A stretch of DNA of 60,097 bases, the filler included. It is 6 parts of 6 records of this genome, joined end to end, with 100 filler letters (N's around TTAATTAATTAA, not from the genome) between each part and the next. Parts side by side here need not be neighbours in the genome. Positions count along the whole stretch, not along the records: positions 30,525 to 45,012 come from SRR20825019_748; 5 more parts are not named here. One strand, written 5' to 3'. How positions within the stretch are numbered: the first letter of the stretch is position 1; the number at the start of each line of letters is the position of its first letter. The notes below the pieces were generated by a model. That model did not search any database and was not told the DNA's origin. It saw only the letters and a program-made list of their open reading frames with translations. Both the position numbers and the translations under genes were made by a program. Positions 1 to 60,097 of this stretch are shown here, piece by piece.

Positions 1-353
1 CCCCGATGGAACGCACCCGTATTCTGGACCCGCGCCCGTCCAAGGCACATGTGGACGAAGCCTTGCGCCGCGCCCGTGCCTTGTTGCCTGCATTGAAGGA
101 TATCGGGATGCGTCAAAGCTGGGCGGGTTACATCGACAGCACCCCCGACGGAGTGCCGGTGATCGATCCCGACATCGGCGTGCCGGGGCTGACGCTGGCG
201 GCGGGCCTGTCGGGCCACGGCTTTGGCATCGGTCCGGGGGTGGGGCATCTGGTTGCTGATCTGGTGCTGAACCGCCAGCCGATCACCGAAACCGCCCAGT
301 ACAAGCTGAACCGGTTTGACCAGTCGCAATGGGGCAAGGTTTCGAAATTCTGA
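1..353 (+). CDS. FAD-dependent oxidoreductase (DAO family, AgaE-like), 3' part only
   Basis: C-terminal DAO motifs RILDP...WAGYIDSTPDGVPVI...GLSGHGFGIGPGVG; truncated by window start. Confidence 0.8.
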   Translation, partial: PMERTRILDPRPSKAHVDEALRRARALLPALKDIGMRQSWAGYIDSTPDGVPVIDPDIGVPGLTLAAGLSGHGFGIGPGVGHLVADLVLNRQPITETAQYKLNRFDQSQWGKVSKF

Positions 354-355
354 CC

Positions 356-1495
356 TCATGCCGCAAACCGTTTGATGTCGAAATGGGTCAGCGGCGTATC
401 GCAGCTGCCGGTCGCGATCAGCTCGGCCATGGCGTCACCCACGCCGGGGCCCAATTGGAACCCGTGGCCGCAAAACCCAAACGCGTGGAACAATCCGGGC
501 GTGGTGCCCGACGGCCCCATGACGGGCAGGTCATCGGCCAGATAGCCTTCGCAGCCCGACCACTGTCGGATCACCGCAACATCGCGCAAGGACGGCACCA
601 AGCGCACCACAGTGCGCAACTGCTGCGCCAAGCGGGTGGGATCGGCCGTGGCATGGCCGGTGTCGGGGTTCACCGGTGTGCGGGCGACGCCGCCGCCAAA
701 GACGACATTGCCGCGTTCGACCTGTCGCAGATAGGCGCCAACCTCTTGCGACCACATGCCGACAACCGGCAGGATGCGGTGGGGCAGCGGTTCGGTCACG
801 CCCATTTGCGGGCCATGCATGGTCAACGGCACGTCTTCGCCGAACTGCGCGGCAATCGCCTTGCCCCATGCGCCGGCACAGTTCAGCAACTGCGCGCTTT
901 CCAATGTGCCACGGCTGGTCTGCACGGCAAAGCCGCTATCGGTGGTGGTGATCGCCTGCACCTTGGTGTGGGGCAGAACATTCACCCCCAACCGCGCAGC
1001 GGCGTCGGCAAAGGCGGGTGCAACAAGCCGCGGATTGGCCGACCCGTCCTGCGGCGAGAACGACGCGCCGATGGCGTCCGCGCCCAAACCCGGAAAGCGG
1101 CGGCGCAACTCTGTGGCGTTCAGCTCTTCCAGCGTCAGCCCCCAAGGCGCGGCGGCATCGGCAAAACGGCGCATGTCGGCGCGGCTTTCTTCGTCAAAGA
1201 TCAGGCGCACATGGCCTGTGGCGCGAAACTCGACATCGCGGCCCAGCAATGTTTCGGTTTGCGCCCACAGCGCCCGCGACCGGTGGGCCAGCGGCAGTTG
1301 CGGCAGATAGCGCCCCGTACGCCGGATATTGCCAAAGGACGCGGTGGTGGCCCCGGCACCAATGGAGTTGGGGTCAATCAGCGTGACAGCGATGCCGCGA
1401 CGGGCCAGGAAAAACGCGGCACTTGTGCCCATCAATCCCCCGCCCAAAACGATCACATCCACAGCTTGCCCCCTTGCGTGATTTGTTGCCAGCAT
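356..1495 (-). CDS. FAD-dependent oxidoreductase, opine oxidase subunit B / sarcosine oxidase beta-like
   Basis: GGGLMG dinucleotide-binding motif, DGSANP, FGFCGHGFQLGP; 379 aa. Confidence 0.85.
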   Translation of the reverse strand: MLATNHARGQAVDVIVLGGGLMGTSAAFFLARRGIAVTLIDPNSIGAGATTASFGNIRRTGRYLPQLPLAHRSRALWAQTETLLGRDVEFRATGHVRLIFDEESRADMRRFADAAAPWGLTLEELNATELRRRFPGLGADAIGASFSPQDGSANPRLVAPAFADAAARLGVNVLPHTKVQAITTTDSGFAVQTSRGTLESAQLLNCAGAWGKAIAAQFGEDVPLTMHGPQMGVTEPLPHRILPVVGMWSQEVGAYLRQVERGNVVFGGGVARTPVNPDTGHATADPTRLAQQLRTVVRLVPSLRDVAVIRQWSGCEGYLADDLPVMGPSGTTPGLFHAFGFCGHGFQLGPGVGDAMAELIATGSCDTPLTHFDIKRFAA

Positions 1496-1543
1496 CAGAC
1501 CGCAAAGGGTGGCTCCACGTCAAAGACCGGATATGATATAGGT

Positions 1544-1560
1544 CATAAGTCGAACTTATG
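1544..1560. promoter_or_regulatory. LysR-type operator (T-N11-A palindrome) CATAAGT-CGA-ACTTATG
   Basis: Perfect 7-bp dyad between the divergent oxidoreductase and lysR. Confidence 0.75.
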
Positions 1561-1568
1561 GGGGTGCC

Positions 1569-2459
1569 ATGCGCGCACGACAGCTTGAAGTGTTCACCGC
1601 CGTGATGCGGGTGGGAACGGTGACAGGGGCGGCGCAGTCGCTGAACATCTCACAGCCTGCGCTCAGTCAGATCTTGCTGCATTGCGAGGACGAACTGGGG
1701 TTCAAGCTGTTCGACCGCGAAAAGGGTCGGCTGCGACCCACCGCCGAGGCGCTGGAAATCCACGCCGAGGCTGAACGGCTGTTTGCAGGTCTCGAGGGGC
1801 TGCGGCGCAAGACGCAGGACTTGCGACTGGGACGGGCGGGGGTGGTGCGGGTCGCCGCGTCGGTGCCGCCTGCGATGGCGTTGCTGCCCGATATTCTGGC
1901 CCGCTACCGTGCCGGATATCCTGACGTTCTGCTGCGCTCGCACGTGGCTCCCATCACGTCGCTGATCGCGTTGTTGCGCGCGGGCGATGCGGCCTTTGCG
2001 ATGGCGATGGACGACCAGATGACACCCGACATCATGGTCGAACGTCTGGGCGTCACCACCTTTTGCTGTCTGCTGCCCAATGACCATCAACTGGTCGACC
2101 AGGACACCGTGTCCTTTGAGGACCTGCAAGCGGAAACGGTTATCTCCTATCGTAGCCCGACCCGTCCAAGGGTCGAGTTGGACAAGGCCGCGCGGGCGCA
2201 GGGGCTGGACTTTTCTGCCCAGCTCGAGATCGAGGTGTCCATTTCCGCGGTGGGTTTCGTTCAGGCTGGGTTGGGCGTTGCAGTGGTCGATGCTCTGATG
2301 CCCTGGCACCAGTTTCAGGGCGTCACCACCCGTCCGCTGCAAGACAGTCCAAAGCTGCCTTTGTCCCTGCTGACGCTGGCGGGCAAAACCCTGTCGCGTG
2401 CCGAAGAAGGGATGCGCGACGAGATTCGCAAGCTTTGCGCCGAGCGGTTGATCCCGTAG
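1569..2459 (+). CDS. LysR family transcriptional regulator
   Basis: N-terminal HTH (GTVTGAAQSLNISQPALSQ...LGFKLFDR...PTAEA), 296 aa. Confidence 0.95.
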   Translation: MRARQLEVFTAVMRVGTVTGAAQSLNISQPALSQILLHCEDELGFKLFDREKGRLRPTAEALEIHAEAERLFAGLEGLRRKTQDLRLGRAGVVRVAASVPPAMALLPDILARYRAGYPDVLLRSHVAPITSLIALLRAGDAAFAMAMDDQMTPDIMVERLGVTTFCCLLPNDHQLVDQDTVSFEDLQAETVISYRSPTRPRVELDKAARAQGLDFSAQLEIEVSISAVGFVQAGLGVAVVDALMPWHQFQGVTTRPLQDSPKLPLSLLTLAGKTLSRAEEGMRDEIRKLCAERLIP

Positions 2460-2460
2460 C

Positions 2461-2477
2461 CATAAGTTCGACTTATG
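2461..2477. promoter_or_regulatory. Second LysR operator CATAAGT-TCG-ACTTATG
   Basis: Exact reverse complement of the 1544-1560 site, about 90 nt upstream of the hydantoinase operon. Confidence 0.75.
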
Positions 2478-2564
2478 GTCTGCCCCTGCATAGGTCTTGG
2501 ACCCCTGCCGCACTTTCTGATGGTTTGAGCGGGAACGCATCGAACCTGACGAAAGGACGTTATT

Positions 2565-4631
2565 ATGGATGGCGCAACACAGCCCAAACCCGATTGGAAG
2601 ATCGGGGTCGATATTGGCGGTACTTTCATGGATTTCTGCGCGCTTGAAACCGTGTCAGGCCGCGTTGCATCGCTCAAGGTGCTGACGACACCTGATGATC
2701 CGGGGGCCGAACTGTTGGACGGTTTGCGCCTGCTGGCCGAACGCGAGGGGCTGGACCCGGCATATGTCACGCGGTTCGTGCATGGCACCACGGTCGGGAT
2801 CAACACGATCATCCAGCGCAAGGGGGCCAAACTGGCACTGATCACCAATGCAGGTTTCGAAGACGTGATCGAACTGGCGCGGTTGCGGATGCCGGATATG
2901 TATTCGCTGTTCTGCCACCGGCCCGATCCGCTGATTGGCCGCGACATGGTGTTCGGCGTGCCGGTGCGGATGCGCGCCGACGGGTCCGAAGCACTGGCGC
3001 CCGACGCCGCCTCGGTCGCAGACGCCGCGCGTCAGGCGCAGGCAGCCGGTGCGGATGGCGTGATCGTGGCCCTTTTGCACAGTTGGCGCGACACCACCCA
3101 AGAGGCAGCGGTCAAGGCGATGATCGAAGCAGCCACGCCGGAAATGTTCGTTTTCACCTCCTCCGAGGTCTGGCCGGTGATCCGTGAATATGAACGCACC
3201 TCGACCGCGATCCTGAACGGCTATGTGCACCCGCGCGTTGCGGGGTATCTGACCGCGCTGGAAAGCCGTCTGGATGCTCAGGGCGTTCCGGCCAAGGCTA
3301 TGCTGACACGTTCAAACGGCGGGTTGATGAGCGCGGGGCAGGGGCGGCGCGACTGCGTGTCAATGTTGCTGTCCGGCACCGCCTCGGGTGTTATCGGCGC
3401 GTCGTGGCTGGCACGCCAGGCGGGCGAAGCGCGGGTGCTGACACTGGACATTGGCGGCACCTCGGCGGACTTTGCGCTGATCGTGGATGGCGAAGTGCAA
3501 TATGGCACGGATGAACAAGTCGGAGAATTTCCGCTGCACATCCCGTCGGTCTCTGTCAGCTCGATCGGCATCGGCGGCGGGTCGATCGCCACCCTGGGCG
3601 CACTTGGCGTGTTGCGCGTCGGTCCTGAATCCGCGGGATCAAACCCCGGTCCGGCCTGCTATGGCCGTGGCGGCACCGATGCAACGGTGACCGATGCGCT
3701 GGCGGTGTGTGGCTGGCTGGGGCATTCCGAAATGGCCTATGGCCAGTTGCGCATGAACGTCGATCTGGCGCGTCAGGCCGTGGGTGTGCTGGCCGAACAA
3801 CTGGGCCGCAGCGTCGAGGAAACGGCGCAGGCGATCATCGACATCGCCGTGTCCGAAATGTTCGTCGAGGTGGAAAAACTGTGTTCGCGCGCGGGCGTCG
3901 ACCTGCGGGACTTTGCCCTGATGCCCTTTGGCGGCGGCGGCCCGATGCTGGGCGCGTTTCTGGCCCAGGAACTGGGTATGTCCCGCGTGATCGCGCCGCG
4001 CCGCCCCGGTGTGGTGTCGGCGCTGGGCGGGCTGGTGGCTGACCTGCGCGGCGATTTCATCCGCACGGTCTATGCCCCGCTTGAGGCGGCGACGCTGCCG
4101 CAGCTCAAACAGGACTTTGCCGCGCTGGCGGACGAAGGCCGCGCATGGCTGGACGCTCAGGGTTTTGAGGGCACCGCCGATCTGCGATTGTCCGCAGACA
4201 TGCGCTACGCAGGCCAAAGTTTCGAAATCGAGGTGGCGTTGTCCCCCGACTGGCTGGGCTCGGCCGACCAGATCGCGGCGGCCTTTCACCAAACCCACAA
4301 ACGCATCTACGACTTTGAAGACCCCGACGGAAAGGTCGAACTGGTCAACCTGCGCCTTTCCGCACTCGGGGGCGCGCCAAAGCCCACGTTCCCGGTGTCG
4401 CAAGCCACGCAAGAACAGGCCACGGCGGACCGTCATGTGCCGGTCTGGATCAACGGCTGGCGTGATGTGCCGATCTATGACCGCGCCCAACTGGGCGGCG
4501 GTGCGGTGTTCGACGGCCCCGCGATTGTGGCGCAGGAGGACACGACCTTTGCCGTGCCGCCGGGTGCCCGTGCCCACGTCGACGCCCATCTGAACATTCA
4601 CCTTAGCCTCGTGGAGCAATCCGATGTCTGA
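2565..4631 (+). CDS. Hydantoinase/oxoprolinase family, ATP-binding subunit A
   Basis: GVDIGGTFMD, HGTTVGIN, REYERTST, DIGGTSAD, VGPESAGSNPGPACYGRGG. Confidence 0.93.
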   Translation: MDGATQPKPDWKIGVDIGGTFMDFCALETVSGRVASLKVLTTPDDPGAELLDGLRLLAEREGLDPAYVTRFVHGTTVGINTIIQRKGAKLALITNAGFEDVIELARLRMPDMYSLFCHRPDPLIGRDMVFGVPVRMRADGSEALAPDAASVADAARQAQAAGADGVIVALLHSWRDTTQEAAVKAMIEAATPEMFVFTSSEVWPVIREYERTSTAILNGYVHPRVAGYLTALESRLDAQGVPAKAMLTRSNGGLMSAGQGRRDCVSMLLSGTASGVIGASWLARQAGEARVLTLDIGGTSADFALIVDGEVQYGTDEQVGEFPLHIPSVSVSSIGIGGGSIATLGALGVLRVGPESAGSNPGPACYGRGGTDATVTDALAVCGWLGHSEMAYGQLRMNVDLARQAVGVLAEQLGRSVEETAQAIIDIAVSEMFVEVEKLCSRAGVDLRDFALMPFGGGGPMLGAFLAQELGMSRVIAPRRPGVVSALGGLVADLRGDFIRTVYAPLEAATLPQLKQDFAALADEGRAWLDAQGFEGTADLRLSADMRYAGQSFEIEVALSPDWLGSADQIAAAFHQTHKRIYDFEDPDGKVELVNLRLSALGGAPKPTFPVSQATQEQATADRHVPVWINGWRDVPIYDRAQLGGGAVFDGPAIVAQEDTTFAVPPGARAHVDAHLNIHLSLVEQSDV

Positions 4632-6609
4632 TAAAATGACCCTTCAGGTGCTGGCCAACCACGCGCGCGCCGCTGCCGAAAACATGGCCCACACCCTGCA
4701 CCGCACCGCGCATTCCGCCTTTGTCAAGGAAACGCAGGACTTTACCGTTCTGCTGATGGACAAGATCGGCGACACCTTTGCCGTCCCCATGGATCTGGGG
4801 GCCACCTGGTATCCCGGCCTGTCCCACGGATCGGCGATCAACATGGTCGATGATTACCGCCCGGGCGACGTGGCGTTTACCAACGACCCCTATTCCGGTC
4901 AGGTCGCCACCCACACACCGGACACGCACCTGTGGCGTCCGATCTTTGACGGTGACGATATCGTCGCCTTTGCAGGTGGGCACATCCACAACACCGACAT
5001 GGGCGGTGCGGTGCCTGCATCGCTGTCCCGCTCGCTGACCGAGATTCATCAGGAAGGCATCCGCTTTCCCCCGATGAAGCTGGTGAACGAGGGCGTCTTT
5101 GACCCGCAAATCCTGCGGATCATGGAAACCAACGTGCGCAAGCCCGCGCTGAACATCGGTGACATCAAGGCACTGGCCGGCGCGCTCAGCACGGGCGAGC
5201 GCAAGGTGCAGGCGATGATCGCGCGCTTTGGCAAGACCGGGTTCCTGCAAGGCGTCAGCGCGCTGATGGATCAGTCCGAGGCGCAGGCGCGTGACATTCT
5301 CAGGGCAGTACCCGACGGTGAATACGTCTTTGCCGACTATGCCGACGAAGACAGCGACGAGGCGAACCCATGCCGCCTGAAGCTGACGCTGCGGATCACC
5401 GATGACAGCGCCGTGCTGGACTTTACCGGGTCGGACCCGCAACTGGCGTCGTCGCTGAACGTGCCGTCGGGCGGCAACCCGCGTCATACCATCCTGTTGG
5501 TGGGGGTCTATTATGTGCTTTACACGCTCAACCCGCGTCTGTTGCTGAATTCGGGCATGACGCGGCCCTTTACCTGCATTGCACCCGAAGGCACCGTTCT
5601 GAACCCCGTGGAACCTGCCGCCGTGGGCATGCGGTCGCTGACCTGCGCGCGGCTGCGGTCGGTGATCTTCGGAGCGTTCTCGCAGGCTGTTCCCGACAGG
5701 ATGCCCGCAGCGCCTGCTGGCAACAACTGCATCGTCAACGTGATGACACGCGACGAGCGCACGCAGAAGACGGTGATTGCCGCCGTCAATCCGGTGGTCG
5801 GCGGCGGTGGCGGGATGCCGCATCGGGACGGGTCGAACGGGTCGGGTGCGGATGCCGCTTACCTGAAAAACACACCCATCGAGATCACCGAGACCGAGGT
5901 GCCGGTGGAGTTCGTGAAATACGGTCTGGCCCAGGACAGCGGCGGGGCAGGGTACTGGCGCGGCGGGCTGGCGACCGAAATGGCGTTCCGTGTCTTTTCC
6001 CCCGACACGCGCATCACCGCACGCAACCGAGACCGGTCGTTCTTTCGCCCGTGGGGTACTCTTGGCGGCCATGCGGCAGGTCTGTCCGACATGATGATCA
6101 ACCCCGGCACGCCACAGGCGCGGCCTTTGGGCAATGTCGACACCGCAATTCTGGAGCCGGGCGACGTGCTTGAAATCCGCTCGGCCGGTGGTGGCGGGCG
6201 CGGTGATCCGTTGCAGCGACCGACTGCACGGGTCGCGCGGGATGTCGTTGGTGGCTATGTCTCGGTCGATGCAGCCCGCCGTGAATATGGCGTGGTCATC
6301 ACCGACGGCGTGGTGGACGAAGACGCGACCACAGCACTGCGCGCGTCCATGACGCCCCACACCCAGCATTTCCACTTTGGCCCCGAACGCAACGGTTACG
6401 AGGCACAGTGGACCGATGCGGCCTATGACCTGCTGACCCAAATCCTGGCGGACCTGCCGATCCACTGGCGGTTCTTCACCAAGACCGAGATTTTCCGCCG
6501 GATGAAAGGCCGCAAAGGGCCCGAAGGTGTCACCGCAGCCTTCGCCGAGGTCTGCGAACGGTTCCCCGCGCTGCCCCATGCGGCGCCCCTGAAAGAGGCT
6601 GCGGAATGA
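4624..6609 (+). CDS. Hydantoinase B / oxoprolinase subunit B
   Basis: NDPY..HTPD, HNTDMGG..PAS, EIHQEG, DSGGAG..RGG, GGGGRGDP; overlaps subunit A stop. Confidence 0.93.
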   Translation: MSDKMTLQVLANHARAAAENMAHTLHRTAHSAFVKETQDFTVLLMDKIGDTFAVPMDLGATWYPGLSHGSAINMVDDYRPGDVAFTNDPYSGQVATHTPDTHLWRPIFDGDDIVAFAGGHIHNTDMGGAVPASLSRSLTEIHQEGIRFPPMKLVNEGVFDPQILRIMETNVRKPALNIGDIKALAGALSTGERKVQAMIARFGKTGFLQGVSALMDQSEAQARDILRAVPDGEYVFADYADEDSDEANPCRLKLTLRITDDSAVLDFTGSDPQLASSLNVPSGGNPRHTILLVGVYYVLYTLNPRLLLNSGMTRPFTCIAPEGTVLNPVEPAAVGMRSLTCARLRSVIFGAFSQAVPDRMPAAPAGNNCIVNVMTRDERTQKTVIAAVNPVVGGGGGMPHRDGSNGSGADAAYLKNTPIEITETEVPVEFVKYGLAQDSGGAGYWRGGLATEMAFRVFSPDTRITARNRDRSFFRPWGTLGGHAAGLSDMMINPGTPQARPLGNVDTAILEPGDVLEIRSAGGGGRGDPLQRPTARVARDVVGGYVSVDAARREYGVVITDGVVDEDATTALRASMTPHTQHFHFGPERNGYEAQWTDAAYDLLTQILADLPIHWRFFTKTEIFRRMKGRKGPEGVTAAFAEVCERFPALPHAAPLKEAAE

Positions 6610-6920
6610 CAGGACGGCTTGTCCGGCTGGCTGAAACGGCGCGCCCGAAGGTGTCGTTCACCTTTGACGGGGTGGTGATGACGGGGCTGGCAGGAGACAC
6701 CGTGCTGACGGCGATTCTGGCGGAACGCGGCGCCTTGCGACAGGCCGAATTCGGCCCCGAACAGCGGTCCGGCTTTTGCCTGATGGGGGCCTGTCAGGAC
6801 TGCTGGATCTGGCAGGAGGACGGCGTGCGCCTGCGGGCGTGCTCGACCGCGTTGCAAGCGGGCATGCGTCTGCGGTCCGCCGCGACGGATGCATGGCCCG
6901 CAACCGGTGACGCGCCATGA
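6606..6920 (+). CDS. (2Fe-2S)-binding subunit of opine/HCN-synthase-like oxidase
   Basis: CLMGACQDC...RLRAC motif; ATGA coupling on both sides. Confidence 0.88.
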   Translation: MTGRLVRLAETARPKVSFTFDGVVMTGLAGDTVLTAILAERGALRQAEFGPEQRSGFCLMGACQDCWIWQEDGVRLRACSTALQAGMRLRSAATDAWPATGDAP

Positions 6921-8290
6921 CACGGGTGCTGATCGTCGGCGCAGGCCCCGCAGGTATCCGCGCGGCGCAGCGGTTGGTGGCAGCGGGCTTGCATCCCGTT
7001 GTCGTGGACGAGGGCACGAGGGCCGGTGGCCAGATCTATCGCCGCCCGCCCGAGGGGTTCAAGCGCCCCGCCCGGACGCTCTACGGATCAGAGGCGGACA
7101 AGGCCGTCGCCCTGCACGGCTGTTTCGACAGCATGCTTGAGGCGGCGCAACTCAGCTATCATCCGCGCAGTTCCGTCGTCGCATTGGAAGGGCAGGCGGC
7201 GCAGGTTCTGGGGCCGCAGGGTGTCGAGACCATTGAATATGACAAGCTGATCCTTGCGACAGGTGCCACCGACAGGCTGGCACCGGTTCCGGGGTGGCAA
7301 AGCGCGGGCGTCTATTCACTGGGCGCGACGCAGATCGCGCTGAAATCGCAGGGCGTGGCGCTGGGACGGCGCATGGTTCTGGCCGGATCGGGACCATTGC
7401 TGACGCTTGTCGCGTCACAACTGCGCAAGGCGGGCGCACAGGTTGTGGCGGTGCTGGACACCGCGCCGCTGACCACACAGGCGGCGGGCGCCTTTGGCAT
7501 GGCGCTGGCACGCCCCCGTGTCACTTTGCGCGGTGCCGCACTGCGGGCGGGTCTGGGGCGCAGCTATCACGCAGGCGTCACGCTGACGCGGATCGTGACG
7601 GACACCACGGGGCCGACGGCGATCCACTGGCAGGATGCGCGGGGGCGTGACCACGCTACGTCCTGCGATATGGTGGGCCTGGGCTGGCATCTCAGAGCCG
7701 AAACACACCTCACCGATCTTGCAGGTGTTTCAATGGCTTGGGATCAGGTGTCTCACCAATGGCTGCCCGAAACAGATGCCATGGGCCGTGCCGCTGCGGG
7801 CGTGTACCTGGCAGGTGACGGGATGCGGATACTGGGCGCAGATGGCGCGGAACTGGCCGGAAAAATCGCTGCCAGCGCCTGTTTGCAGGACCTCGGGATG
7901 GCTGCCCCCGACACGGGCCGCGAGTTGAAGGAATTGCGCCGGATGCAACGCTTTGCCAGCGCCATGCAGCGGGCGTTTCCGTGGCCTGCGCAGATGGTCC
8001 GTGCGCTGCCCGCAGACACTGTCCTGTGCCGTTGCGAAGGCATCAGCGTTGGCGACCTGCGCACAACTTTGTCCCTGTCCGGCCCCGAAGCGAACCGCGC
8101 GAAATCCTTGTCGCGTGTCGGCATGGGACGGTGTCAGGGGCGCTATTGCCAGCTTGCCGGAGCCGAGATTCTGGCCGCCGAATCCGGCGTTTCGGTCGCC
8201 AAGATCGGACGGTTGCGCAGCCAGCCACCCGTGCGTCCGGCGCCGATCAGCGCCTATCTGGAGAAGGCACCGGATGCGCGCACGAAATAA
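6917..8290 (+). CDS. Opine oxidase subunit A-like FAD/NAD(P) oxidoreductase with C-terminal BFD-like 2Fe-2S
   Basis: GAGPAG, GGQIYR, ILATGATD, CRCE...RVGMGRCQGRYC...RSQPPVRP. Confidence 0.88.
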   Translation: MTRVLIVGAGPAGIRAAQRLVAAGLHPVVVDEGTRAGGQIYRRPPEGFKRPARTLYGSEADKAVALHGCFDSMLEAAQLSYHPRSSVVALEGQAAQVLGPQGVETIEYDKLILATGATDRLAPVPGWQSAGVYSLGATQIALKSQGVALGRRMVLAGSGPLLTLVASQLRKAGAQVVAVLDTAPLTTQAAGAFGMALARPRVTLRGAALRAGLGRSYHAGVTLTRIVTDTTGPTAIHWQDARGRDHATSCDMVGLGWHLRAETHLTDLAGVSMAWDQVSHQWLPETDAMGRAAAGVYLAGDGMRILGADGAELAGKIAASACLQDLGMAAPDTGRELKELRRMQRFASAMQRAFPWPAQMVRALPADTVLCRCEGISVGDLRTTLSLSGPEANRAKSLSRVGMGRCQGRYCQLAGAEILAAESGVSVAKIGRLRSQPPVRPAPISAYLEKAPDARTK

Positions 8291-8405
8291 TCTGCTGCCG
8301 CCGACAGTCTGATGGCGGATGATGCCGGGCAACCGGCACTTTCGGCACCCGTTTGTACATACTCCCGGCGATCATGTACGTAATTCTAGCAACACGAGGT
8401 GCCCG

Positions 8406-9869
8406 ATGTCCTTTGCCTATGACCCCAGCGATCTGACCCTTCCCAATGCGCATTTTATCGGCGGAGAATATGTCGCTGGCGCTGCGGCGCTGAACGTCGT
8501 GTCGCCGTCCACCGGTGCAATCATCGGGGAAATCCCCTGCGCAGATGTGGATGTGGTGGACCGCGCTGTTCAATCTGCGCGCACGGCGCTGGCCACGTCG
8601 AACTGGGGCGGGATGCAGCCCCGTGAACGGACGCGCGCCCTGTGCGCCTGGGCCGATCTGATGGAAGCCGAAGCCGAAACGCTGGCGGGACTTGAAGCGA
8701 TCTGTTCGTCACGTCCCTATGCACACGTGCTGACAGGTGACATCGTGGTGACGGCTGAACAAATCCGGTTCTTTGCCGAGCTTGCGGACAAGGAATGCGG
8801 CGCGCTGGCACCGGTGTCGGACAGCCACTTTGGCTATATCGCGGATGAACCTTACGGCGTGATCGGCGCTATTACACCGTGGAATTTCCCGATCTCGATG
8901 GCGGGCTGGAAACTGGGACCGGCGCTGGCCGCAGGCAATGCCGTGGTGCTGAAGCCGTCCGAGATGACGCCCTATTCCACCCTGTTCATGGCCGAACTGG
9001 CAGTGCGGGCGGGCATTCCTGCGGGCATTTTCAACGTGGTGCTGGGCGATGGCCTGACCACTGGGGCCGCCATCACAGGACATGCGGGCATCGACAAGGT
9101 GTCGTTCACAGGTTCGACCCGCGCGGGCGGGGCCATCATGGAAAACATCGCGCGCACCGGCATCAAGCCGATGACGCTGGAGCTGGGAGGCAAAAGCCCG
9201 ATGGTGGTCTTTGCCGACGCCGATCTGGATCTGGCGGCGGATTGCCTGGACCGCGGGATCATGTCCAACGCGGGCCAGGCCTGTGTGTCCGGCTCGCGGA
9301 TGATCGTGGCGCAGGAGGTGGCTGACGAACTGGCGGCCAAGCTGACCCAGCGATTTGCGCGCTACCGTCCGGCAGACACTTTCGCAGCCGAGCCGGGGTT
9401 TTCCCCGATCATTTCGGAAACGCAACTGCGCCGGATCGACGGCATCGTGCAGGCATCGGGCGCGCAAGGTGCCGAGATGCTGTGCGGCGCTGCGCGATTT
9501 GACCACGAAGGCAGCTATTACCAGCCGACGTTGATCACCGGCGTGGATGACACCAACCCAGCGGTGCGTGAGGAAATTTTCGGCCCCGTGGCGACGTTCC
9601 AGACCTTCGCTTCCGAAGACGAGGCTATGGCTCTGGCCCACCACGCCACCTATGGCTTGTGCGCAGGCCTGTTCACACGCGACCTCAGCCGTGCGATGCG
9701 GCTGACACGCAAGCTTGAGGCGGGGACGGTCTGGGTGAACAGATATGGCCGCTCGCGCGATCACATACTGCCCACGACCGGCTGGAAATCCAGCGGGCTG
9801 GGCCACGATCTGGGTCGCGAGGCCTATCACGCCAACCGGCGCAAGAAATCGGTGCTGATCGACCTGTAA
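8406..9869 (+). CDS. Aldehyde dehydrogenase
   Basis: ITPWNFP, FTGS, LELGGKSP, NAGQAC, EEIFGP; start moved to the ATG after the GAGGT RBS. Confidence 0.93.
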   Translation: MSFAYDPSDLTLPNAHFIGGEYVAGAAALNVVSPSTGAIIGEIPCADVDVVDRAVQSARTALATSNWGGMQPRERTRALCAWADLMEAEAETLAGLEAICSSRPYAHVLTGDIVVTAEQIRFFAELADKECGALAPVSDSHFGYIADEPYGVIGAITPWNFPISMAGWKLGPALAAGNAVVLKPSEMTPYSTLFMAELAVRAGIPAGIFNVVLGDGLTTGAAITGHAGIDKVSFTGSTRAGGAIMENIARTGIKPMTLELGGKSPMVVFADADLDLAADCLDRGIMSNAGQACVSGSRMIVAQEVADELAAKLTQRFARYRPADTFAAEPGFSPIISETQLRRIDGIVQASGAQGAEMLCGAARFDHEGSYYQPTLITGVDDTNPAVREEIFGPVATFQTFASEDEAMALAHHATYGLCAGLFTRDLSRAMRLTRKLEAGTVWVNRYGRSRDHILPTTGWKSSGLGHDLGREAYHANRRKKSVLIDL

Positions 9870-9899
9870 CACGGATCGGGCACTCTGAAGGAGAACGAC

Positions 9900-10946
9900 A
9901 TGACCACTTACAAACTCGCATTGATCCCCGGTGACGGCATCGGCGTTGACGTGACCGACGCGGCGATGACCGTGCTGGACGTTGCGGCCAAACGGTTCGG
10001 CTTTGCACTGGAGCCGCAGACCTTTCCGTGGTCCTGCGACTATTACGTCAAGACCGGCGCGATGATGCCCGCAGACGGGATCGAAACCCTGCGCGGCTTT
10101 GATGCGATCTTTCTGGGCGCCGTTGGCTGGCCCGACACGGTGCCGGACTCGGTGTCGCTGCACGGGCTGCTGCTGCCGATCCGCAAGGCGTTTGACCAAT
10201 ACGCCAACATCCGCCCCCACCGTCTGTTGGCGGGGGTCGAGGGGCCGTTGAAGGCGTCCGAGTTCGACATCCTGTGCATCCGCGAAAACACCGAAGGCGA
10301 ATATTCCGGTGCCGGCGGGCGCGTGCATCAGGGCAAGGGCAACGAGGTTGCTGTAGAGACGTCCGTATTCACCCGCGTGGGCGTTGAACGGATCCTGCGG
10401 TTCGGCTTTGAACAGGCACAGGCGCGGCGCAAGCATCTGACGTCGGTGACGAAATCAAACGCGCAGAAATATTCGATGGTGTTCTGGGACGAGGTCACGC
10501 GCGAACTGGCCGCCGAATACCCCGAGGTGACCGTCAGCCACATGCACATCGACGCGATGGCGGCAAAGATGGTGATGAACCCGCAAGATCTGGACGTGGT
10601 CGTGGCGTCGAACCTGTTTGGTGACATCCTGACCGATCTGGGGGCTGCCATTCAGGGCGGTCTGGGCTTTGCCGCCTCGGCCAACATTTGCCCCGACCGC
10701 TCTGGCCCGTCGATGTTTGAACCCGTGCACGGGTCGGCCCCCGATATTGCGGGCAAGAACATTGCCAACCCGATTGCCGCGATCTGGTCCGGTGCGCAGA
10801 TGCTGGAGCATCTGGGCGAGACAGACGCCGCCGCCGCCGTGCTGGGCGCGATCGAAGCCGCAACCGCCAAGGGGATCGGCACGCGTCAGGGCCAGAACAC
10901 AACCGATGACATAACAGCGGCCATTTGCGCCGCGCTGGAGGTTTGA
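9900..10946 (+). CDS. ttuC: Tartrate dehydrogenase/decarboxylase (D-malate dehydrogenase family)
   Basis: IPGDGIG, RENTEGEY, TKSN, SNLFGDILTD, FEPVHGSAPDIAG. Confidence 0.8.
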   Translation: MTTYKLALIPGDGIGVDVTDAAMTVLDVAAKRFGFALEPQTFPWSCDYYVKTGAMMPADGIETLRGFDAIFLGAVGWPDTVPDSVSLHGLLLPIRKAFDQYANIRPHRLLAGVEGPLKASEFDILCIRENTEGEYSGAGGRVHQGKGNEVAVETSVFTRVGVERILRFGFEQAQARRKHLTSVTKSNAQKYSMVFWDEVTRELAAEYPEVTVSHMHIDAMAAKMVMNPQDLDVVVASNLFGDILTDLGAAIQGGLGFAASANICPDRSGPSMFEPVHGSAPDIAGKNIANPIAAIWSGAQMLEHLGETDAAAAVLGAIEAATAKGIGTRQGQNTTDDITAAICAALEV

Positions 10947-10948
10947 AC

Positions 10949-12427
10949 ATGACCGTGCACCACCCCATCACCGCCGACCTGCGCAGCCGTCTGGCTGACC
11001 CCGATCTGTTCCGCGAGGCCGCGCTGATCGACGGCAAGTGGATTGCCCGCGCCGATATGCCCGTCACCAACCCTGCGACAGGGGACGTGATGGGGCATAT
11101 GCCCGACAGCACCGCCGAGGAAACCACCGCCGCCATTGCTGCCGCTGAACAGGCGATGAAAGGCTGGCGCGCGCGCACCCACGCGGAGCGGGCTGACATT
11201 CTGATGGTCTGGTATCAGCTGATGCTGGATCATGCCGACGATCTGGCGCAAATCCTGACCGCAGAGCAAGGCAAACCACTGGCAGAGGCGCGCGGCGAGA
11301 TCCTTTATGGCGCATCCTTTGTGCGCTGGTTCGCCGAAGAGGGACGGCGGATCAACGGGCACATCATCCCGTCGCCGGTCGCGGGCAAGAAGCTGTTTGC
11401 CATGAAGGAACCCGTTGGGGTCTGTGCGATCATCACGCCGTGGAATTTTCCCAACGCGATGATCACGCGCAAGGTTGCACCGGGGCTGGCCGCTGGCTGT
11501 ACCATGGTGATCAAGCCGTCCGACTTTACGCCCTATTCCGCACTGGCGCTGGGTGTGCTGGCCGAACGGGCGGGCATTCCCGCAGGTGTGCTGAACATCC
11601 TGACAGGTCGCCCCGAAGTGATCGGTGCGACGCTGACGGCATCGCCGGTGGTGCGCAAACTGTCATTCACCGGATCGACCCGCATTGGGGCATTGCTGGC
11701 AGAACAATGCGCGCCGACGCTGAAGAAAATGTCGCTGGAGCTGGGCGGCAACGCGCCATTCATCGTGTTTGACGACGCCGACCTGGATGCGGCGGTCGAG
11801 GGCGCGATGCTGTCGAAATTCCGCAACGGCGGGCAAACCTGCGTGTGCGCAAACCGCATTCTGGTGCAGTCGGGCATTCACGATGCTTTTGTTGCGGCCC
11901 TGGCAAAACGTGTGGATGCGTTGACGGTTGGCCCCGGCACGGCAGAGGGGACGATGATCGGCCCGATGATCAACGCCGCGGCCATCGCCAAGATCAACGC
12001 CCATGTGGACGACGCGCTGTCCAAAGGGGCCAGCCGCGCGACAAGGACCCGTGATCTGGGTGCGCATTACGCCGATCCTGTTGTGCTGACCGGAGCGACC
12101 ACCGACATGCAACTGGCGGGTGAGGAAACCTTTGGTCCCGTGGCGCCGATCTTCAAGTTCGAGACCGAAGCCGAGGCGCTGGAGATTGCCAACGGCACGC
12201 CCTTTGGTCTGGCGGCCTATTTCTTTACCACCAACATGGCCCGCGCATTCCGCTTTGGCGAGGCGTTGGAAGTGGGGCTGGTTGGGCTGAACACCGGAGT
12301 TGTCAGTCACGCCGAAGCACCGTTCGGGGGCGTGAAATCCTCGGGGCTGGGCCGCGAAGGCGCGCAGGAGGGGATCGAAGAGTACCTTGAAACCAAAGCC
12401 TTCCATTTTGGCGGGTTGGACGCCTGA
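10949..12427 (+). CDS. gabD: NAD(P)-dependent succinate-semialdehyde dehydrogenase
   Basis: PWNFPNAMITRK, ELGGNAPF, KFRNGGQTCVC, EETFGP. Confidence 0.88.
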   Translation: MTVHHPITADLRSRLADPDLFREAALIDGKWIARADMPVTNPATGDVMGHMPDSTAEETTAAIAAAEQAMKGWRARTHAERADILMVWYQLMLDHADDLAQILTAEQGKPLAEARGEILYGASFVRWFAEEGRRINGHIIPSPVAGKKLFAMKEPVGVCAIITPWNFPNAMITRKVAPGLAAGCTMVIKPSDFTPYSALALGVLAERAGIPAGVLNILTGRPEVIGATLTASPVVRKLSFTGSTRIGALLAEQCAPTLKKMSLELGGNAPFIVFDDADLDAAVEGAMLSKFRNGGQTCVCANRILVQSGIHDAFVAALAKRVDALTVGPGTAEGTMIGPMINAAAIAKINAHVDDALSKGASRATRTRDLGAHYADPVVLTGATTDMQLAGEETFGPVAPIFKFETEAEALEIANGTPFGLAAYFFTTNMARAFRFGEALEVGLVGLNTGVVSHAEAPFGGVKSSGLGREGAQEGIEEYLETKAFHFGGLDA

Positions 12428-12450
12428 GGTATCAGGATCGCTGAGAAACG

Positions 12451-12484
12451 AGGGGCGAGGACCGAAAGGCTCCTTGCCCCTTTT
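12451..12484 (+). terminator. Rho-independent terminator
   Basis: AGGGGCGAGGA...TCCTTGCCCCT stem followed by a T-run, after gabD. Confidence 0.7.
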
Positions 12485-12589
12485 GCTTTAGGGCGCTCTG
12501 TTCTTGCGGTATGTGCCGTGCTTTGAAATGTGTGTTTTTCGCCTTCGGCGAGGATATTTGAGGCCAAAAGAAACAAAGGGGCGTGGACC

Positions 12590-13192
12590 ATGCCGGATTT
12601 TTCATTCGAGCTTGAGATCGGGGGCCGCGTGGCCGGCGTGGACGAAGTGGGGCGCGGGCCGCTGGCGGGGCCGGTGATGGCCGCCGCCGTGGTGCTGAAC
12701 CCCGATGATATCCCGGATGGGCTGAATGATTCAAAGGCGCTGAGCGCGAAGCGGCGTGAGGCGCTTTATACCGAGTTGATGGCGCGGGCCGATGTGTCGG
12801 TGGGCAGTGCCTCGGTCGAGGAAATTGACGAACACAACATCCTGCGCGCCTCGCACATTGCCATGATGCGCGCGATTGCTGGCCTGTCTGTGCCGCCCGA
12901 TCATGTGCTGATTGACGGGAACATGGTGCCGCGCGGACTCAACCTGGCGGCGACCACGGTGATCAAGGGCGACGCCCGGTCCCTGTCGATTGCGGCGGCC
13001 TCAATTGTGGCAAAAATCAGGCGCGATCGGCTGATGGTGGATTTGGCGCAACAGCATCCGGGCTATGGCTGGGAAACGAACATGGGTTATCCGTCAAAAA
13101 GCCACAGAGAGGCGTTGCAGATAATTGGTGTGACCCCACACCATAGACGTTCGTTCAAACCTGTACACAATATCTTGTATCAAGAGAAATAG
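12590..13192 (+). CDS. rnhB: Ribonuclease HII
   Basis: GVDEVGRGPLAGPV, LNDSK, IAAASIVAK, HRRSF. Confidence 0.95.
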   Translation: MPDFSFELEIGGRVAGVDEVGRGPLAGPVMAAAVVLNPDDIPDGLNDSKALSAKRREALYTELMARADVSVGSASVEEIDEHNILRASHIAMMRAIAGLSVPPDHVLIDGNMVPRGLNLAATTVIKGDARSLSIAAASIVAKIRRDRLMVDLAQQHPGYGWETNMGYPSKSHREALQIIGVTPHHRRSFKPVHNILYQEK

Positions 13193-13238
13193 TTAAGCAA
13201 TTGATTCAATAAAGAAATTGACCGCGAATCAGCTTTGA

Positions 13239-13984
<746 letters not shown>

Positions 13985-14084
13985 NNNNNNNNNNNNNNNN
14001 NNNNNNNNNNNNNNNNNNNNNNNNNNNNTTAATTAATTAANNNNNNNNNNNNNNNNNNNNNNNNNNNNNNNNNNNNNNNNNNNN
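13985..14084. other. Artificial contig linker (N44-TTAATTAATTAA-N44)
   Basis: Six-frame stop spacer; genes truncated on both sides. Confidence 0.98.
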
Positions 14085-14518
14085 CCTTTGGCAACTTCCT
14101 GGGCAAATGTCGGGCCAGACAGAACCGCAACCGGAACATCGCCAAGCGTTTCGTTCACGACCTGCGCCATAAGCGCACCGGTCCCTTTTTCGATCCCTTT
14201 GGCGCAAATAACGGCAGGAAGCGTTTCGGGCCAATGCGGGGCAAGCTTGATCAAAGTGCTTCGAAGATGCTGTGCCGGTGTAACCAGAAGAACTGCGTCT
14301 GACTCTCTCAATCCATCAATCGCAATTGTCGCTCTTAATGCTTTCGGAAGCTTTATGCCGGGCAGGTAGACGTCATTTTCACCCGATGTATCGATCCGTT
14401 CGGCCAACGCACGATCACGCAAAACAAGCTCAACATCAGCACCAGCCCGTACAGCCTGAATAGCCAGCGCAGTACCCCATGCGCCGCCGCCGATTACCGT
14501 TATGCGCTTATCCGACAT
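14085..14518 (-). CDS. gpsA: NAD(P)H glycerol-3-phosphate dehydrogenase, 5' part
   Basis: GGGAWGTALA, CAKGIE, LSGPTFA. Confidence 0.93.
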
Positions 14519-14572
14519 AGTTCTTCTCGACCCCGATGATAAATATTCGAACAGTTTGGCGTTTGGAGAAAC

Positions 14573-15631
14573 TCAGGCCTTCACGCCCGCACCCGGACGC
14601 TTTGGTGCCTCTGGGTCAAGCGGCCAGCGCGGTCGCGGCTTGAAATCCAGTTCGTCATGCTGACCGAGGCGAAAACGTTCCAACCCTGCCCAGGCAATCA
14701 TGGCGGCATTATCAGTACAAAGCTCCAACGGTGGCGCAACAAGCGTCATGCCGGCCTGATCGGTCAGTTCCGTCAAACGGGTCCGCAAATATTTGTTTGC
14801 CGCAACCCCACCGGCAAGCACCAAAGTCTTGCCCGTCGGATAATCGCGCATGAATTCGAAAATTGCATTCCTTGTCCGGTCAATAAGGGTATCCCCTACT
14901 GCCCGCTGGAACGAAGCAGCCAGATCAGCTTTGACTTCGGCAGTTTGCTGTTCGACAGGAAACCCGTCGAGATAGATGCGGACCGCAGTCTTCAAACCCG
15001 AAAACGAAAAATCACACCCGGGACGCCCGCGTAACGGTCGGGGCAGACCAAACCTGTCCGGGTTCCCGGCCTCCGCCGTTTTTTCAAGCGCAGGGCCGCC
15101 CGGATAACCAAGCCCCATCATTTTAGCGGTTTTGTCGAATGCTTCACCCACCGCGTCATCGATGGTCGTCCCGATACGCTTGTATTGGCCAACACCTTCA
15201 ACGATCAGGACCTGGCAATGACCGCCGGAAACCAGCAACAGCAGGTAAGGAAATGCAACATCATCCGTAAGGCGCACCGTAAGCGCATGACCTTCAAGAT
15301 GATTGACGGCCAGAAACGGCTTCTGGGCTGCAAAGGCAATCGCCTTCGCGGTCATGGCCCCCACCATAACGCCACCAATCAGACCGGGGCCACCTGTGCA
15401 GGCCACGGCATCAAGATCGGCAAAATCAACACCCGCATCATCCATCGCTTCGGCGACAAGACGGTCAAGATGTTCAAGATGCGCGCGTGCCGCAATTTCC
15501 GGAACAACACCACCATAAGGACGATGATCGTCAAGCTGCGAAAGCACCCTGTTGGACATAACCTCGCGCTTGTCATTCACGACAGCTGCTGCCGTTTCAT
15601 CACAACTGGTTTCGATACCCAATACGATCAT
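14573..15631 (-). CDS. tsaD: tRNA N6-threonylcarbamoyltransferase
   Basis: [42 protein letters not shown]. Confidence 0.96.
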
Positions 15632-15894
15632 TTCTTGCAAATCCGGCAATAAGTCGCGTCAGATTGACGCATCCTGTGTGGGAAAATTCTGGCAGTGATG
15701 TAGCCTAAACAGCACCCGCTTTCCACCCCAAGGCAATGCATTTGCCCTATGCAGGAAAAACGTCAGAGAAAAAACACTACCACATAAGTCAATGAAACAG
15801 GGACATTCATCATTATAATCCGATCCGGTTTGGGTAAAGTGGCATACGCTACCGCCCTTGTTTTCAATCGGTTTTATGACTACAACTCGGGCTC

Positions 15895-16848
15895 ATGACA
15901 AACACATCTGATACCGTAAAACTCCGCATCGGCACACGTGGCTCTCCCCTGGCGATGGCTCAGGCGCATGAAGTCCGCGACAAGCTTGCGAACGCGCATC
16001 CCGAACTCGCCGCCGAAGGCGCGATTGCCATTACCGTTATTACAACGACGGGCGACAAGATTCTTGATCGCGCATTGTCGGAAATCGGTGGCAAGGGGTT
16101 ATTCACCAAGGAAATTGATGATGCCCTGATGGGTGGCGAGATTGATCTTGCTGTTCACAGTATGAAAGATGTGCCGACGGTGCTGCCAGATGGCATGATT
16201 TTGCCAACGATCCTGCCGCGCGAAGACGTGCGCGATGCGTTTATTTCTCTGAAATACAAAAGCTTTGCCGAAATGCCTGCGGGATCGGTGATCGGCTCGG
16301 CATCCTTACGCCGCCAAGCAATGATCCTTAATAAATATCCCGATCTCAAGGTTGTGACATTCCGTGGCAATGTCCAAACCCGCCTTCGCAAGCTTGAAGA
16401 GGGTCAGGTGGATGCAACACTTCTGGCAATGGCAGGTTTGAACCGGCTAAACCGTCCAGAAGTTGCAACTGCTGCAATTTCCGAGGACGACATGCTCCCC
16501 GCTGTTGCCCAAGGGGCAATCGGTATTACTATTCGCAAAACTGACAACCAGACGCACAACTGGCTTTCTGCCTTGAACTGCCCGGCATCGGCCATCCGCG
16601 TCGCGGCTGAACGCGCGGCGTTACGTGCGCTCGACGGTTCATGTCGCACCCCTATTGCTGCTCTTGCCGAATATCTCCCGGATGGCAGAATGCGTTTACG
16701 GGTCAGCATTGTGCGCCCGGATGGCAGCGAACGACTGGATACTGAACGAATGATTGATGACCCGGACCTGGCAAATGCCGCAGCCGCCGGAACCGATGCC
16801 GGTAACGAGCTCAAAGAACGTGGCGGGTCAGACTTTATCTCGGCCTAG
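15895..16848 (+). CDS. hemC: Hydroxymethylbilane synthase
   Basis: GTRGSPLA, GGKGLFTKE, VHSMKDVP, RGNVQTRL, GSCRTP. Confidence 0.96.
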   Translation: MTNTSDTVKLRIGTRGSPLAMAQAHEVRDKLANAHPELAAEGAIAITVITTTGDKILDRALSEIGGKGLFTKEIDDALMGGEIDLAVHSMKDVPTVLPDGMILPTILPREDVRDAFISLKYKSFAEMPAGSVIGSASLRRQAMILNKYPDLKVVTFRGNVQTRLRKLEEGQVDATLLAMAGLNRLNRPEVATAAISEDDMLPAVAQGAIGITIRKTDNQTHNWLSALNCPASAIRVAAERAALRALDGSCRTPIAALAEYLPDGRMRLRVSIVRPDGSERLDTERMIDDPDLANAAAAGTDAGNELKERGGSDFISA

Positions 16849-16888
16849 TCGGCTTAATTGCGCGATCTGGAATATCAGCGGGGAGACT

Positions 16889-17611
16889 ATGGGACCATTG
16901 ATCCTCAATACCCGACCAGAAGCCGACTCGCAGGAACTCGAAACCACGCTTCTGCAACGTGGTTATCGCCTGCTTTCGGCGCCGATGTTGCGGATCGAGT
17001 TTCCCCAAAACCCGGATCAGCTTGATCTTGCTGATGTGCAGGCATTGATATTTACCTCTGCCAATGGTGTGCGTGCCTTTACCCGGCAATGTGATGACCG
17101 GCTTTATCCGGCTTTGTGTGTAGGTGATGCCACTGCGCGCACCGCACAACAGGCCGGTTTCACCGATATACGAAGTGCTAACGGTGACATTCACGATTTG
17201 GCACGCCTGATCAAAGATCAGATTGATCCGACAAACGGGGCGTTATTCCATCCTGCCGCCCGCAAGGTCGCCGGAGATCTGGGATCACTTTTGCGAGACG
17301 GAAACTTCGATATCCGAAGGCAAACCATGTATGATGCCGTTCCGTCCGATTGTCTTCCAGATGAGGTCGTCAGCGCGATTTCTGCCCATCATATTGATGC
17401 AGTTTTATTTTTCTCTCCCCGAACGGCGGAAAGCTTTGTTAAGCTGATTGAAAGACACAAGCTGCAAAAAGATCTGGTCGGTACACGTGCAATTTGTCTG
17501 AGTTCGGCAGTGCAAGATCGCCTAAGCGTCCTTACATGGCTAAAGACAGAAGTGGCAAAACACCCGACACAGGAATACCTTCTTTCGGCACTAGAGAACG
17601 CATTCGCCTGA
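16889..17611 (+). CDS. hemD: Uroporphyrinogen-III synthase
   Basis: ILNTRP, FTSANGV, VGDATA, FFSPRTA; follows hemC. Confidence 0.9.
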   Translation: MGPLILNTRPEADSQELETTLLQRGYRLLSAPMLRIEFPQNPDQLDLADVQALIFTSANGVRAFTRQCDDRLYPALCVGDATARTAQQAGFTDIRSANGDIHDLARLIKDQIDPTNGALFHPAARKVAGDLGSLLRDGNFDIRRQTMYDAVPSDCLPDEVVSAISAHHIDAVLFFSPRTAESFVKLIERHKLQKDLVGTRAICLSSAVQDRLSVLTWLKTEVAKHPTQEYLLSALENAFA

Positions 17612-17665
17612 CTTTTCCGCGCCAAGTGGTGTCTCGGAACAACCGCAAACTGCAATGGTCCGACC

Positions 17666-19189
17666 GTGAAAAAACCAGAAACGCCAAAAACCCACGCTTC
17701 CACAGACCCAGCCGAGACAAAATCCGGCTCGTCCGAAACCATTTCCATTGATAGCAAGGGCAATGCAAATATTGCCAAAGAACCTGCTGATCACAAGCCG
17801 GGAACGACGTCGGGTGGGTCAGAAGGTGCGAAACCTTCATCCACGTCAAACGCTACCTCAAAGTCAGACAGCCAGAAGTCCGGCTCCAAAACGGCAGATG
17901 CAAAACCTGAAATCAAACCGGGTATGAGCCAAAAGACTGCTTCCGACAAGCAAGCCACAGACAAGACAGACAAAACCGTGCAAAAAAAGCGTGGTGGTCG
18001 CGCGATCCTGTTGTTTGTGATCATTATTGCCGGTGCTTTGGTCACCGGATGGCTGACACGTACCCTTTGGTGGCATGACGCGGAACCCGTCCTGAGCCAG
18101 TATGTGCCTGCTGAAATCCTGGCGGAGATCACACCGGCAGAAGTGGCGGATAACCAATCGTCAGGAACTGGTAACGAGCCGACAACCGATAGTGCCACAC
18201 CATCCACATCTGCCAATGATGCACCCGGAACTTCATCAAGCATAACGCCTGGTGCGCCGGAACGTGACGATGCAATGATCGGCAATGAAGACAACCTGTC
18301 TGAGCCGACAGACAATGCTTTTGCCCGCAATGAAAAAGCACCATCAGAAGGTGATGAAACAGTCGTCGTCGATACGGCATTGACCGAACGCCTGTCACGT
18401 CTCGAAGGTACAATCAACGCCTTGCGTGAACGCCTTGACAGTGAACGCGGCGATTCGCTGAACTCCACGGTTGCACGCCGGATGGCAGAAATTGAAACCC
18501 GCACCGCACCGATTGAAGAACTGGCACGGGTCGAAGCCGAACTTTCTGGTGTTGCAGCAGAAATGCGCGATCTGTCAGCACGTCTGTCAACCATGGAAGA
18601 AGAAGTGCGGGCAACTGCCGGTCTTCGGGTTGAAAGCCGTGGCCAAGCCATTGCCATGGCCGTTACGATCCTGCGCGATGCCGTGCAGCGCGGCGGATCG
18701 TTTATGATCGCGCTTAATCAGCTGGAACGCAGCGGCTCGGACGATCCCGTCATTGCAGAACAGATATCAGCCCTGAAACCGCTTGCGGATCGTGGCGCGC
18801 CCACCATCGAAAAGCTGCGCCAGTCATTTCCGGCAATGGCACAGAAAGCCGTGCAGGCATCAAGTGACGACCATTCCGGTAGTGTTCTTGATGCGACCTG
18901 GGCCAATATCAAAAAACTGATCCCGGTTCGGCGTATTGATGTTGTCGGCGAAGAATCGCTCGATGGACGTTTGGTGACCGCAGAAACAGCGCTTGAAAGT
19001 GATGATCTTGATGGTGCGATTGCCGCCCTTGATGGTATCGAAGGTGACAATGCCAAGGCCGCCGTCAACGAGTGGCTTGAAGACGCCAAAAGCCGTCAGG
19101 TGTTGAACGGTGCCATCGCAACGCTCAGTGCACATGCGATCAATCTTCTGACCGGTGATGGGTCCGCAAATACGGGGGACAGCCAATGA
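17666..19189 (+). CDS. COG4223 / alphaproteobacterial Mic60 (mitofilin-like) membrane protein
   Basis: Disordered N-terminus, single TM, coiled coil, C-terminal AE.AL..DDL..A...L...WL..A..R; located between hemD and hemY. Confidence 0.75.
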   Translation: MKKPETPKTHASTDPAETKSGSSETISIDSKGNANIAKEPADHKPGTTSGGSEGAKPSSTSNATSKSDSQKSGSKTADAKPEIKPGMSQKTASDKQATDKTDKTVQKKRGGRAILLFVIIIAGALVTGWLTRTLWWHDAEPVLSQYVPAEILAEITPAEVADNQSSGTGNEPTTDSATPSTSANDAPGTSSSITPGAPERDDAMIGNEDNLSEPTDNAFARNEKAPSEGDETVVVDTALTERLSRLEGTINALRERLDSERGDSLNSTVARRMAEIETRTAPIEELARVEAELSGVAAEMRDLSARLSTMEEEVRATAGLRVESRGQAIAMAVTILRDAVQRGGSFMIALNQLERSGSDDPVIAEQISALKPLADRGAPTIEKLRQSFPAMAQKAVQASSDDHSGSVLDATWANIKKLIPVRRIDVVGEESLDGRLVTAETALESDDLDGAIAALDGIEGDNAKAAVNEWLEDAKSRQVLNGAIATLSAHAINLLTGDGSANTGDSQ

Positions 19190-20619
19190 TCCGTCTTGGC
19201 CTGTTCATTCTGATAACTGCAATTCTGGTCACCTGCACGGTCTGGTTTGCCAATAATCCCGGTACAATGACCATCGTCTGGCTCGGCTACAGGTTTGATG
19301 GCTCTATTGGCATGGTCGCCCTTGGCCTTCTTGTTCTGACCGGGGTTCTGGTCATCCTTTGGCGCTGTTGGTCCGCCATTGCCAACTCTCCCAATTGGCT
19401 TGGCCGTATTCTGGGCAGTCGCCGTCGCAAAAAAGGTCAGCAGGCCCTTACCATGGGATTGCTGGAACTTGCATCTGGTGATGTTCGACAAGCATTGAAG
19501 CATACCCGTGCGGTCGACCGGTATCTTGAAGACGATACCCTGACCCGCCTGTTAACAGCCCAAGCAGCCGAACTTGACGGAAACAACGAGGCTGCCAAAC
19601 GTCAATTTGAAGCAATGCTGGAAAAGCCTGATTCAGCATTTTTCGGGTTGCGCGGTTTACTGCAGTTATCGCTGAAGTCCGATAACCGGTCGGAGGCACT
19701 CGATTATGCGGAACGGGCCCACCGCCTGCGTCCGCGCAATCCGTCCGTGCTTGTAACGTTATTTGATTTGTTACTGGGTGCAAAACGCTGGGACCGGGCC
19801 CTGACCCTGCTGGTGGATGCCCAAAAGGCAGATATCTTTAACGAAGATGAACTGACACGTCGCCGCGCACTTCTGATTACAGCCAAAGCCGAAGACGCAA
19901 TAACGGATGGTGAAAATGCCGAAGCCATCAAACTTTTGCGCAAAGCTTTGAACGCGCGCCCGGACTTTACCGGTGCGGCTGTTCTTCTGGCTAGGCTTTA
20001 TGCCGACATTGATCAGCCTGCGAAAGCGCGCGACGTTGCCCAGCAAAGCTGGCAGACATCACCATCCGCGGCCTTGGGTAAAATCTATCTGGACAGTCTT
20101 TCCGAAGACGCCTTGGCAAAAGTCAAAGCTGTCGAGAAGCTGATTGCCGCCAATCCGGAACATGTGGAAAGCCAGCTTTTGCTTGCCGAAGCCGCACTTT
20201 CTGCCGATTTGTGGGGCATGGCACGCAGCAACCTGGAAAAGGCCATCGCCCAAAAGGCGCAGTCACGTCACTACCGTCTTCTGGCTGATCTGGAATTCCG
20301 TGAAAAGAAAGATGCCGCAAAAGCACGTGAACTGCTGGTAAGGGCAAGTCACGCCAATCCCGACCCCGGCTGGCGGTGCGGCGCATGTGGTACGGAAACA
20401 GATAAATGGGCAGTTACCTGCCCGTCCTGTCATTCCTTTGGCAGCATTGACTGGCGGGCACCGATGCGCGTGCATAATGATCAGCCCGCTTCCGATCCGG
20501 CAACGCCAAAACAGCCCGCCGCCATAAAGCGGGATGGGGCAATGATCGAAAACTCCGATCCGATTGATAAAACTGTGAACAGCAGCGCAAAAGGGGAACA
20601 TCCAGCAACGGCTGTTTGA
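19186..20619 (+). CDS. hemY: HemY-like TPR membrane protein
   Basis: Two N-terminal TMs (W..NNPG.M.I.WLGY), TPR helices, C-terminal CxxC..CPSC. Confidence 0.88.
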   Translation: MIRLGLFILITAILVTCTVWFANNPGTMTIVWLGYRFDGSIGMVALGLLVLTGVLVILWRCWSAIANSPNWLGRILGSRRRKKGQQALTMGLLELASGDVRQALKHTRAVDRYLEDDTLTRLLTAQAAELDGNNEAAKRQFEAMLEKPDSAFFGLRGLLQLSLKSDNRSEALDYAERAHRLRPRNPSVLVTLFDLLLGAKRWDRALTLLVDAQKADIFNEDELTRRRALLITAKAEDAITDGENAEAIKLLRKALNARPDFTGAAVLLARLYADIDQPAKARDVAQQSWQTSPSAALGKIYLDSLSEDALAKVKAVEKLIAANPEHVESQLLLAEAALSADLWGMARSNLEKAIAQKAQSRHYRLLADLEFREKKDAAKARELLVRASHANPDPGWRCGACGTETDKWAVTCPSCHSFGSIDWRAPMRVHNDQPASDPATPKQPAAIKRDGAMIENSDPIDKTVNSSAKGEHPATAV

Positions 20620-20646
20620 CCCTGATATCCATCCACTGAACACAAG

Positions 20647-20683
20647 AAACAGGCCGCAGACATAAAATGTCTGCGGCCTGTTT
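20647..20683. terminator. Bidirectional terminator between hemY and purH
   Basis: Perfect 17-bp inverted repeat AAACAGGCCGCAGACAT-AAA-ATGTCTGCGGCCTGTTT. Confidence 0.85.
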
Positions 20684-20704
20684 GCTTAAGGTTCAAACCA
20701 AAGA

Positions 20705-21476
20705 TTAATGGCGGAAGTGACGCATACCGGTAAACACCATGGCAATACCGTGTTCATCGGCAGCCGCAATGACTTCTTCGTCACGCATTGAACCGCCCGG
20801 CTGAATAACCGCTGTGGCACCGGCATTGACTGCGGCCAGCAATCCGTCTGCAAACGGGAAGAACGCATCAGACGACACGACCGACCCCTTGGTGCGCAAT
20901 TCGCCTTCACCCGCATTTTTACCGGCTTCTTCGGCTTTCCATGCGGCAATCCGTGAACTGTCAACACGGCTCATCTGGCCGGCACCCACACCAACCGTTT
21001 TACCGTCTTTGACATAAACAATCGCGTTTGATTTGACGTGCTTGCCAACACGGAAGGCAAACAGCAAATCATCAAGTTCGGCTTCGGTCGGCTTGCGCTT
21101 GGTGACGACTTTAAGCGCGTCACGCTTTACACGACCCGCATCGCGGTTCTGAAGAAGATATCCACCTGCCAGCGACCGAAGCGTCATGTCTTCACCTTCC
21201 GGATCCGCCATGCCACCGGTCACCAGAAGACGCAGGTTCTTCTTCGCTGCCAGGACTTCCTTCGCCGCGTCATCGGCATCCGGGCAGATCACGACTTCGG
21301 CAAACAGTTTGGCGATTTCTTCGGCAGTGGCTTTATCAAGAGTACGGTTAACGGCAATGATGCCGCCAAAGGCCGAAACCGGATCACAAGACAGGGCCTT
21401 GTTATAGGCTTCAATCAGAGTTGCCCCCTCGGCAACGCCACACGGATTGGCGTGCTTGATGATGGCAACAGCCGGT
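20705..21476 (-). CDS. purH: Bifunctional AICAR transformylase/IMP cyclohydrolase, 3' part
   Basis: [39 protein letters not shown]. Confidence 0.96.
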
Positions 21477-21576
21477 NNNNNNNNNNNNNNNNNNNNNNNN
21501 NNNNNNNNNNNNNNNNNNNNTTAATTAATTAANNNNNNNNNNNNNNNNNNNNNNNNNNNNNNNNNNNNNNNNNNNN
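21477..21576. other. Artificial contig linker
   Basis: N44-TTAATTAATTAA-N44. Confidence 0.98.
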
Positions 21577-21605
21577 TCCTGGTTCGAATCCAGGTTCCCC
21601 AGCCA
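21577..21605 (+). tRNA. 3' fragment of a tRNA, probably tRNA-Gln (gene end or att copy)
   Basis: T-arm CCTGG-TTCGAAT-CCAGG, acceptor strand TTCCCCA, discriminator G, CCA; anticodon not visible. Confidence 0.75.
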
Positions 21606-21905
21606 ATTGATTTTCCTAAGTATTTTCTCATGTTGCACTAGAACATTCCATGTCAGTTGGATGTTCGGTTGGGAAGTTCTGTTTTTTCGGCAGATATGCG
21701 GCGGCACTGGCGATCAGCGCCGCGCGCTCTTCTTCGCGCCGGATAGCGCGTCGGGCGGCCGCTTCGCGGCGCTGCTTGTAAGTGCGCGCCATTACCGTTT
21801 GCTCCTGCTATCCGAGCAGATCTTCTTGAGATCGGCCACACGCATCCGGATCGGAGAGGTGCCGCCGCCGAGCTTGAACGCGCCGGGCAAGCGGCCTTCC
21901 TTGAA

Positions 21906-22580
21906 ATGCCGCGAACGCCGATGCAACGATTGCGGGCTCTGCGGGAACCGTGGCAGTTCATCGTGCTTTTCGTGGTCACGATCGGCGGTATCTATGCCGG
22001 GGTGTTCAGCCCCAACGAAGCGGCTGCCATCGGCGCTTTCGGCGCGATCCTGCTGGGCTTTGCCGGCGGCAAGCTCACCTTCAAACGGCTGATGCACTGC
22101 TTCCGGACAAGCGTCATCACGAGTTGCGCGCTGTTCATGATCATCATCGGGGCCAACCTGTTTTCGAATTTCGTGGTTCAGACCCAGTTGCCGCAACTGC
22201 TCCTGAATGCGGCTCATGCGGCCGGTCTTGCGCCATGGCTGGTCATGGTCTGCATCATCGGGATCTATATCCTGCTCGGCTGTTTTCTCGAGGGGATCGG
22301 GATGGTTCTGATCACCGTTCCCGTGTTCCTGCCCGTCGTCGTCGGTTATGGCTACAGCCCGGTATGGTTTGCCATCATTGTCGTCATCGTCGTCGAGCTT
22401 GGCCCGATCCATCCACCTGTCGGCATGAACCTGTTCGTGATCCAGGCGCAGCTGCCGGATTTACGGATCCAGCAGCTCTAAAGGGGGATCCTCCCGTTCC
22501 TGCTGGCGCCCTTTGCGCTGATCATCATGTTGTTCATATTTCCGCAGATCGCGCTCTGGCTTCCATCCGTGCTGTATTGA
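21906..22580 (+). pseudogene. TRAP transporter large permease (DctM) pseudogene
   Basis: GGIYAGVFSPNEAAA, ELGPIHPPVGMNLFV; N-terminal half absent; in-frame TAA at 22479-22481, after which the frame continues RGILPF...IALWLPSVLY to TGA 22580. Confidence 0.85.
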
Positions 22581-22779
22581 TCCTGTGGTCCGGGAGGGCC
22601 GTCCTCAGGAACTGCCCCCGGTCCCAAGCAGGGCGACATGGTTTTGCTATGGATTTGCCGATGATCTGCGTGTCCTGCCAGAAATCAACGTTCGTCTGGT
22701 CGTGGCATTTTGCGCCGAGATATCGATGCCGTCAAAAATGCAATCGCACTTCCGTGGAGCAACGGGCAAGCAGAAGGGC

Positions 22780-22876
22780 GAACAACCGCCTCAAGTCGTT
22801 AAAGCGAGCCATGTATGGCCTTGCCGGTCAAGAATTGATGAGGGCGAGAATGCTGCCGTTGAATCACAGACTTTGA
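22780..22876 (+). mobile_element. ISL3-family transposase C-terminal remnant
   Basis: NNRLKSLKRAMYGLAGQELMRARMLP resembles the ISL3 C-terminus NRLK.LKR.MYGRA..ELLRAR. Confidence 0.65.
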
Positions 22877-22943
22877 GGAAGAACCGCTTGAAGTGTAAAT
22901 CGACAAGGGGCACAGAAAACGGAGATGTCGGGCGATTGCCTTG

Positions 22944-23723
22944 TCAGTAGCGCTGAACCTTCAAGCCGATGAACCTGTCAGCCACGAAAATCACGATCAG
23001 GGTCAGCAGGATGCTGAAAGTGGAAACCGCCGCCGCCTCGGGCGTGAAGTTGAAGCGCAGATAGTCGAACAACTGGATCGGCAGGGGCGCGGAGCCGGTA
23101 CCCTTGAGCATATAGGAAATACCGAATGTGTCGAAGGAGATCACGAAAGCGAACAGGCCGCCATTGATCATGCCGGGCTTGATCTGCGGCATGGTGATCC
23201 GGCGGAACGTCGTCATCTTCGAGGCGCCGAGGGAACGCGCGGCCAGTTCGCAGGTTATGTCGGTTCCCTGCATCGAGGTCACGACATTGAGAAACACGAA
23301 CGGCAATGTCATCAGCACATGGCCGATGAAGAGCGCAATCGAAAAGCGCGTACCCAACCCGACATCGTAAAAATAGAACAGCAGCGCGATGGCCGTGAGG
23401 ATTTCCGGCAGTATCAGCGGCAGGAGAACGCCGACGCGGACCAGTTCGGCATTCCTGCCGGCGCGTCTTGTATAATAGATTGCCGCCATCGTGCCGATGA
23501 CCAGCGATACCAGTGTCGCCCCCACCGCCAGCCAGGTCGAGAAGATGAAGGCGTCGATGAAGACCTGGTTCTGCATGAAGGTGAAGAACCAGCGCAGCGA
23601 CAGCCCCTGCGGCGGAAAGGTGAGAAAGGCGCCGGCATTGAAGGACGCCAGTACCACCACAATGATGGGGGCCAGGATGAAGATGTAGATCAGGGTTCGC
23701 AGCAATGCGAGCAGGAAAGTCAT
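22944..23723 (-). CDS. ABC transporter permease (PotC-like)
   Basis: FPPQGLSLRWF, ELAARSLGA, FAFVISFD. Confidence 0.92.
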   Translation of the reverse strand: MTFLLALLRTLIYIFILAPIIVVVLASFNAGAFLTFPPQGLSLRWFFTFMQNQVFIDAFIFSTWLAVGATLVSLVIGTMAAIYYTRRAGRNAELVRVGVLLPLILPEILTAIALLFYFYDVGLGTRFSIALFIGHVLMTLPFVFLNVVTSMQGTDITCELAARSLGASKMTTFRRITMPQIKPGMINGGLFAFVISFDTFGISYMLKGTGSAPLPIQLFDYLRFNFTPEAAAVSTFSILLTLIVIFVADRFIGLKVQRY

Positions 23724-23727
23724 GCGC

Positions 23728-24570
23728 TCATTTCCACTTCATGCGGGTCAGTCGCGAAAATACGAGGATGATCAGGCTTGCGGCAACGGCCATCGACAGC
23801 GCCAGCGCCGAGCCGAAAGGCCACTGGAACTGGTCGAACAGGGTGTCCACCACCATCACCGCCATCGTCTTGACGCGCATGCCGCCGACCAGAACCGGCG
23901 TCACATAAGCGCTGACCGCCAGGACAAAGACCAGGATCACCCCCGACTGGACGCCCGGCATGGTCTGTGGAAAGAGAATGCGGCGGAACAGTGTAAGGCG
24001 TGACGCGCCCAGAGATCGGGCGGCGCTGAAGACAGCGGGATCGATCGCCTGTATAGCGCCAAGGATCGGCAGGATCATGAAGGGCAGGAAGACGTGGGCC
24101 AGGGCCACAACGATGCCGAACCGGTTGTACATCAGGGGCAGGGGCTGGCTGATGATGCCGATTTTCATCAGCGAGGCATTGATGACGCCGGTATTGCCAA
24201 GCAGGATCGTCCAGCCATAGCTGCGCACCACGATGCCGACCAGGAGCGGCGACAGGACAATTCCGTAGAACAGCGCCCGCCAGCGCGGATTGCAGTTCTG
24301 CAGGTGCAATGCGATCGGAAAGGCCATGATCAGGCAGACCAATGTGGTAACCGCGCCCAGGAAGAGCGACTGGAACAGTGCTGAAAGATAATAGGAATCC
24401 GACAGCAGCTTGACGTAGCTCGCGAGCGAGAATCCCGCGCCGTAAGGCGTTGAAGCCGACGGCGCGCGGAAGCTCATCACAATCACGTTGAGATAGGGCA
24501 GGATGATGAAGAAAAAGATCATAATCGCTGCTGGAAGAACAAGACCCTGGCGCTTGAACCAATCCTTCAT
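23728..24570 (-). CDS. ABC transporter permease (PotB-like)
   Basis: VVRSYGW, AARSLGAS, YVTPVLVGG, WPFGSAL. Confidence 0.92.
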   Translation of the reverse strand: MKDWFKRQGLVLPAAIMIFFFIILPYLNVIVMSFRAPSASTPYGAGFSLASYVKLLSDSYYLSALFQSLFLGAVTTLVCLIMAFPIALHLQNCNPRWRALFYGIVLSPLLVGIVVRSYGWTILLGNTGVINASLMKIGIISQPLPLMYNRFGIVVALAHVFLPFMILPILGAIQAIDPAVFSAARSLGASRLTLFRRILFPQTMPGVQSGVILVFVLAVSAYVTPVLVGGMRVKTMAVMVVDTLFDQFQWPFGSALALSMAVAASLIILVFSRLTRMKWK

Positions 24571-25631
24571 TTTTCCTCTCCCAACGGCCAGAGAGAAGGT
24601 CCGTCAAGGGTGAGGCCGATCTGCGTGCCGATCGCGAAAGCATCCGAACCCGGCGCATGCACCGCCATGTCCTCACCGCTATCGAGGGTGATCCTGTAGT
24701 CGGTGAAGCCGCCATTGAAATATCGCGACATTATCTTGCCAACCAGATGACATTCCGGACGGGGCTGTGACAGGCCAACCTTTTCCGGACGTACCATGAC
24801 GCGCACATTGGCGTCCTTGACATAGGCGCCGGCGACAGCGACCGGCATATCCCGCAATCCGAATTGCAACATGGCCGTGCCGTCATCTGCGATCGAAACG
24901 ACCCGCGCATCGAGAATGTTGGCATTGCCGACGAATTTCGCGACCCGCTCGCTGGTCGGCTTTTCGTAGACCTGTTCCGGCGCCGCAGCCTGCGCAATCC
25001 GCCCGTCAAACATGACCACGACGCGATCGCTCATCGTCATGGCCTCGCCCTGATCATGGGTGACATAGATCGTGGTGATGCCGATCCGCTTCTGCAGGTC
25101 ACGGATGAAGGTGCGCATTTCGTCGCGCAATTTGGCGTCGAGATTGGCAAGCGGCTCATCGAGAAGGAGGATCTTCGGCGCAATCACCATGGCGCGTGCC
25201 AGGGCGACGCGCTGCTGCTGTCCGCCGGAAAGGGCGTTGGGGTATCGATCGGCGTAGGGTTCAAGCTGCACCAGTTCGAGCGCCTCGTTGACGCGCCGGG
25301 TGATTTCCGGCTGGGAAATCTTTCGCATCTCCAGGCCAAAGGCGATGTTCTGCCGGACTGTCATGTGCTGGAACAGCGCATAGGACTGGAATACCATGCC
25401 GATGTCGCGCTTTTCCGGCGGCAACGCCGAAATATCGCTGTTGTCGAACAGGATCTTGCCGTCTGTGATTTCCTCGAAGCCGGCTATGCAGCGCAATGTG
25501 GTCGACTTTCCGCAACCCGACGGACCGAGCAGCGAGATGAATTCGCCGTCGGCCACCTTGAGGGTCATATCGTCGACGGCCAACGCTTTGCCATATCGCT
25601 TCTCGAGCGAAAGAATGGAGACTTCGGTCAT
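24567..25631 (-). CDS. ABC transporter ATP-binding protein (PotA-like)
   Basis: GPSGCGKST, LSGGQQQR, LLLDEP, VTHDQ, TOBE tail. Confidence 0.93.
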   Translation of the reverse strand: MTEVSILSLEKRYGKALAVDDMTLKVADGEFISLLGPSGCGKSTTLRCIAGFEEITDGKILFDNSDISALPPEKRDIGMVFQSYALFQHMTVRQNIAFGLEMRKISQPEITRRVNEALELVQLEPYADRYPNALSGGQQQRVALARAMVIAPKILLLDEPLANLDAKLRDEMRTFIRDLQKRIGITTIYVTHDQGEAMTMSDRVVVMFDGRIAQAAAPEQVYEKPTSERVAKFVGNANILDARVVSIADDGTAMLQFGLRDMPVAVAGAYVKDANVRVMVRPEKVGLSQPRPECHLVGKIMSRYFNGGFTDYRITLDSGEDMAVHAPGSDAFAIGTQIGLTLDGPSLWPLGEEK

Positions 25632-25801
25632 GCGGGACGCACTTTTCTTGTGTGGCAGCCGCGCCGCTTCTGTGATCGGGCACTGGCTGCGCTCGTTTTC
25701 ATTTTCTCTGCGGGAGGTCGGGTTGCGCCATGCCACCGCTCCGGCGAGGCGGCTTGCCACGGCAGAGCCGAGAAGCCGCTCTTACCGGAACGGTGATGAG
25801 G

Positions 25802-26845
25802 TCAGGAACCGAAAACCTCATTCCAGCGGCGCGTGATGCTTTCCGCGTTGGCGTTCATGTAGTCCCAATCCCATTCCACGAAGTCGGCCATCGCAGCGCC
25901 GGAGACGGGCACGTCCTTCTCAAGATCTTCGGGCACTGTCACCTTGGTGTTGACCGGCGAGACAAAGAACTCGCGCATCATCAGTTCCTGGGCCTCCGGG
26001 CTCATGATGTAGTTGATATACTCATAGGCCTGGTCACGGGTCGCCGGGTTGAGGCAGATACTGAAGGTCTGGTCCCACATCATCAGACCTTCTTCGGGAA
26101 TGATGCAATCGACCGGCAGGCCCTGGTTGCGCAACCTTGCGATCTCGCCGAAATCGAAAGGTGCGACAATGCATTCACCTGATGCAAAGGCGGTGGACAT
26201 GTTGAAGTCGGTCTGGATGACCGGGCCGAGTTCCTTGAGCTTGGCAAAGCCGACGTCGAGATCGAGGATGCCGCTTCCATAGATCTTGGAGGTCAGCATC
26301 AAAAACATCTTGCCGGCAGAATTGACGATATTGTAGAGGCCGATCTTGCCCTTGAATTCGGGGTTGTCCCAGAAGTCTTTCCAGGCCGTCGGCGGCGTCT
26401 TCACCAGATCGGTGCGATAGCCAATGCCGATCGGCGAGACCATGCCGACAGCGCCCCAGCCCTTCGCGGCCTGGGTCGCTACCGGATAAAGGTCATTCAG
26501 GTTTGGTGCTTTGGAATAATCGAGCTTTTCGAAAAAGCCTTCCTTGCGCAGCACGGTCGCATAGATCTCGTTGGTCATCAGCACGCCATAAGGCGGGTTG
26601 TCCTTGCCGGCAGCGCGCATGTTGGCGGTATAGACGCGGCCGAGCCCGGTATCGAGCTTGACGCTGTTTCCGGTCTGTTTCTGGTAGTCGGGCAACAACG
26701 CTTCCCGCCAGAATTTTTCCCAGACACCGCCATATGTGGTCACGACAAGTTCTTCCGCGGCGGCGGCGACTGAAGGTACCTTCAGGATCGCGCCTCCGGT
26801 GAGGAAGGTCATTGCCAGAATCATTTTACGCCTTGTCAATTCCAT
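25802..26845 (-). CDS. ABC transporter substrate-binding protein (PotD-like), Tat-type signal
   Basis: LTRRKMIL twin-arginine signal; TYGG, WKDFW, IPEEG motifs. Confidence 0.88.
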   Translation of the reverse strand: MELTRRKMILAMTFLTGGAILKVPSVAAAAEELVVTTYGGVWEKFWREALLPDYQKQTGNSVKLDTGLGRVYTANMRAAGKDNPPYGVLMTNEIYATVLRKEGFFEKLDYSKAPNLNDLYPVATQAAKGWGAVGMVSPIGIGYRTDLVKTPPTAWKDFWDNPEFKGKIGLYNIVNSAGKMFLMLTSKIYGSGILDLDVGFAKLKELGPVIQTDFNMSTAFASGECIVAPFDFGEIARLRNQGLPVDCIIPEEGLMMWDQTFSICLNPATRDQAYEYINYIMSPEAQELMMREFFVSPVNTKVTVPEDLEKDVPVSGAAMADFVEWDWDYMNANAESITRRWNEVFGS

Positions 26846-27124
26846 TTCAGTTCCCCTTTTTTTTAAGAATTGCGGGAGGATCTCCCTGGCTCGTAGCAGC
26901 GGCGCTTCCGGCCGCGTTCAGGACGGTTTTCCTTTCGTTAATCGTAGTTCTTGTTCAACTGCTCCGGCGGTTCGCGCAATTGCGCCACGGCTTTGGTCCG
27001 CGCCCCGCTGTCGCCCTGTTGTCGCAGCGCAGTGACATCCAGACCCGGAATTGCGGAAAAATCACCCTGCATTCGACAGACCTCATCTTGTTGCGCGTGA
27101 CGGCCGGCGATCGCCCCATCGGGG

Positions 27125-28105
27125 TCAGGATTTCGCGAAAGCCTGCCTGGTTTTCAGATCAATATATTCGCCATAGGTGATCGGCTCGTATTTGGCGGTG
27201 TTGCCATCGCTCAGAAACGGCTCGAGGCACTTTATTTCGGCGCTCTTGTTGGGGTTGAGAAAGAACGGGATCGATTGGCGCCGCGATGTTCCTCCGAAGC
27301 CGCTTGGCGGGTTTGCCACGCGGTGTGCGTTCGATATCCAGGTGTCATTGGTCCAACGCATGAAGGCATCGCCGATGTTGACGACATAGGCGCTTTCGAC
27401 ATTGGGCGCGTCGAGCCATTCACCGTTGCGTTTCTGCACCTGAAGGCCGCCCGCCGAGGCTTCGGAACGCAGGATGGTCATGAAGCCGTAATCGGTATGG
27501 GCGCCAGCCCGCATCTGCCCGGAAAGCGGGGCGTCATGCTGCTCGGGATAATTGATCACGCGCAGCGCGGAGAGATGTTCGGTGAAATCACTCTCGAAAA
27601 AATCCGAGGGAAGGCCGATGGCCTTGCAGAAGATTTGCCGAAGATGGCATGCGAGACGCTCCATTTCCTCGAAATAATCGACAAAGGCACGGTGAAGACC
27701 TGCCGGGACGTCCGGCCAGGCGTCGCCCCCGAGCCGTGGCCCGAAATTCAGGCTCTCCTTGTAGTCTCCTGGCGATTTGATGCCCAGCGTCGCGGAAAGC
27801 GCCTCGTCGGCAATCGGCGAAAAGGCGACTCCGCCCAAGTTTTCACGCCCGCGCCCGACCGATTTCTTCCAGTCTTGCGACTGGTCGAAGAAATCCCGCG
27901 CCAGCGTATAAAGCCGATGGGTCCGCTCGGTCGAGACGCCATGGCCGGTCACGAGGAAAAAGCCGGTGGTGAGGCTCGCATTCTCGATCAGTTCGACAAC
28001 GCGGTCTGCACCCGGTTCGTTCCTGATGAAGGGGCCGACATCGACCACCGGAATGAAATCGCCATCGCCATTTTCGGCGTCGAGGGGCGCAGCGGAAGCA
28101 GGCAT
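27125..28105 (-). CDS. 2-oxoglutarate/Fe(II) oxygenase, isopenicillin N synthase family
   Basis: IPVVD, GFFLVTGHGV, HTDYG (HxD), AHRV, RQSIPFF (RxS). Confidence 0.92.
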   Translation of the reverse strand: MPASAAPLDAENGDGDFIPVVDVGPFIRNEPGADRVVELIENASLTTGFFLVTGHGVSTERTHRLYTLARDFFDQSQDWKKSVGRGRENLGGVAFSPIADEALSATLGIKSPGDYKESLNFGPRLGGDAWPDVPAGLHRAFVDYFEEMERLACHLRQIFCKAIGLPSDFFESDFTEHLSALRVINYPEQHDAPLSGQMRAGAHTDYGFMTILRSEASAGGLQVQKRNGEWLDAPNVESAYVVNIGDAFMRWTNDTWISNAHRVANPPSGFGGTSRRQSIPFFLNPNKSAEIKCLEPFLSDGNTAKYEPITYGEYIDLKTRQAFAKS

Positions 28106-28140
28106 GGCGATCATCCTTTCGTGAATTCAACGATCCTATA

Positions 28141-28166
28141 AACAGATGTTGACAAAAACATCTGTT
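28141..28166. promoter_or_regulatory. Operator palindrome overlapping a TTGACA -35 box
   Basis: AACAGATGTT-GACAAA-AACATCTGTT, perfect 10-bp arms in the divergent intergenic region. Confidence 0.75.
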
Positions 28167-28207
28167 GTTGTCCATACCGAAAATAGAAGAACGGGATTAA
28201 CGCGAAT

Positions 28208-29326
28208 ATGGAAACAGAACTCGGCCCCCAGGAATCAGCCGTCCTGGAGATGATCAGAGCAAATCCGTTTGCGGGTCAGCAGGAGATCGCCACCGAGCTG
28301 GGCCTGGCGCGCTCCACGGTCGCAGCGCATATCGTCCAGTTGGTACAGAAGGGCTACATTCTCGGGCGTGGCTATCTTCTGCCCGAGGCCGGCCGCATCG
28401 TCTGCATCGGCGGGGCGGTGCTGGATCGCAAATACCACGCTTATTCGCCGATCATCGACGCCACGTCCAACCCGGTCAGGGGATTTCGCAGTTTTGGCGG
28501 CGTCGCGCGCAATGTTGCGGAAAATCTCACGCTTCTCGGCGCCTCGACGAGCTTCGTTTCGATTGTCGGCGACGATGAGACAGGTCGGCAGTTGCTGCGC
28601 CATCTTCGCGATCGCGGCGTCGATGTCAGCCAGGTGTTGATTACCAGCGAGCGGCCGACGGCGGAGTATGCCGCAGTGCTGTCGCCCTCCGGCGATCTCG
28701 CCTTCGGGATCGCCGACATGGAGATTTTCGATCTCTTCGCCACAGCCCATCTCGACCGCATCTGGCCACACCTTGCCGCCGCGTCCTGGGTGTTCGTTGA
28801 CTGCAACCTGCCCGCTGACACGCTGAACGGCCTCATTTCACGCAAACACGCCGGGCGCTTCAAGCTTGCGCTCGACGCGGTGTCGACGCCGAAAGTCGCC
28901 AAGCTGCCGGCGGATCTCAATGGCGTCGATCTCGTTTTCATGAATCTCGACGAAGCCAAGGCCTATCTCAACACCGATTTCGGCGATGGCCGTCAGGGGG
29001 CGAAGGCGGCTGCGGATGCGCTGCGCAAGAGAGGGGCAGGTCAGGCTGTGGTGTCGGTCAGCGGTCTGGGCATCGCCGTTGCTGGCGATCAGGGCGTCAA
29101 GGCGTTTCCGGCCGTCAAGGCCAATCTGGTCGATATCACCGGCGCCGGCGATGCCATGATTGCCGGCACACTATACTACCTCGTGGCGCATGAGGATATC
29201 TACAAGGCCGCCCGGATCGGCAGTCTGATCGGCACGCTGACGACGGAAAGCGACGCCAGCGTGCGCCCGGAACTGTCTGAAAAATTCGTCCGGTTGAACA
29301 TGAACCGCATTTCCGACGCCAGCTGA
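28208..29326 (+). CDS. wHTH + PfkB carbohydrate kinase (pseudouridine kinase PsuK/YeiI-like)
   Basis: N-terminal HTH (NPFAGQQEIATELGLARSTVAAHI..L..KGYILGRGY), TSNP, GGVARNVAENL, DITGAGDA. Confidence 0.85.
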   Translation: METELGPQESAVLEMIRANPFAGQQEIATELGLARSTVAAHIVQLVQKGYILGRGYLLPEAGRIVCIGGAVLDRKYHAYSPIIDATSNPVRGFRSFGGVARNVAENLTLLGASTSFVSIVGDDETGRQLLRHLRDRGVDVSQVLITSERPTAEYAAVLSPSGDLAFGIADMEIFDLFATAHLDRIWPHLAAASWVFVDCNLPADTLNGLISRKHAGRFKLALDAVSTPKVAKLPADLNGVDLVFMNLDEAKAYLNTDFGDGRQGAKAAADALRKRGAGQAVVSVSGLGIAVAGDQGVKAFPAVKANLVDITGAGDAMIAGTLYYLVAHEDIYKAARIGSLIGTLTTESDASVRPELSEKFVRLNMNRISDAS

Positions 29327-29514
29327 TCCGACGAAAGGAGCCTGATTTGCATTCATTCGTGAAGCCGGGTCCCGATGTTGCGGGCGCAAGCCCAATGTCT
29401 TGCGGGTCAAGAACAATACGGCGCACCCCGCCCGGATCGCCGGCAACCATGCCGCCGCGCGCAATCGCGCAGCTTGAAATTCATAAATCCCAAATCGGCG
29501 CAGAAAGGTAGATC

Positions 29515-30339
29515 ATGAGCGGAACAGCAGAATTCGAGACGATCCTCTACGAAAAGGACAAGGACGACAAGTTCGCCACCATCACCATCAACCGTCCGGA
29601 AAAGATGAACGCGTTGAACAAGCCGGCTGTTCGCGAGATCGACAAGGCCCTTGCCCTGGCCGTGGCCGATGACGATGTCAACGCTCTGGTGATCACCGGC
29701 ACCGGCCGCGCCTTCTCCTCCGGGTATGATCTCCAGGCAGACGATTTCGATGTCGACATCGATTTCTGGCGCCAGGACATGTCGGAAAATGCCGAGGCGC
29801 TGCTGAATATCTGGCGCGCTCCGATCCCGGTGATTGCCGCCGTCAACGGCTACGCCCTTGCCGGCGCTCTCGAACTGGTGATGTCCTGCGATCTGGCGAT
29901 CGCCGCCGATACGGCCAAGTTCGGCGAGCCGGAGGTCAGGCACAATTCCGGTCCGCCGGCGCTGATGATGCCCTGGCTTCTGGCCACCCGCGATGTGCGC
30001 TGGCTGATGTATACCGGCGATATGGTCGATGCCGAGGAAGCCCTGCGCATGCATCTGGTCAACAAGGTGGTGCCGGCTGATACCCTCAAGGAGACGGCCG
30101 AGAAACTGGCCCGCAAGCTCGCGCGCATGCCGGTGCCGGCCCTCAGATATACCAAGGCGTCGATCAACAACCAGCAGATGGTGGCCGGCCTGGCGTCGTC
30201 CTTCCAGTACAATATCGAGGCGATTGCCGCCCTGCATGTGACCAGTCAGGGGCGTGAATGGATGCGCAAACTCGGACAGATGTCGCTCAAGGAATATCTC
30301 TCCTTCCGCGATGCCCCGTTCAAGGATCTCGATATCTAG
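29515..30339 (+). CDS. Enoyl-CoA hydratase/isomerase family protein
   Basis: INRPEKMNAL, RAFSSGYDL, AAVNGYALAG, FGEPEV. Confidence 0.92.
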   Translation: MSGTAEFETILYEKDKDDKFATITINRPEKMNALNKPAVREIDKALALAVADDDVNALVITGTGRAFSSGYDLQADDFDVDIDFWRQDMSENAEALLNIWRAPIPVIAAVNGYALAGALELVMSCDLAIAADTAKFGEPEVRHNSGPPALMMPWLLATRDVRWLMYTGDMVDAEEALRMHLVNKVVPADTLKETAEKLARKLARMPVPALRYTKASINNQQMVAGLASSFQYNIEAIAALHVTSQGREWMRKLGQMSLKEYLSFRDAPFKDLDI

Positions 30340-30424
30340 TGGAATGAATTTGACATTTGAGTCCCGTTTCAGCGACCTCGTCCACCAAATGCAGAATTCT
30401 AAAATTCCACTAGAAAACATATAC

Positions 30425-30524
30425 NNNNNNNNNNNNNNNNNNNNNNNNNNNNNNNNNNNNNNNNNNNNTTAATTAATTAANNNNNNNNNNNNNNNNNNNN
30501 NNNNNNNNNNNNNNNNNNNNNNNN
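30425..30524. other. Artificial contig linker
   Basis: N44-TTAATTAATTAA-N44. Confidence 0.98.
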
Positions 30525-30548
30525 GGGGGGGGGGGGGGGGGGGGGGGG
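30525..30548 (+). repeat. Poly-G tract at the start of the eukaryotic contig
   Basis: 24 G directly at the contig end. Confidence 0.9.
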
Positions 30549-31534
30549 TCGGTGAGCGTCCGGGCCGGCGGGGCGCGGCCGGGCGGCCCGGTGAGAGGGC
30601 GGCCGCTGGGAGCCGCGGCCCGGGCGGGGCCGGGGCGCGGCGGCGGCCCCGGCGCGCCGGTGCTCGCCGGGCGCGCCGCCGCCGCCGCCGGGCCGACTCG
30701 CCCACGGGCCGCCGCGGGGACTCGCGACGCCGGGCCGGCGAAGGGGGTCGCATCGACGAATTTCTGAAAGAGGATCATTGGTATCCGAGAAAGCTTCTAT
30801 TCACCGGTTGAGGCACTGATCGCCCGCCGGGCGCCCACCCGCCGGCTCGACAACCCGGCATGGGCGCCTCAGACCGGTGACTGCCTCGTTGCACCCGCGC
30901 ACCCAGCCAGCCGGGTCGGGGTGCCGGGTATGACTCGAACTGAAGATGGCAGGCTGAGTGAGCCGGGGACGGTCCTCGGACTGACTCCATCGGCGGCGGG
31001 CCTCCCGTCCCCGCCGCGCCGGCCGGGCCTGCGGCCAGTCCGGTCAGTGTCAGTCATTGGCCGGTCGCGCGGGGCCGCCGGCGGCCCGCGGTGAGTGAAC
31101 CTGACCGGCGGGCCGGCGTCTGCCGGGGGCCGGCCGCTCCGGCCCGGCGGCGGGCCCGGCCCCGGGCCGGCCTGGCCCGCCGGCTTCCGACGGCCGCCCC
31201 GCCCCCGCCGGGGGTGCCGGAGAGCCGCGGCGGGGCGCCTCCCAGGCCGGGCCGCAGTGCCCTTTCCCAGGTTCGTAACCGGCCACCGCCCCTAGAGCCC
31301 TTGGGCACGGTCCTCCAATCAGAGGACGGAGCCATGCTGCCACTGCTACTGAACACGATCGAATGTTCGTGCTGGCGCTATTGCCTCAAGCCCGGGCTGT
31401 GTCACCAACATACGGTGAAGTATCTCTGCATAGATACCTAGTGACGGGTGCCACAAGAAACCCCTAGAGTCTCTGACGTCACACCGAGCGGTGAGACGGC
31501 CCGACCCTTGGCTCCAGAGGGCCGGCGTACGACC

Positions 31535-34500
31535 ATGGGGGTGGGTGCACTGACCGGGCCGGGCGGGTTCCGCACTGATGAGTCTGTTTTGTTCCAGGAC
31601 CTTTTTCAGGACGAGTTCAAGGCCAACGGTGCCAGACAGCGCAGGCGGTAGGCACTTTGCCAGACTATTCTATTAGGCGCTGATTGGTCATGCAGGTCTG
31701 TAACACCGGGCAGCCTGAACCCCGGAGGGGGCTCCGGGTCAAAAGATATTGAGCTACGCAACTTAAAGCAGGAGTTAGCGGGAATCGATGTTGATGCTGA
31801 AGTGCTACTGAACCTTGCAGTACATAAACAGATGAATCGAGCAAACCCCATGAAGCCGCCCGAGGGACCACCGGTCGAGGAGAATAGATTCAATGCCTTG
31901 GTCAACACTCTGTCGACGCCCTTTGATACGGGTAGCTATGTGATGGGCCGGCACGTGTGGGCACTGTCTAACCGTGACTTCCAGATACGTTGCAGAAGCC
32001 CATGTCCCAGAAAAAGAGGTCCAACTCCTTCTTCGAGGGACGAACACGGCGGCTTTCCCGCGACTCGACAGGCAGCAAAGGCAGTAATGACTCGGGTGGC
32101 AGCAGCGGGGGCCGCAGTGTGAGGAAGAATTTAGAGTCGGCCCTGCTGAAAACTAGGAAGAACAGATCATCCATCCTATTCGTTGGTGGTGCCTCCGTGC
32201 CGGAGTTGGGGGGCTCTGCAGGCCCGAGGCGGGAGGAGACGGGAAAGGTTTCCAAGGAGAACGGACCGGATATATCAGAGGACTTGGTCGAGCTGCTCAC
32301 TCGCCAGCACCCGTTTCTCATCAACCCTCTATCGCTGAAGTTTGTACACTCGCACTTCGAAGAGATGTATGAAAAGGCAGTGATTGAGTCCCGGCATCTA
32401 TCACTGAGAATCAGCTTAATTCTTGCTTGCCTGACGGCAGTGTTAGTTTTAGTTGGAGGCTGCGTGCGATGTACGGGGCTCCGTATCATGCAGGTCTTTC
32501 TGTCCAGCATCGCATTGGTGTTCTTGTTCCTTGCTTTGCTGGTGTTACACTGTTTTTGGGGGAAGGGCAAGCTGGTCACCAGGGTGTGCCAAATCGGATT
32601 GATAACGGGCTGGATTCTAGTAGTCATTGTTTCATACGTATTCACGTGGCATTGCGAGGACGACAACAATCCGTCGATATCATTCGATATTCTTGTCTAT
32701 GATGTACTGGTGTGGATGTGTTACGTGTGGCTCGGGATCCCATTCCGCTACGCATGGATCGGCCCCATTACATTGACCTTGCTGTTGGCCATCTGCTCCC
32801 TGTCGATGGGCGAGTTCCCTCTGGATTCGTGGGTCTATTTCGTGTTCAAGTTTTTGCTTCTAAATATGTGCGGCGCATACTTCTGCTATTTTTCCGAGCT
32901 GGAAGGGAGGAGATATATCTACACCTTCGCCATATTAGTGGAGTCTACGCACATAGTAAAATCGGAGAGTCGGAGGGCTGAAGAGATAGTGAGAGCGCAG
33001 CTGCCACCTTCCATCCTCAAGGACTTGCTTGTGTCGGCCGACAAGAAAGAAGCCAAGGACGAGGGCGGCCGGGCCCATGTGAAGTTCACTCTGGATACGA
33101 ATGGGAACGACAGCGAGGAGCTAGAGAGAAACGAGGAGGCTGGTCCTGTGACCGAGCGGGACATGCTCCATGAATGGATGTTCAATCCGCCTGACTATTT
33201 CAACTCGGTGCAAATGACATCCATCGTGTTTGTGGAATGGAGCAACTTCAGTGCAGACGAGTTTACTCCGGTCCAGGTGGCCCAGATTCTGAATGAGTTC
33301 TTCCAGGCTTTGGAAGACATGGCGGTGGAGACAGGGATAGACAAGATTAAGACGAGTGGAAACCTCTTTATGGGCATGCCCGAGATCGGGATCGCGAACA
33401 TGGTAAGTTTGGCCACAGTCATCGGGCGGGTTGCTAATACCGTGGCTGCAGACTCATCCGCATTGCGCCTGCCTCTTTGCTTCTCGCGTGCTCTCGCGAC
33501 TCGACACCCTCCGTGAAGAGATACGGCCCGATATGACCATTCGTCTCGGGCTGGCTTCGGGGCCGGTGGTGGCGGGAATATTGGGAACAGTGAAGTGGTC
33601 ATACGACGTTTGGGGTGACACAGTCAACACGGCCAGCCGCATGATGTCCACCGCGGAGCCGAATCGATGCCAGGCGGACCACAGCACGACACTTTTTGTC
33701 GAGGGAAGCATTTTCAACTTCAGCAAGAAGAGTAATGTTTATATGAAGGGTAAGGGAAAGGTGGACGCGTACGTTCTTCAACCGCCCAGTGAGGACGAGA
33801 TCTTGCAGCATCATCTGTTCCATCTGGGTGACAACAGTGGCTCCGAGGCCGAGGCTTATGATGATGGGGATCTTGTAATCGAATGGAAGCACATGACCTC
33901 AAGGACCCGAAAACGGAGCTCCTCGCCTCCCCGGGCAAAGGGTGCAAGGACCAGCTCCCAGCTTTCTGCCCCGCCCGCCCTTCACATGGGCCGGAGTGAG
34001 GATTCGCTGGAGAGAACCAAGTGCTCCTCGAGGGTAGTCTCCTGGCTTCGGCGCAGGATTACTGCCAAGACACCATCCACTCCAAATGTGCAGCTGCCAT
34101 ACACCCTAAACAAGCTTACCATGCGGTTTACGAAGGGATATGAGGAGAATTATTCCATATATGCCTTCTCAACGGGCAACAACTCCGCCCTTCGTCTGCT
34201 GTTCTGTTCAGTGATATTCGGGGGATTCTCCCTACTTTCAGGAATTGTGTTGGATAACGAACTTGATTCATGCTTGGTCACACCCGTCTGCTATGTATCG
34301 CTATGGGTTGTGCCTTTGTTCTTTGGGCCACTAACCGTGTTTATGCTGTACATATCGCTCTCTTCATATCGCTGGCACGATTGGGGCTTGGTGGTGACTT
34401 ATACCTGCATCCTCGTTGTGACACTGTACAATATCCTCGTGACGGATGAAATGATGACCAAGTACAAGCTGATCCGAACCTCAGTGACATGGACGGGTTG

Positions 34501-35629
34501 CATCCCGATCCTCCTGCGCATCCGTTACCCATACGTTGGTATAGTATACCTAATGGAACTGCTGTTCGTGTTCGTGGCTCAAGCGGCGCATGGGATTGAC
34601 TACTTTTCGTCGTATTTGACCGTGCTTTACTACATTGTGTGTTTGGGAGTGCTTGGGTACAGGACCGAGGCTCTGGGAAGGACACTGTTCATGACAAACA
34701 CTCTCCTTCTTTTCGAAAAGAAGCATATTAAGGAGGAGCAGCTGAGGTCGGTGCGGTTCCTCAACAATCTTCTCCCGCGCAGGGTTGTCAACCGGCTGTT
34801 CGAGGACATCACTGCCTTGCGGAATGATACTATCGGTCGAGAGCTGCATGTGGAGTCCATCAGTTCTTGTTCTGTGATCTTCACGGATATTGTGGGGTTC
34901 ACCCGCTTCTGCAACAATAACTCCGCCGAGACTGTAGTCAATCACCTCCATCGCCTCTTTGCTTTGTTTGATGAGTTGGCGAAGATTATGGAAATCGAGA
35001 AGGTGAAGATGCTCGGAGACTGCTATGTGGGCCTGTCGTTGTCAGCGCATGACAAGACCCACGCCGTCCGTATGATTGAGTTTGCGTTCCATATCGTCGC
35101 CGTTATTAATGAGTACAACCGCCAATACGGCACTTCTTTCCACATGAGGACAGGGATTGCGTCGGGCTCGGCGCTGGGTGTGCTGATCGGTCAGCGCAAG
35201 TTCGTGTATGATATCATTGGGGACACTGCGCAGATGGCCGCAAGTCTGGAGCAGGGAAGCCGAGTAGATGGAGTCAATATCGATTCCAACACCTTCTATG
35301 GCATGGAGTCACTGATTCCCTTGAAGTCTTCACAGAATCTGAACGCGAAGGACCACGATGAGCATATCCGCATGGCAATATATGAGATATTCCGAAAAGC
35401 GGAGCGGAATGCCTTAGCCAAGAAGCTGCTTTTGATGAAGTCCGTGAAGTACCCGTCACCGTTCGTTTTGCTGAATGGGGAGGTGATCTTGGCATCGCAG
35501 AGCCGCAAGGAGATGTCAGATGCCCAGTATGTTTCTGCCAGGCACGGCTATGGAAAGACAACGGCTCCCCCCAAGAGCGGGAGAAGAAATCTGTTCCGCC
35601 GGAAGCCCAAGAAGAAGGTGATTGAGTGA
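31535..35629 (+). CDS. Spliced 12-TM class III nucleotide cyclase (adenylyl-type); exons 31535-31647, 31696-31931, 31985-33402, 33452-35629
   Basis: Two TM clusters and two cyclase domains; three GT-AG introns (48, 53, 49 nt) with CTRAY branch sites restore the frame; start ATG uncertain. Confidence 0.85.
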
Positions 35630-36301
35630 CACTGGGATTTGACATGTTTGAATAAACATTCACAGAGGGGGGATTTCTTTGACTATGCGCGACCCCAAGC
35701 GGAAACCGGGCCGGCCCGGACTCGTGCCCAGCCCGCGGCCCGACGGCGCCCCGCCGAGGTGACCGGGCGGCCCTCAGGGAGCCCGCCACCCGGGAACGCA
35801 CCGACCGGCCAACGGTCGCGACGCCGCCGGGCAGGCGGCCTTATTGGGGCCCGAACAGTGAACCTCCGCCCACGGCCGCGAGCCGGACTGAGGCCGGAAC
35901 TAACCACTCACTCGGAGCCCTACCCACCCAGTAAAAGGCGCGGGGCTGTTTCAAAAACCAATAAATTCATTCATTCAGGCACCCCCCCGGCCCCCGCCCG
36001 GCCCGCGGCCCCGCGGCCGCGGCCGCCCGCCCCCCCCGCCCGCCCTCCCCCGGCCGCGCGCCAGGCAGACCCCGGCCAAGGGCTGGCTGATGAGCCCCGA
36101 AGAAGGGGCCGCCGCTGACCGGACCCGGCGACCCCGGGCACCGTCCCGCGGTCGCCCAGCGTCAACGCGCCCGCGATCTTTCGGCGCACCCAGTCGCCGT
36201 GCGGCCACCTCTAGCTCTTATTATGAAGGGTATAAGAAACAGAGGGAGCCTTCAGTCGCCAGACTCGGAAGTGCGCTGAAGCCTGAACTAGTACCCTGTA
36301 A

Positions 36302-38788
36302 ATGAAGTTGTACCGGCCTCTCGTCAACATATTTTGGAGAACAACTTTCCTCGCTGCATTATTGCTAGTTGTCGGGGCGAGCGCAGACTGTGGACGCAAC
36401 GTGGCCGATATCGTTCCCGAGTGGAACACCGCGCCGGCCAATGTTCCTAGTGATGGCGGAGTTGACGGCCCACTGTTGGGCAATGGGGGGCTGGGGGTTG
36501 TCGTTGGGGGTCCGAGTGGCGCCGGGCCCTCGGCACCTGGCGGTCTGTTGACGCTGTACGCCGGCCTGACGTCGTTCTGGGCTAGTGAGATCGATGGGTT
36601 CTCCCACTGTGGTTATGGGGACGGCGGCTTGAAGCAACCGGGCGGGATGACACTCTCGTTTTCGAACGATACCGATGTTACGTTCCATGCCCGCCAGTGG
36701 ATCAGTGAGGGCAGGGTCGAGGCGGCCGTGTCCGACGGCAAACGCACGGTCTCCATCAACATGTTCGTATCCGCACAGCACGATATAGCGCTGCTCACAG
36801 CGGCTGCGGAAGGCCCGGGGCCAATACCTGTCACTGTTACCCTGTGGACAGTGGATGGATGCGGGCTTCCCTATGAGGCAAACGAGTTTCAATCCGGCGG
36901 GCTGCATGTTCGCAGAGTGAGCGCGCGGCCATACCAAGCCGCCAGAAAGGGTGTGACGGTGACGACTGCGGACCTGGTGGCCCAGCCCATCAACTCACGG
37001 TTCGATTCGGTTGCAACCGATGGAGCAAGAGTGTCAGGCAGCATCACGATCACCCCAGGCGCGCCCGCGACCATCGCCTTTGCCGCGACTGACGGAGGGA
37101 GGGACCACGCGGCGAATCTCGTTGAGATGGCGATGGAAGATGGCGCCCCGGCCAGAATCAAGGATGAACACAAGACGTGGTGGCGAAACTTCTGGAGCCA
37201 GTCCTGTGTGGCTTTCCCCTCACAACCTACCCTCGAACGCTATTGGTACGGCTCCCAATACGTCCTCGCTCTATCCGCTCGGGAAGGCCGGACTCCACCA
37301 GGCCTATGGGGCAGCTTCATCACCTCAGACAGCCCCGGCTGGCAGGGGGATTATACCCTCAACTACAACGCACAGTCGCCATATTTCGGGGCACTGTCAT
37401 CCAACCACCCCGAGATGTCGGCTGCCCAGTTCCAGCCTTACCTCGACTTCATTTCCAACGGAAGGGATATGGCGCGCAAGTACTACGACTGTGACGGAGT
37501 GGTGTTTCCGGGGCATATCGGGCCACACGGAATGGTGTCGACGGATGTGCAGACAATGGTGAGAAACGCGAGGAAAATATGGTTGTAACATTGGCTGACC
37601 AAGTCTCTTTGACAGGGCCAACTAAGCAATGCGGCATTCGCTGCGGTGAACTTCGTGTGGCATTATGAATTCACGCGCGACAAGGGCTTTCTCGAGGAGA
37701 AGGCTTACCCGTTCGTGAAGGAGGTGGCGCTATTCTGGAGATGCTGGCTCGAGAGGAATGACACCAGGCCGGGCGAGCCGTACCGTTATGTGGACAGGAA
37801 CGACTGTGTGAACGAGCTATGTGATGCCTCGGATGGCCGGGTGACCCACAATCCCGTGATATCGCTATCCTTCATCCGCTTTGTAGTGGGCGCTGCGGCA
37901 CGATGGAGCCGCGCGCTTGGAATCGATGGTGACTTGAGGGTGGATTGGGTTGATATCGTCGAGCACCTTAGCGATTATCCGACGGCAAACGTGACCATGT
38001 CGGAGGAGGGTGGCGAGGATGAAATGCTCACGGTATTTGCCCCGTCCGAGGGGGAGGAGCCTCAGCCGCCTGGCTCCAACCCCTTTGAAGCCTACCCCAT
38101 GCACCCCGTGTCTGATGTAAACCTATCGTCCGACCGTCGCCTCATCGAGATCGGACGCAACACACTCCGCCGCCTGCAGAGCTGGGGAAGCGGCAACGCC
38201 TTCCCGCTCATATTTGCTTCGGCTGTGCGGATCAACTACAACTCGACCGAGGTCTTGGCCAATCTGCTCGCCAACATCCGTGCCAATATGGGGACTAACC
38301 TCTACTATCTTGAAGGCGGAGGGGGCATCGAGGGAGCTGGTGGCACCCTCGCGCTCAATGAGATGATGCTGCAGTCCGCCGAGGGGTTCGTTCGTTTCTT
38401 TCCCGCACTGGACCCCGCCGCCATGCCTGCGTCATTCCAAACCCTCAGGACCAAGGGCGGATTCTTGGTCTCCGCCAGCATTACTAAGGATGGGACGGTG
38501 CAGGACGTGGTTGTGGAGCGGCCCGGGCCGTCTGATTGCCACGCATTTGAGTTCCTGAGCCCATGGCCGGAACACGTGCATCCGGTGGTCACTCTTGAGA
38601 GCGGGTCGAAGCAGGTTGATGTGAAGAACCTCGGGGGTTCCAAGTATCTGATTGAACTCAATGATGGTGACCGTGCAAGGATCGCGCCAGTCATGACCGA
38701 GGGCGCGCTGCGGGGGATCATGAAGGCGGTCGGACGGGCTGATTCCGACGGCGAGTCAGCGGCGCGGCACGGAGCTGTTTGGATCTAG
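36302..38788 (+). CDS. Secreted GH95-like glycoside hydrolase; exons 36302-37558, 37616-38788
   Basis: Signal peptide; PPGLWG...WQGDYTLNYN, WHYEFT.D..FL...AYP, EMMLQS..G.VRFFPA..F.TLRT.GGFLVSA; 57-nt GT-AG intron joins the two ORFs in frame. Confidence 0.78.
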
Positions 38789-38967
38789 AATTAAAGACAA
38801 CCGTGCAAGAACAAGACCCAGGTGTCACCGCTGGCTTTACACAAGTCCCACCGGACGTTGGGCGGCCAGGCTAGCTAGAGGATGGCTTCTTATTGTCCTT
38901 GGACGCCTCTCCCTCGGCCCTGCCCAATGGTCAGCATCCAGCCCATCCTCAACTCGCAAGATCCGAC

Positions 38968-41052
38968 TTACTTCCTCTTGACCCCTGCCCTCGCCTTAGG
39001 GCCCCAGTTGTCAGGGTTGATCACGTATCTGGCGTGCTCCGCCTTCTTGGCAAACTGGTGCAGCGGCGTGAAGTCACAAGTAATGCTGCCGCCAGACTCA
39101 GTGAGTGAACCGACGGCACAAGAACACAAACTCACCTCGGTTCCTTGGAGAGAATCACAGTCCCAGGAGACCCCGGTTTCCCCGGCTTGACCGGATTTTC
39201 CTTCACCCAACACCTCAGCACATCCCATATGACACTGATCGGAGCATCGGACTTGATCCTGGAACGGGCGGTAAGCTGGAGCCGGTAGCGATGGGTGTGC
39301 TACTCACCCTGACGCATGGGAATACGGTTGTGTGCACTTGTACCCAAGGCGGTGGAGAGCGGATCTGTGTGGACGATGTTAGAGGCGGTTCAACGAGGAG
39401 GTGGCGCGGGTGGAATCGCACTTGAACTGGGCCAGGGAGGGCTGAACGCAATGGAGGACCTGGCACAGAGCGGGAAGGTCATAATGGAGGCTTATCTCAT
39501 GCTGCGAAGGACGTATTAGAGATTCCGGCTGAGCGGCACTAGTGTAACCCCGCCGCCAGCCCCCGCCGCCAATCCGACATGAATCGAACCCCCGACCGTA
39601 CTATCTATTAAGGAATCGCCCGCACCCACCTCATCGCGGATCATGGACAAGACGCCGTACATCTTCTTGTGGCTAGCATACATCTCCGGGTGCTCATCCA
39701 AGTAATCAATGCACCGAGAAACAAACTCGCGGTTATGAATCGGGGCGCTGCGAACGATGGTGTCAGGACCGCCGCCTAACCGCGAGTGCGTACACACCTG
39801 TAGTACGGCCCACCCACGTGGAACCGACCACCGCATTCCGAACATTTTCCATCGGTCGGGGGCCCTGTTGCCGGGCCGTACTTGAACTGATTTCCTTTCT
39901 CTGTCACCTTCCCAGCCGGCTGTTCATGGAAGGTCCCGCACCCCATGCACACATACACCGTCGCCCTCTTGCCGCAAGACCGCTTCGTCACGGAAGGCTG
40001 CGTGTACACCCGAACAAACACACGAATATAGAAATCAATGGATATGGAGATGTACGGCACGATATGACGGCCATAGCGAGTGGCACTTGTTTCCAGAGTG
40101 TGGAGGAGGATCCGGAGGGCCATCTCGTGGCAAAACTTATTTTTGAGCGGCATGCTGCCGTACTTGGCATAGCACGTCTCCGCATAGCTGGCGCAGAGCA
40201 CCTGCATGTCAGTGCAGGTGACACATAGAAGCCCTCCATCCGACACTGCCTGAACTGAGCCGTCTGCATCCACACATCAGCGCGCCGCCGCCAGCAACAC
40301 CAATCCGTGCGGCATCTTACCAATGAAGGGGACTGCAGTCCCATATGGGTCAAGGTCAATGCAGTGGAAGCGCTTATCATGGGAGCGATGCTGGTACAGC
40401 ACGTCGACTGCGTCGCCCTCGTTTGCAATAATCTGCTGATCAGTCAGCTGGTTGTGAGCCACGTTCCTCCGGATGGCAGCCACGGCCTCCTTGTCGAGGT
40501 CATTGGCAACAATGTGCTTGATGTTCTCGACCTACACGCGGAAGTCACATCGGGAGTCACGGCGCGGGCCGGGGCGGGTGCGCACCTCCTTCATATATCG
40601 GATTGCTCGCAATCCAGTAGCTGAGAGCGCCTCAAGAACGGTGATCCCTTCAAAAGGCTGCTCCTTCAGGGCGGCACTGGCAGCGGCTTCTTTCGCTTCT
40701 TCGCTCGCGTCGCCCGCCGTCCTCATCGCTGCGGGGAACCCTTCGTCACACTCTCAACAACAACAGCACGCGGGTAGCACCTACCGTGCTTGCGGACGCG
40801 TGCCTCGTGTTCCTTCTTCACATCTTCGGCGAAAAGCCGCAACACGAGGCCGGAAAGGTCGCGGTTGAAAACCTGCGGTGGGTTGTAAAAGACCTCGTTC
40901 TGTGTTCCGAAGAGGATGGAGGCCTTGCCCTCCGTGACTTCGACGTGGCCTTCAGGCACTGTGGACATGACTCGGACAAAGGGTCGGGCTCGCGGTAACA
41001 AACTAGGGCGGGGCTGGTAGAGCAAGCACCGTCCGGCCAGCGCCTTCAACAT
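38968..41052 (-). CDS. TRM1: tRNA (guanine26-N2)-dimethyltransferase, 9 exons
   Basis: VFYNPPQVFNRDLS, LEALSATGLRAIRY, IDLDPYG, GGLLCVTCTD, HEMALRILL, CxxC x2, IKSDAP, NWGPK; introns 40729-40784, 40532-40585, 40264-40320, 39748-39797, 39502-39629, 39365-39421, 39259-39307, 39086-39135. Confidence 0.93.
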
Positions 41053-41999
41053 ACCCAGTTATCACTGGAGTGCTGTGGATATATAGCACTAGGCCTCCAG
41101 CCGGCGCGACGGTGAAGTCACTGGCGCTGCCTTGCCGGCTGAAACCTCAGCCCGAGACTGCCCGTTGACGAGCTGTGGCCCTCAAGTTGGCATAGCGGAC
41201 TGACCCGGGCCGGCGGGTGGGAGCGGCCGCCGCGGCGGCGCTGGGGCGCCGGCACGGAGGCTGCAGCACCCCCGACGGCCGGACCCCGCCCGGCCCGGCC
41301 CGGCGGGGCCGCCGCACGCTAGCAACCGGACGCGCGGCGGCGCGGCGCGGCCCCGGGCGGCCGGGCGGACTCCGCGGCCCCGGCACGCCCCCCGTCCCCA
41401 TGGGTCCCCGCCGGCGGGCCGGCCGGCCGGGGCACCGCCTAGCACGTGGGGAACCGGGGGCCACGGCCGGGAATGGGGCTAACCACCAATTTTCGTCGCT
41501 CCTGACGGTAGCGGTGTGCCCTGGTCACACCCACGGCACGGGCCGGTAGATGGGCGCGGGTTTTGATTCCGTGACGGCCGGCTGGAGGAGCCGGCGCGCC
41601 TCCCCGGCCGGGGCGGCGTTGGCGGCTGCCGGGGGGGCACCAGGAGGGCGCGTCAGCTAGCACGGCGTCCCAAGCAATATGATAGTTTGCCTCAGCAGCC
41701 TGAGGCTCAGGCCAGTCCAACGGATTTGTGGGTCCCTCGTCGTCCGTCAAGAAATTGACTGATAATTTGATTTGCCTCAAGCTCGGTCCTCAGGTCGGTT
41801 CTTATGCGCACCGGTGTCATTTTGAGTTACTGGCAATGCAAGCCGGTTGGTTGCGCACGCCCAGCCGGCCGGTGATGGCAGGACGCGGGCGGGGTGAAGC
41901 TACGAACGGTCAGCCGGAGCAACCGCCCGCCGGCCCATGAGTTCTGAAATATAAACATGGTACCTCTCCACCATGCGGGTATAGTGGAGGCCGGCTAAG

Positions 42000-42989
42000 A
42001 TGGTGAAGCACTTGTCAACGAGGTTCCTGCGCTCATCCCAAAACCAGGTGAGGGCGTGTTGTGGGCGGGTGTGGGCGCGCTGACGGATAAGGCAGGGCGA
42101 TATCGACGGGAAGTGGGGCCATGATCGCTTCGAAGGAGGACGAGGCGGCGGCCGCGGCAGTCGGCGCGACAACAGCCCTGGCGACATTGATGGAAAGTGG
42201 AAGCACGATCGGTTTCACGAGGTCAACCAGGACCGTGTTGTAAGGAAGTCTTCGGGCAGAGGCGGCGGCCGGGGTGGTCGGCGGCAGGGCAACTCGGATG
42301 GACAGTGGCAGCACGATATGTATGAAGAGGAAGAGGAGGCCCCGCGTAGGAGAGGAGGTGAGACTGCTCGGTGTTTTCGGGCTGGAGAAGGGTGCTGCGA
42401 AGGAGGCGAGGGTTGATTTTCCCCGACATTTTGGTTGGGACGCCATGGTCAGTTTTTACTAACCTGAGGTGGCGCAGGAATGCGGTCAGATGGTGGTGGC
42501 GGCGGCATCAAGGCAAGGCTGGGCGAGAGAGAGGTTCGCGTGGTGGGAGGAGGCTCCGCCAACGGCGTTTTGAAGCCTCTTTTGGATCTGGGTGTTTCAA
42601 ACAAGCGCATTGTGAAGGAGCGGCCGGCGAACTCACGCTCCGCGGCGGCTGGAGCCAGGCGGGTCACAAAGGAAGCCGGCGGTGCCTCTCAGAGTCAGGT
42701 ATGCCGTCCTGTTGTGACCTCTTCAGGGCATTGGGCCAACCGTTCATATTCCGGCAGAAACTGTCCGTGCGGACACTACTGCAGTCGCTGGGTCTTGACA
42801 AGTATGTGGACATATTCGCCCGGCAAGAGATTGATATCTACGTCCTGCGCAAGGTGGGTGCACGGGGGAGGTGTGCGGCGGTTACAGGCACTGATGCGAC
42901 CGAGGCAGTTGACCGAAAACGACTTGGAGGAACTCGGAATCCCGATGGGCCCTCGTAAGAAGATTGTGGAGAAGCTGTCCCAGTTGTAA
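42000..42989 (+). CDS. WxHD-repeat / RGG / C-terminal SAM-domain protein; exons 42000-42047, 42096-42357, 42478-42698, 42758-42853, 42909-42989
   Basis: Four GT-AG introns give one open frame; SAM domain LLQSLGLDKYVDIFARQEIDIYVLRKLTENDLEELGIPMGPRKKIV; exon 2 is absent from the ORF track. Confidence 0.82.
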
Positions 42990-43102
42990 TAGCGTGGTGT
43001 GTTATAAGGTGACCGCCAGGCAACCGGGCCGGAAAGGCTGCCGGGGCCCGCTCGAAATAAATTCGAATGCGGGCAAGAGGTGATGCTGTGAGGTCAGGTT
43101 GT

Positions 43103-44863
43103 TTATGCAATCGTTGCACGGAAGGCGCCGAATCGTGCCTTGTCCTTCGGGGAGTACACCTTAGGCATACCGCCATCCAACTGGATGGAGAAGGACTTGC
43201 CGGACACGGTGACACAGTCACCGGCGTTGAAAATATTGCAGAGGACCGTGCCGTCGGCGTAGTCATTATAGGTGATGGTGCGCTGAACGGCCTCACCTCC
43301 ACTTCCAACATTGGTAAGGGCCACGAAGGTGTCGCCCCGGGTGAACGCGTAGAAGGTATCGTCAGCATACCGCTGCACCTGGGGCTCGGAGGCGAGCTTC
43401 GAGACCGCGCGGTGCTTGTTGATCGTTGCAAGGAACTGGTACAAGTCGGATGACGTGTCGAAAGAGTTCCACATCACCTCACGATTCTGGGGGTCCGCGG
43501 AACCCGCAAAGCCCTGCAAACAACTGTCAGAATAGTCATTGGTCACATCCGCGAATCGACACACCTGTTCAGAACCATAGTACACAATGGGAATTCCCAT
43601 CCCGGTCAGTACGTACAAAAGCGCGTTCTTGTACAGAACACGGTCGCCCTGTGGATCGCGGGATTAACGACTCGATGGGGACACAGACGGCAAACACATA
43701 CCTGGGAGTTGAGGAACCGAGGGTTGTCGTGGTTGTCTACGAAAGTGCCTAGAAGACTCTGGTCACTGAAGGCAGAGTATGCCTTGAGCTGCTCCTGGAT
43801 CTTGTACATGGAGCCGTGATTCTGGAACACGTCGCGGAGAGTAAAGTAGAGGGGATAGCTGAGTACACTGTTGACGGGCTGAAGATGGCGATAATCAATT
43901 ATTAATGCGATCCCGAAAACCCCAACTGTATGGCACTTACACCCTGGTAGGGCGAAACGTAGTTAATGTCGCCATTAAAAACCTCTCCAATCGAGAAAAC
44001 TCCAGCGGACTGGGTGAACTCGCTCCAGAAATCCTTGGGCACCTCGGGAACAGTATCGATGCGAATACCGTCGAACTTATAGGTGGACACAAGGTCAGCG
44101 ATCCATTTCTTGAGGCCGTCCCGGACGAAGCCGTTGGACTGGTTGAGATCTGGCCGGGCCGTTAGGTGGGACGTGATGTGACTACATGAATCTACCTGGG
44201 AGGCCGGCGAGGCGGCAAACCTCGACCTGGTTCTGGTTATTGAAATCCTCGATGTTGCACGACTGGGGGCAAGAGTTACAGTCATGATAGTGCTCAGCCT
44301 GGTTGAAAGGCGAGAGCTGGCTGAAGTCGTAACCCACGGGGCCCATGTGATTCGCTACAACGTCAACCATGACATAGACCTACAGCGCAGTTAGCATGGC
44401 CCTGCATCTAACATCACACTCACTCACTCCGCGCTTGTGGCAGGCGTCAACGAGGGACTTGAGGTCATCCTTAGTTCCAAAGTTCTCGTTGATGTCGTAG
44501 AGGTCGGTGGCCCAGTATCCGTGGTAGCCACCGTTCAGGTTCTTCACGACAGGAGAGATCCAAATGGCGTCGAAGCCCATTCCAGTGATGTAGTCGAGCT
44601 TGTCCTCAAGACCCTTAAAGGTACCGCCGCAGTAGTTTGACAGGTCCGAGCCGCTTCCGCCAGAGAAACGGTCAGTTAGTACCTGCGGGAAATCAAGTCA
44701 GGGCCGAATAGAAGTCACAGCTATAGGTTTTGAGAACCTGGTATATGGTGCGGGAGCGCCAGTCGCTGGGCGTGCCGGAGGCAGTGTATTCCACACCAGC
44801 CCATGCGGGAGTGACTGCGGCAACGGCCACAAATATACACAGCAGCGCAGTCTTGTTCATCAT
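43103..44863 (-). CDS. Secreted alpha-amylase (GH13, Taka-amylase type), 7 exons
   Basis: WRSRTIYQ/VLTDRF, GFDAIWISP, YHGYW, DVVANH, GIRIDT, IGEVF, FVDNHD; introns 44683-44737, 44380-44427, 44150-44195, 43879-43940, 43649-43701, 43514-43564. Confidence 0.93.
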
Positions 44864-44954
44864 ATTGGCGTCTTCTGCATATATCACAGGCTGAGAGTGC
44901 ACATATATAGTTCTGAAAGCAAATCATTAGTGGTGAAGGGGTGAGAGGGCCTTC

Positions 44955-45010
44955 GGGGAGGGGCTCCTGGGGAGGGGCTCCTAGAGAGGACGGGGGGGGG
45001 GGGGGGGGGG
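44955..45010 (+). repeat. Tandem 14-mer (GGGGAGGGGCTCCT)x2 plus poly-G at the contig end
   Basis: Units 44955-44968 and 44969-44982; G19 at 44992-45010. Confidence 0.8.
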
Positions 45011-45012
45011 CC

Positions 45013-45112
45013 NNNNNNNNNNNNNNNNNNNNNNNNNNNNNNNNNNNNNNNNNNNNTTAATTAATTAANNNNNNNNNNNNNNNNNNNNNNNNNNNNNNNN
45101 NNNNNNNNNNNN
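45013..45112. other. Artificial contig linker
   Basis: N44-TTAATTAATTAA-N44. Confidence 0.98.
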
Positions 45113-45943
45113 TACGTGCTTCCCTGGGGCCAGATGAGCTTCTGGGGTGCGACCGTCATCACCAACCTGTTCTCGGCGATTCCGGTTGTCGGCGAGCATG
45201 TCGTCACCTGGCTGTGGGGCGGCTTCTCAGTTGATAACCCGACCCTGAACCGGTTCTTCGCGCTGCATTACCTGCTGCCGTTCGTGATCTTTGCGGTCGT
45301 CGTGCTGCACATCATCGCGTTGCACCGCTTCGGTTCGAACAACCCGCTGGGTATTGATGTGAAGGGCCCGCAGGACACGATCCCGTTCCATCCGTACTAC
45401 ACCATCAAGGATGCGTTCGGCCTCTTCGTCTTCCTGATCCCGTTCGCTTTCTTCGTCTTCTTCGCGCCGAACTTCCTGGGCCATCCGGACAACTACATTC
45501 CGGCCAACCCGCTGGTCACGCCGGCGCACATCGTGCCTGAATGGTACTTCCTGCCGTTCTACGCGATTCTGCGTGCGGTTCCGGACAAGCTGTTCGGTGT
45601 GCTGGCAATGTTCGGTGCCATCGCGGTGCTGTTCATTCTGCCCTGGCTCGACCGGTCCCCGGTGCGCAGCGGCAGCTTCCGGCCGGTCTTCAAGATCTTC
45701 TTCTGGCTGCTGTTCATCGACTGCATCGCGCTGACATGGCTCGGCGGCAAGCCGGCTGAAGGCTGGTATGTCACCGCGTCCCGCATCGCGACGGTCTACT
45801 ACTTCTTCTACTTCCTCGTCGCGCTTCCGCTGCTCTCGATCTTCGAGACACCGAAACCGTTGCCGAAGAGTATCAGTGAATCCGTGCTCGGTGGCTCTGG
45901 CGGACCTGCCGCCGCGCCTGCTGCTGCGAAGGAGAAAGCATAA
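45113..45943 (+). CDS. petB: Cytochrome b, 3' part
   Basis: [24 protein letters not shown]. Confidence 0.97.
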
Positions 45944-46713
45944 TGGGTATGAAATCTCTGATCGCGGCGACTGCTCTGTTCACGGCTCTCTCCATGGGCG
46001 GACAGACGGCACATGCAGCCGGTGATGCCATTCACCTGGAAAAGCAGGACTGGTCCTTCTCCGGACTGTTTGGCACCTTCGATCGGGCGGCCGCACAGCG
46101 CGGCCTTCAGGTCTACCGGGAAGTCTGCTCGACCTGTCATTCGCTGAACTTCATCTCCTTCCGGAATCTGGCCGATCTCGGTTATTCGGAAGCGGAAGTG
46201 AAAGCGATTGCGGCTGAGTATGAAGTTGTCGATGGCCCGAACGATGAAGGCGAGATGTTCACCCGTGCGGGCACCCCGTCGGATCGTTTCGTCGCACCGT
46301 TTGCGAACGACAATGCCGCACGGGCATCAAACGGCGGTGCTCTGCCGCCGGACCTGTCCCTCATCGTCGAGGCGCGGGCCGGTTTCGAGGATTACATCTA
46401 CGCTCTCCTGACTGGCTATGGAGAGGCTCCGGAAGGTGTCCAGGTCGCGGAAGGCATGAGTTACAACAAAGCCTTTCCGGGGCACCAGATCGCCATGGCG
46501 CAGCCGCTCTATGAAGACGGCGTGACCTATGCGGACGGCACCACGGCTTCGGTCGATCAGATGGCCAAGGATGTAACGACATTCCTGACCTGGGCGGCTG
46601 AACCGAACCTGGAAGCGCGCAAGCGGACCGGTGTTGCGGTGATCCTGTTCCTGATCGTCGCCAGCGGCCTGTTCTATGCTTCCAAGCGGAAGATCTGGGC
46701 CAGCGTTCACTAA
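45943..46713 (+). CDS. petC: Cytochrome c1
   Basis: RGLQVY.EVCSTCH, PPDLSLI, C-terminal TM. Confidence 0.96.
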   Translation: MGMKSLIAATALFTALSMGGQTAHAAGDAIHLEKQDWSFSGLFGTFDRAAAQRGLQVYREVCSTCHSLNFISFRNLADLGYSEAEVKAIAAEYEVVDGPNDEGEMFTRAGTPSDRFVAPFANDNAARASNGGALPPDLSLIVEARAGFEDYIYALLTGYGEAPEGVQVAEGMSYNKAFPGHQIAMAQPLYEDGVTYADGTTASVDQMAKDVTTFLTWAAEPNLEARKRTGVAVILFLIVASGLFYASKRKIWASVH

Positions 46714-46732
46714 GCATCCAGACATTGTGGCT

Positions 46733-46766
46733 AAAAAAGGCCGCGTCAGCAGACGCGGCCTTTTTT
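46733..46766. terminator. Bidirectional Rho-independent terminator
   Basis: AAAAAAGGCCGCGTC-AGCA-GACGCGGCCTTTTTT. Confidence 0.9.
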
Positions 46767-46799
46767 CATTTCAGCGATAATCGGTGAGCTGGAAACAGC

Positions 46800-47912
46800 T
46801 TAGTCAGCGTGAGAGGCGGCGATTTCCTGGAACCGGTCTGTAAGGACAAGGAAGGTATCCACAATGTCGGGGTCGAACTGGGTGCCACTGCCCTTCCGGA
46901 TCTCTTCCACGGCCGTCTCGTGCGGGAAGGCGGGCTTGTAGGCGCGTTTGGAGATCAGGGCGTCATAGACGTCCGCTACAGCCATCACGCGGCCCGTAAT
47001 GGGGATATCGTCCCCTGCCAGCCCTTGCGGGTATCCTGTGCCGTCCCAGCGCTCATGGTGGGTCAGGGCAATTTCCCGGGCCAGGCGCAGGAATGACCGC
47101 TCGTCTCCCGATCCGGCAACCGTTTCCGCCCGTATCAGGGCCTCGTGGCCAAGCGTGGTATGGGTCTTCATCACCTCGAACTCTTCGGGCGTGAGACGGC
47201 CGGGTTTCAGCAGGACCGAATCCGGCACGCCGACTTTTCCGATATCGTGCAGCGGAGCGGAGCGGTACAGCAGGTCGATTGTCTCGGGTCGGAGAAAGTC
47301 CGAGAACCGGGGATGTTCCCTGAGTGCTTCCGCAAGTACTTTTACATAGTCCTGCGTGCGGCGAATATGGTTTCCGGTCTCATTGTCCCGTGTTTCGGCA
47401 AGTGACGCGAGCGCGACGATCGTGGCGTCGCGGATGGCCCTGATATCCTCCGTACGCTGGCGGACTTCGCTTTCCAGATAACTGTTCTGGTCGCGCAGCA
47501 CATCGGCGGCGCGTTTCAGCTGAAGGTGATTGCGGACGCGGGTCAGCACGATCGGGGGGCTGATCGGTTTGGAGATATAGTCCACCGCGCCAAGCTCAAG
47601 GCCGTAATGCTCGTCTTCCTGGTTGCTGCGGGCGGTCAGGAAGACGATTGGAATGTCGCGCGTGGCCGGATCCGCTTTCAGGCGGCGGCAAACCTCGTAA
47701 CCATCCATCTCCGGCATCATCACATCGAGAAGAATGAGATCCGGCTGAGGATCCGTCGCCGCTATGGCGAGGCCGCGCTGTCCGGAATTCGCGATCTTCA
47801 CCTTGTAGCGGTCTTTCAGAAGGCGGCTCATCAAAGCCAGATTGTCCGGCGTGTCATCGATGACGAGGATGGTTCTGAGGCGGGAGGTCGTATCCATCAT
47901 TCTTCCGGTCAT
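46800..47912 (-). CDS. Response regulator REC + HD-GYP (RpfG-like c-di-GMP phosphodiesterase)
   Basis: LLDVMMP receiver; [29 protein letters not shown]. Confidence 0.93.
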
Positions 47913-50900
47913 TGCCTCGCTGGAGAGGTAGTTTCCACTGCGGCACAGATCGAATGCGCCTGTTCGAAGTCGAAGCGGCCGATCGCGGCTTCGACTTCCG
48001 AGAACCGGACGCCGCCCAGAACCGGGCGCAGCGCGGCACCTTGTTCTGCCAGCACGTCCTGAGCCTCGGCATCGTCGTCCGCAAGCAGTGCGATAAGCTT
48101 GGCAAGAGCAGCGTGTCCGGCCTCGGTCGCTTCCGCCTCTATGCCGTTCTGATGATCTGGAAGAATGGACAGCTCGGCGGCTTCCAGGGAGGCCAGAACC
48201 GGCTCCAGTTCTGCCGAGAACCGGTCGAGCCGTTTCGTAATGCCGCCCGCATCCACCCGTTCCCTGATGGCCGTTTCCAGTGCGCTCGCCGCCTCGGAGA
48301 GCGACAGGGCGCCGATGTTTCCGGCGACAGACCGTGCTGTATGGGCTTCCCGCTCGGCTGTTTCAGTGTCGCCGGCCGCAAGTGCCTCCGTTATGCGCTG
48401 AACGGCTGATGACTGGCCTTCAAGGAAACGGGCAAGCATCCGGGCATATTCCTGCCGGTCCCCCAGGACCCGCTTGAGGCCAGCCTCGACGTCAATGCTG
48501 TCATGGAGGTCGAAGTCGGGACCGGTCTGGTTGTCATTGTTCTGGGGTGGCAAAGTGTGCGAAAGCGCTCCTTCAATGCCAAGAACGCGATGCAGAACGG
48601 AATAGAGAATGTCCGGGTCGATCGGCTTGGCGATATGGTCATCCATGCCGGCTTCCAGGCAACGCTCCCTGTCACCGCTCAGGGCATTCGCGGTCATCGC
48701 AACGATGGGCACCGGCCAATCCGGGAAACGCTGGCGGATTTCGCGTGTAGCGGTAAATCCGTCCATGACCGGCATCTGGATATCCATGAGGATGGCGTCA
48801 TATTGGGTGCTTTCGACGAGGGCGACAGCCTCGGCACCATTCTCCGCGATTTCAGGCATGGCGCCAAAGGCACGCAGCAGGCCGAGAGCCACGTCCCGGT
48901 TGAGTTCATTGTCCTCAACGACAAGGATACGGCGGCGGTCGAGGAACAGCGGTACAGGGCTGCTGGCGCCGGAGGGGTGTTTGGGGTCGGTCTCCCTGGG
49001 GTCATGCCGCAGGACCCGGAGCGCGGAATTGAACAGCTCGGACGGATTGAGAGGCTTGATCAGGATCTCGTCGATCCCGGCCTCTGCCGCGGCATTCATC
49101 ACATCGTCGCGGCCATAGGCTGTGGCCAGGACATAACCGGTTTTCTTGCCTGACAGGTTTTCTCGCCGCAAATGACGGATTGTTTCTATCCCGTCCATCT
49201 CCGGCATGCGCCAGTCCGCGAAAACAAGGTCGAAATGGGCGCCGCTCCTGACCAGCTCGATTGCCGCCGGGCCGTTATCGACGCTTTCGACCACGAAGGA
49301 CATCGATTTCAGCATCTCGCAAATGGCATGGTTTGCCGATGCATTGTCTTCAACGACAAGGGCTTTGCGGCCCCGGAGATCACGGCTCGCCAGGCGCTTG
49401 GTGCTCGAGCGCTCCGCCAGTTCCAGCTTGAGGTCGAGCCAGAATGTGGTCCCCTTGCCGGGCTCGCTCTTGACCCGGATGGTTCCGCCCATCATGCCGG
49501 CGAGCTTTTGCGAGATGGCAAGCCCAAGGCCGGTTCCACCAAACTTGCGCGTGGTCGACTCGTCCGCCTGCTGGAAGGACCGGAACAGCTTCTTCAATTG
49601 CTCGTCGGTGATGCCGATGCCGGTATCGCGCACGGAGAACCGCAGGAGGGCCGAGGTTTCCGATTTTTCGAGCAGTTTGGTGGCGATGCAGACTTCACCG
49701 GTTTCGGTGAATTTGACGGCATTGTTCGCCAGATTGATCAGGATCTGGCTGAGGCGGAGAGGATCGCCACGAAAATTGCGCGGCAGATCCGTCGGGACTT
49801 CAAAGATCAGCTCCAGGCACTTGGCGGCGCTGCGTTCGGCCACGACCGAAGAAATGCTTTCCAGAATTTCATCAAGCTCGAAGTCGGTCTCTTCCAGGAC
49901 AAGCTCACCGGCCTCGACCTTGGAGAAGTCGAGAATATCATTGATGATCTTCAACAGGTGGCCGCCGGACTGGTGGATCTTCCGGGCATATTCGGATTGT
50001 ATCCGGTCGAGATTGGTTTTTTGCAGCAGATGCGCCATGCCGATGATCGGATTGAGCGGTGTCCGGATCTCGTGACTCATATTCGCCAGGAACAGTGATT
50101 TGGCCTTGTTGGCGGCTTCTGCTTCCTCGCGGGCCTGGACGAGTTCGGCGTGGTTTTGCTTGCGCTCGGTGATGTCGCTCATCACGCCGATATAGAGCGG
50201 CTTTCCCTCTAGCTGGGTTTCGCTGATGGCAAGATCGATCGGCACGGGACTGCCGTCCTTGCGGCGGCCGGTGACCTCACGGCCGATGCCGATGATCTTA
50301 CGCTCGCCGGTCCGCAGGTAGTGTGCGAGATAGCCGTCATGATTGTCCGCATGCTCTGCCGGCATGATCATCGAAATGTTCTGACCGAGGACTTCTTCGA
50401 GCGTGTATCCGAAAGTCGCCGTCGCGCCCGGGGACCAGTGCAGGATGGTGCCCTGCTGGTTGATGGTCACGATGCCGGCATTGACATTGTCCATGATGGC
50501 CTGGAGGCGGGCATGGTTGGCCCGCGCATCCAGCTCCAGGGCCGCCCGGCGATCAATTTCCTGTCTGAGTTCCGAAGCTGTCTCGAACTGCCTGCCGGCG
50601 AAGGCGGCGGCCAGGGTCGCGGCACCAAAACAGACCACCAGCAGCGTGATGACAATGGCCATGGTCGTTGGATCGAGAGTGCTTTCCGTCCCGAGTACGT
50701 TGGTCAGGGGGAAGAACAGGGCTGCCTGCATCGCCGTGTAATGCATACCGGCGACGCTGCAGCCCATGACGATCGCGGCAACCGGAATGGCCAGTGGACG
50801 GAACGCATCCACGCTGCGGAGCAGGACGAGAACGCCGAGAGAGACAAAGGCCAGGACAATGGCAACCAGAACCGAGAGCGCGACCGTATAAACATCATAC

Positions 50901-51373
50901 AGGAGCATGGCATCGAGCCGCATCGCGGCCATTCCGGCATAGTGCATGGCACCGATGCCGCCGCCTTGCAGAACGGCGCCGATGGAGAGTTCGCGGAATG
51001 TGATCCTGTCGCCCCGGCTGATCACCAGCAGGGAGACCGTGCTGGCGAGCATGCCCGGCAGCATGGAGGCGAGCGTGATGAGCGGGTCGTAGGAAATACC
51101 GCAGGGCAGGGAGAAGGCCAGCATGCCGACAAAATGCATGCCCCAGATACCGCCGCCCATGCAGCCGCCACCCGCAGTCAGCCAAGCGGCGCGCGCGCGG
51201 TTACTTTTGGCTGCGGCAATGCGGGCAGAGGTCGAGAGAGCGACAATCGCCGCCATAATCGCAATGAATACTGACAGCGCCACGAGGCCGGGGCTATAGG
51301 TCCCTGGCAGGGCATTGGCTGGCTCAAAAGCCTCTTGGATCGGGGAAAAAAAACGATCGAGATACAGGTTCAT
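47909..51373 (-). CDS. Hybrid histidine kinase MHYT-PAS-HisKA-HATPase-REC-REC-Hpt
   Basis: MHFVGM/MHYAGM/MHYTAM, FixL-like [18 protein letters not shown], two receivers, AHT...GNIGA; start placed at ATG 51373. Confidence 0.92.
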
Positions 51374-51832
51374 GGCGCTCGTCAACGAAGGCGTCTTCGT
51401 GCTACGGGGCTGCTGCGTGGACTGGCGGGATAGGAGGGGAAAATTTTGACCCGGTGCCTGCCTGCTGCTGCGCTGGAAGTCTGTTTCAAAACTCCGGAAG
51501 TAGCGCGCCATATGACCGGGCCGGGCCATGCGGCTAACACTACGTGGACTCAATTCCAAATAGTTTAAGCGAAAATCCCTAATAGAGAGTTATCGGGGAG
51601 TCATTTAAATTGATCAATATCAATTTTTCTTCCCATAAAAGTGATGTTTGCGAGTGAAGGGCACCGGATACAGGGACTTAAAGTGGAGCTCTGTTGAATC
51701 GTTTCTCGTCTCCCGGTGATCCGGTCAGCGTGTTCCGGGAAAGGCTGTCCCTGGAAGTGTTTTGCCGTTGGCAATGGCGCGGCCATCCGCTAGGCAGGGA
51801 GCCGGGTAATTTCTGCAGAAAGGTTGCACCCC

Positions 51833-52720
51833 ATGACGGCACTGACGCGTGACGCGGTTCTCGGCTTTATCGGTGGCAGTGGGATCTACGAGATAGACGG
51901 CCTTTCCAATACGCGCTGGGAGGAGGTCTCCTCGCCTTTCGGCACGCCGTCCGATCAGCTTCTCTTTGGCGAACTGGACGGCCAGAAACTGGTCTTCCTG
52001 CCGCGCCATGGCCGTGGCCACAAGCTGAACCCGAGCGGGATCAACTACCGGGCAAACATCGACGCGATGAAGCGCGCCGGGGTGACGGATATCATCTCGC
52101 TCAGCGCTGTCGGATCTCTGAAGGAAGAATACGCGCCGGGCCATTTCGTGCTGATCGATCAGTTCATCGACCGCACCTTCGCCCGCGAGAAGACGTTCTT
52201 CACGAACGGCTGCGCCGCCCACGTTTCATTTTCCCATCCGGTCGCCGAAAGGCTCCAGGCCGCACTGGCAGAGGCCTGTAAGCGTCTCGGGCTGCCGCAC
52301 GATGTGAACGGGACCTATATCTGCATGGAAGGCCCGCAATTCTCGACCTTCGCGGAGAGCACACTGTACCGCTCCTGGGGCTGCGACGTGGTCGGCATGA
52401 CCAACATGCCGGAAGCCAAACTGGCCCGCGAGGCGGAGATCCCCTATGCCACCGTCGCCATGGTCACCGACTATGATTGCTGGCATCCGGAACATGACAG
52501 CGTGACGGTCGAGCAAGTCATCAAGGTGCTAACCGGAAACGCGGAAAAGGCCCGCGATCTGGTCCGAACCGTGGCCCCGATGCTGGCGAAGCGGCCGGAG
52601 ATGGACGAGCAGGGCGGCGACAACGCGCTGCAGTACGCCCTGATCACCCATCCCGAGGCCCGCGACCCGGATCTGGTAGCAAAACTGGATGCGGTGGCTG
52701 GCCGGGTTCTGGGTGGCTGA
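51833..52720 (+). CDS. mtnP: S-methyl-5'-thioadenosine phosphorylase
   Basis: IGGSG, RHGRGH, EGPQFST, GMTNMPEAKLAREAE, VTDYDCWH. Confidence 0.93.
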   Translation: MTALTRDAVLGFIGGSGIYEIDGLSNTRWEEVSSPFGTPSDQLLFGELDGQKLVFLPRHGRGHKLNPSGINYRANIDAMKRAGVTDIISLSAVGSLKEEYAPGHFVLIDQFIDRTFAREKTFFTNGCAAHVSFSHPVAERLQAALAEACKRLGLPHDVNGTYICMEGPQFSTFAESTLYRSWGCDVVGMTNMPEAKLAREAEIPYATVAMVTDYDCWHPEHDSVTVEQVIKVLTGNAEKARDLVRTVAPMLAKRPEMDEQGGDNALQYALITHPEARDPDLVAKLDAVAGRVLGG

Positions 52721-52768
52721 CGCTCGCCTGTGGCACTCTGCGTCCGGGCAGGGTAAGGTGGTTCCGTC

Positions 52769-53227
52769 ATGGAACGAACCTCGCAAGACAGCTCGTCCCG
52801 AGTGGGGCGGGTGGTGAATATTGGCACGGCACGGCTGGAGAACCTTTATCGGCGGGTCACGAAAGACCAGCCGGAAAGCCCGCGCTCGCTCCACGTCAAG
52901 AGCATCCTGGCGATGCAGAACGGCCGGCATGACGAAGCCGCCCGGCTGGTCGGCCAGGCCGCCGTGCTCGATCCGGCCGATGCGGATCATCAGCGCCAGC
53001 TTGGCATGACATGCTTCGAGGCGGGATGGCTGGAGCCCGCCGCCAGTGCTCTCAACCGCGCCATCTATCTCAACCCCGCCGATCCGGACCCCTGGTTCAC
53101 GCTTGGCCAGGTCTTCCAGGCAGCTGGCAATAAGGACCATGCGCTCACCTGCTACGAGCAGTGCCTGACCCTGAACCCGCGCTTCCATGATGCCCGCATC
53201 GCGATGGCGGAGATGGAACTGGGGTAG
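52769..53227 (+). CDS. Small TPR protein
   Basis: Three TPR-like repeats (LDP, LNP turns; LG motifs). Confidence 0.7.
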   Translation: MERTSQDSSSRVGRVVNIGTARLENLYRRVTKDQPESPRSLHVKSILAMQNGRHDEAARLVGQAAVLDPADADHQRQLGMTCFEAGWLEPAASALNRAIYLNPADPDPWFTLGQVFQAAGNKDHALTCYEQCLTLNPRFHDARIAMAEMELG

Positions 53228-53313
53228 GGATCGGGATTTATCCCAACAACCTCTTTTGCCTGCTGATCCAGTTTCGTGCGTTTCCTTCCGAAGAGCAGCC
53301 CCTATGCTCCCCA

Positions 53314-53335
53314 GGTTCCTGCGAAAGCAGGAACC
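53314..53335. repeat. REP/RPE-like hairpin GGTTCCTGC-GAAA-GCAGGAACC
   Basis: Perfect 9-bp stem with GAAA loop between convergent genes. Confidence 0.6.
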
Positions 53336-53379
53336 CAGTGAAGGCGTGCTCGTCCGTCATCGCTGCGTACTGAAAGAGG

Positions 53380-54042
53380 TCAGCCGAGCCGTTCCCGGAT
53401 CCCGTCGTGATGGGCGAAAATATCGTGTGCTCCGGCGGCGCGAAGCATGTCCGGCAGGTCCGGGTCGCCGCCGCTTTCGCCGACATAACCCCAGACGGTC
53501 ATGCCCGCTGCGGCGCCGGCGGTGACACCGGTCACGCTGTCTTCGATGATCAGGCACGTCTCCGGCGCGGCACCGAGCCGCTCGGCGGCGAGAAGGAACA
53601 TGTCGGGAGCAGGTTTGCCGTTCTTGACGTCTTCGAGGGAGATCAGGTGCGGGGCGAAATGCTCGATAAGCCCGGTATGGCGCAGCTTGCGTTCCAGTGA
53701 GGCGGCGTGGCTGTTCGAGGCGACGGCCTTGGGGCGTGTGATGCTGGCCAAAAGGGTATCGATGCCATCGGTGGGCTGCAGGGAGCGCTGGTACTCGGCC
53801 CAGGTTCCGTCTTTGACACCGTCATAGCTTCCTGCGGGCAGCGGTTTGCCGAAGGTCTCCAGATACTCTTGCTCGACCAGCGCGGCGAATTGCGGCCAGG
53901 CTTTGCCCTTGAAGCGCTTGCTGTAGGCGTGTGGATCGTAATGCAGCCCGATCCCGGCCAGGAAACCTCTGTAATAGTTTCTCAGGATCGACTCTGAATT
54001 AATCAGGACGCCGTCGCAGTCGAAAATGATGGCGGAAAACAT
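53380..54042 (-). CDS. HAD-IA family phosphatase
   Basis: FDCDGVL, VASNS, KPAPD, IEDS. Confidence 0.92.
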   Translation of the reverse strand: MFSAIIFDCDGVLINSESILRNYYRGFLAGIGLHYDPHAYSKRFKGKAWPQFAALVEQEYLETFGKPLPAGSYDGVKDGTWAEYQRSLQPTDGIDTLLASITRPKAVASNSHAASLERKLRHTGLIEHFAPHLISLEDVKNGKPAPDMFLLAAERLGAAPETCLIIEDSVTGVTAGAAAGMTVWGYVGESGGDPDLPDMLRAAGAHDIFAHHDGIRERLG

Positions 54043-54138
54043 GGGAGCATCCAGTCAGAAGAAAGGAGCTCCGGTTTAGGCAATTTCTCTGCGGCTGTCA
54101 CCGGTGGATGACCGATGCTTGAAAGCTAGAACAAAACT

Positions 54139-54165
54139 GTCATCCCGCACTTGATGCGGGACCCA
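54139..54165 (+). repeat. 5' end of an alphaproteobacterial REP/RPE-like palindromic element
   Basis: GTCATCCCGC-ACTTGAT-GCGGGACCCA at the contig break. Confidence 0.65.
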
Positions 54166-54265
54166 NNNNNNNNNNNNNNNNNNNNNNNNNNNNNNNNNNN
54201 NNNNNNNNNTTAATTAATTAANNNNNNNNNNNNNNNNNNNNNNNNNNNNNNNNNNNNNNNNNNNN
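54166..54265. other. Artificial contig linker
   Basis: N44-TTAATTAATTAA-N44. Confidence 0.98.
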
Positions 54266-54294
54266 GGTTGGGGGTTTGAATCCCTTCGCGGTCA
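54266..54294 (+). tRNA. 3' fragment of a tRNA, probably tRNA-Arg
   Basis: T-arm GGGGG-TTTGAAT-CCCTT, acceptor strand CGCGGTC-A; anticodon not visible. Confidence 0.6.
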
Positions 54295-54304
54295 CAATTA
54301 TAAT

Positions 54305-54354
54305 AAAACCACCAACAAACACTGTATAAACAAGTGTTTGTTGGTGGTTTTTTT
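54305..54354 (+). terminator. Long inverted repeat/terminator after the tRNA
   Basis: 19-bp arms AAAACCACCAACAAACACT / AGTGTTTGTTGGTGGTTTT followed by T-run. Confidence 0.75.
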
Positions 54355-54452
54355 GATTTTTAATACTATTTACAAGCCAAGAAGCTAAACCTTTTATTAA
54401 CACAAAATTAAAAGTTACACAACTGTTAATTAATAGCAAAATACATACATAC

Positions 54453-54469
54453 TAATAGTATTACTATTA
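54453..54469. promoter_or_regulatory. Probable TetR operator TAATAGTA-T-TACTATTA
   Basis: Perfect palindrome abutting a Bacteroidota -7 box TATATTTG (54468-54475), upstream of tetR. Confidence 0.65.
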
Positions 54470-54489
54470 TATTTGTGTATAATTAATGC

Positions 54490-55179
54490 ATGATGAAGGA
54501 ATTACTAAAAACACTTCAAATAAAAGTTAACGATAAAACGTATTTAAAAGATCCCGAAACATCAGATCTTGGTAAGCGTATCGTAGAGCACAGTATCATT
54601 TTAATTAATGAAATAGGCTTTGAAGCATTTACTTTTAGAAAATTAGGGCTTAAGATAAACTCAAACGAAAGCTCTATTTATAGGTATTTTGAAAACAAGC
54701 ATAAGCTCCTACTCTATTTAACTTCTTGGTATTGGGCTTGGATAGAGTATCAAATTGTATTTGAAACCTATAGCATAGAGAATAATGTAAAGAAGTTAGA
54801 GAAGGTTATAGAGATAGTCTCTAAAAAAACAGAAAACGACTCTAAGTTCTCTCATATAAATGAAATGCTTCTAAACAAAATTGTCATCAGTGAATATTCA
54901 AAATCTTTTCTGACAAAGGAAGTTGATATAGAAAACAAGGAAGGATATTTTTCAATTTACAAAAGACTCATTTCTCGTATTAAAGATTGTATTGTAGAAG
55001 TAGATAAAAACTACCCATATCCTGCATCGTTAGCTAGTACATTGGTTGAGGGTTCTTTGCATCAATATTTCTTAGCAGATCATTTTCCAACAATCACAGA
55101 TTGTAATGACGCAACAAAACCTACAGCTTACTTTTCTCATTTAATTTTTAAAACATTAAATATTAATCTCGATGAATAA
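54490..55179 (+). CDS. TetR/AcrR family regulator
   Basis: GFEAFTFRKLG...ESSIYRYFENKHKLL. Confidence 0.9.
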   Translation: MMKELLKTLQIKVNDKTYLKDPETSDLGKRIVEHSIILINEIGFEAFTFRKLGLKINSNESSIYRYFENKHKLLLYLTSWYWAWIEYQIVFETYSIENNVKKLEKVIEIVSKKTENDSKFSHINEMLLNKIVISEYSKSFLTKEVDIENKEGYFSIYKRLISRIKDCIVEVDKNYPYPASLASTLVEGSLHQYFLADHFPTITDCNDATKPTAYFSHLIFKTLNINLDE

Positions 55180-56827
55180 AGATATGACTCCTTGGCAGCG
55201 GTTTGTAAATCTGCTAAAATTAGACAAGAGAGACCTTAGGCAAATCTTTTATTATGCTATTTTCTCAGGATTAGTAGCACTTACGCTTCCGTTAGGTATA
55301 CAAGCTATTGTAAACCTTATACAAGGTGCTCAAGTATCTACATCGTGGATAATTTTAGTAATTTTAGTTACAGTTGGCGTTGCCTTTCAAGGTATACTTC
55401 AAGTTATGCAAATACGTATTCTTGAAAATATGCAACAAAAGATCTTTACAAGGTCTTCTTTTGAATTTGCATATAGATTTCCTAAAATAAAATCAAGTGA
55501 GTTTAACCACTATTATCCGCCAGAATTAGCGAATAGGTTTTTTGACACACTTACTGTTCAGAAAGGCTTAGCTAAAATTTTATTAGACTTTCCTGCTGCA
55601 ATACTTCAAATAATATTTGGGTTAATACTGCTCTCACTTTATCACCCATTTTTTATTATTTATGGCTTACTGCTCGTTATTATGGTATATGTCGTGTTTA
55701 ACCTTACAGCTAGAAAAGGACTTATATCTAGTTTAAACGAATCTAAAAGCAAGTATGCAGTTGCACATTGGCTTCAGGAGATAGCACGTTCAATTACAAG
55801 TTTTAAACTTTCTGGGAACACATCTTTAGCAATGGACAGAAATAACAAACTAACCGAGTCTTACCTTGAGTCTAGAGAAACACACTTTAAAATCTTAATG
55901 CTTCAATTTGTGCAGATGATAGGTTTTAAGGTATTGGTTACAGCTGGATTGTTACTTATAGGAGGTCTTTTGGTACTAAACCAAGAAATGAATATTGGTC
56001 AATTTGTGGCTGCAGAAATTATAATTCTTTTAGTAATTAATTCAGTTGAAAAATTGGTTACTGGTTTAGAAAGTTTTTATGACGTCTTAACTTCCTTAGA
56101 AAAAATTGGTCAAGTAGTAGACAAAGAATTAGAGTCACAAGATGGTACAAATCCTTTTAAGAGTAATAAAGAGGCCACTATTTCATTAGATAATGTGAGC
56201 TATGTTGGTAGCACTGGAGACTCTATTTTACAAAATCTAAATTTAGAATTAAATCCTAAAGACAGAGTTTTTATAGATGGTCCATCTGGTTCTGGAAAGA
56301 CAACACTATTAAAATTACTCTCAGGAATTATTGAACCCACATCAGGATCTATTTATGTAAATGACTTTAATATAAAAGGCATGCACATGAATACATACAG
56401 ATCTCAAATTGGGCAAGTATTACCAGAACAAATGCCTTTTGAAGGTAGTATTTTAGAAAACATAACATTAGGCAACACAAACATTACTATTGATAAGGTT
56501 AACCAAACCATAAGAGATGTAGGTCTTTTAGAGTTTGTACGAAAACAACCAAGAGGCATAGAAGATTTTATTTTTTCTGAAGGTCAAAAAATACCGCATA
56601 CAGTTTCAAAGAGGCTACTTATAGCAAGAGCTATAGTGCACAATCCTAAGATATTAATTTTAAAAGATGCATTAGAGCATTTTGAAGATCACGAGGCTCA
56701 AGAACTAATTCGGTTTTTATCAGACCCAAATAGAGATTGGCTTCTAATTGTTTCTGGAAAACATACCGATTGGGAAGATGTATGCAATAAGCAGCTTTCT
56801 CTACATAAAGTTAACACTTCATCTTAA
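55172..56827 (+). CDS. T1SS-type ABC transporter (TMD+NBD) with degenerate NBD motifs
   Basis: 6 TM, IGQFVAAE, Walker A GPSGSGKTT; signature and Walker B altered. Confidence 0.88.
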   Translation: MNKDMTPWQRFVNLLKLDKRDLRQIFYYAIFSGLVALTLPLGIQAIVNLIQGAQVSTSWIILVILVTVGVAFQGILQVMQIRILENMQQKIFTRSSFEFAYRFPKIKSSEFNHYYPPELANRFFDTLTVQKGLAKILLDFPAAILQIIFGLILLSLYHPFFIIYGLLLVIMVYVVFNLTARKGLISSLNESKSKYAVAHWLQEIARSITSFKLSGNTSLAMDRNNKLTESYLESRETHFKILMLQFVQMIGFKVLVTAGLLLIGGLLVLNQEMNIGQFVAAEIIILLVINSVEKLVTGLESFYDVLTSLEKIGQVVDKELESQDGTNPFKSNKEATISLDNVSYVGSTGDSILQNLNLELNPKDRVFIDGPSGSGKTTLLKLLSGIIEPTSGSIYVNDFNIKGMHMNTYRSQIGQVLPEQMPFEGSILENITLGNTNITIDKVNQTIRDVGLLEFVRKQPRGIEDFIFSEGQKIPHTVSKRLLIARAIVHNPKILILKDALEHFEDHEAQELIRFLSDPNRDWLLIVSGKHTDWEDVCNKQLSLHKVNTSS

Positions 56828-56837
56828 GATTATATAT

Positions 56838-58181
56838 ATGCTTAACATCTCACATAATCAGCTTAACAAAAAGGTGAATTTGTCTAAATATTCAGCGTTT
56901 ACAAAGGCGCATCATATAAGGCATTTTAAATACTTTAATCAGTTTCTGTTCACCTTTGCAATTATAGGCATCATTATTCTATTTTTACCTTGGACGCAGA
57001 CAGTTACAGGAACAGGTGCAGTTACCACACTCACACCTGAGCAACGCCCACAAACTATACAGTCTCCTATTCCTGGTCGTATAGAAGAATGGTTTGTAAG
57101 AGAAGGAGATTACGTAAATAAAGGAGACACAATTCTATTTATTTCTGAAATAAAAAATGAATATCAGGATCCTAACTTAGTATTACGAACAAAGGAACAA
57201 CGTGATGCAAAGACAAATGCACTAACCTCATACAAGGAAAAAGTAAAAGCATTAGACAATCAGGTTTCTGCACTAAGAAGCGAACGTCAATTAAAAATAG
57301 AACAAGCAGAAAATAAATTAAAACAAGCCCAATACAAGGTTAAAAGTGATAGTATAGATCTTATTGCTGCCAAAACCAATAAGGATATTGCAGAGAAACA
57401 ATATAACCGAACGGTAACCTTGCAGGAAGAAGGACTAAAATCTACTGCAGATGTTGAAGACAAACGCTTAAAACTACAAGAAACAGAAGCTAAACTTATT
57501 AGCCAAGAAAATAAACTTTTAGCTAGTAAAAACGATCTTATAAATGCTCGAATAGACATAACACGTACCAGTGCAGAATATGCAGATAAAATTAGCAAAG
57601 CACAAAGCGACAAGTACACGGCATCTTCTGCACAATATGATACAGAGGCACAAATATCAAAACTTGAAAATGCTTCAACCAACTATGAGTTAAGGGATAA
57701 AATGAGGTTTATCCTGGCGCCTCAAAATGGATACATTAATAAAGCTATTAGAGCTGGTATTGGTGAAACATTTAAAGAAGGTGAACAATTGGTTGGTATT
57801 ATGCCATCAGACTATGATTTAGCTGTAGAAACCTACGTTGCACCTATTGATCTGCCTCTAATTCATGTAGGAGAACAAATACGAGTGCAGTTTGATGGTT
57901 GGCCTGCCATTATTTTTAGCGGTTGGCCAGATGCCTCTTTTGGAACTTATGGAGGAAAAGTTGTCGCGGTTGAAACATTTATAAGTCCTAACGGAAAGTT
58001 TAGAGTCCTAATAGCTCCAGATGAAACAAAGGAAACTTGGCCAAAAAATGTTAGGGTTGGTTCTGGCGCACGCACCATAGCACTGCTAAATGATGTGCCT
58101 ATCTGGTATGAATTATGGCGGAAAATTAATGGGTTTCCACCAGATTATTATACCCCAAAAACTGCAACTACATCTAAATAA
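56838..58181 (+). CDS. HlyD family membrane fusion protein
   Basis: LPWTQ, SPIPGRIEEWFVREGD, coiled coil, APQNG, FDGWP. Confidence 0.92.
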   Translation: MLNISHNQLNKKVNLSKYSAFTKAHHIRHFKYFNQFLFTFAIIGIIILFLPWTQTVTGTGAVTTLTPEQRPQTIQSPIPGRIEEWFVREGDYVNKGDTILFISEIKNEYQDPNLVLRTKEQRDAKTNALTSYKEKVKALDNQVSALRSERQLKIEQAENKLKQAQYKVKSDSIDLIAAKTNKDIAEKQYNRTVTLQEEGLKSTADVEDKRLKLQETEAKLISQENKLLASKNDLINARIDITRTSAEYADKISKAQSDKYTASSAQYDTEAQISKLENASTNYELRDKMRFILAPQNGYINKAIRAGIGETFKEGEQLVGIMPSDYDLAVETYVAPIDLPLIHVGEQIRVQFDGWPAIIFSGWPDASFGTYGGKVVAVETFISPNGKFRVLIAPDETKETWPKNVRVGSGARTIALLNDVPIWYELWRKINGFPPDYYTPKTATTSK

Positions 58182-58193
58182 ATTTTAAATCGC

Positions 58194-59603
58194 ATGTCTA
58201 AATACTTAAAAACAGTATTAGTTATTTTAGCTTTTATGGGTTGTGGTTTTGCACAGCCAACTTTAAATGAATCTATTTCTTTTGAAGAATATCTCGCTTT
58301 TGTAAAGAAGTACCATCCATTATTTAAACAAGCTAACTTAACGCTTTCTGTAGGAGAAGCAAACCTCTTAAAAGCTAGAGGTGCGTTTGATCCTAAGATT
58401 GAGGTAGATTATACACGAAAGAAATTTAAAGGCACCACATATTATGATAAATTAAATACTGCATTTAAAATTCCAACGTGGTATGGCATAGAGTTTAAAG
58501 GAAACTATGAAGATAATTCTGGAGAATTTTTAGACCCAAGTTTTACTGTCCCAGAAGATGGTTTGTATAGTGCAGGCATATCCTTTTCTTTAGCACAAGG
58601 CTTTTTAATTAATGAACGAATGGCGTCGTTAAAAAAGGCAAAATACTTCCTGTCACAATCTAAAGCAGATAGAGACCTTCTTGTAAATAATGTGTTGTAC
58701 AACGCAAGTCTCGCCTATTTTGAATGGATAGAAGCCTGGCAGGAAGAACGTATTTACGAAAGTTTTTTAGAAAACTCTACTACCAGACTTCAAGCAATTA
58801 CACGTAGTGTAGAAGAAGGTGATAAAGCAGAAATAGATATAACAGAAGCAAAGATTACGGTACAAAACAGGACGCTGGAGTTAGAAGCAGCACGTTTAAA
58901 AAGAAGAAAGGCAAAATTAAAAGCATCAAATTTTTTATGGTTAGAAAATGTACCCTTAACAATTGAAGATGCTGTAACACCGGAAATACCAAGCTTAGAA
59001 ATTCTGAAAGAAAACTTAATCCTAAGTGGTATTACAAATACTAATTTATTAGAAGAAAATCACCCTAAACTAAGAAGTTTAGAGGCTAAAATTGGCAGCT
59101 TAGAAGTAGATCGTAATTTAAAAATTAACAAACTACTACCTAAGGTAAATTTGCAATACAATTTTTTATCTACAGAATATGATAATCTAGACAGCTTTAA
59201 TACTGCAAATTATAAAGCAGCACTAAATGTAAGTGTACCAATATTGTTAAGAAAAGAACGTGGTGATTTAAAATTAGCTAACCTAAAACTAGCCGATGCA
59301 GAGCTTGAAAATCAAGCCGTATCACTAAGCCTTAAAAATAAAATTGAAGCAATTAACCTTGAGATTAATTCGCTTAGCACTCAGTACTCCTTAATTAAAG
59401 ATATTGTAGTTAATTATTCTGTCTTGGTATCTGCAGAAGAACGAAAATTTGGATTGGGAGAAAGCTCTCTGTTTTTAATAAACTCTAGAGAGCAAAAACT
59501 AATTAGTGCTAAGCTTAAGGAAAATACGCTTTCGGTTAAACAACTTACTGCGTTAGCTAAGCTTTACAATACATTAGGAATAACAGACATTACAGAAAAT
59601 TAA
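58194..59603 (+). CDS. TolC family outer membrane protein
   Basis: Signal peptide, HP..KQA, ARGAFDP, AEERKFGLGESSLFLINSRE. Confidence 0.9.
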   Translation: MSKYLKTVLVILAFMGCGFAQPTLNESISFEEYLAFVKKYHPLFKQANLTLSVGEANLLKARGAFDPKIEVDYTRKKFKGTTYYDKLNTAFKIPTWYGIEFKGNYEDNSGEFLDPSFTVPEDGLYSAGISFSLAQGFLINERMASLKKAKYFLSQSKADRDLLVNNVLYNASLAYFEWIEAWQEERIYESFLENSTTRLQAITRSVEEGDKAEIDITEAKITVQNRTLELEAARLKRRKAKLKASNFLWLENVPLTIEDAVTPEIPSLEILKENLILSGITNTNLLEENHPKLRSLEAKIGSLEVDRNLKINKLLPKVNLQYNFLSTEYDNLDSFNTANYKAALNVSVPILLRKERGDLKLANLKLADAELENQAVSLSLKNKIEAINLEINSLSTQYSLIKDIVVNYSVLVSAEERKFGLGESSLFLINSREQKLISAKLKENTLSVKQLTALAKLYNTLGITDITEN

Positions 59604-59661
59604 ATAACAGTATCTAAAAGCACCACTTAAACACACTCGTTATTACTCTTATATTTACAGT

Positions 59662-59979
59662 GTGAAATATATTACTATCATACTATCTTTTTATATGCTG
59701 GCTCTAAACTTTGTCCCTTGTGGAGATGACAAACCAGAGCCTAAAGAAGATACTTATGAAACCTGTCAAGAGGTACAAAGTACAGATTCACATGATCATA
59801 GTGATACAGATATTTGTTCGCCATTTTGTATTTGTCATTGTTGCCAAATACATACCATAGATTTTAAATTACCTAATCTTGAGCCTGCTATTCCACTAGC
59901 ATTTCAAGATGTATTCATCTATTTTGAAGGTCACGTAAACACCTACAACACTTCTATCCTACAACCACCACGAGTTTAA
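59662..59979 (+). CDS. Small Cys/His-rich protein (DUF6660-like)
   Basis: Hydrophobic N-terminus, PC.D, HDHSDTDICSPFCICHCC, C-terminal ILQPPRV. Confidence 0.75.
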   Translation: MKYITIILSFYMLALNFVPCGDDKPEPKEDTYETCQEVQSTDSHDHSDTDICSPFCICHCCQIHTIDFKLPNLEPAIPLAFQDVFIYFEGHVNTYNTSILQPPRV

Positions 59980-60068
59980 TTCAGTATAGGGACACCTACG
60001 TCCAATCGAGATTTCTCTTTTTTAAATAATAGAGGGATTTAAATTATAACTGAATAAATTCAATTTCC

Positions 60069-60097
60069 ATGATTAATAAAATCATTGATTTTTCAAT
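60069..60097 (+). CDS. Start of a CusA/CzcA-family heavy-metal RND transporter (partial)
   Basis: MINKIIDFS resembles the typical N-terminus; only 9 codons visible. Confidence 0.5.

Follow-up and report, generated by a model that had tools for sequence, protein, structure and literature searches.

A spliced and expressed eukaryotic gene joining three WxHD motifs, RGG boxes and a C-terminal SAM domain: a candidate multivalent scaffold for exon junction complexes

The sequence contains a eukaryotic gene of five exons that is TATA-driven, spliced and expressed. Its product of 235 residues carries three tandem WxHD motifs of the kind found in ALYREF and CASC3/Barentsz, two RGG boxes and a C-terminal SAM domain. 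The likeliest reading, to which we give a probability of about one half, is that the protein is an RNA-binding scaffold that would dock on eIF4A3 and the exon junction complex (EJC) at several points and oligomerise through its SAM domain. The mechanism is drawn from the defined role of the motif, the conservation of the repeats and the precedent of the plant protein SAM8.

The coding parts of the five exons (42000-42047, 42096-42357, 42478-42698, 42758-42853 and 42909-42989, plus strand) join to 708 nt (235 codons plus the stop codon), and all four introns run from GT to AG (Table 1). Transcript data were assembled contigs of two runs, X1 and X2, from one sample of one study, the kind of run not being on record; such contigs prove presence only, and the region aligned was 41500-43300. 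Within this region all four predicted joints were seen in contigs of X1 and X2, and there were no other joints. A contig of 779 nt spans 41981-43032 with all four introns removed, with no differing letter and no gap, and two contigs of the other run have identical joints. The two 5' ends seen (41981 and 41986) bear a loose GTACATGGG(G), with which the SMARTer template-switch oligo ends on its 3' side in PMC9245221. This identifies the contigs as cDNA and their ends as cDNA 5' ends, likely corresponding to capped 5' ends. The ATG at 42000 is the only one within 41981-42010, and the longest cDNA contig has its 3' end at 43078.

The preliminary description had proposed that splicing of four GT-AG introns gives a protein of about 235 residues. 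The cDNA contigs bear this out: the four introns are skipped in both X1 and X2, exon 2 is joined to the SAM exons, and the frame of 235 codons remains intact. It had also been correctly observed that the frame of exon 2 lacks a start codon. This frame (42084-42416) reproduces letter for letter the peptide strings first quoted for the gene, and its first Met appears only from the third motif on. Such genes, with no start codon in the key exon and a SAM domain interrupted by an intron, escape a prokaryote-style view of open reading frames.

Table 1. Features of the WxHD/RGG/SAM gene. Positions count along the whole window; residue numbers refer to the spliced product.
Feature	Position	Strand	Evidence or remark
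TATAAA box	41950..41955	+	sequence; 31-36 nt upstream of cDNA 5' ends
Exon 1: 5' UTR and first 16 codons from ATG 42000	41981..42047	+	cDNA ends, oligo tail
Intron 1, 48 nt, GT..AG	42048..42095	+	absent from X1 and X2 contigs
Exon 2: residues 17-103 and first base of codon 104; three Btz-type WxHD, two RGG boxes, acidic patch	42096..42357	+	Pfam PF09405 Btz
WxHD motif 1, WGHD within GDIDGKWGHDRF	42114..42125	+	ALY 1no8/3ulh alignment, E about 1
RGG/RG box 1, residues 30-40	42135..42167	+	RGG at 32, RG at 32 and 36
WxHD motif 2, WKHD within GDIDGKWKHDRF	42198..42209	+	Btz E 4.3e-4, 20.9 bits, profile 95-114
RGG box 2 (di-RGG), residues 70-79	42255..42284	+	RGG at 71 and 75
WxHD motif 3, WQHD within DGQWQHDMY	42306..42317	+	Btz E 4.5e-4, 20.9 bits, profile 92-114
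Acidic patch EEEEE, residues 93-97	42324..42338	+	directly after motif 3
Intron 2, 120 nt, GT..AG, phase 1, holds TACTAAC	42358..42477	+	sequence, cDNA
Exon 3: residues 104-177, Gly-rich basic linker; IKARLG 42507-42524	42478..42698	+	no family match
Intron 3, 59 nt, GT..AG	42699..42757	+	sequence, cDNA
Exon 4: residues 178-209, N-terminal half of SAM domain	42758..42853	+	SAM_1 profile 7-34
Intron 4, 55 nt, GT..AG, phase 0, splits SAM domain	42854..42908	+	sequence, cDNA
Exon 5: residues 210-235 (C-terminal SAM half), stop 42987-42989, 3' UTR	42909..43078	+	SAM_1 profile 37-63, cDNA
AATAAA	43056..43061	+	sequence, in 3' UTR of exon 5

The window, that is the whole stretch of 60,097 nucleotides that was analysed, consists of six contigs separated by spacers (44 N, TTAATTAATTAA, 44 N) at 13985-14084, 21477-21576, 30425-30524, 45013-45112 and 54166-54265. 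The gene sits on the fourth contig (30525-45012), the only one of the six with a eukaryotic look. The other five carry uninterrupted bacterial-type genes, among them LysR, hydantoinase A/B, aldehyde dehydrogenases, TsaD, HemC/HemD/HemY, ABC transporter parts and cytochrome b/c1. The window is thus a mixed assembly, and it tells nothing of how intron-dense the eukaryote is outside this gene. Of the earlier suggestion of an intron-dense genome, the part that stands is this one gene with its four introns; five of the six contigs are bacterial and have no further bearing on it.

Among the bacterial contigs, the region 54266-60097 has a GC content of 32-34%, compared with 52-67% elsewhere in the window, and is probably from a different organism than the other contigs. 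Its genes (a TetR-like regulator, an ABC transporter with membrane domain, an HlyD-type fusion protein and an outer-membrane efflux protein) have the look of a bacterial export system. On the minus strand, positions 47909-51589 hold an open frame of 1226 residues with MHYT repeats, PAS, HisKA and HATPase domains, two receiver stretches and Hpt, a hybrid sensor kinase; a protein with a receiver and an HD domain (46800-48362, minus strand) adjoins it.

The neighbours on the eukaryotic contig include, on the plus strand, an open frame of 740 residues with two adenylate/guanylate cyclase catalytic stretches (33407-35629) and a GH95 catalytic domain that extends over two adjacent frames (36302-38788), a split that suggests an intron or a frameshift. 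The first exon of a TRM1-like gene (N2,N2-dimethylguanosine tRNA methyltransferase; 40723-41058, minus strand) is divergent from the SAM gene. The spacer of about 1 kb between the two (41100-41650 region) is very GC-rich with CCGG-type runs, and the long open frames on both of its strands are probably compositional. Downstream and convergent with the SAM gene lies a GH13 alpha-amylase with an A_amylase_dom_C domain (43085-44354, minus strand); the cDNA contigs of this amylase stop at 43085 and 43087, 7-9 nt from the cDNA end of the SAM gene. The amylase gene probably has introns, since its catalytic part is found in pieces in different frames; an Atlas search with an amylase exon gave mixed bacterial and fungal clusters, from which no taxonomic assignment could be drawn. 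The contig terminates in a run of about 18 G (44993-45010). Such G runs, where a contig ends, arise as an artefact of two-colour sequencing instruments.

In the Pfam scan of exon 2 the only family matched was Btz (PF09405), with an E-value of 2.3e-9 and a score of 38 bits, above the gathering cut-off of 22. The match consists of three stretches confined to profile positions 85-113 of 131, and positions 1-84 are unmatched in exon 2, so that the whole SELOR profile is not covered. In CASC3 the part covered by these positions holds the other patch contacting eIF4A3 and RNA. When the motifs were scanned singly against Pfam, motifs 2 and 3 each came just below the Btz cut-off (20.9 bits), and motif 1 gave no match. 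Motif 3 and its acidic tail align to the WEHDKF stretch of human CASC3 in the EJC crystal entries 2hyi, 2j0u and 3ex7 (E 0.13-0.54). The phmmer matches to PDB chains, with E-values of 0.13-1.2, are not significant alone, yet they are consistent, and the likeness to CASC3 and ALYREF is one at the level of the motif only.

The motifs are unlikely to be a product of chance. Among the 120,190 residues of the six-frame translation of the window, the pattern W.HD is found four times, three of them in this exon of 87 residues; the Poisson probability of at least three in 87 residues is about 6e-11. Each of the three repeats has the shared residues G, D, G, W, H and D and, two places past the D, an aromatic one. 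The form G-[KQ]-W-x-H-D-[RM]-[FY] stands three times in tandem, interleaved with the two RGG boxes. Over the 12-codon core GDIDGKWxHDRF, repeats 1 and 2 have four identical codons, seven synonymous ones and a single residue change, which falls at the free position x. That is how an old duplication within the gene looks when purifying selection on the peptide has kept it.

The WxHD motif was defined in ALYREF, BTZ, BCLAF1 and THRAP3, and binding to eIF4A3 is reported to be abolished by the BTZ mutations W218D and HD220AK and by the change of WQHD to DQAK in ALYREF; the ALYREF mutant also loses binding to CBP80 (PMC4797287). In cryo-EM the motifs of ALYREF and CASC3 sit in the same mode on RNA-bound EIF4A3, the WxHD region of ALYREF suffices for reconstitution with the EJC, and one ALYREF bridges three EJCs, an example of multivalency (PMC7614608). 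These two sources agree with the role first ascribed to the motif, that of docking ALYREF and CASC3/Barentsz on eIF4A3. The naming of NCBP3 as a further carrier is not supported as it stands: NCBP3 is reported to bind CBP80 through a Trp-containing helix (W581) that is not called WxHD in the available text of that source (bioRxiv 10.1101/2023.07.25.550453), and the WxHD passages of PMC5095910 and PMC6675937 make no link between NCBP3 and the motif. The Trp-binding pocket of CBP80 is used by NCBP3, NELF-E, PHAX and ZC3H18 (bioRxiv 10.1101/2023.07.25.550453), and the mode in which WxHD binds the cap-binding complex (CBC) is described as uncharacterised (PMC11405014).

Residues 1-177 contain 35 G, 26 R and 15 S and match no family except for the Btz motif; the part carrying the WxHD motifs and RGG boxes is disordered-looking, and exon 3, the Gly-rich basic linker, matched no Pfam family. 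RGG occurs at residues 32, 71, 75 and 102. The protein is basic, with a pI of about 10.3, and its net charge per 20 residues swings from +6 to -6 as basic RGG blocks and acidic blocks alternate.

The two halves of the SAM domain are encoded by exons 4 and 5, which match positions 7-34 (E 1.4e-4, 22.6 bits) and 37-63 (E 2.7e-5, 24.9 bits) of the 64 positions of SAM_1 (PF00536). The halves were scored separately, each close to the cut-off of about 23 bits. They are contiguous in the profile, and together they give a match along the full profile; since the phase-0 intron between them is spliced out in the cDNA, intron 4 splits one SAM domain. The reading of the first TTG of exon 5 as M is an artefact of translation table 11. 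For both halves the nearest solved chains are those of BICC1, tankyrase, ANKS3/6, ANKS4B, SARM1 and caskin; the BICC1 SAM domain (4rqm) was found at E 0.0039 with exon 4 and at E 1.4 with exon 5. The SAM domains of BICC1, tankyrase, ANKS3/6, SARM1 and caskin are self-associating. An acidic E-I-D in the middle of the domain and a basic R-K-K at the start of its last helix are present here as in BICC1, tankyrase and ANKS3/6, and by analogy with these domains we infer that this one would self-associate head to tail. The resemblance is confined to the SAM domain: the remainder of these proteins (KH domains, ankyrin repeats, PARP) is unrelated, and the E-values of the half-domains are weak.

The domain content given in the preliminary description, namely three WxHD motifs, RGG boxes and a C-terminal SAM domain with no RRM, is thereby recovered, the last point resting on a Pfam scan of four exon translations in which no RRM was found at E up to 10. 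In addition, no UAP56-binding motif (SLDD/E or LDxxLD, cores as given in PMC4797287) was seen by eye in the translation of 235 residues.

The gene product also has features of three further known systems. The closest precedent is Arabidopsis SAM8 (At5g23680), published in 2026, which was the one relevant system found in the literature on EJC, eIF4A3, Barentsz or Btz together with a SAM domain; we take the relation to be one of analogy. SAM8 is described as having disordered regions, a negative patch beside the SAM domain and the SAM domain itself at the C-terminus (PMC13421324). Its SAM domain is oligomeric, of the head-to-tail kind, and becomes monomeric when R280, R281 and K282 are changed to Glu; the protein is nuclear, binds EIF4A3 and ALY1-4, excludes UAP56, and forms condensates that keep mRNA in the nucleus under hyperosmotic stress, and homologues are reported in land plants only (PMC13421324). 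As in SAM8, the protein encoded here has a C-terminal SAM domain after long disordered regions, an acidic patch, and a basic triplet on the end helix, with R-K-K at the position where the SAM8 paper places R-R-K (PMC13421324). The acidic patch adjoins the SAM domain in SAM8, whereas here EEEEE (93-97) lies 80 residues before the start of the SAM domain at 178, and the 20 residues that precede the domain have a net charge of +3 in place of a negative patch. Furthermore, the accessible text of the SAM8 paper describes no WxHD or RGG (PMC13421324).

In CASC3/Barentsz/MLN51 (PF09405, SELOR) the order W-x-H-D-basic-aromatic followed by an acidic stretch is the same, and the Pfam score is above the cut-off. 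Unlike CASC3, the present protein has the sub-motif only (profile 85-114 of 131), in three copies, within 235 residues that also include the RGG boxes and a SAM domain. CASC3 proteins have roughly three times this length and are not known to carry a SAM domain. Since the first 84 profile positions are unmatched, this is not a full CASC3.

The protein is like ALYREF/REF in having WxHD within disordered sequence beside RGG-type stretches that bind RNA, and its motif 1 can be aligned to ALY. Multivalent bridging of EJCs by ALYREF is also the principle proposed here (PMC7614608). The multivalency would in our case stem from three motifs and self-association of the SAM domain, not from RRM surfaces; without an RRM, the protein is not ALYREF.

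Searches for relatives used single exons as queries, which are short and low in complexity, in collections that are poor in eukaryotes, so that blanks are weak evidence. Exon 2 gave 5448 candidates among longer proteins, with none at E up to 0.01 and none at E up to 10, and had no match among 1.84 billion representatives at E up to 0.001; exon 3 gave 2133 candidates and no relative. Of 600 pattern matches in metagenome contigs and 600 in prokaryote genome contigs, none was confirmed. A degenerate DGKWxHDRF pattern found 13 loci, which we attribute to chance: all 13 have a single motif in unrelated frames. The best Atlas look-alikes scored 0.86, 0.80 and 0.79, all below 0.9, and are leads only; ranks 2 and 3 are Btz clusters. 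The combination of WxHD repeats, RGG boxes and SAM domain was thus not found elsewhere by the searches run. The architecture had at first been called unrecognised, and this holds insofar as single-exon searches retrieved no relative, but Arabidopsis SAM8 (2026, PMC13421324) comes close.

In the mechanism that we propose, each WxHD motif would dock on the eIF4A3 of an RNA-bound EJC, as in CASC3 and ALYREF, and may additionally touch the cap-binding complex, while the RGG boxes would hold RNA and the SAM domains would join one molecule to the next, head to tail. One oligomer would then offer many EJC-docking sites, and spliced mRNPs would be clustered or compacted by it. The clustering may be constitutive; alternatively, the protein may form a condensate that sequesters EJC and export factors, like plant SAM8. 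More tentatively, it is possible that the protein represents a new class of mRNP organiser, small and RRM-less, in which three WxHD clamps and SAM polymerisation would stitch neighbouring EJCs together, and which may be a non-plant counterpart of SAM8.

Other explanations bear on the nature of the gene and on the partner of its motifs. That the frame is a chance product, a pseudogene or an assembly artefact, rather than a functional gene, would agree with the lack of relatives in database searches; it is highly improbable in view of the cDNA-type contigs, which carry a template-switch tail and show all four GT..AG joints exactly, the intact joined frame, the two family matches in the right order and the synonymous-only divergence of the repeats. 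The protein might instead be a reduced orthologue of CASC3/Barentsz, the fourth core subunit of the EJC, in which the motif that binds eIF4A3 has become threefold and a SAM domain has been gained. Btz is indeed the sole family matched by exon 2, above the gathering score, it accounts for ranks 2 and 3 of the Atlas search (0.80 and 0.79, as leads), and motif 3, the acidic stretch and the A-P-basic residues align to the same run in human CASC3. Against this, the match is to profile positions 85-114 of 131 three times over, a sub-motif and not a domain, the searches with exon 2 returned no CASC3 protein up to an E-value of 10 and nothing among the 1.84 billion representatives at E up to 0.001, and both the length and the SAM domain set the protein apart from CASC3 as noted above; we consider such an orthologue unlikely.

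A rather doubtful possibility is that the WxHD motifs bind a partner other than the EJC, for example the cap-binding complex, or serve mainly as aromatic and charged stickers in an RNA-granule scaffold of the RGG/SAM type. The loss of CBP80 binding in the ALYREF mutant (PMC4797287) and the shared Trp-binding pocket of CBP80 (bioRxiv 10.1101/2023.07.25.550453) favour the former, and the alternating charge blocks together with the SAM domain would suit condensation; yet it is on EIF4A3 that the extended consensus, with its aromatic residue after HD, has been defined structurally (PMC7614608), and no binding mode of WxHD on the CBC has been characterised (PMC11405014). The protein could also be a distant member of the plant SAM8 family, condensing upon stress so that EIF4A3 and ALY are sequestered and mRNA is held back in the nucleus; the motif by which that family docks would thereby come to light. 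The two proteins share their layout and size class (residues 280-282 of SAM8 are in its C-terminal SAM domain, compared with 235 residues here), and a disordered region, an acidic patch and a C-terminal SAM domain are common to both, with EIF4A3 as a partner of SAM8; a phosphopeptide of SAM8 that starts with L-G after a tryptic site is compatible with the R-L-G of IKARLG, a weak lead. We nevertheless judge membership of the SAM8 family improbable, given homologues reported in land plants only, a patch next to the SAM domain there and 80 residues upstream here, and a paper in whose accessible text WxHD is absent and 'motif' occurs only within 'sterile alpha motif' (PMC13421324). Nor does the neighbourhood give a sign of a plant: the adjacent amylase has an A_amylase_dom_C domain, and the sole eukaryotic Atlas cluster with that domain is listed as Ascomycota. 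The reading as an eIF4A3-docking, SAM-oligomerising scaffold is the one that we retain.

The compaction of EJC-marked mRNAs and their selection for export are under active study. In human cells this is done by ALYREF with a single WxHD motif and RRM surfaces (PMC7614608), and in plants SAM8 captures EIF4A3 and ALY by a route described as undefined (PMC13421324). Three WxHD motifs and a SAM domain in one natural protein would be a minimal and testable design for the multivalent clustering of EJCs, and the protein could show what recruits EIF4A3 to SAM scaffolds. If it is a non-plant counterpart of SAM8, docking of the WxHD type would be the way in which SAM scaffolds capture EIF4A3.
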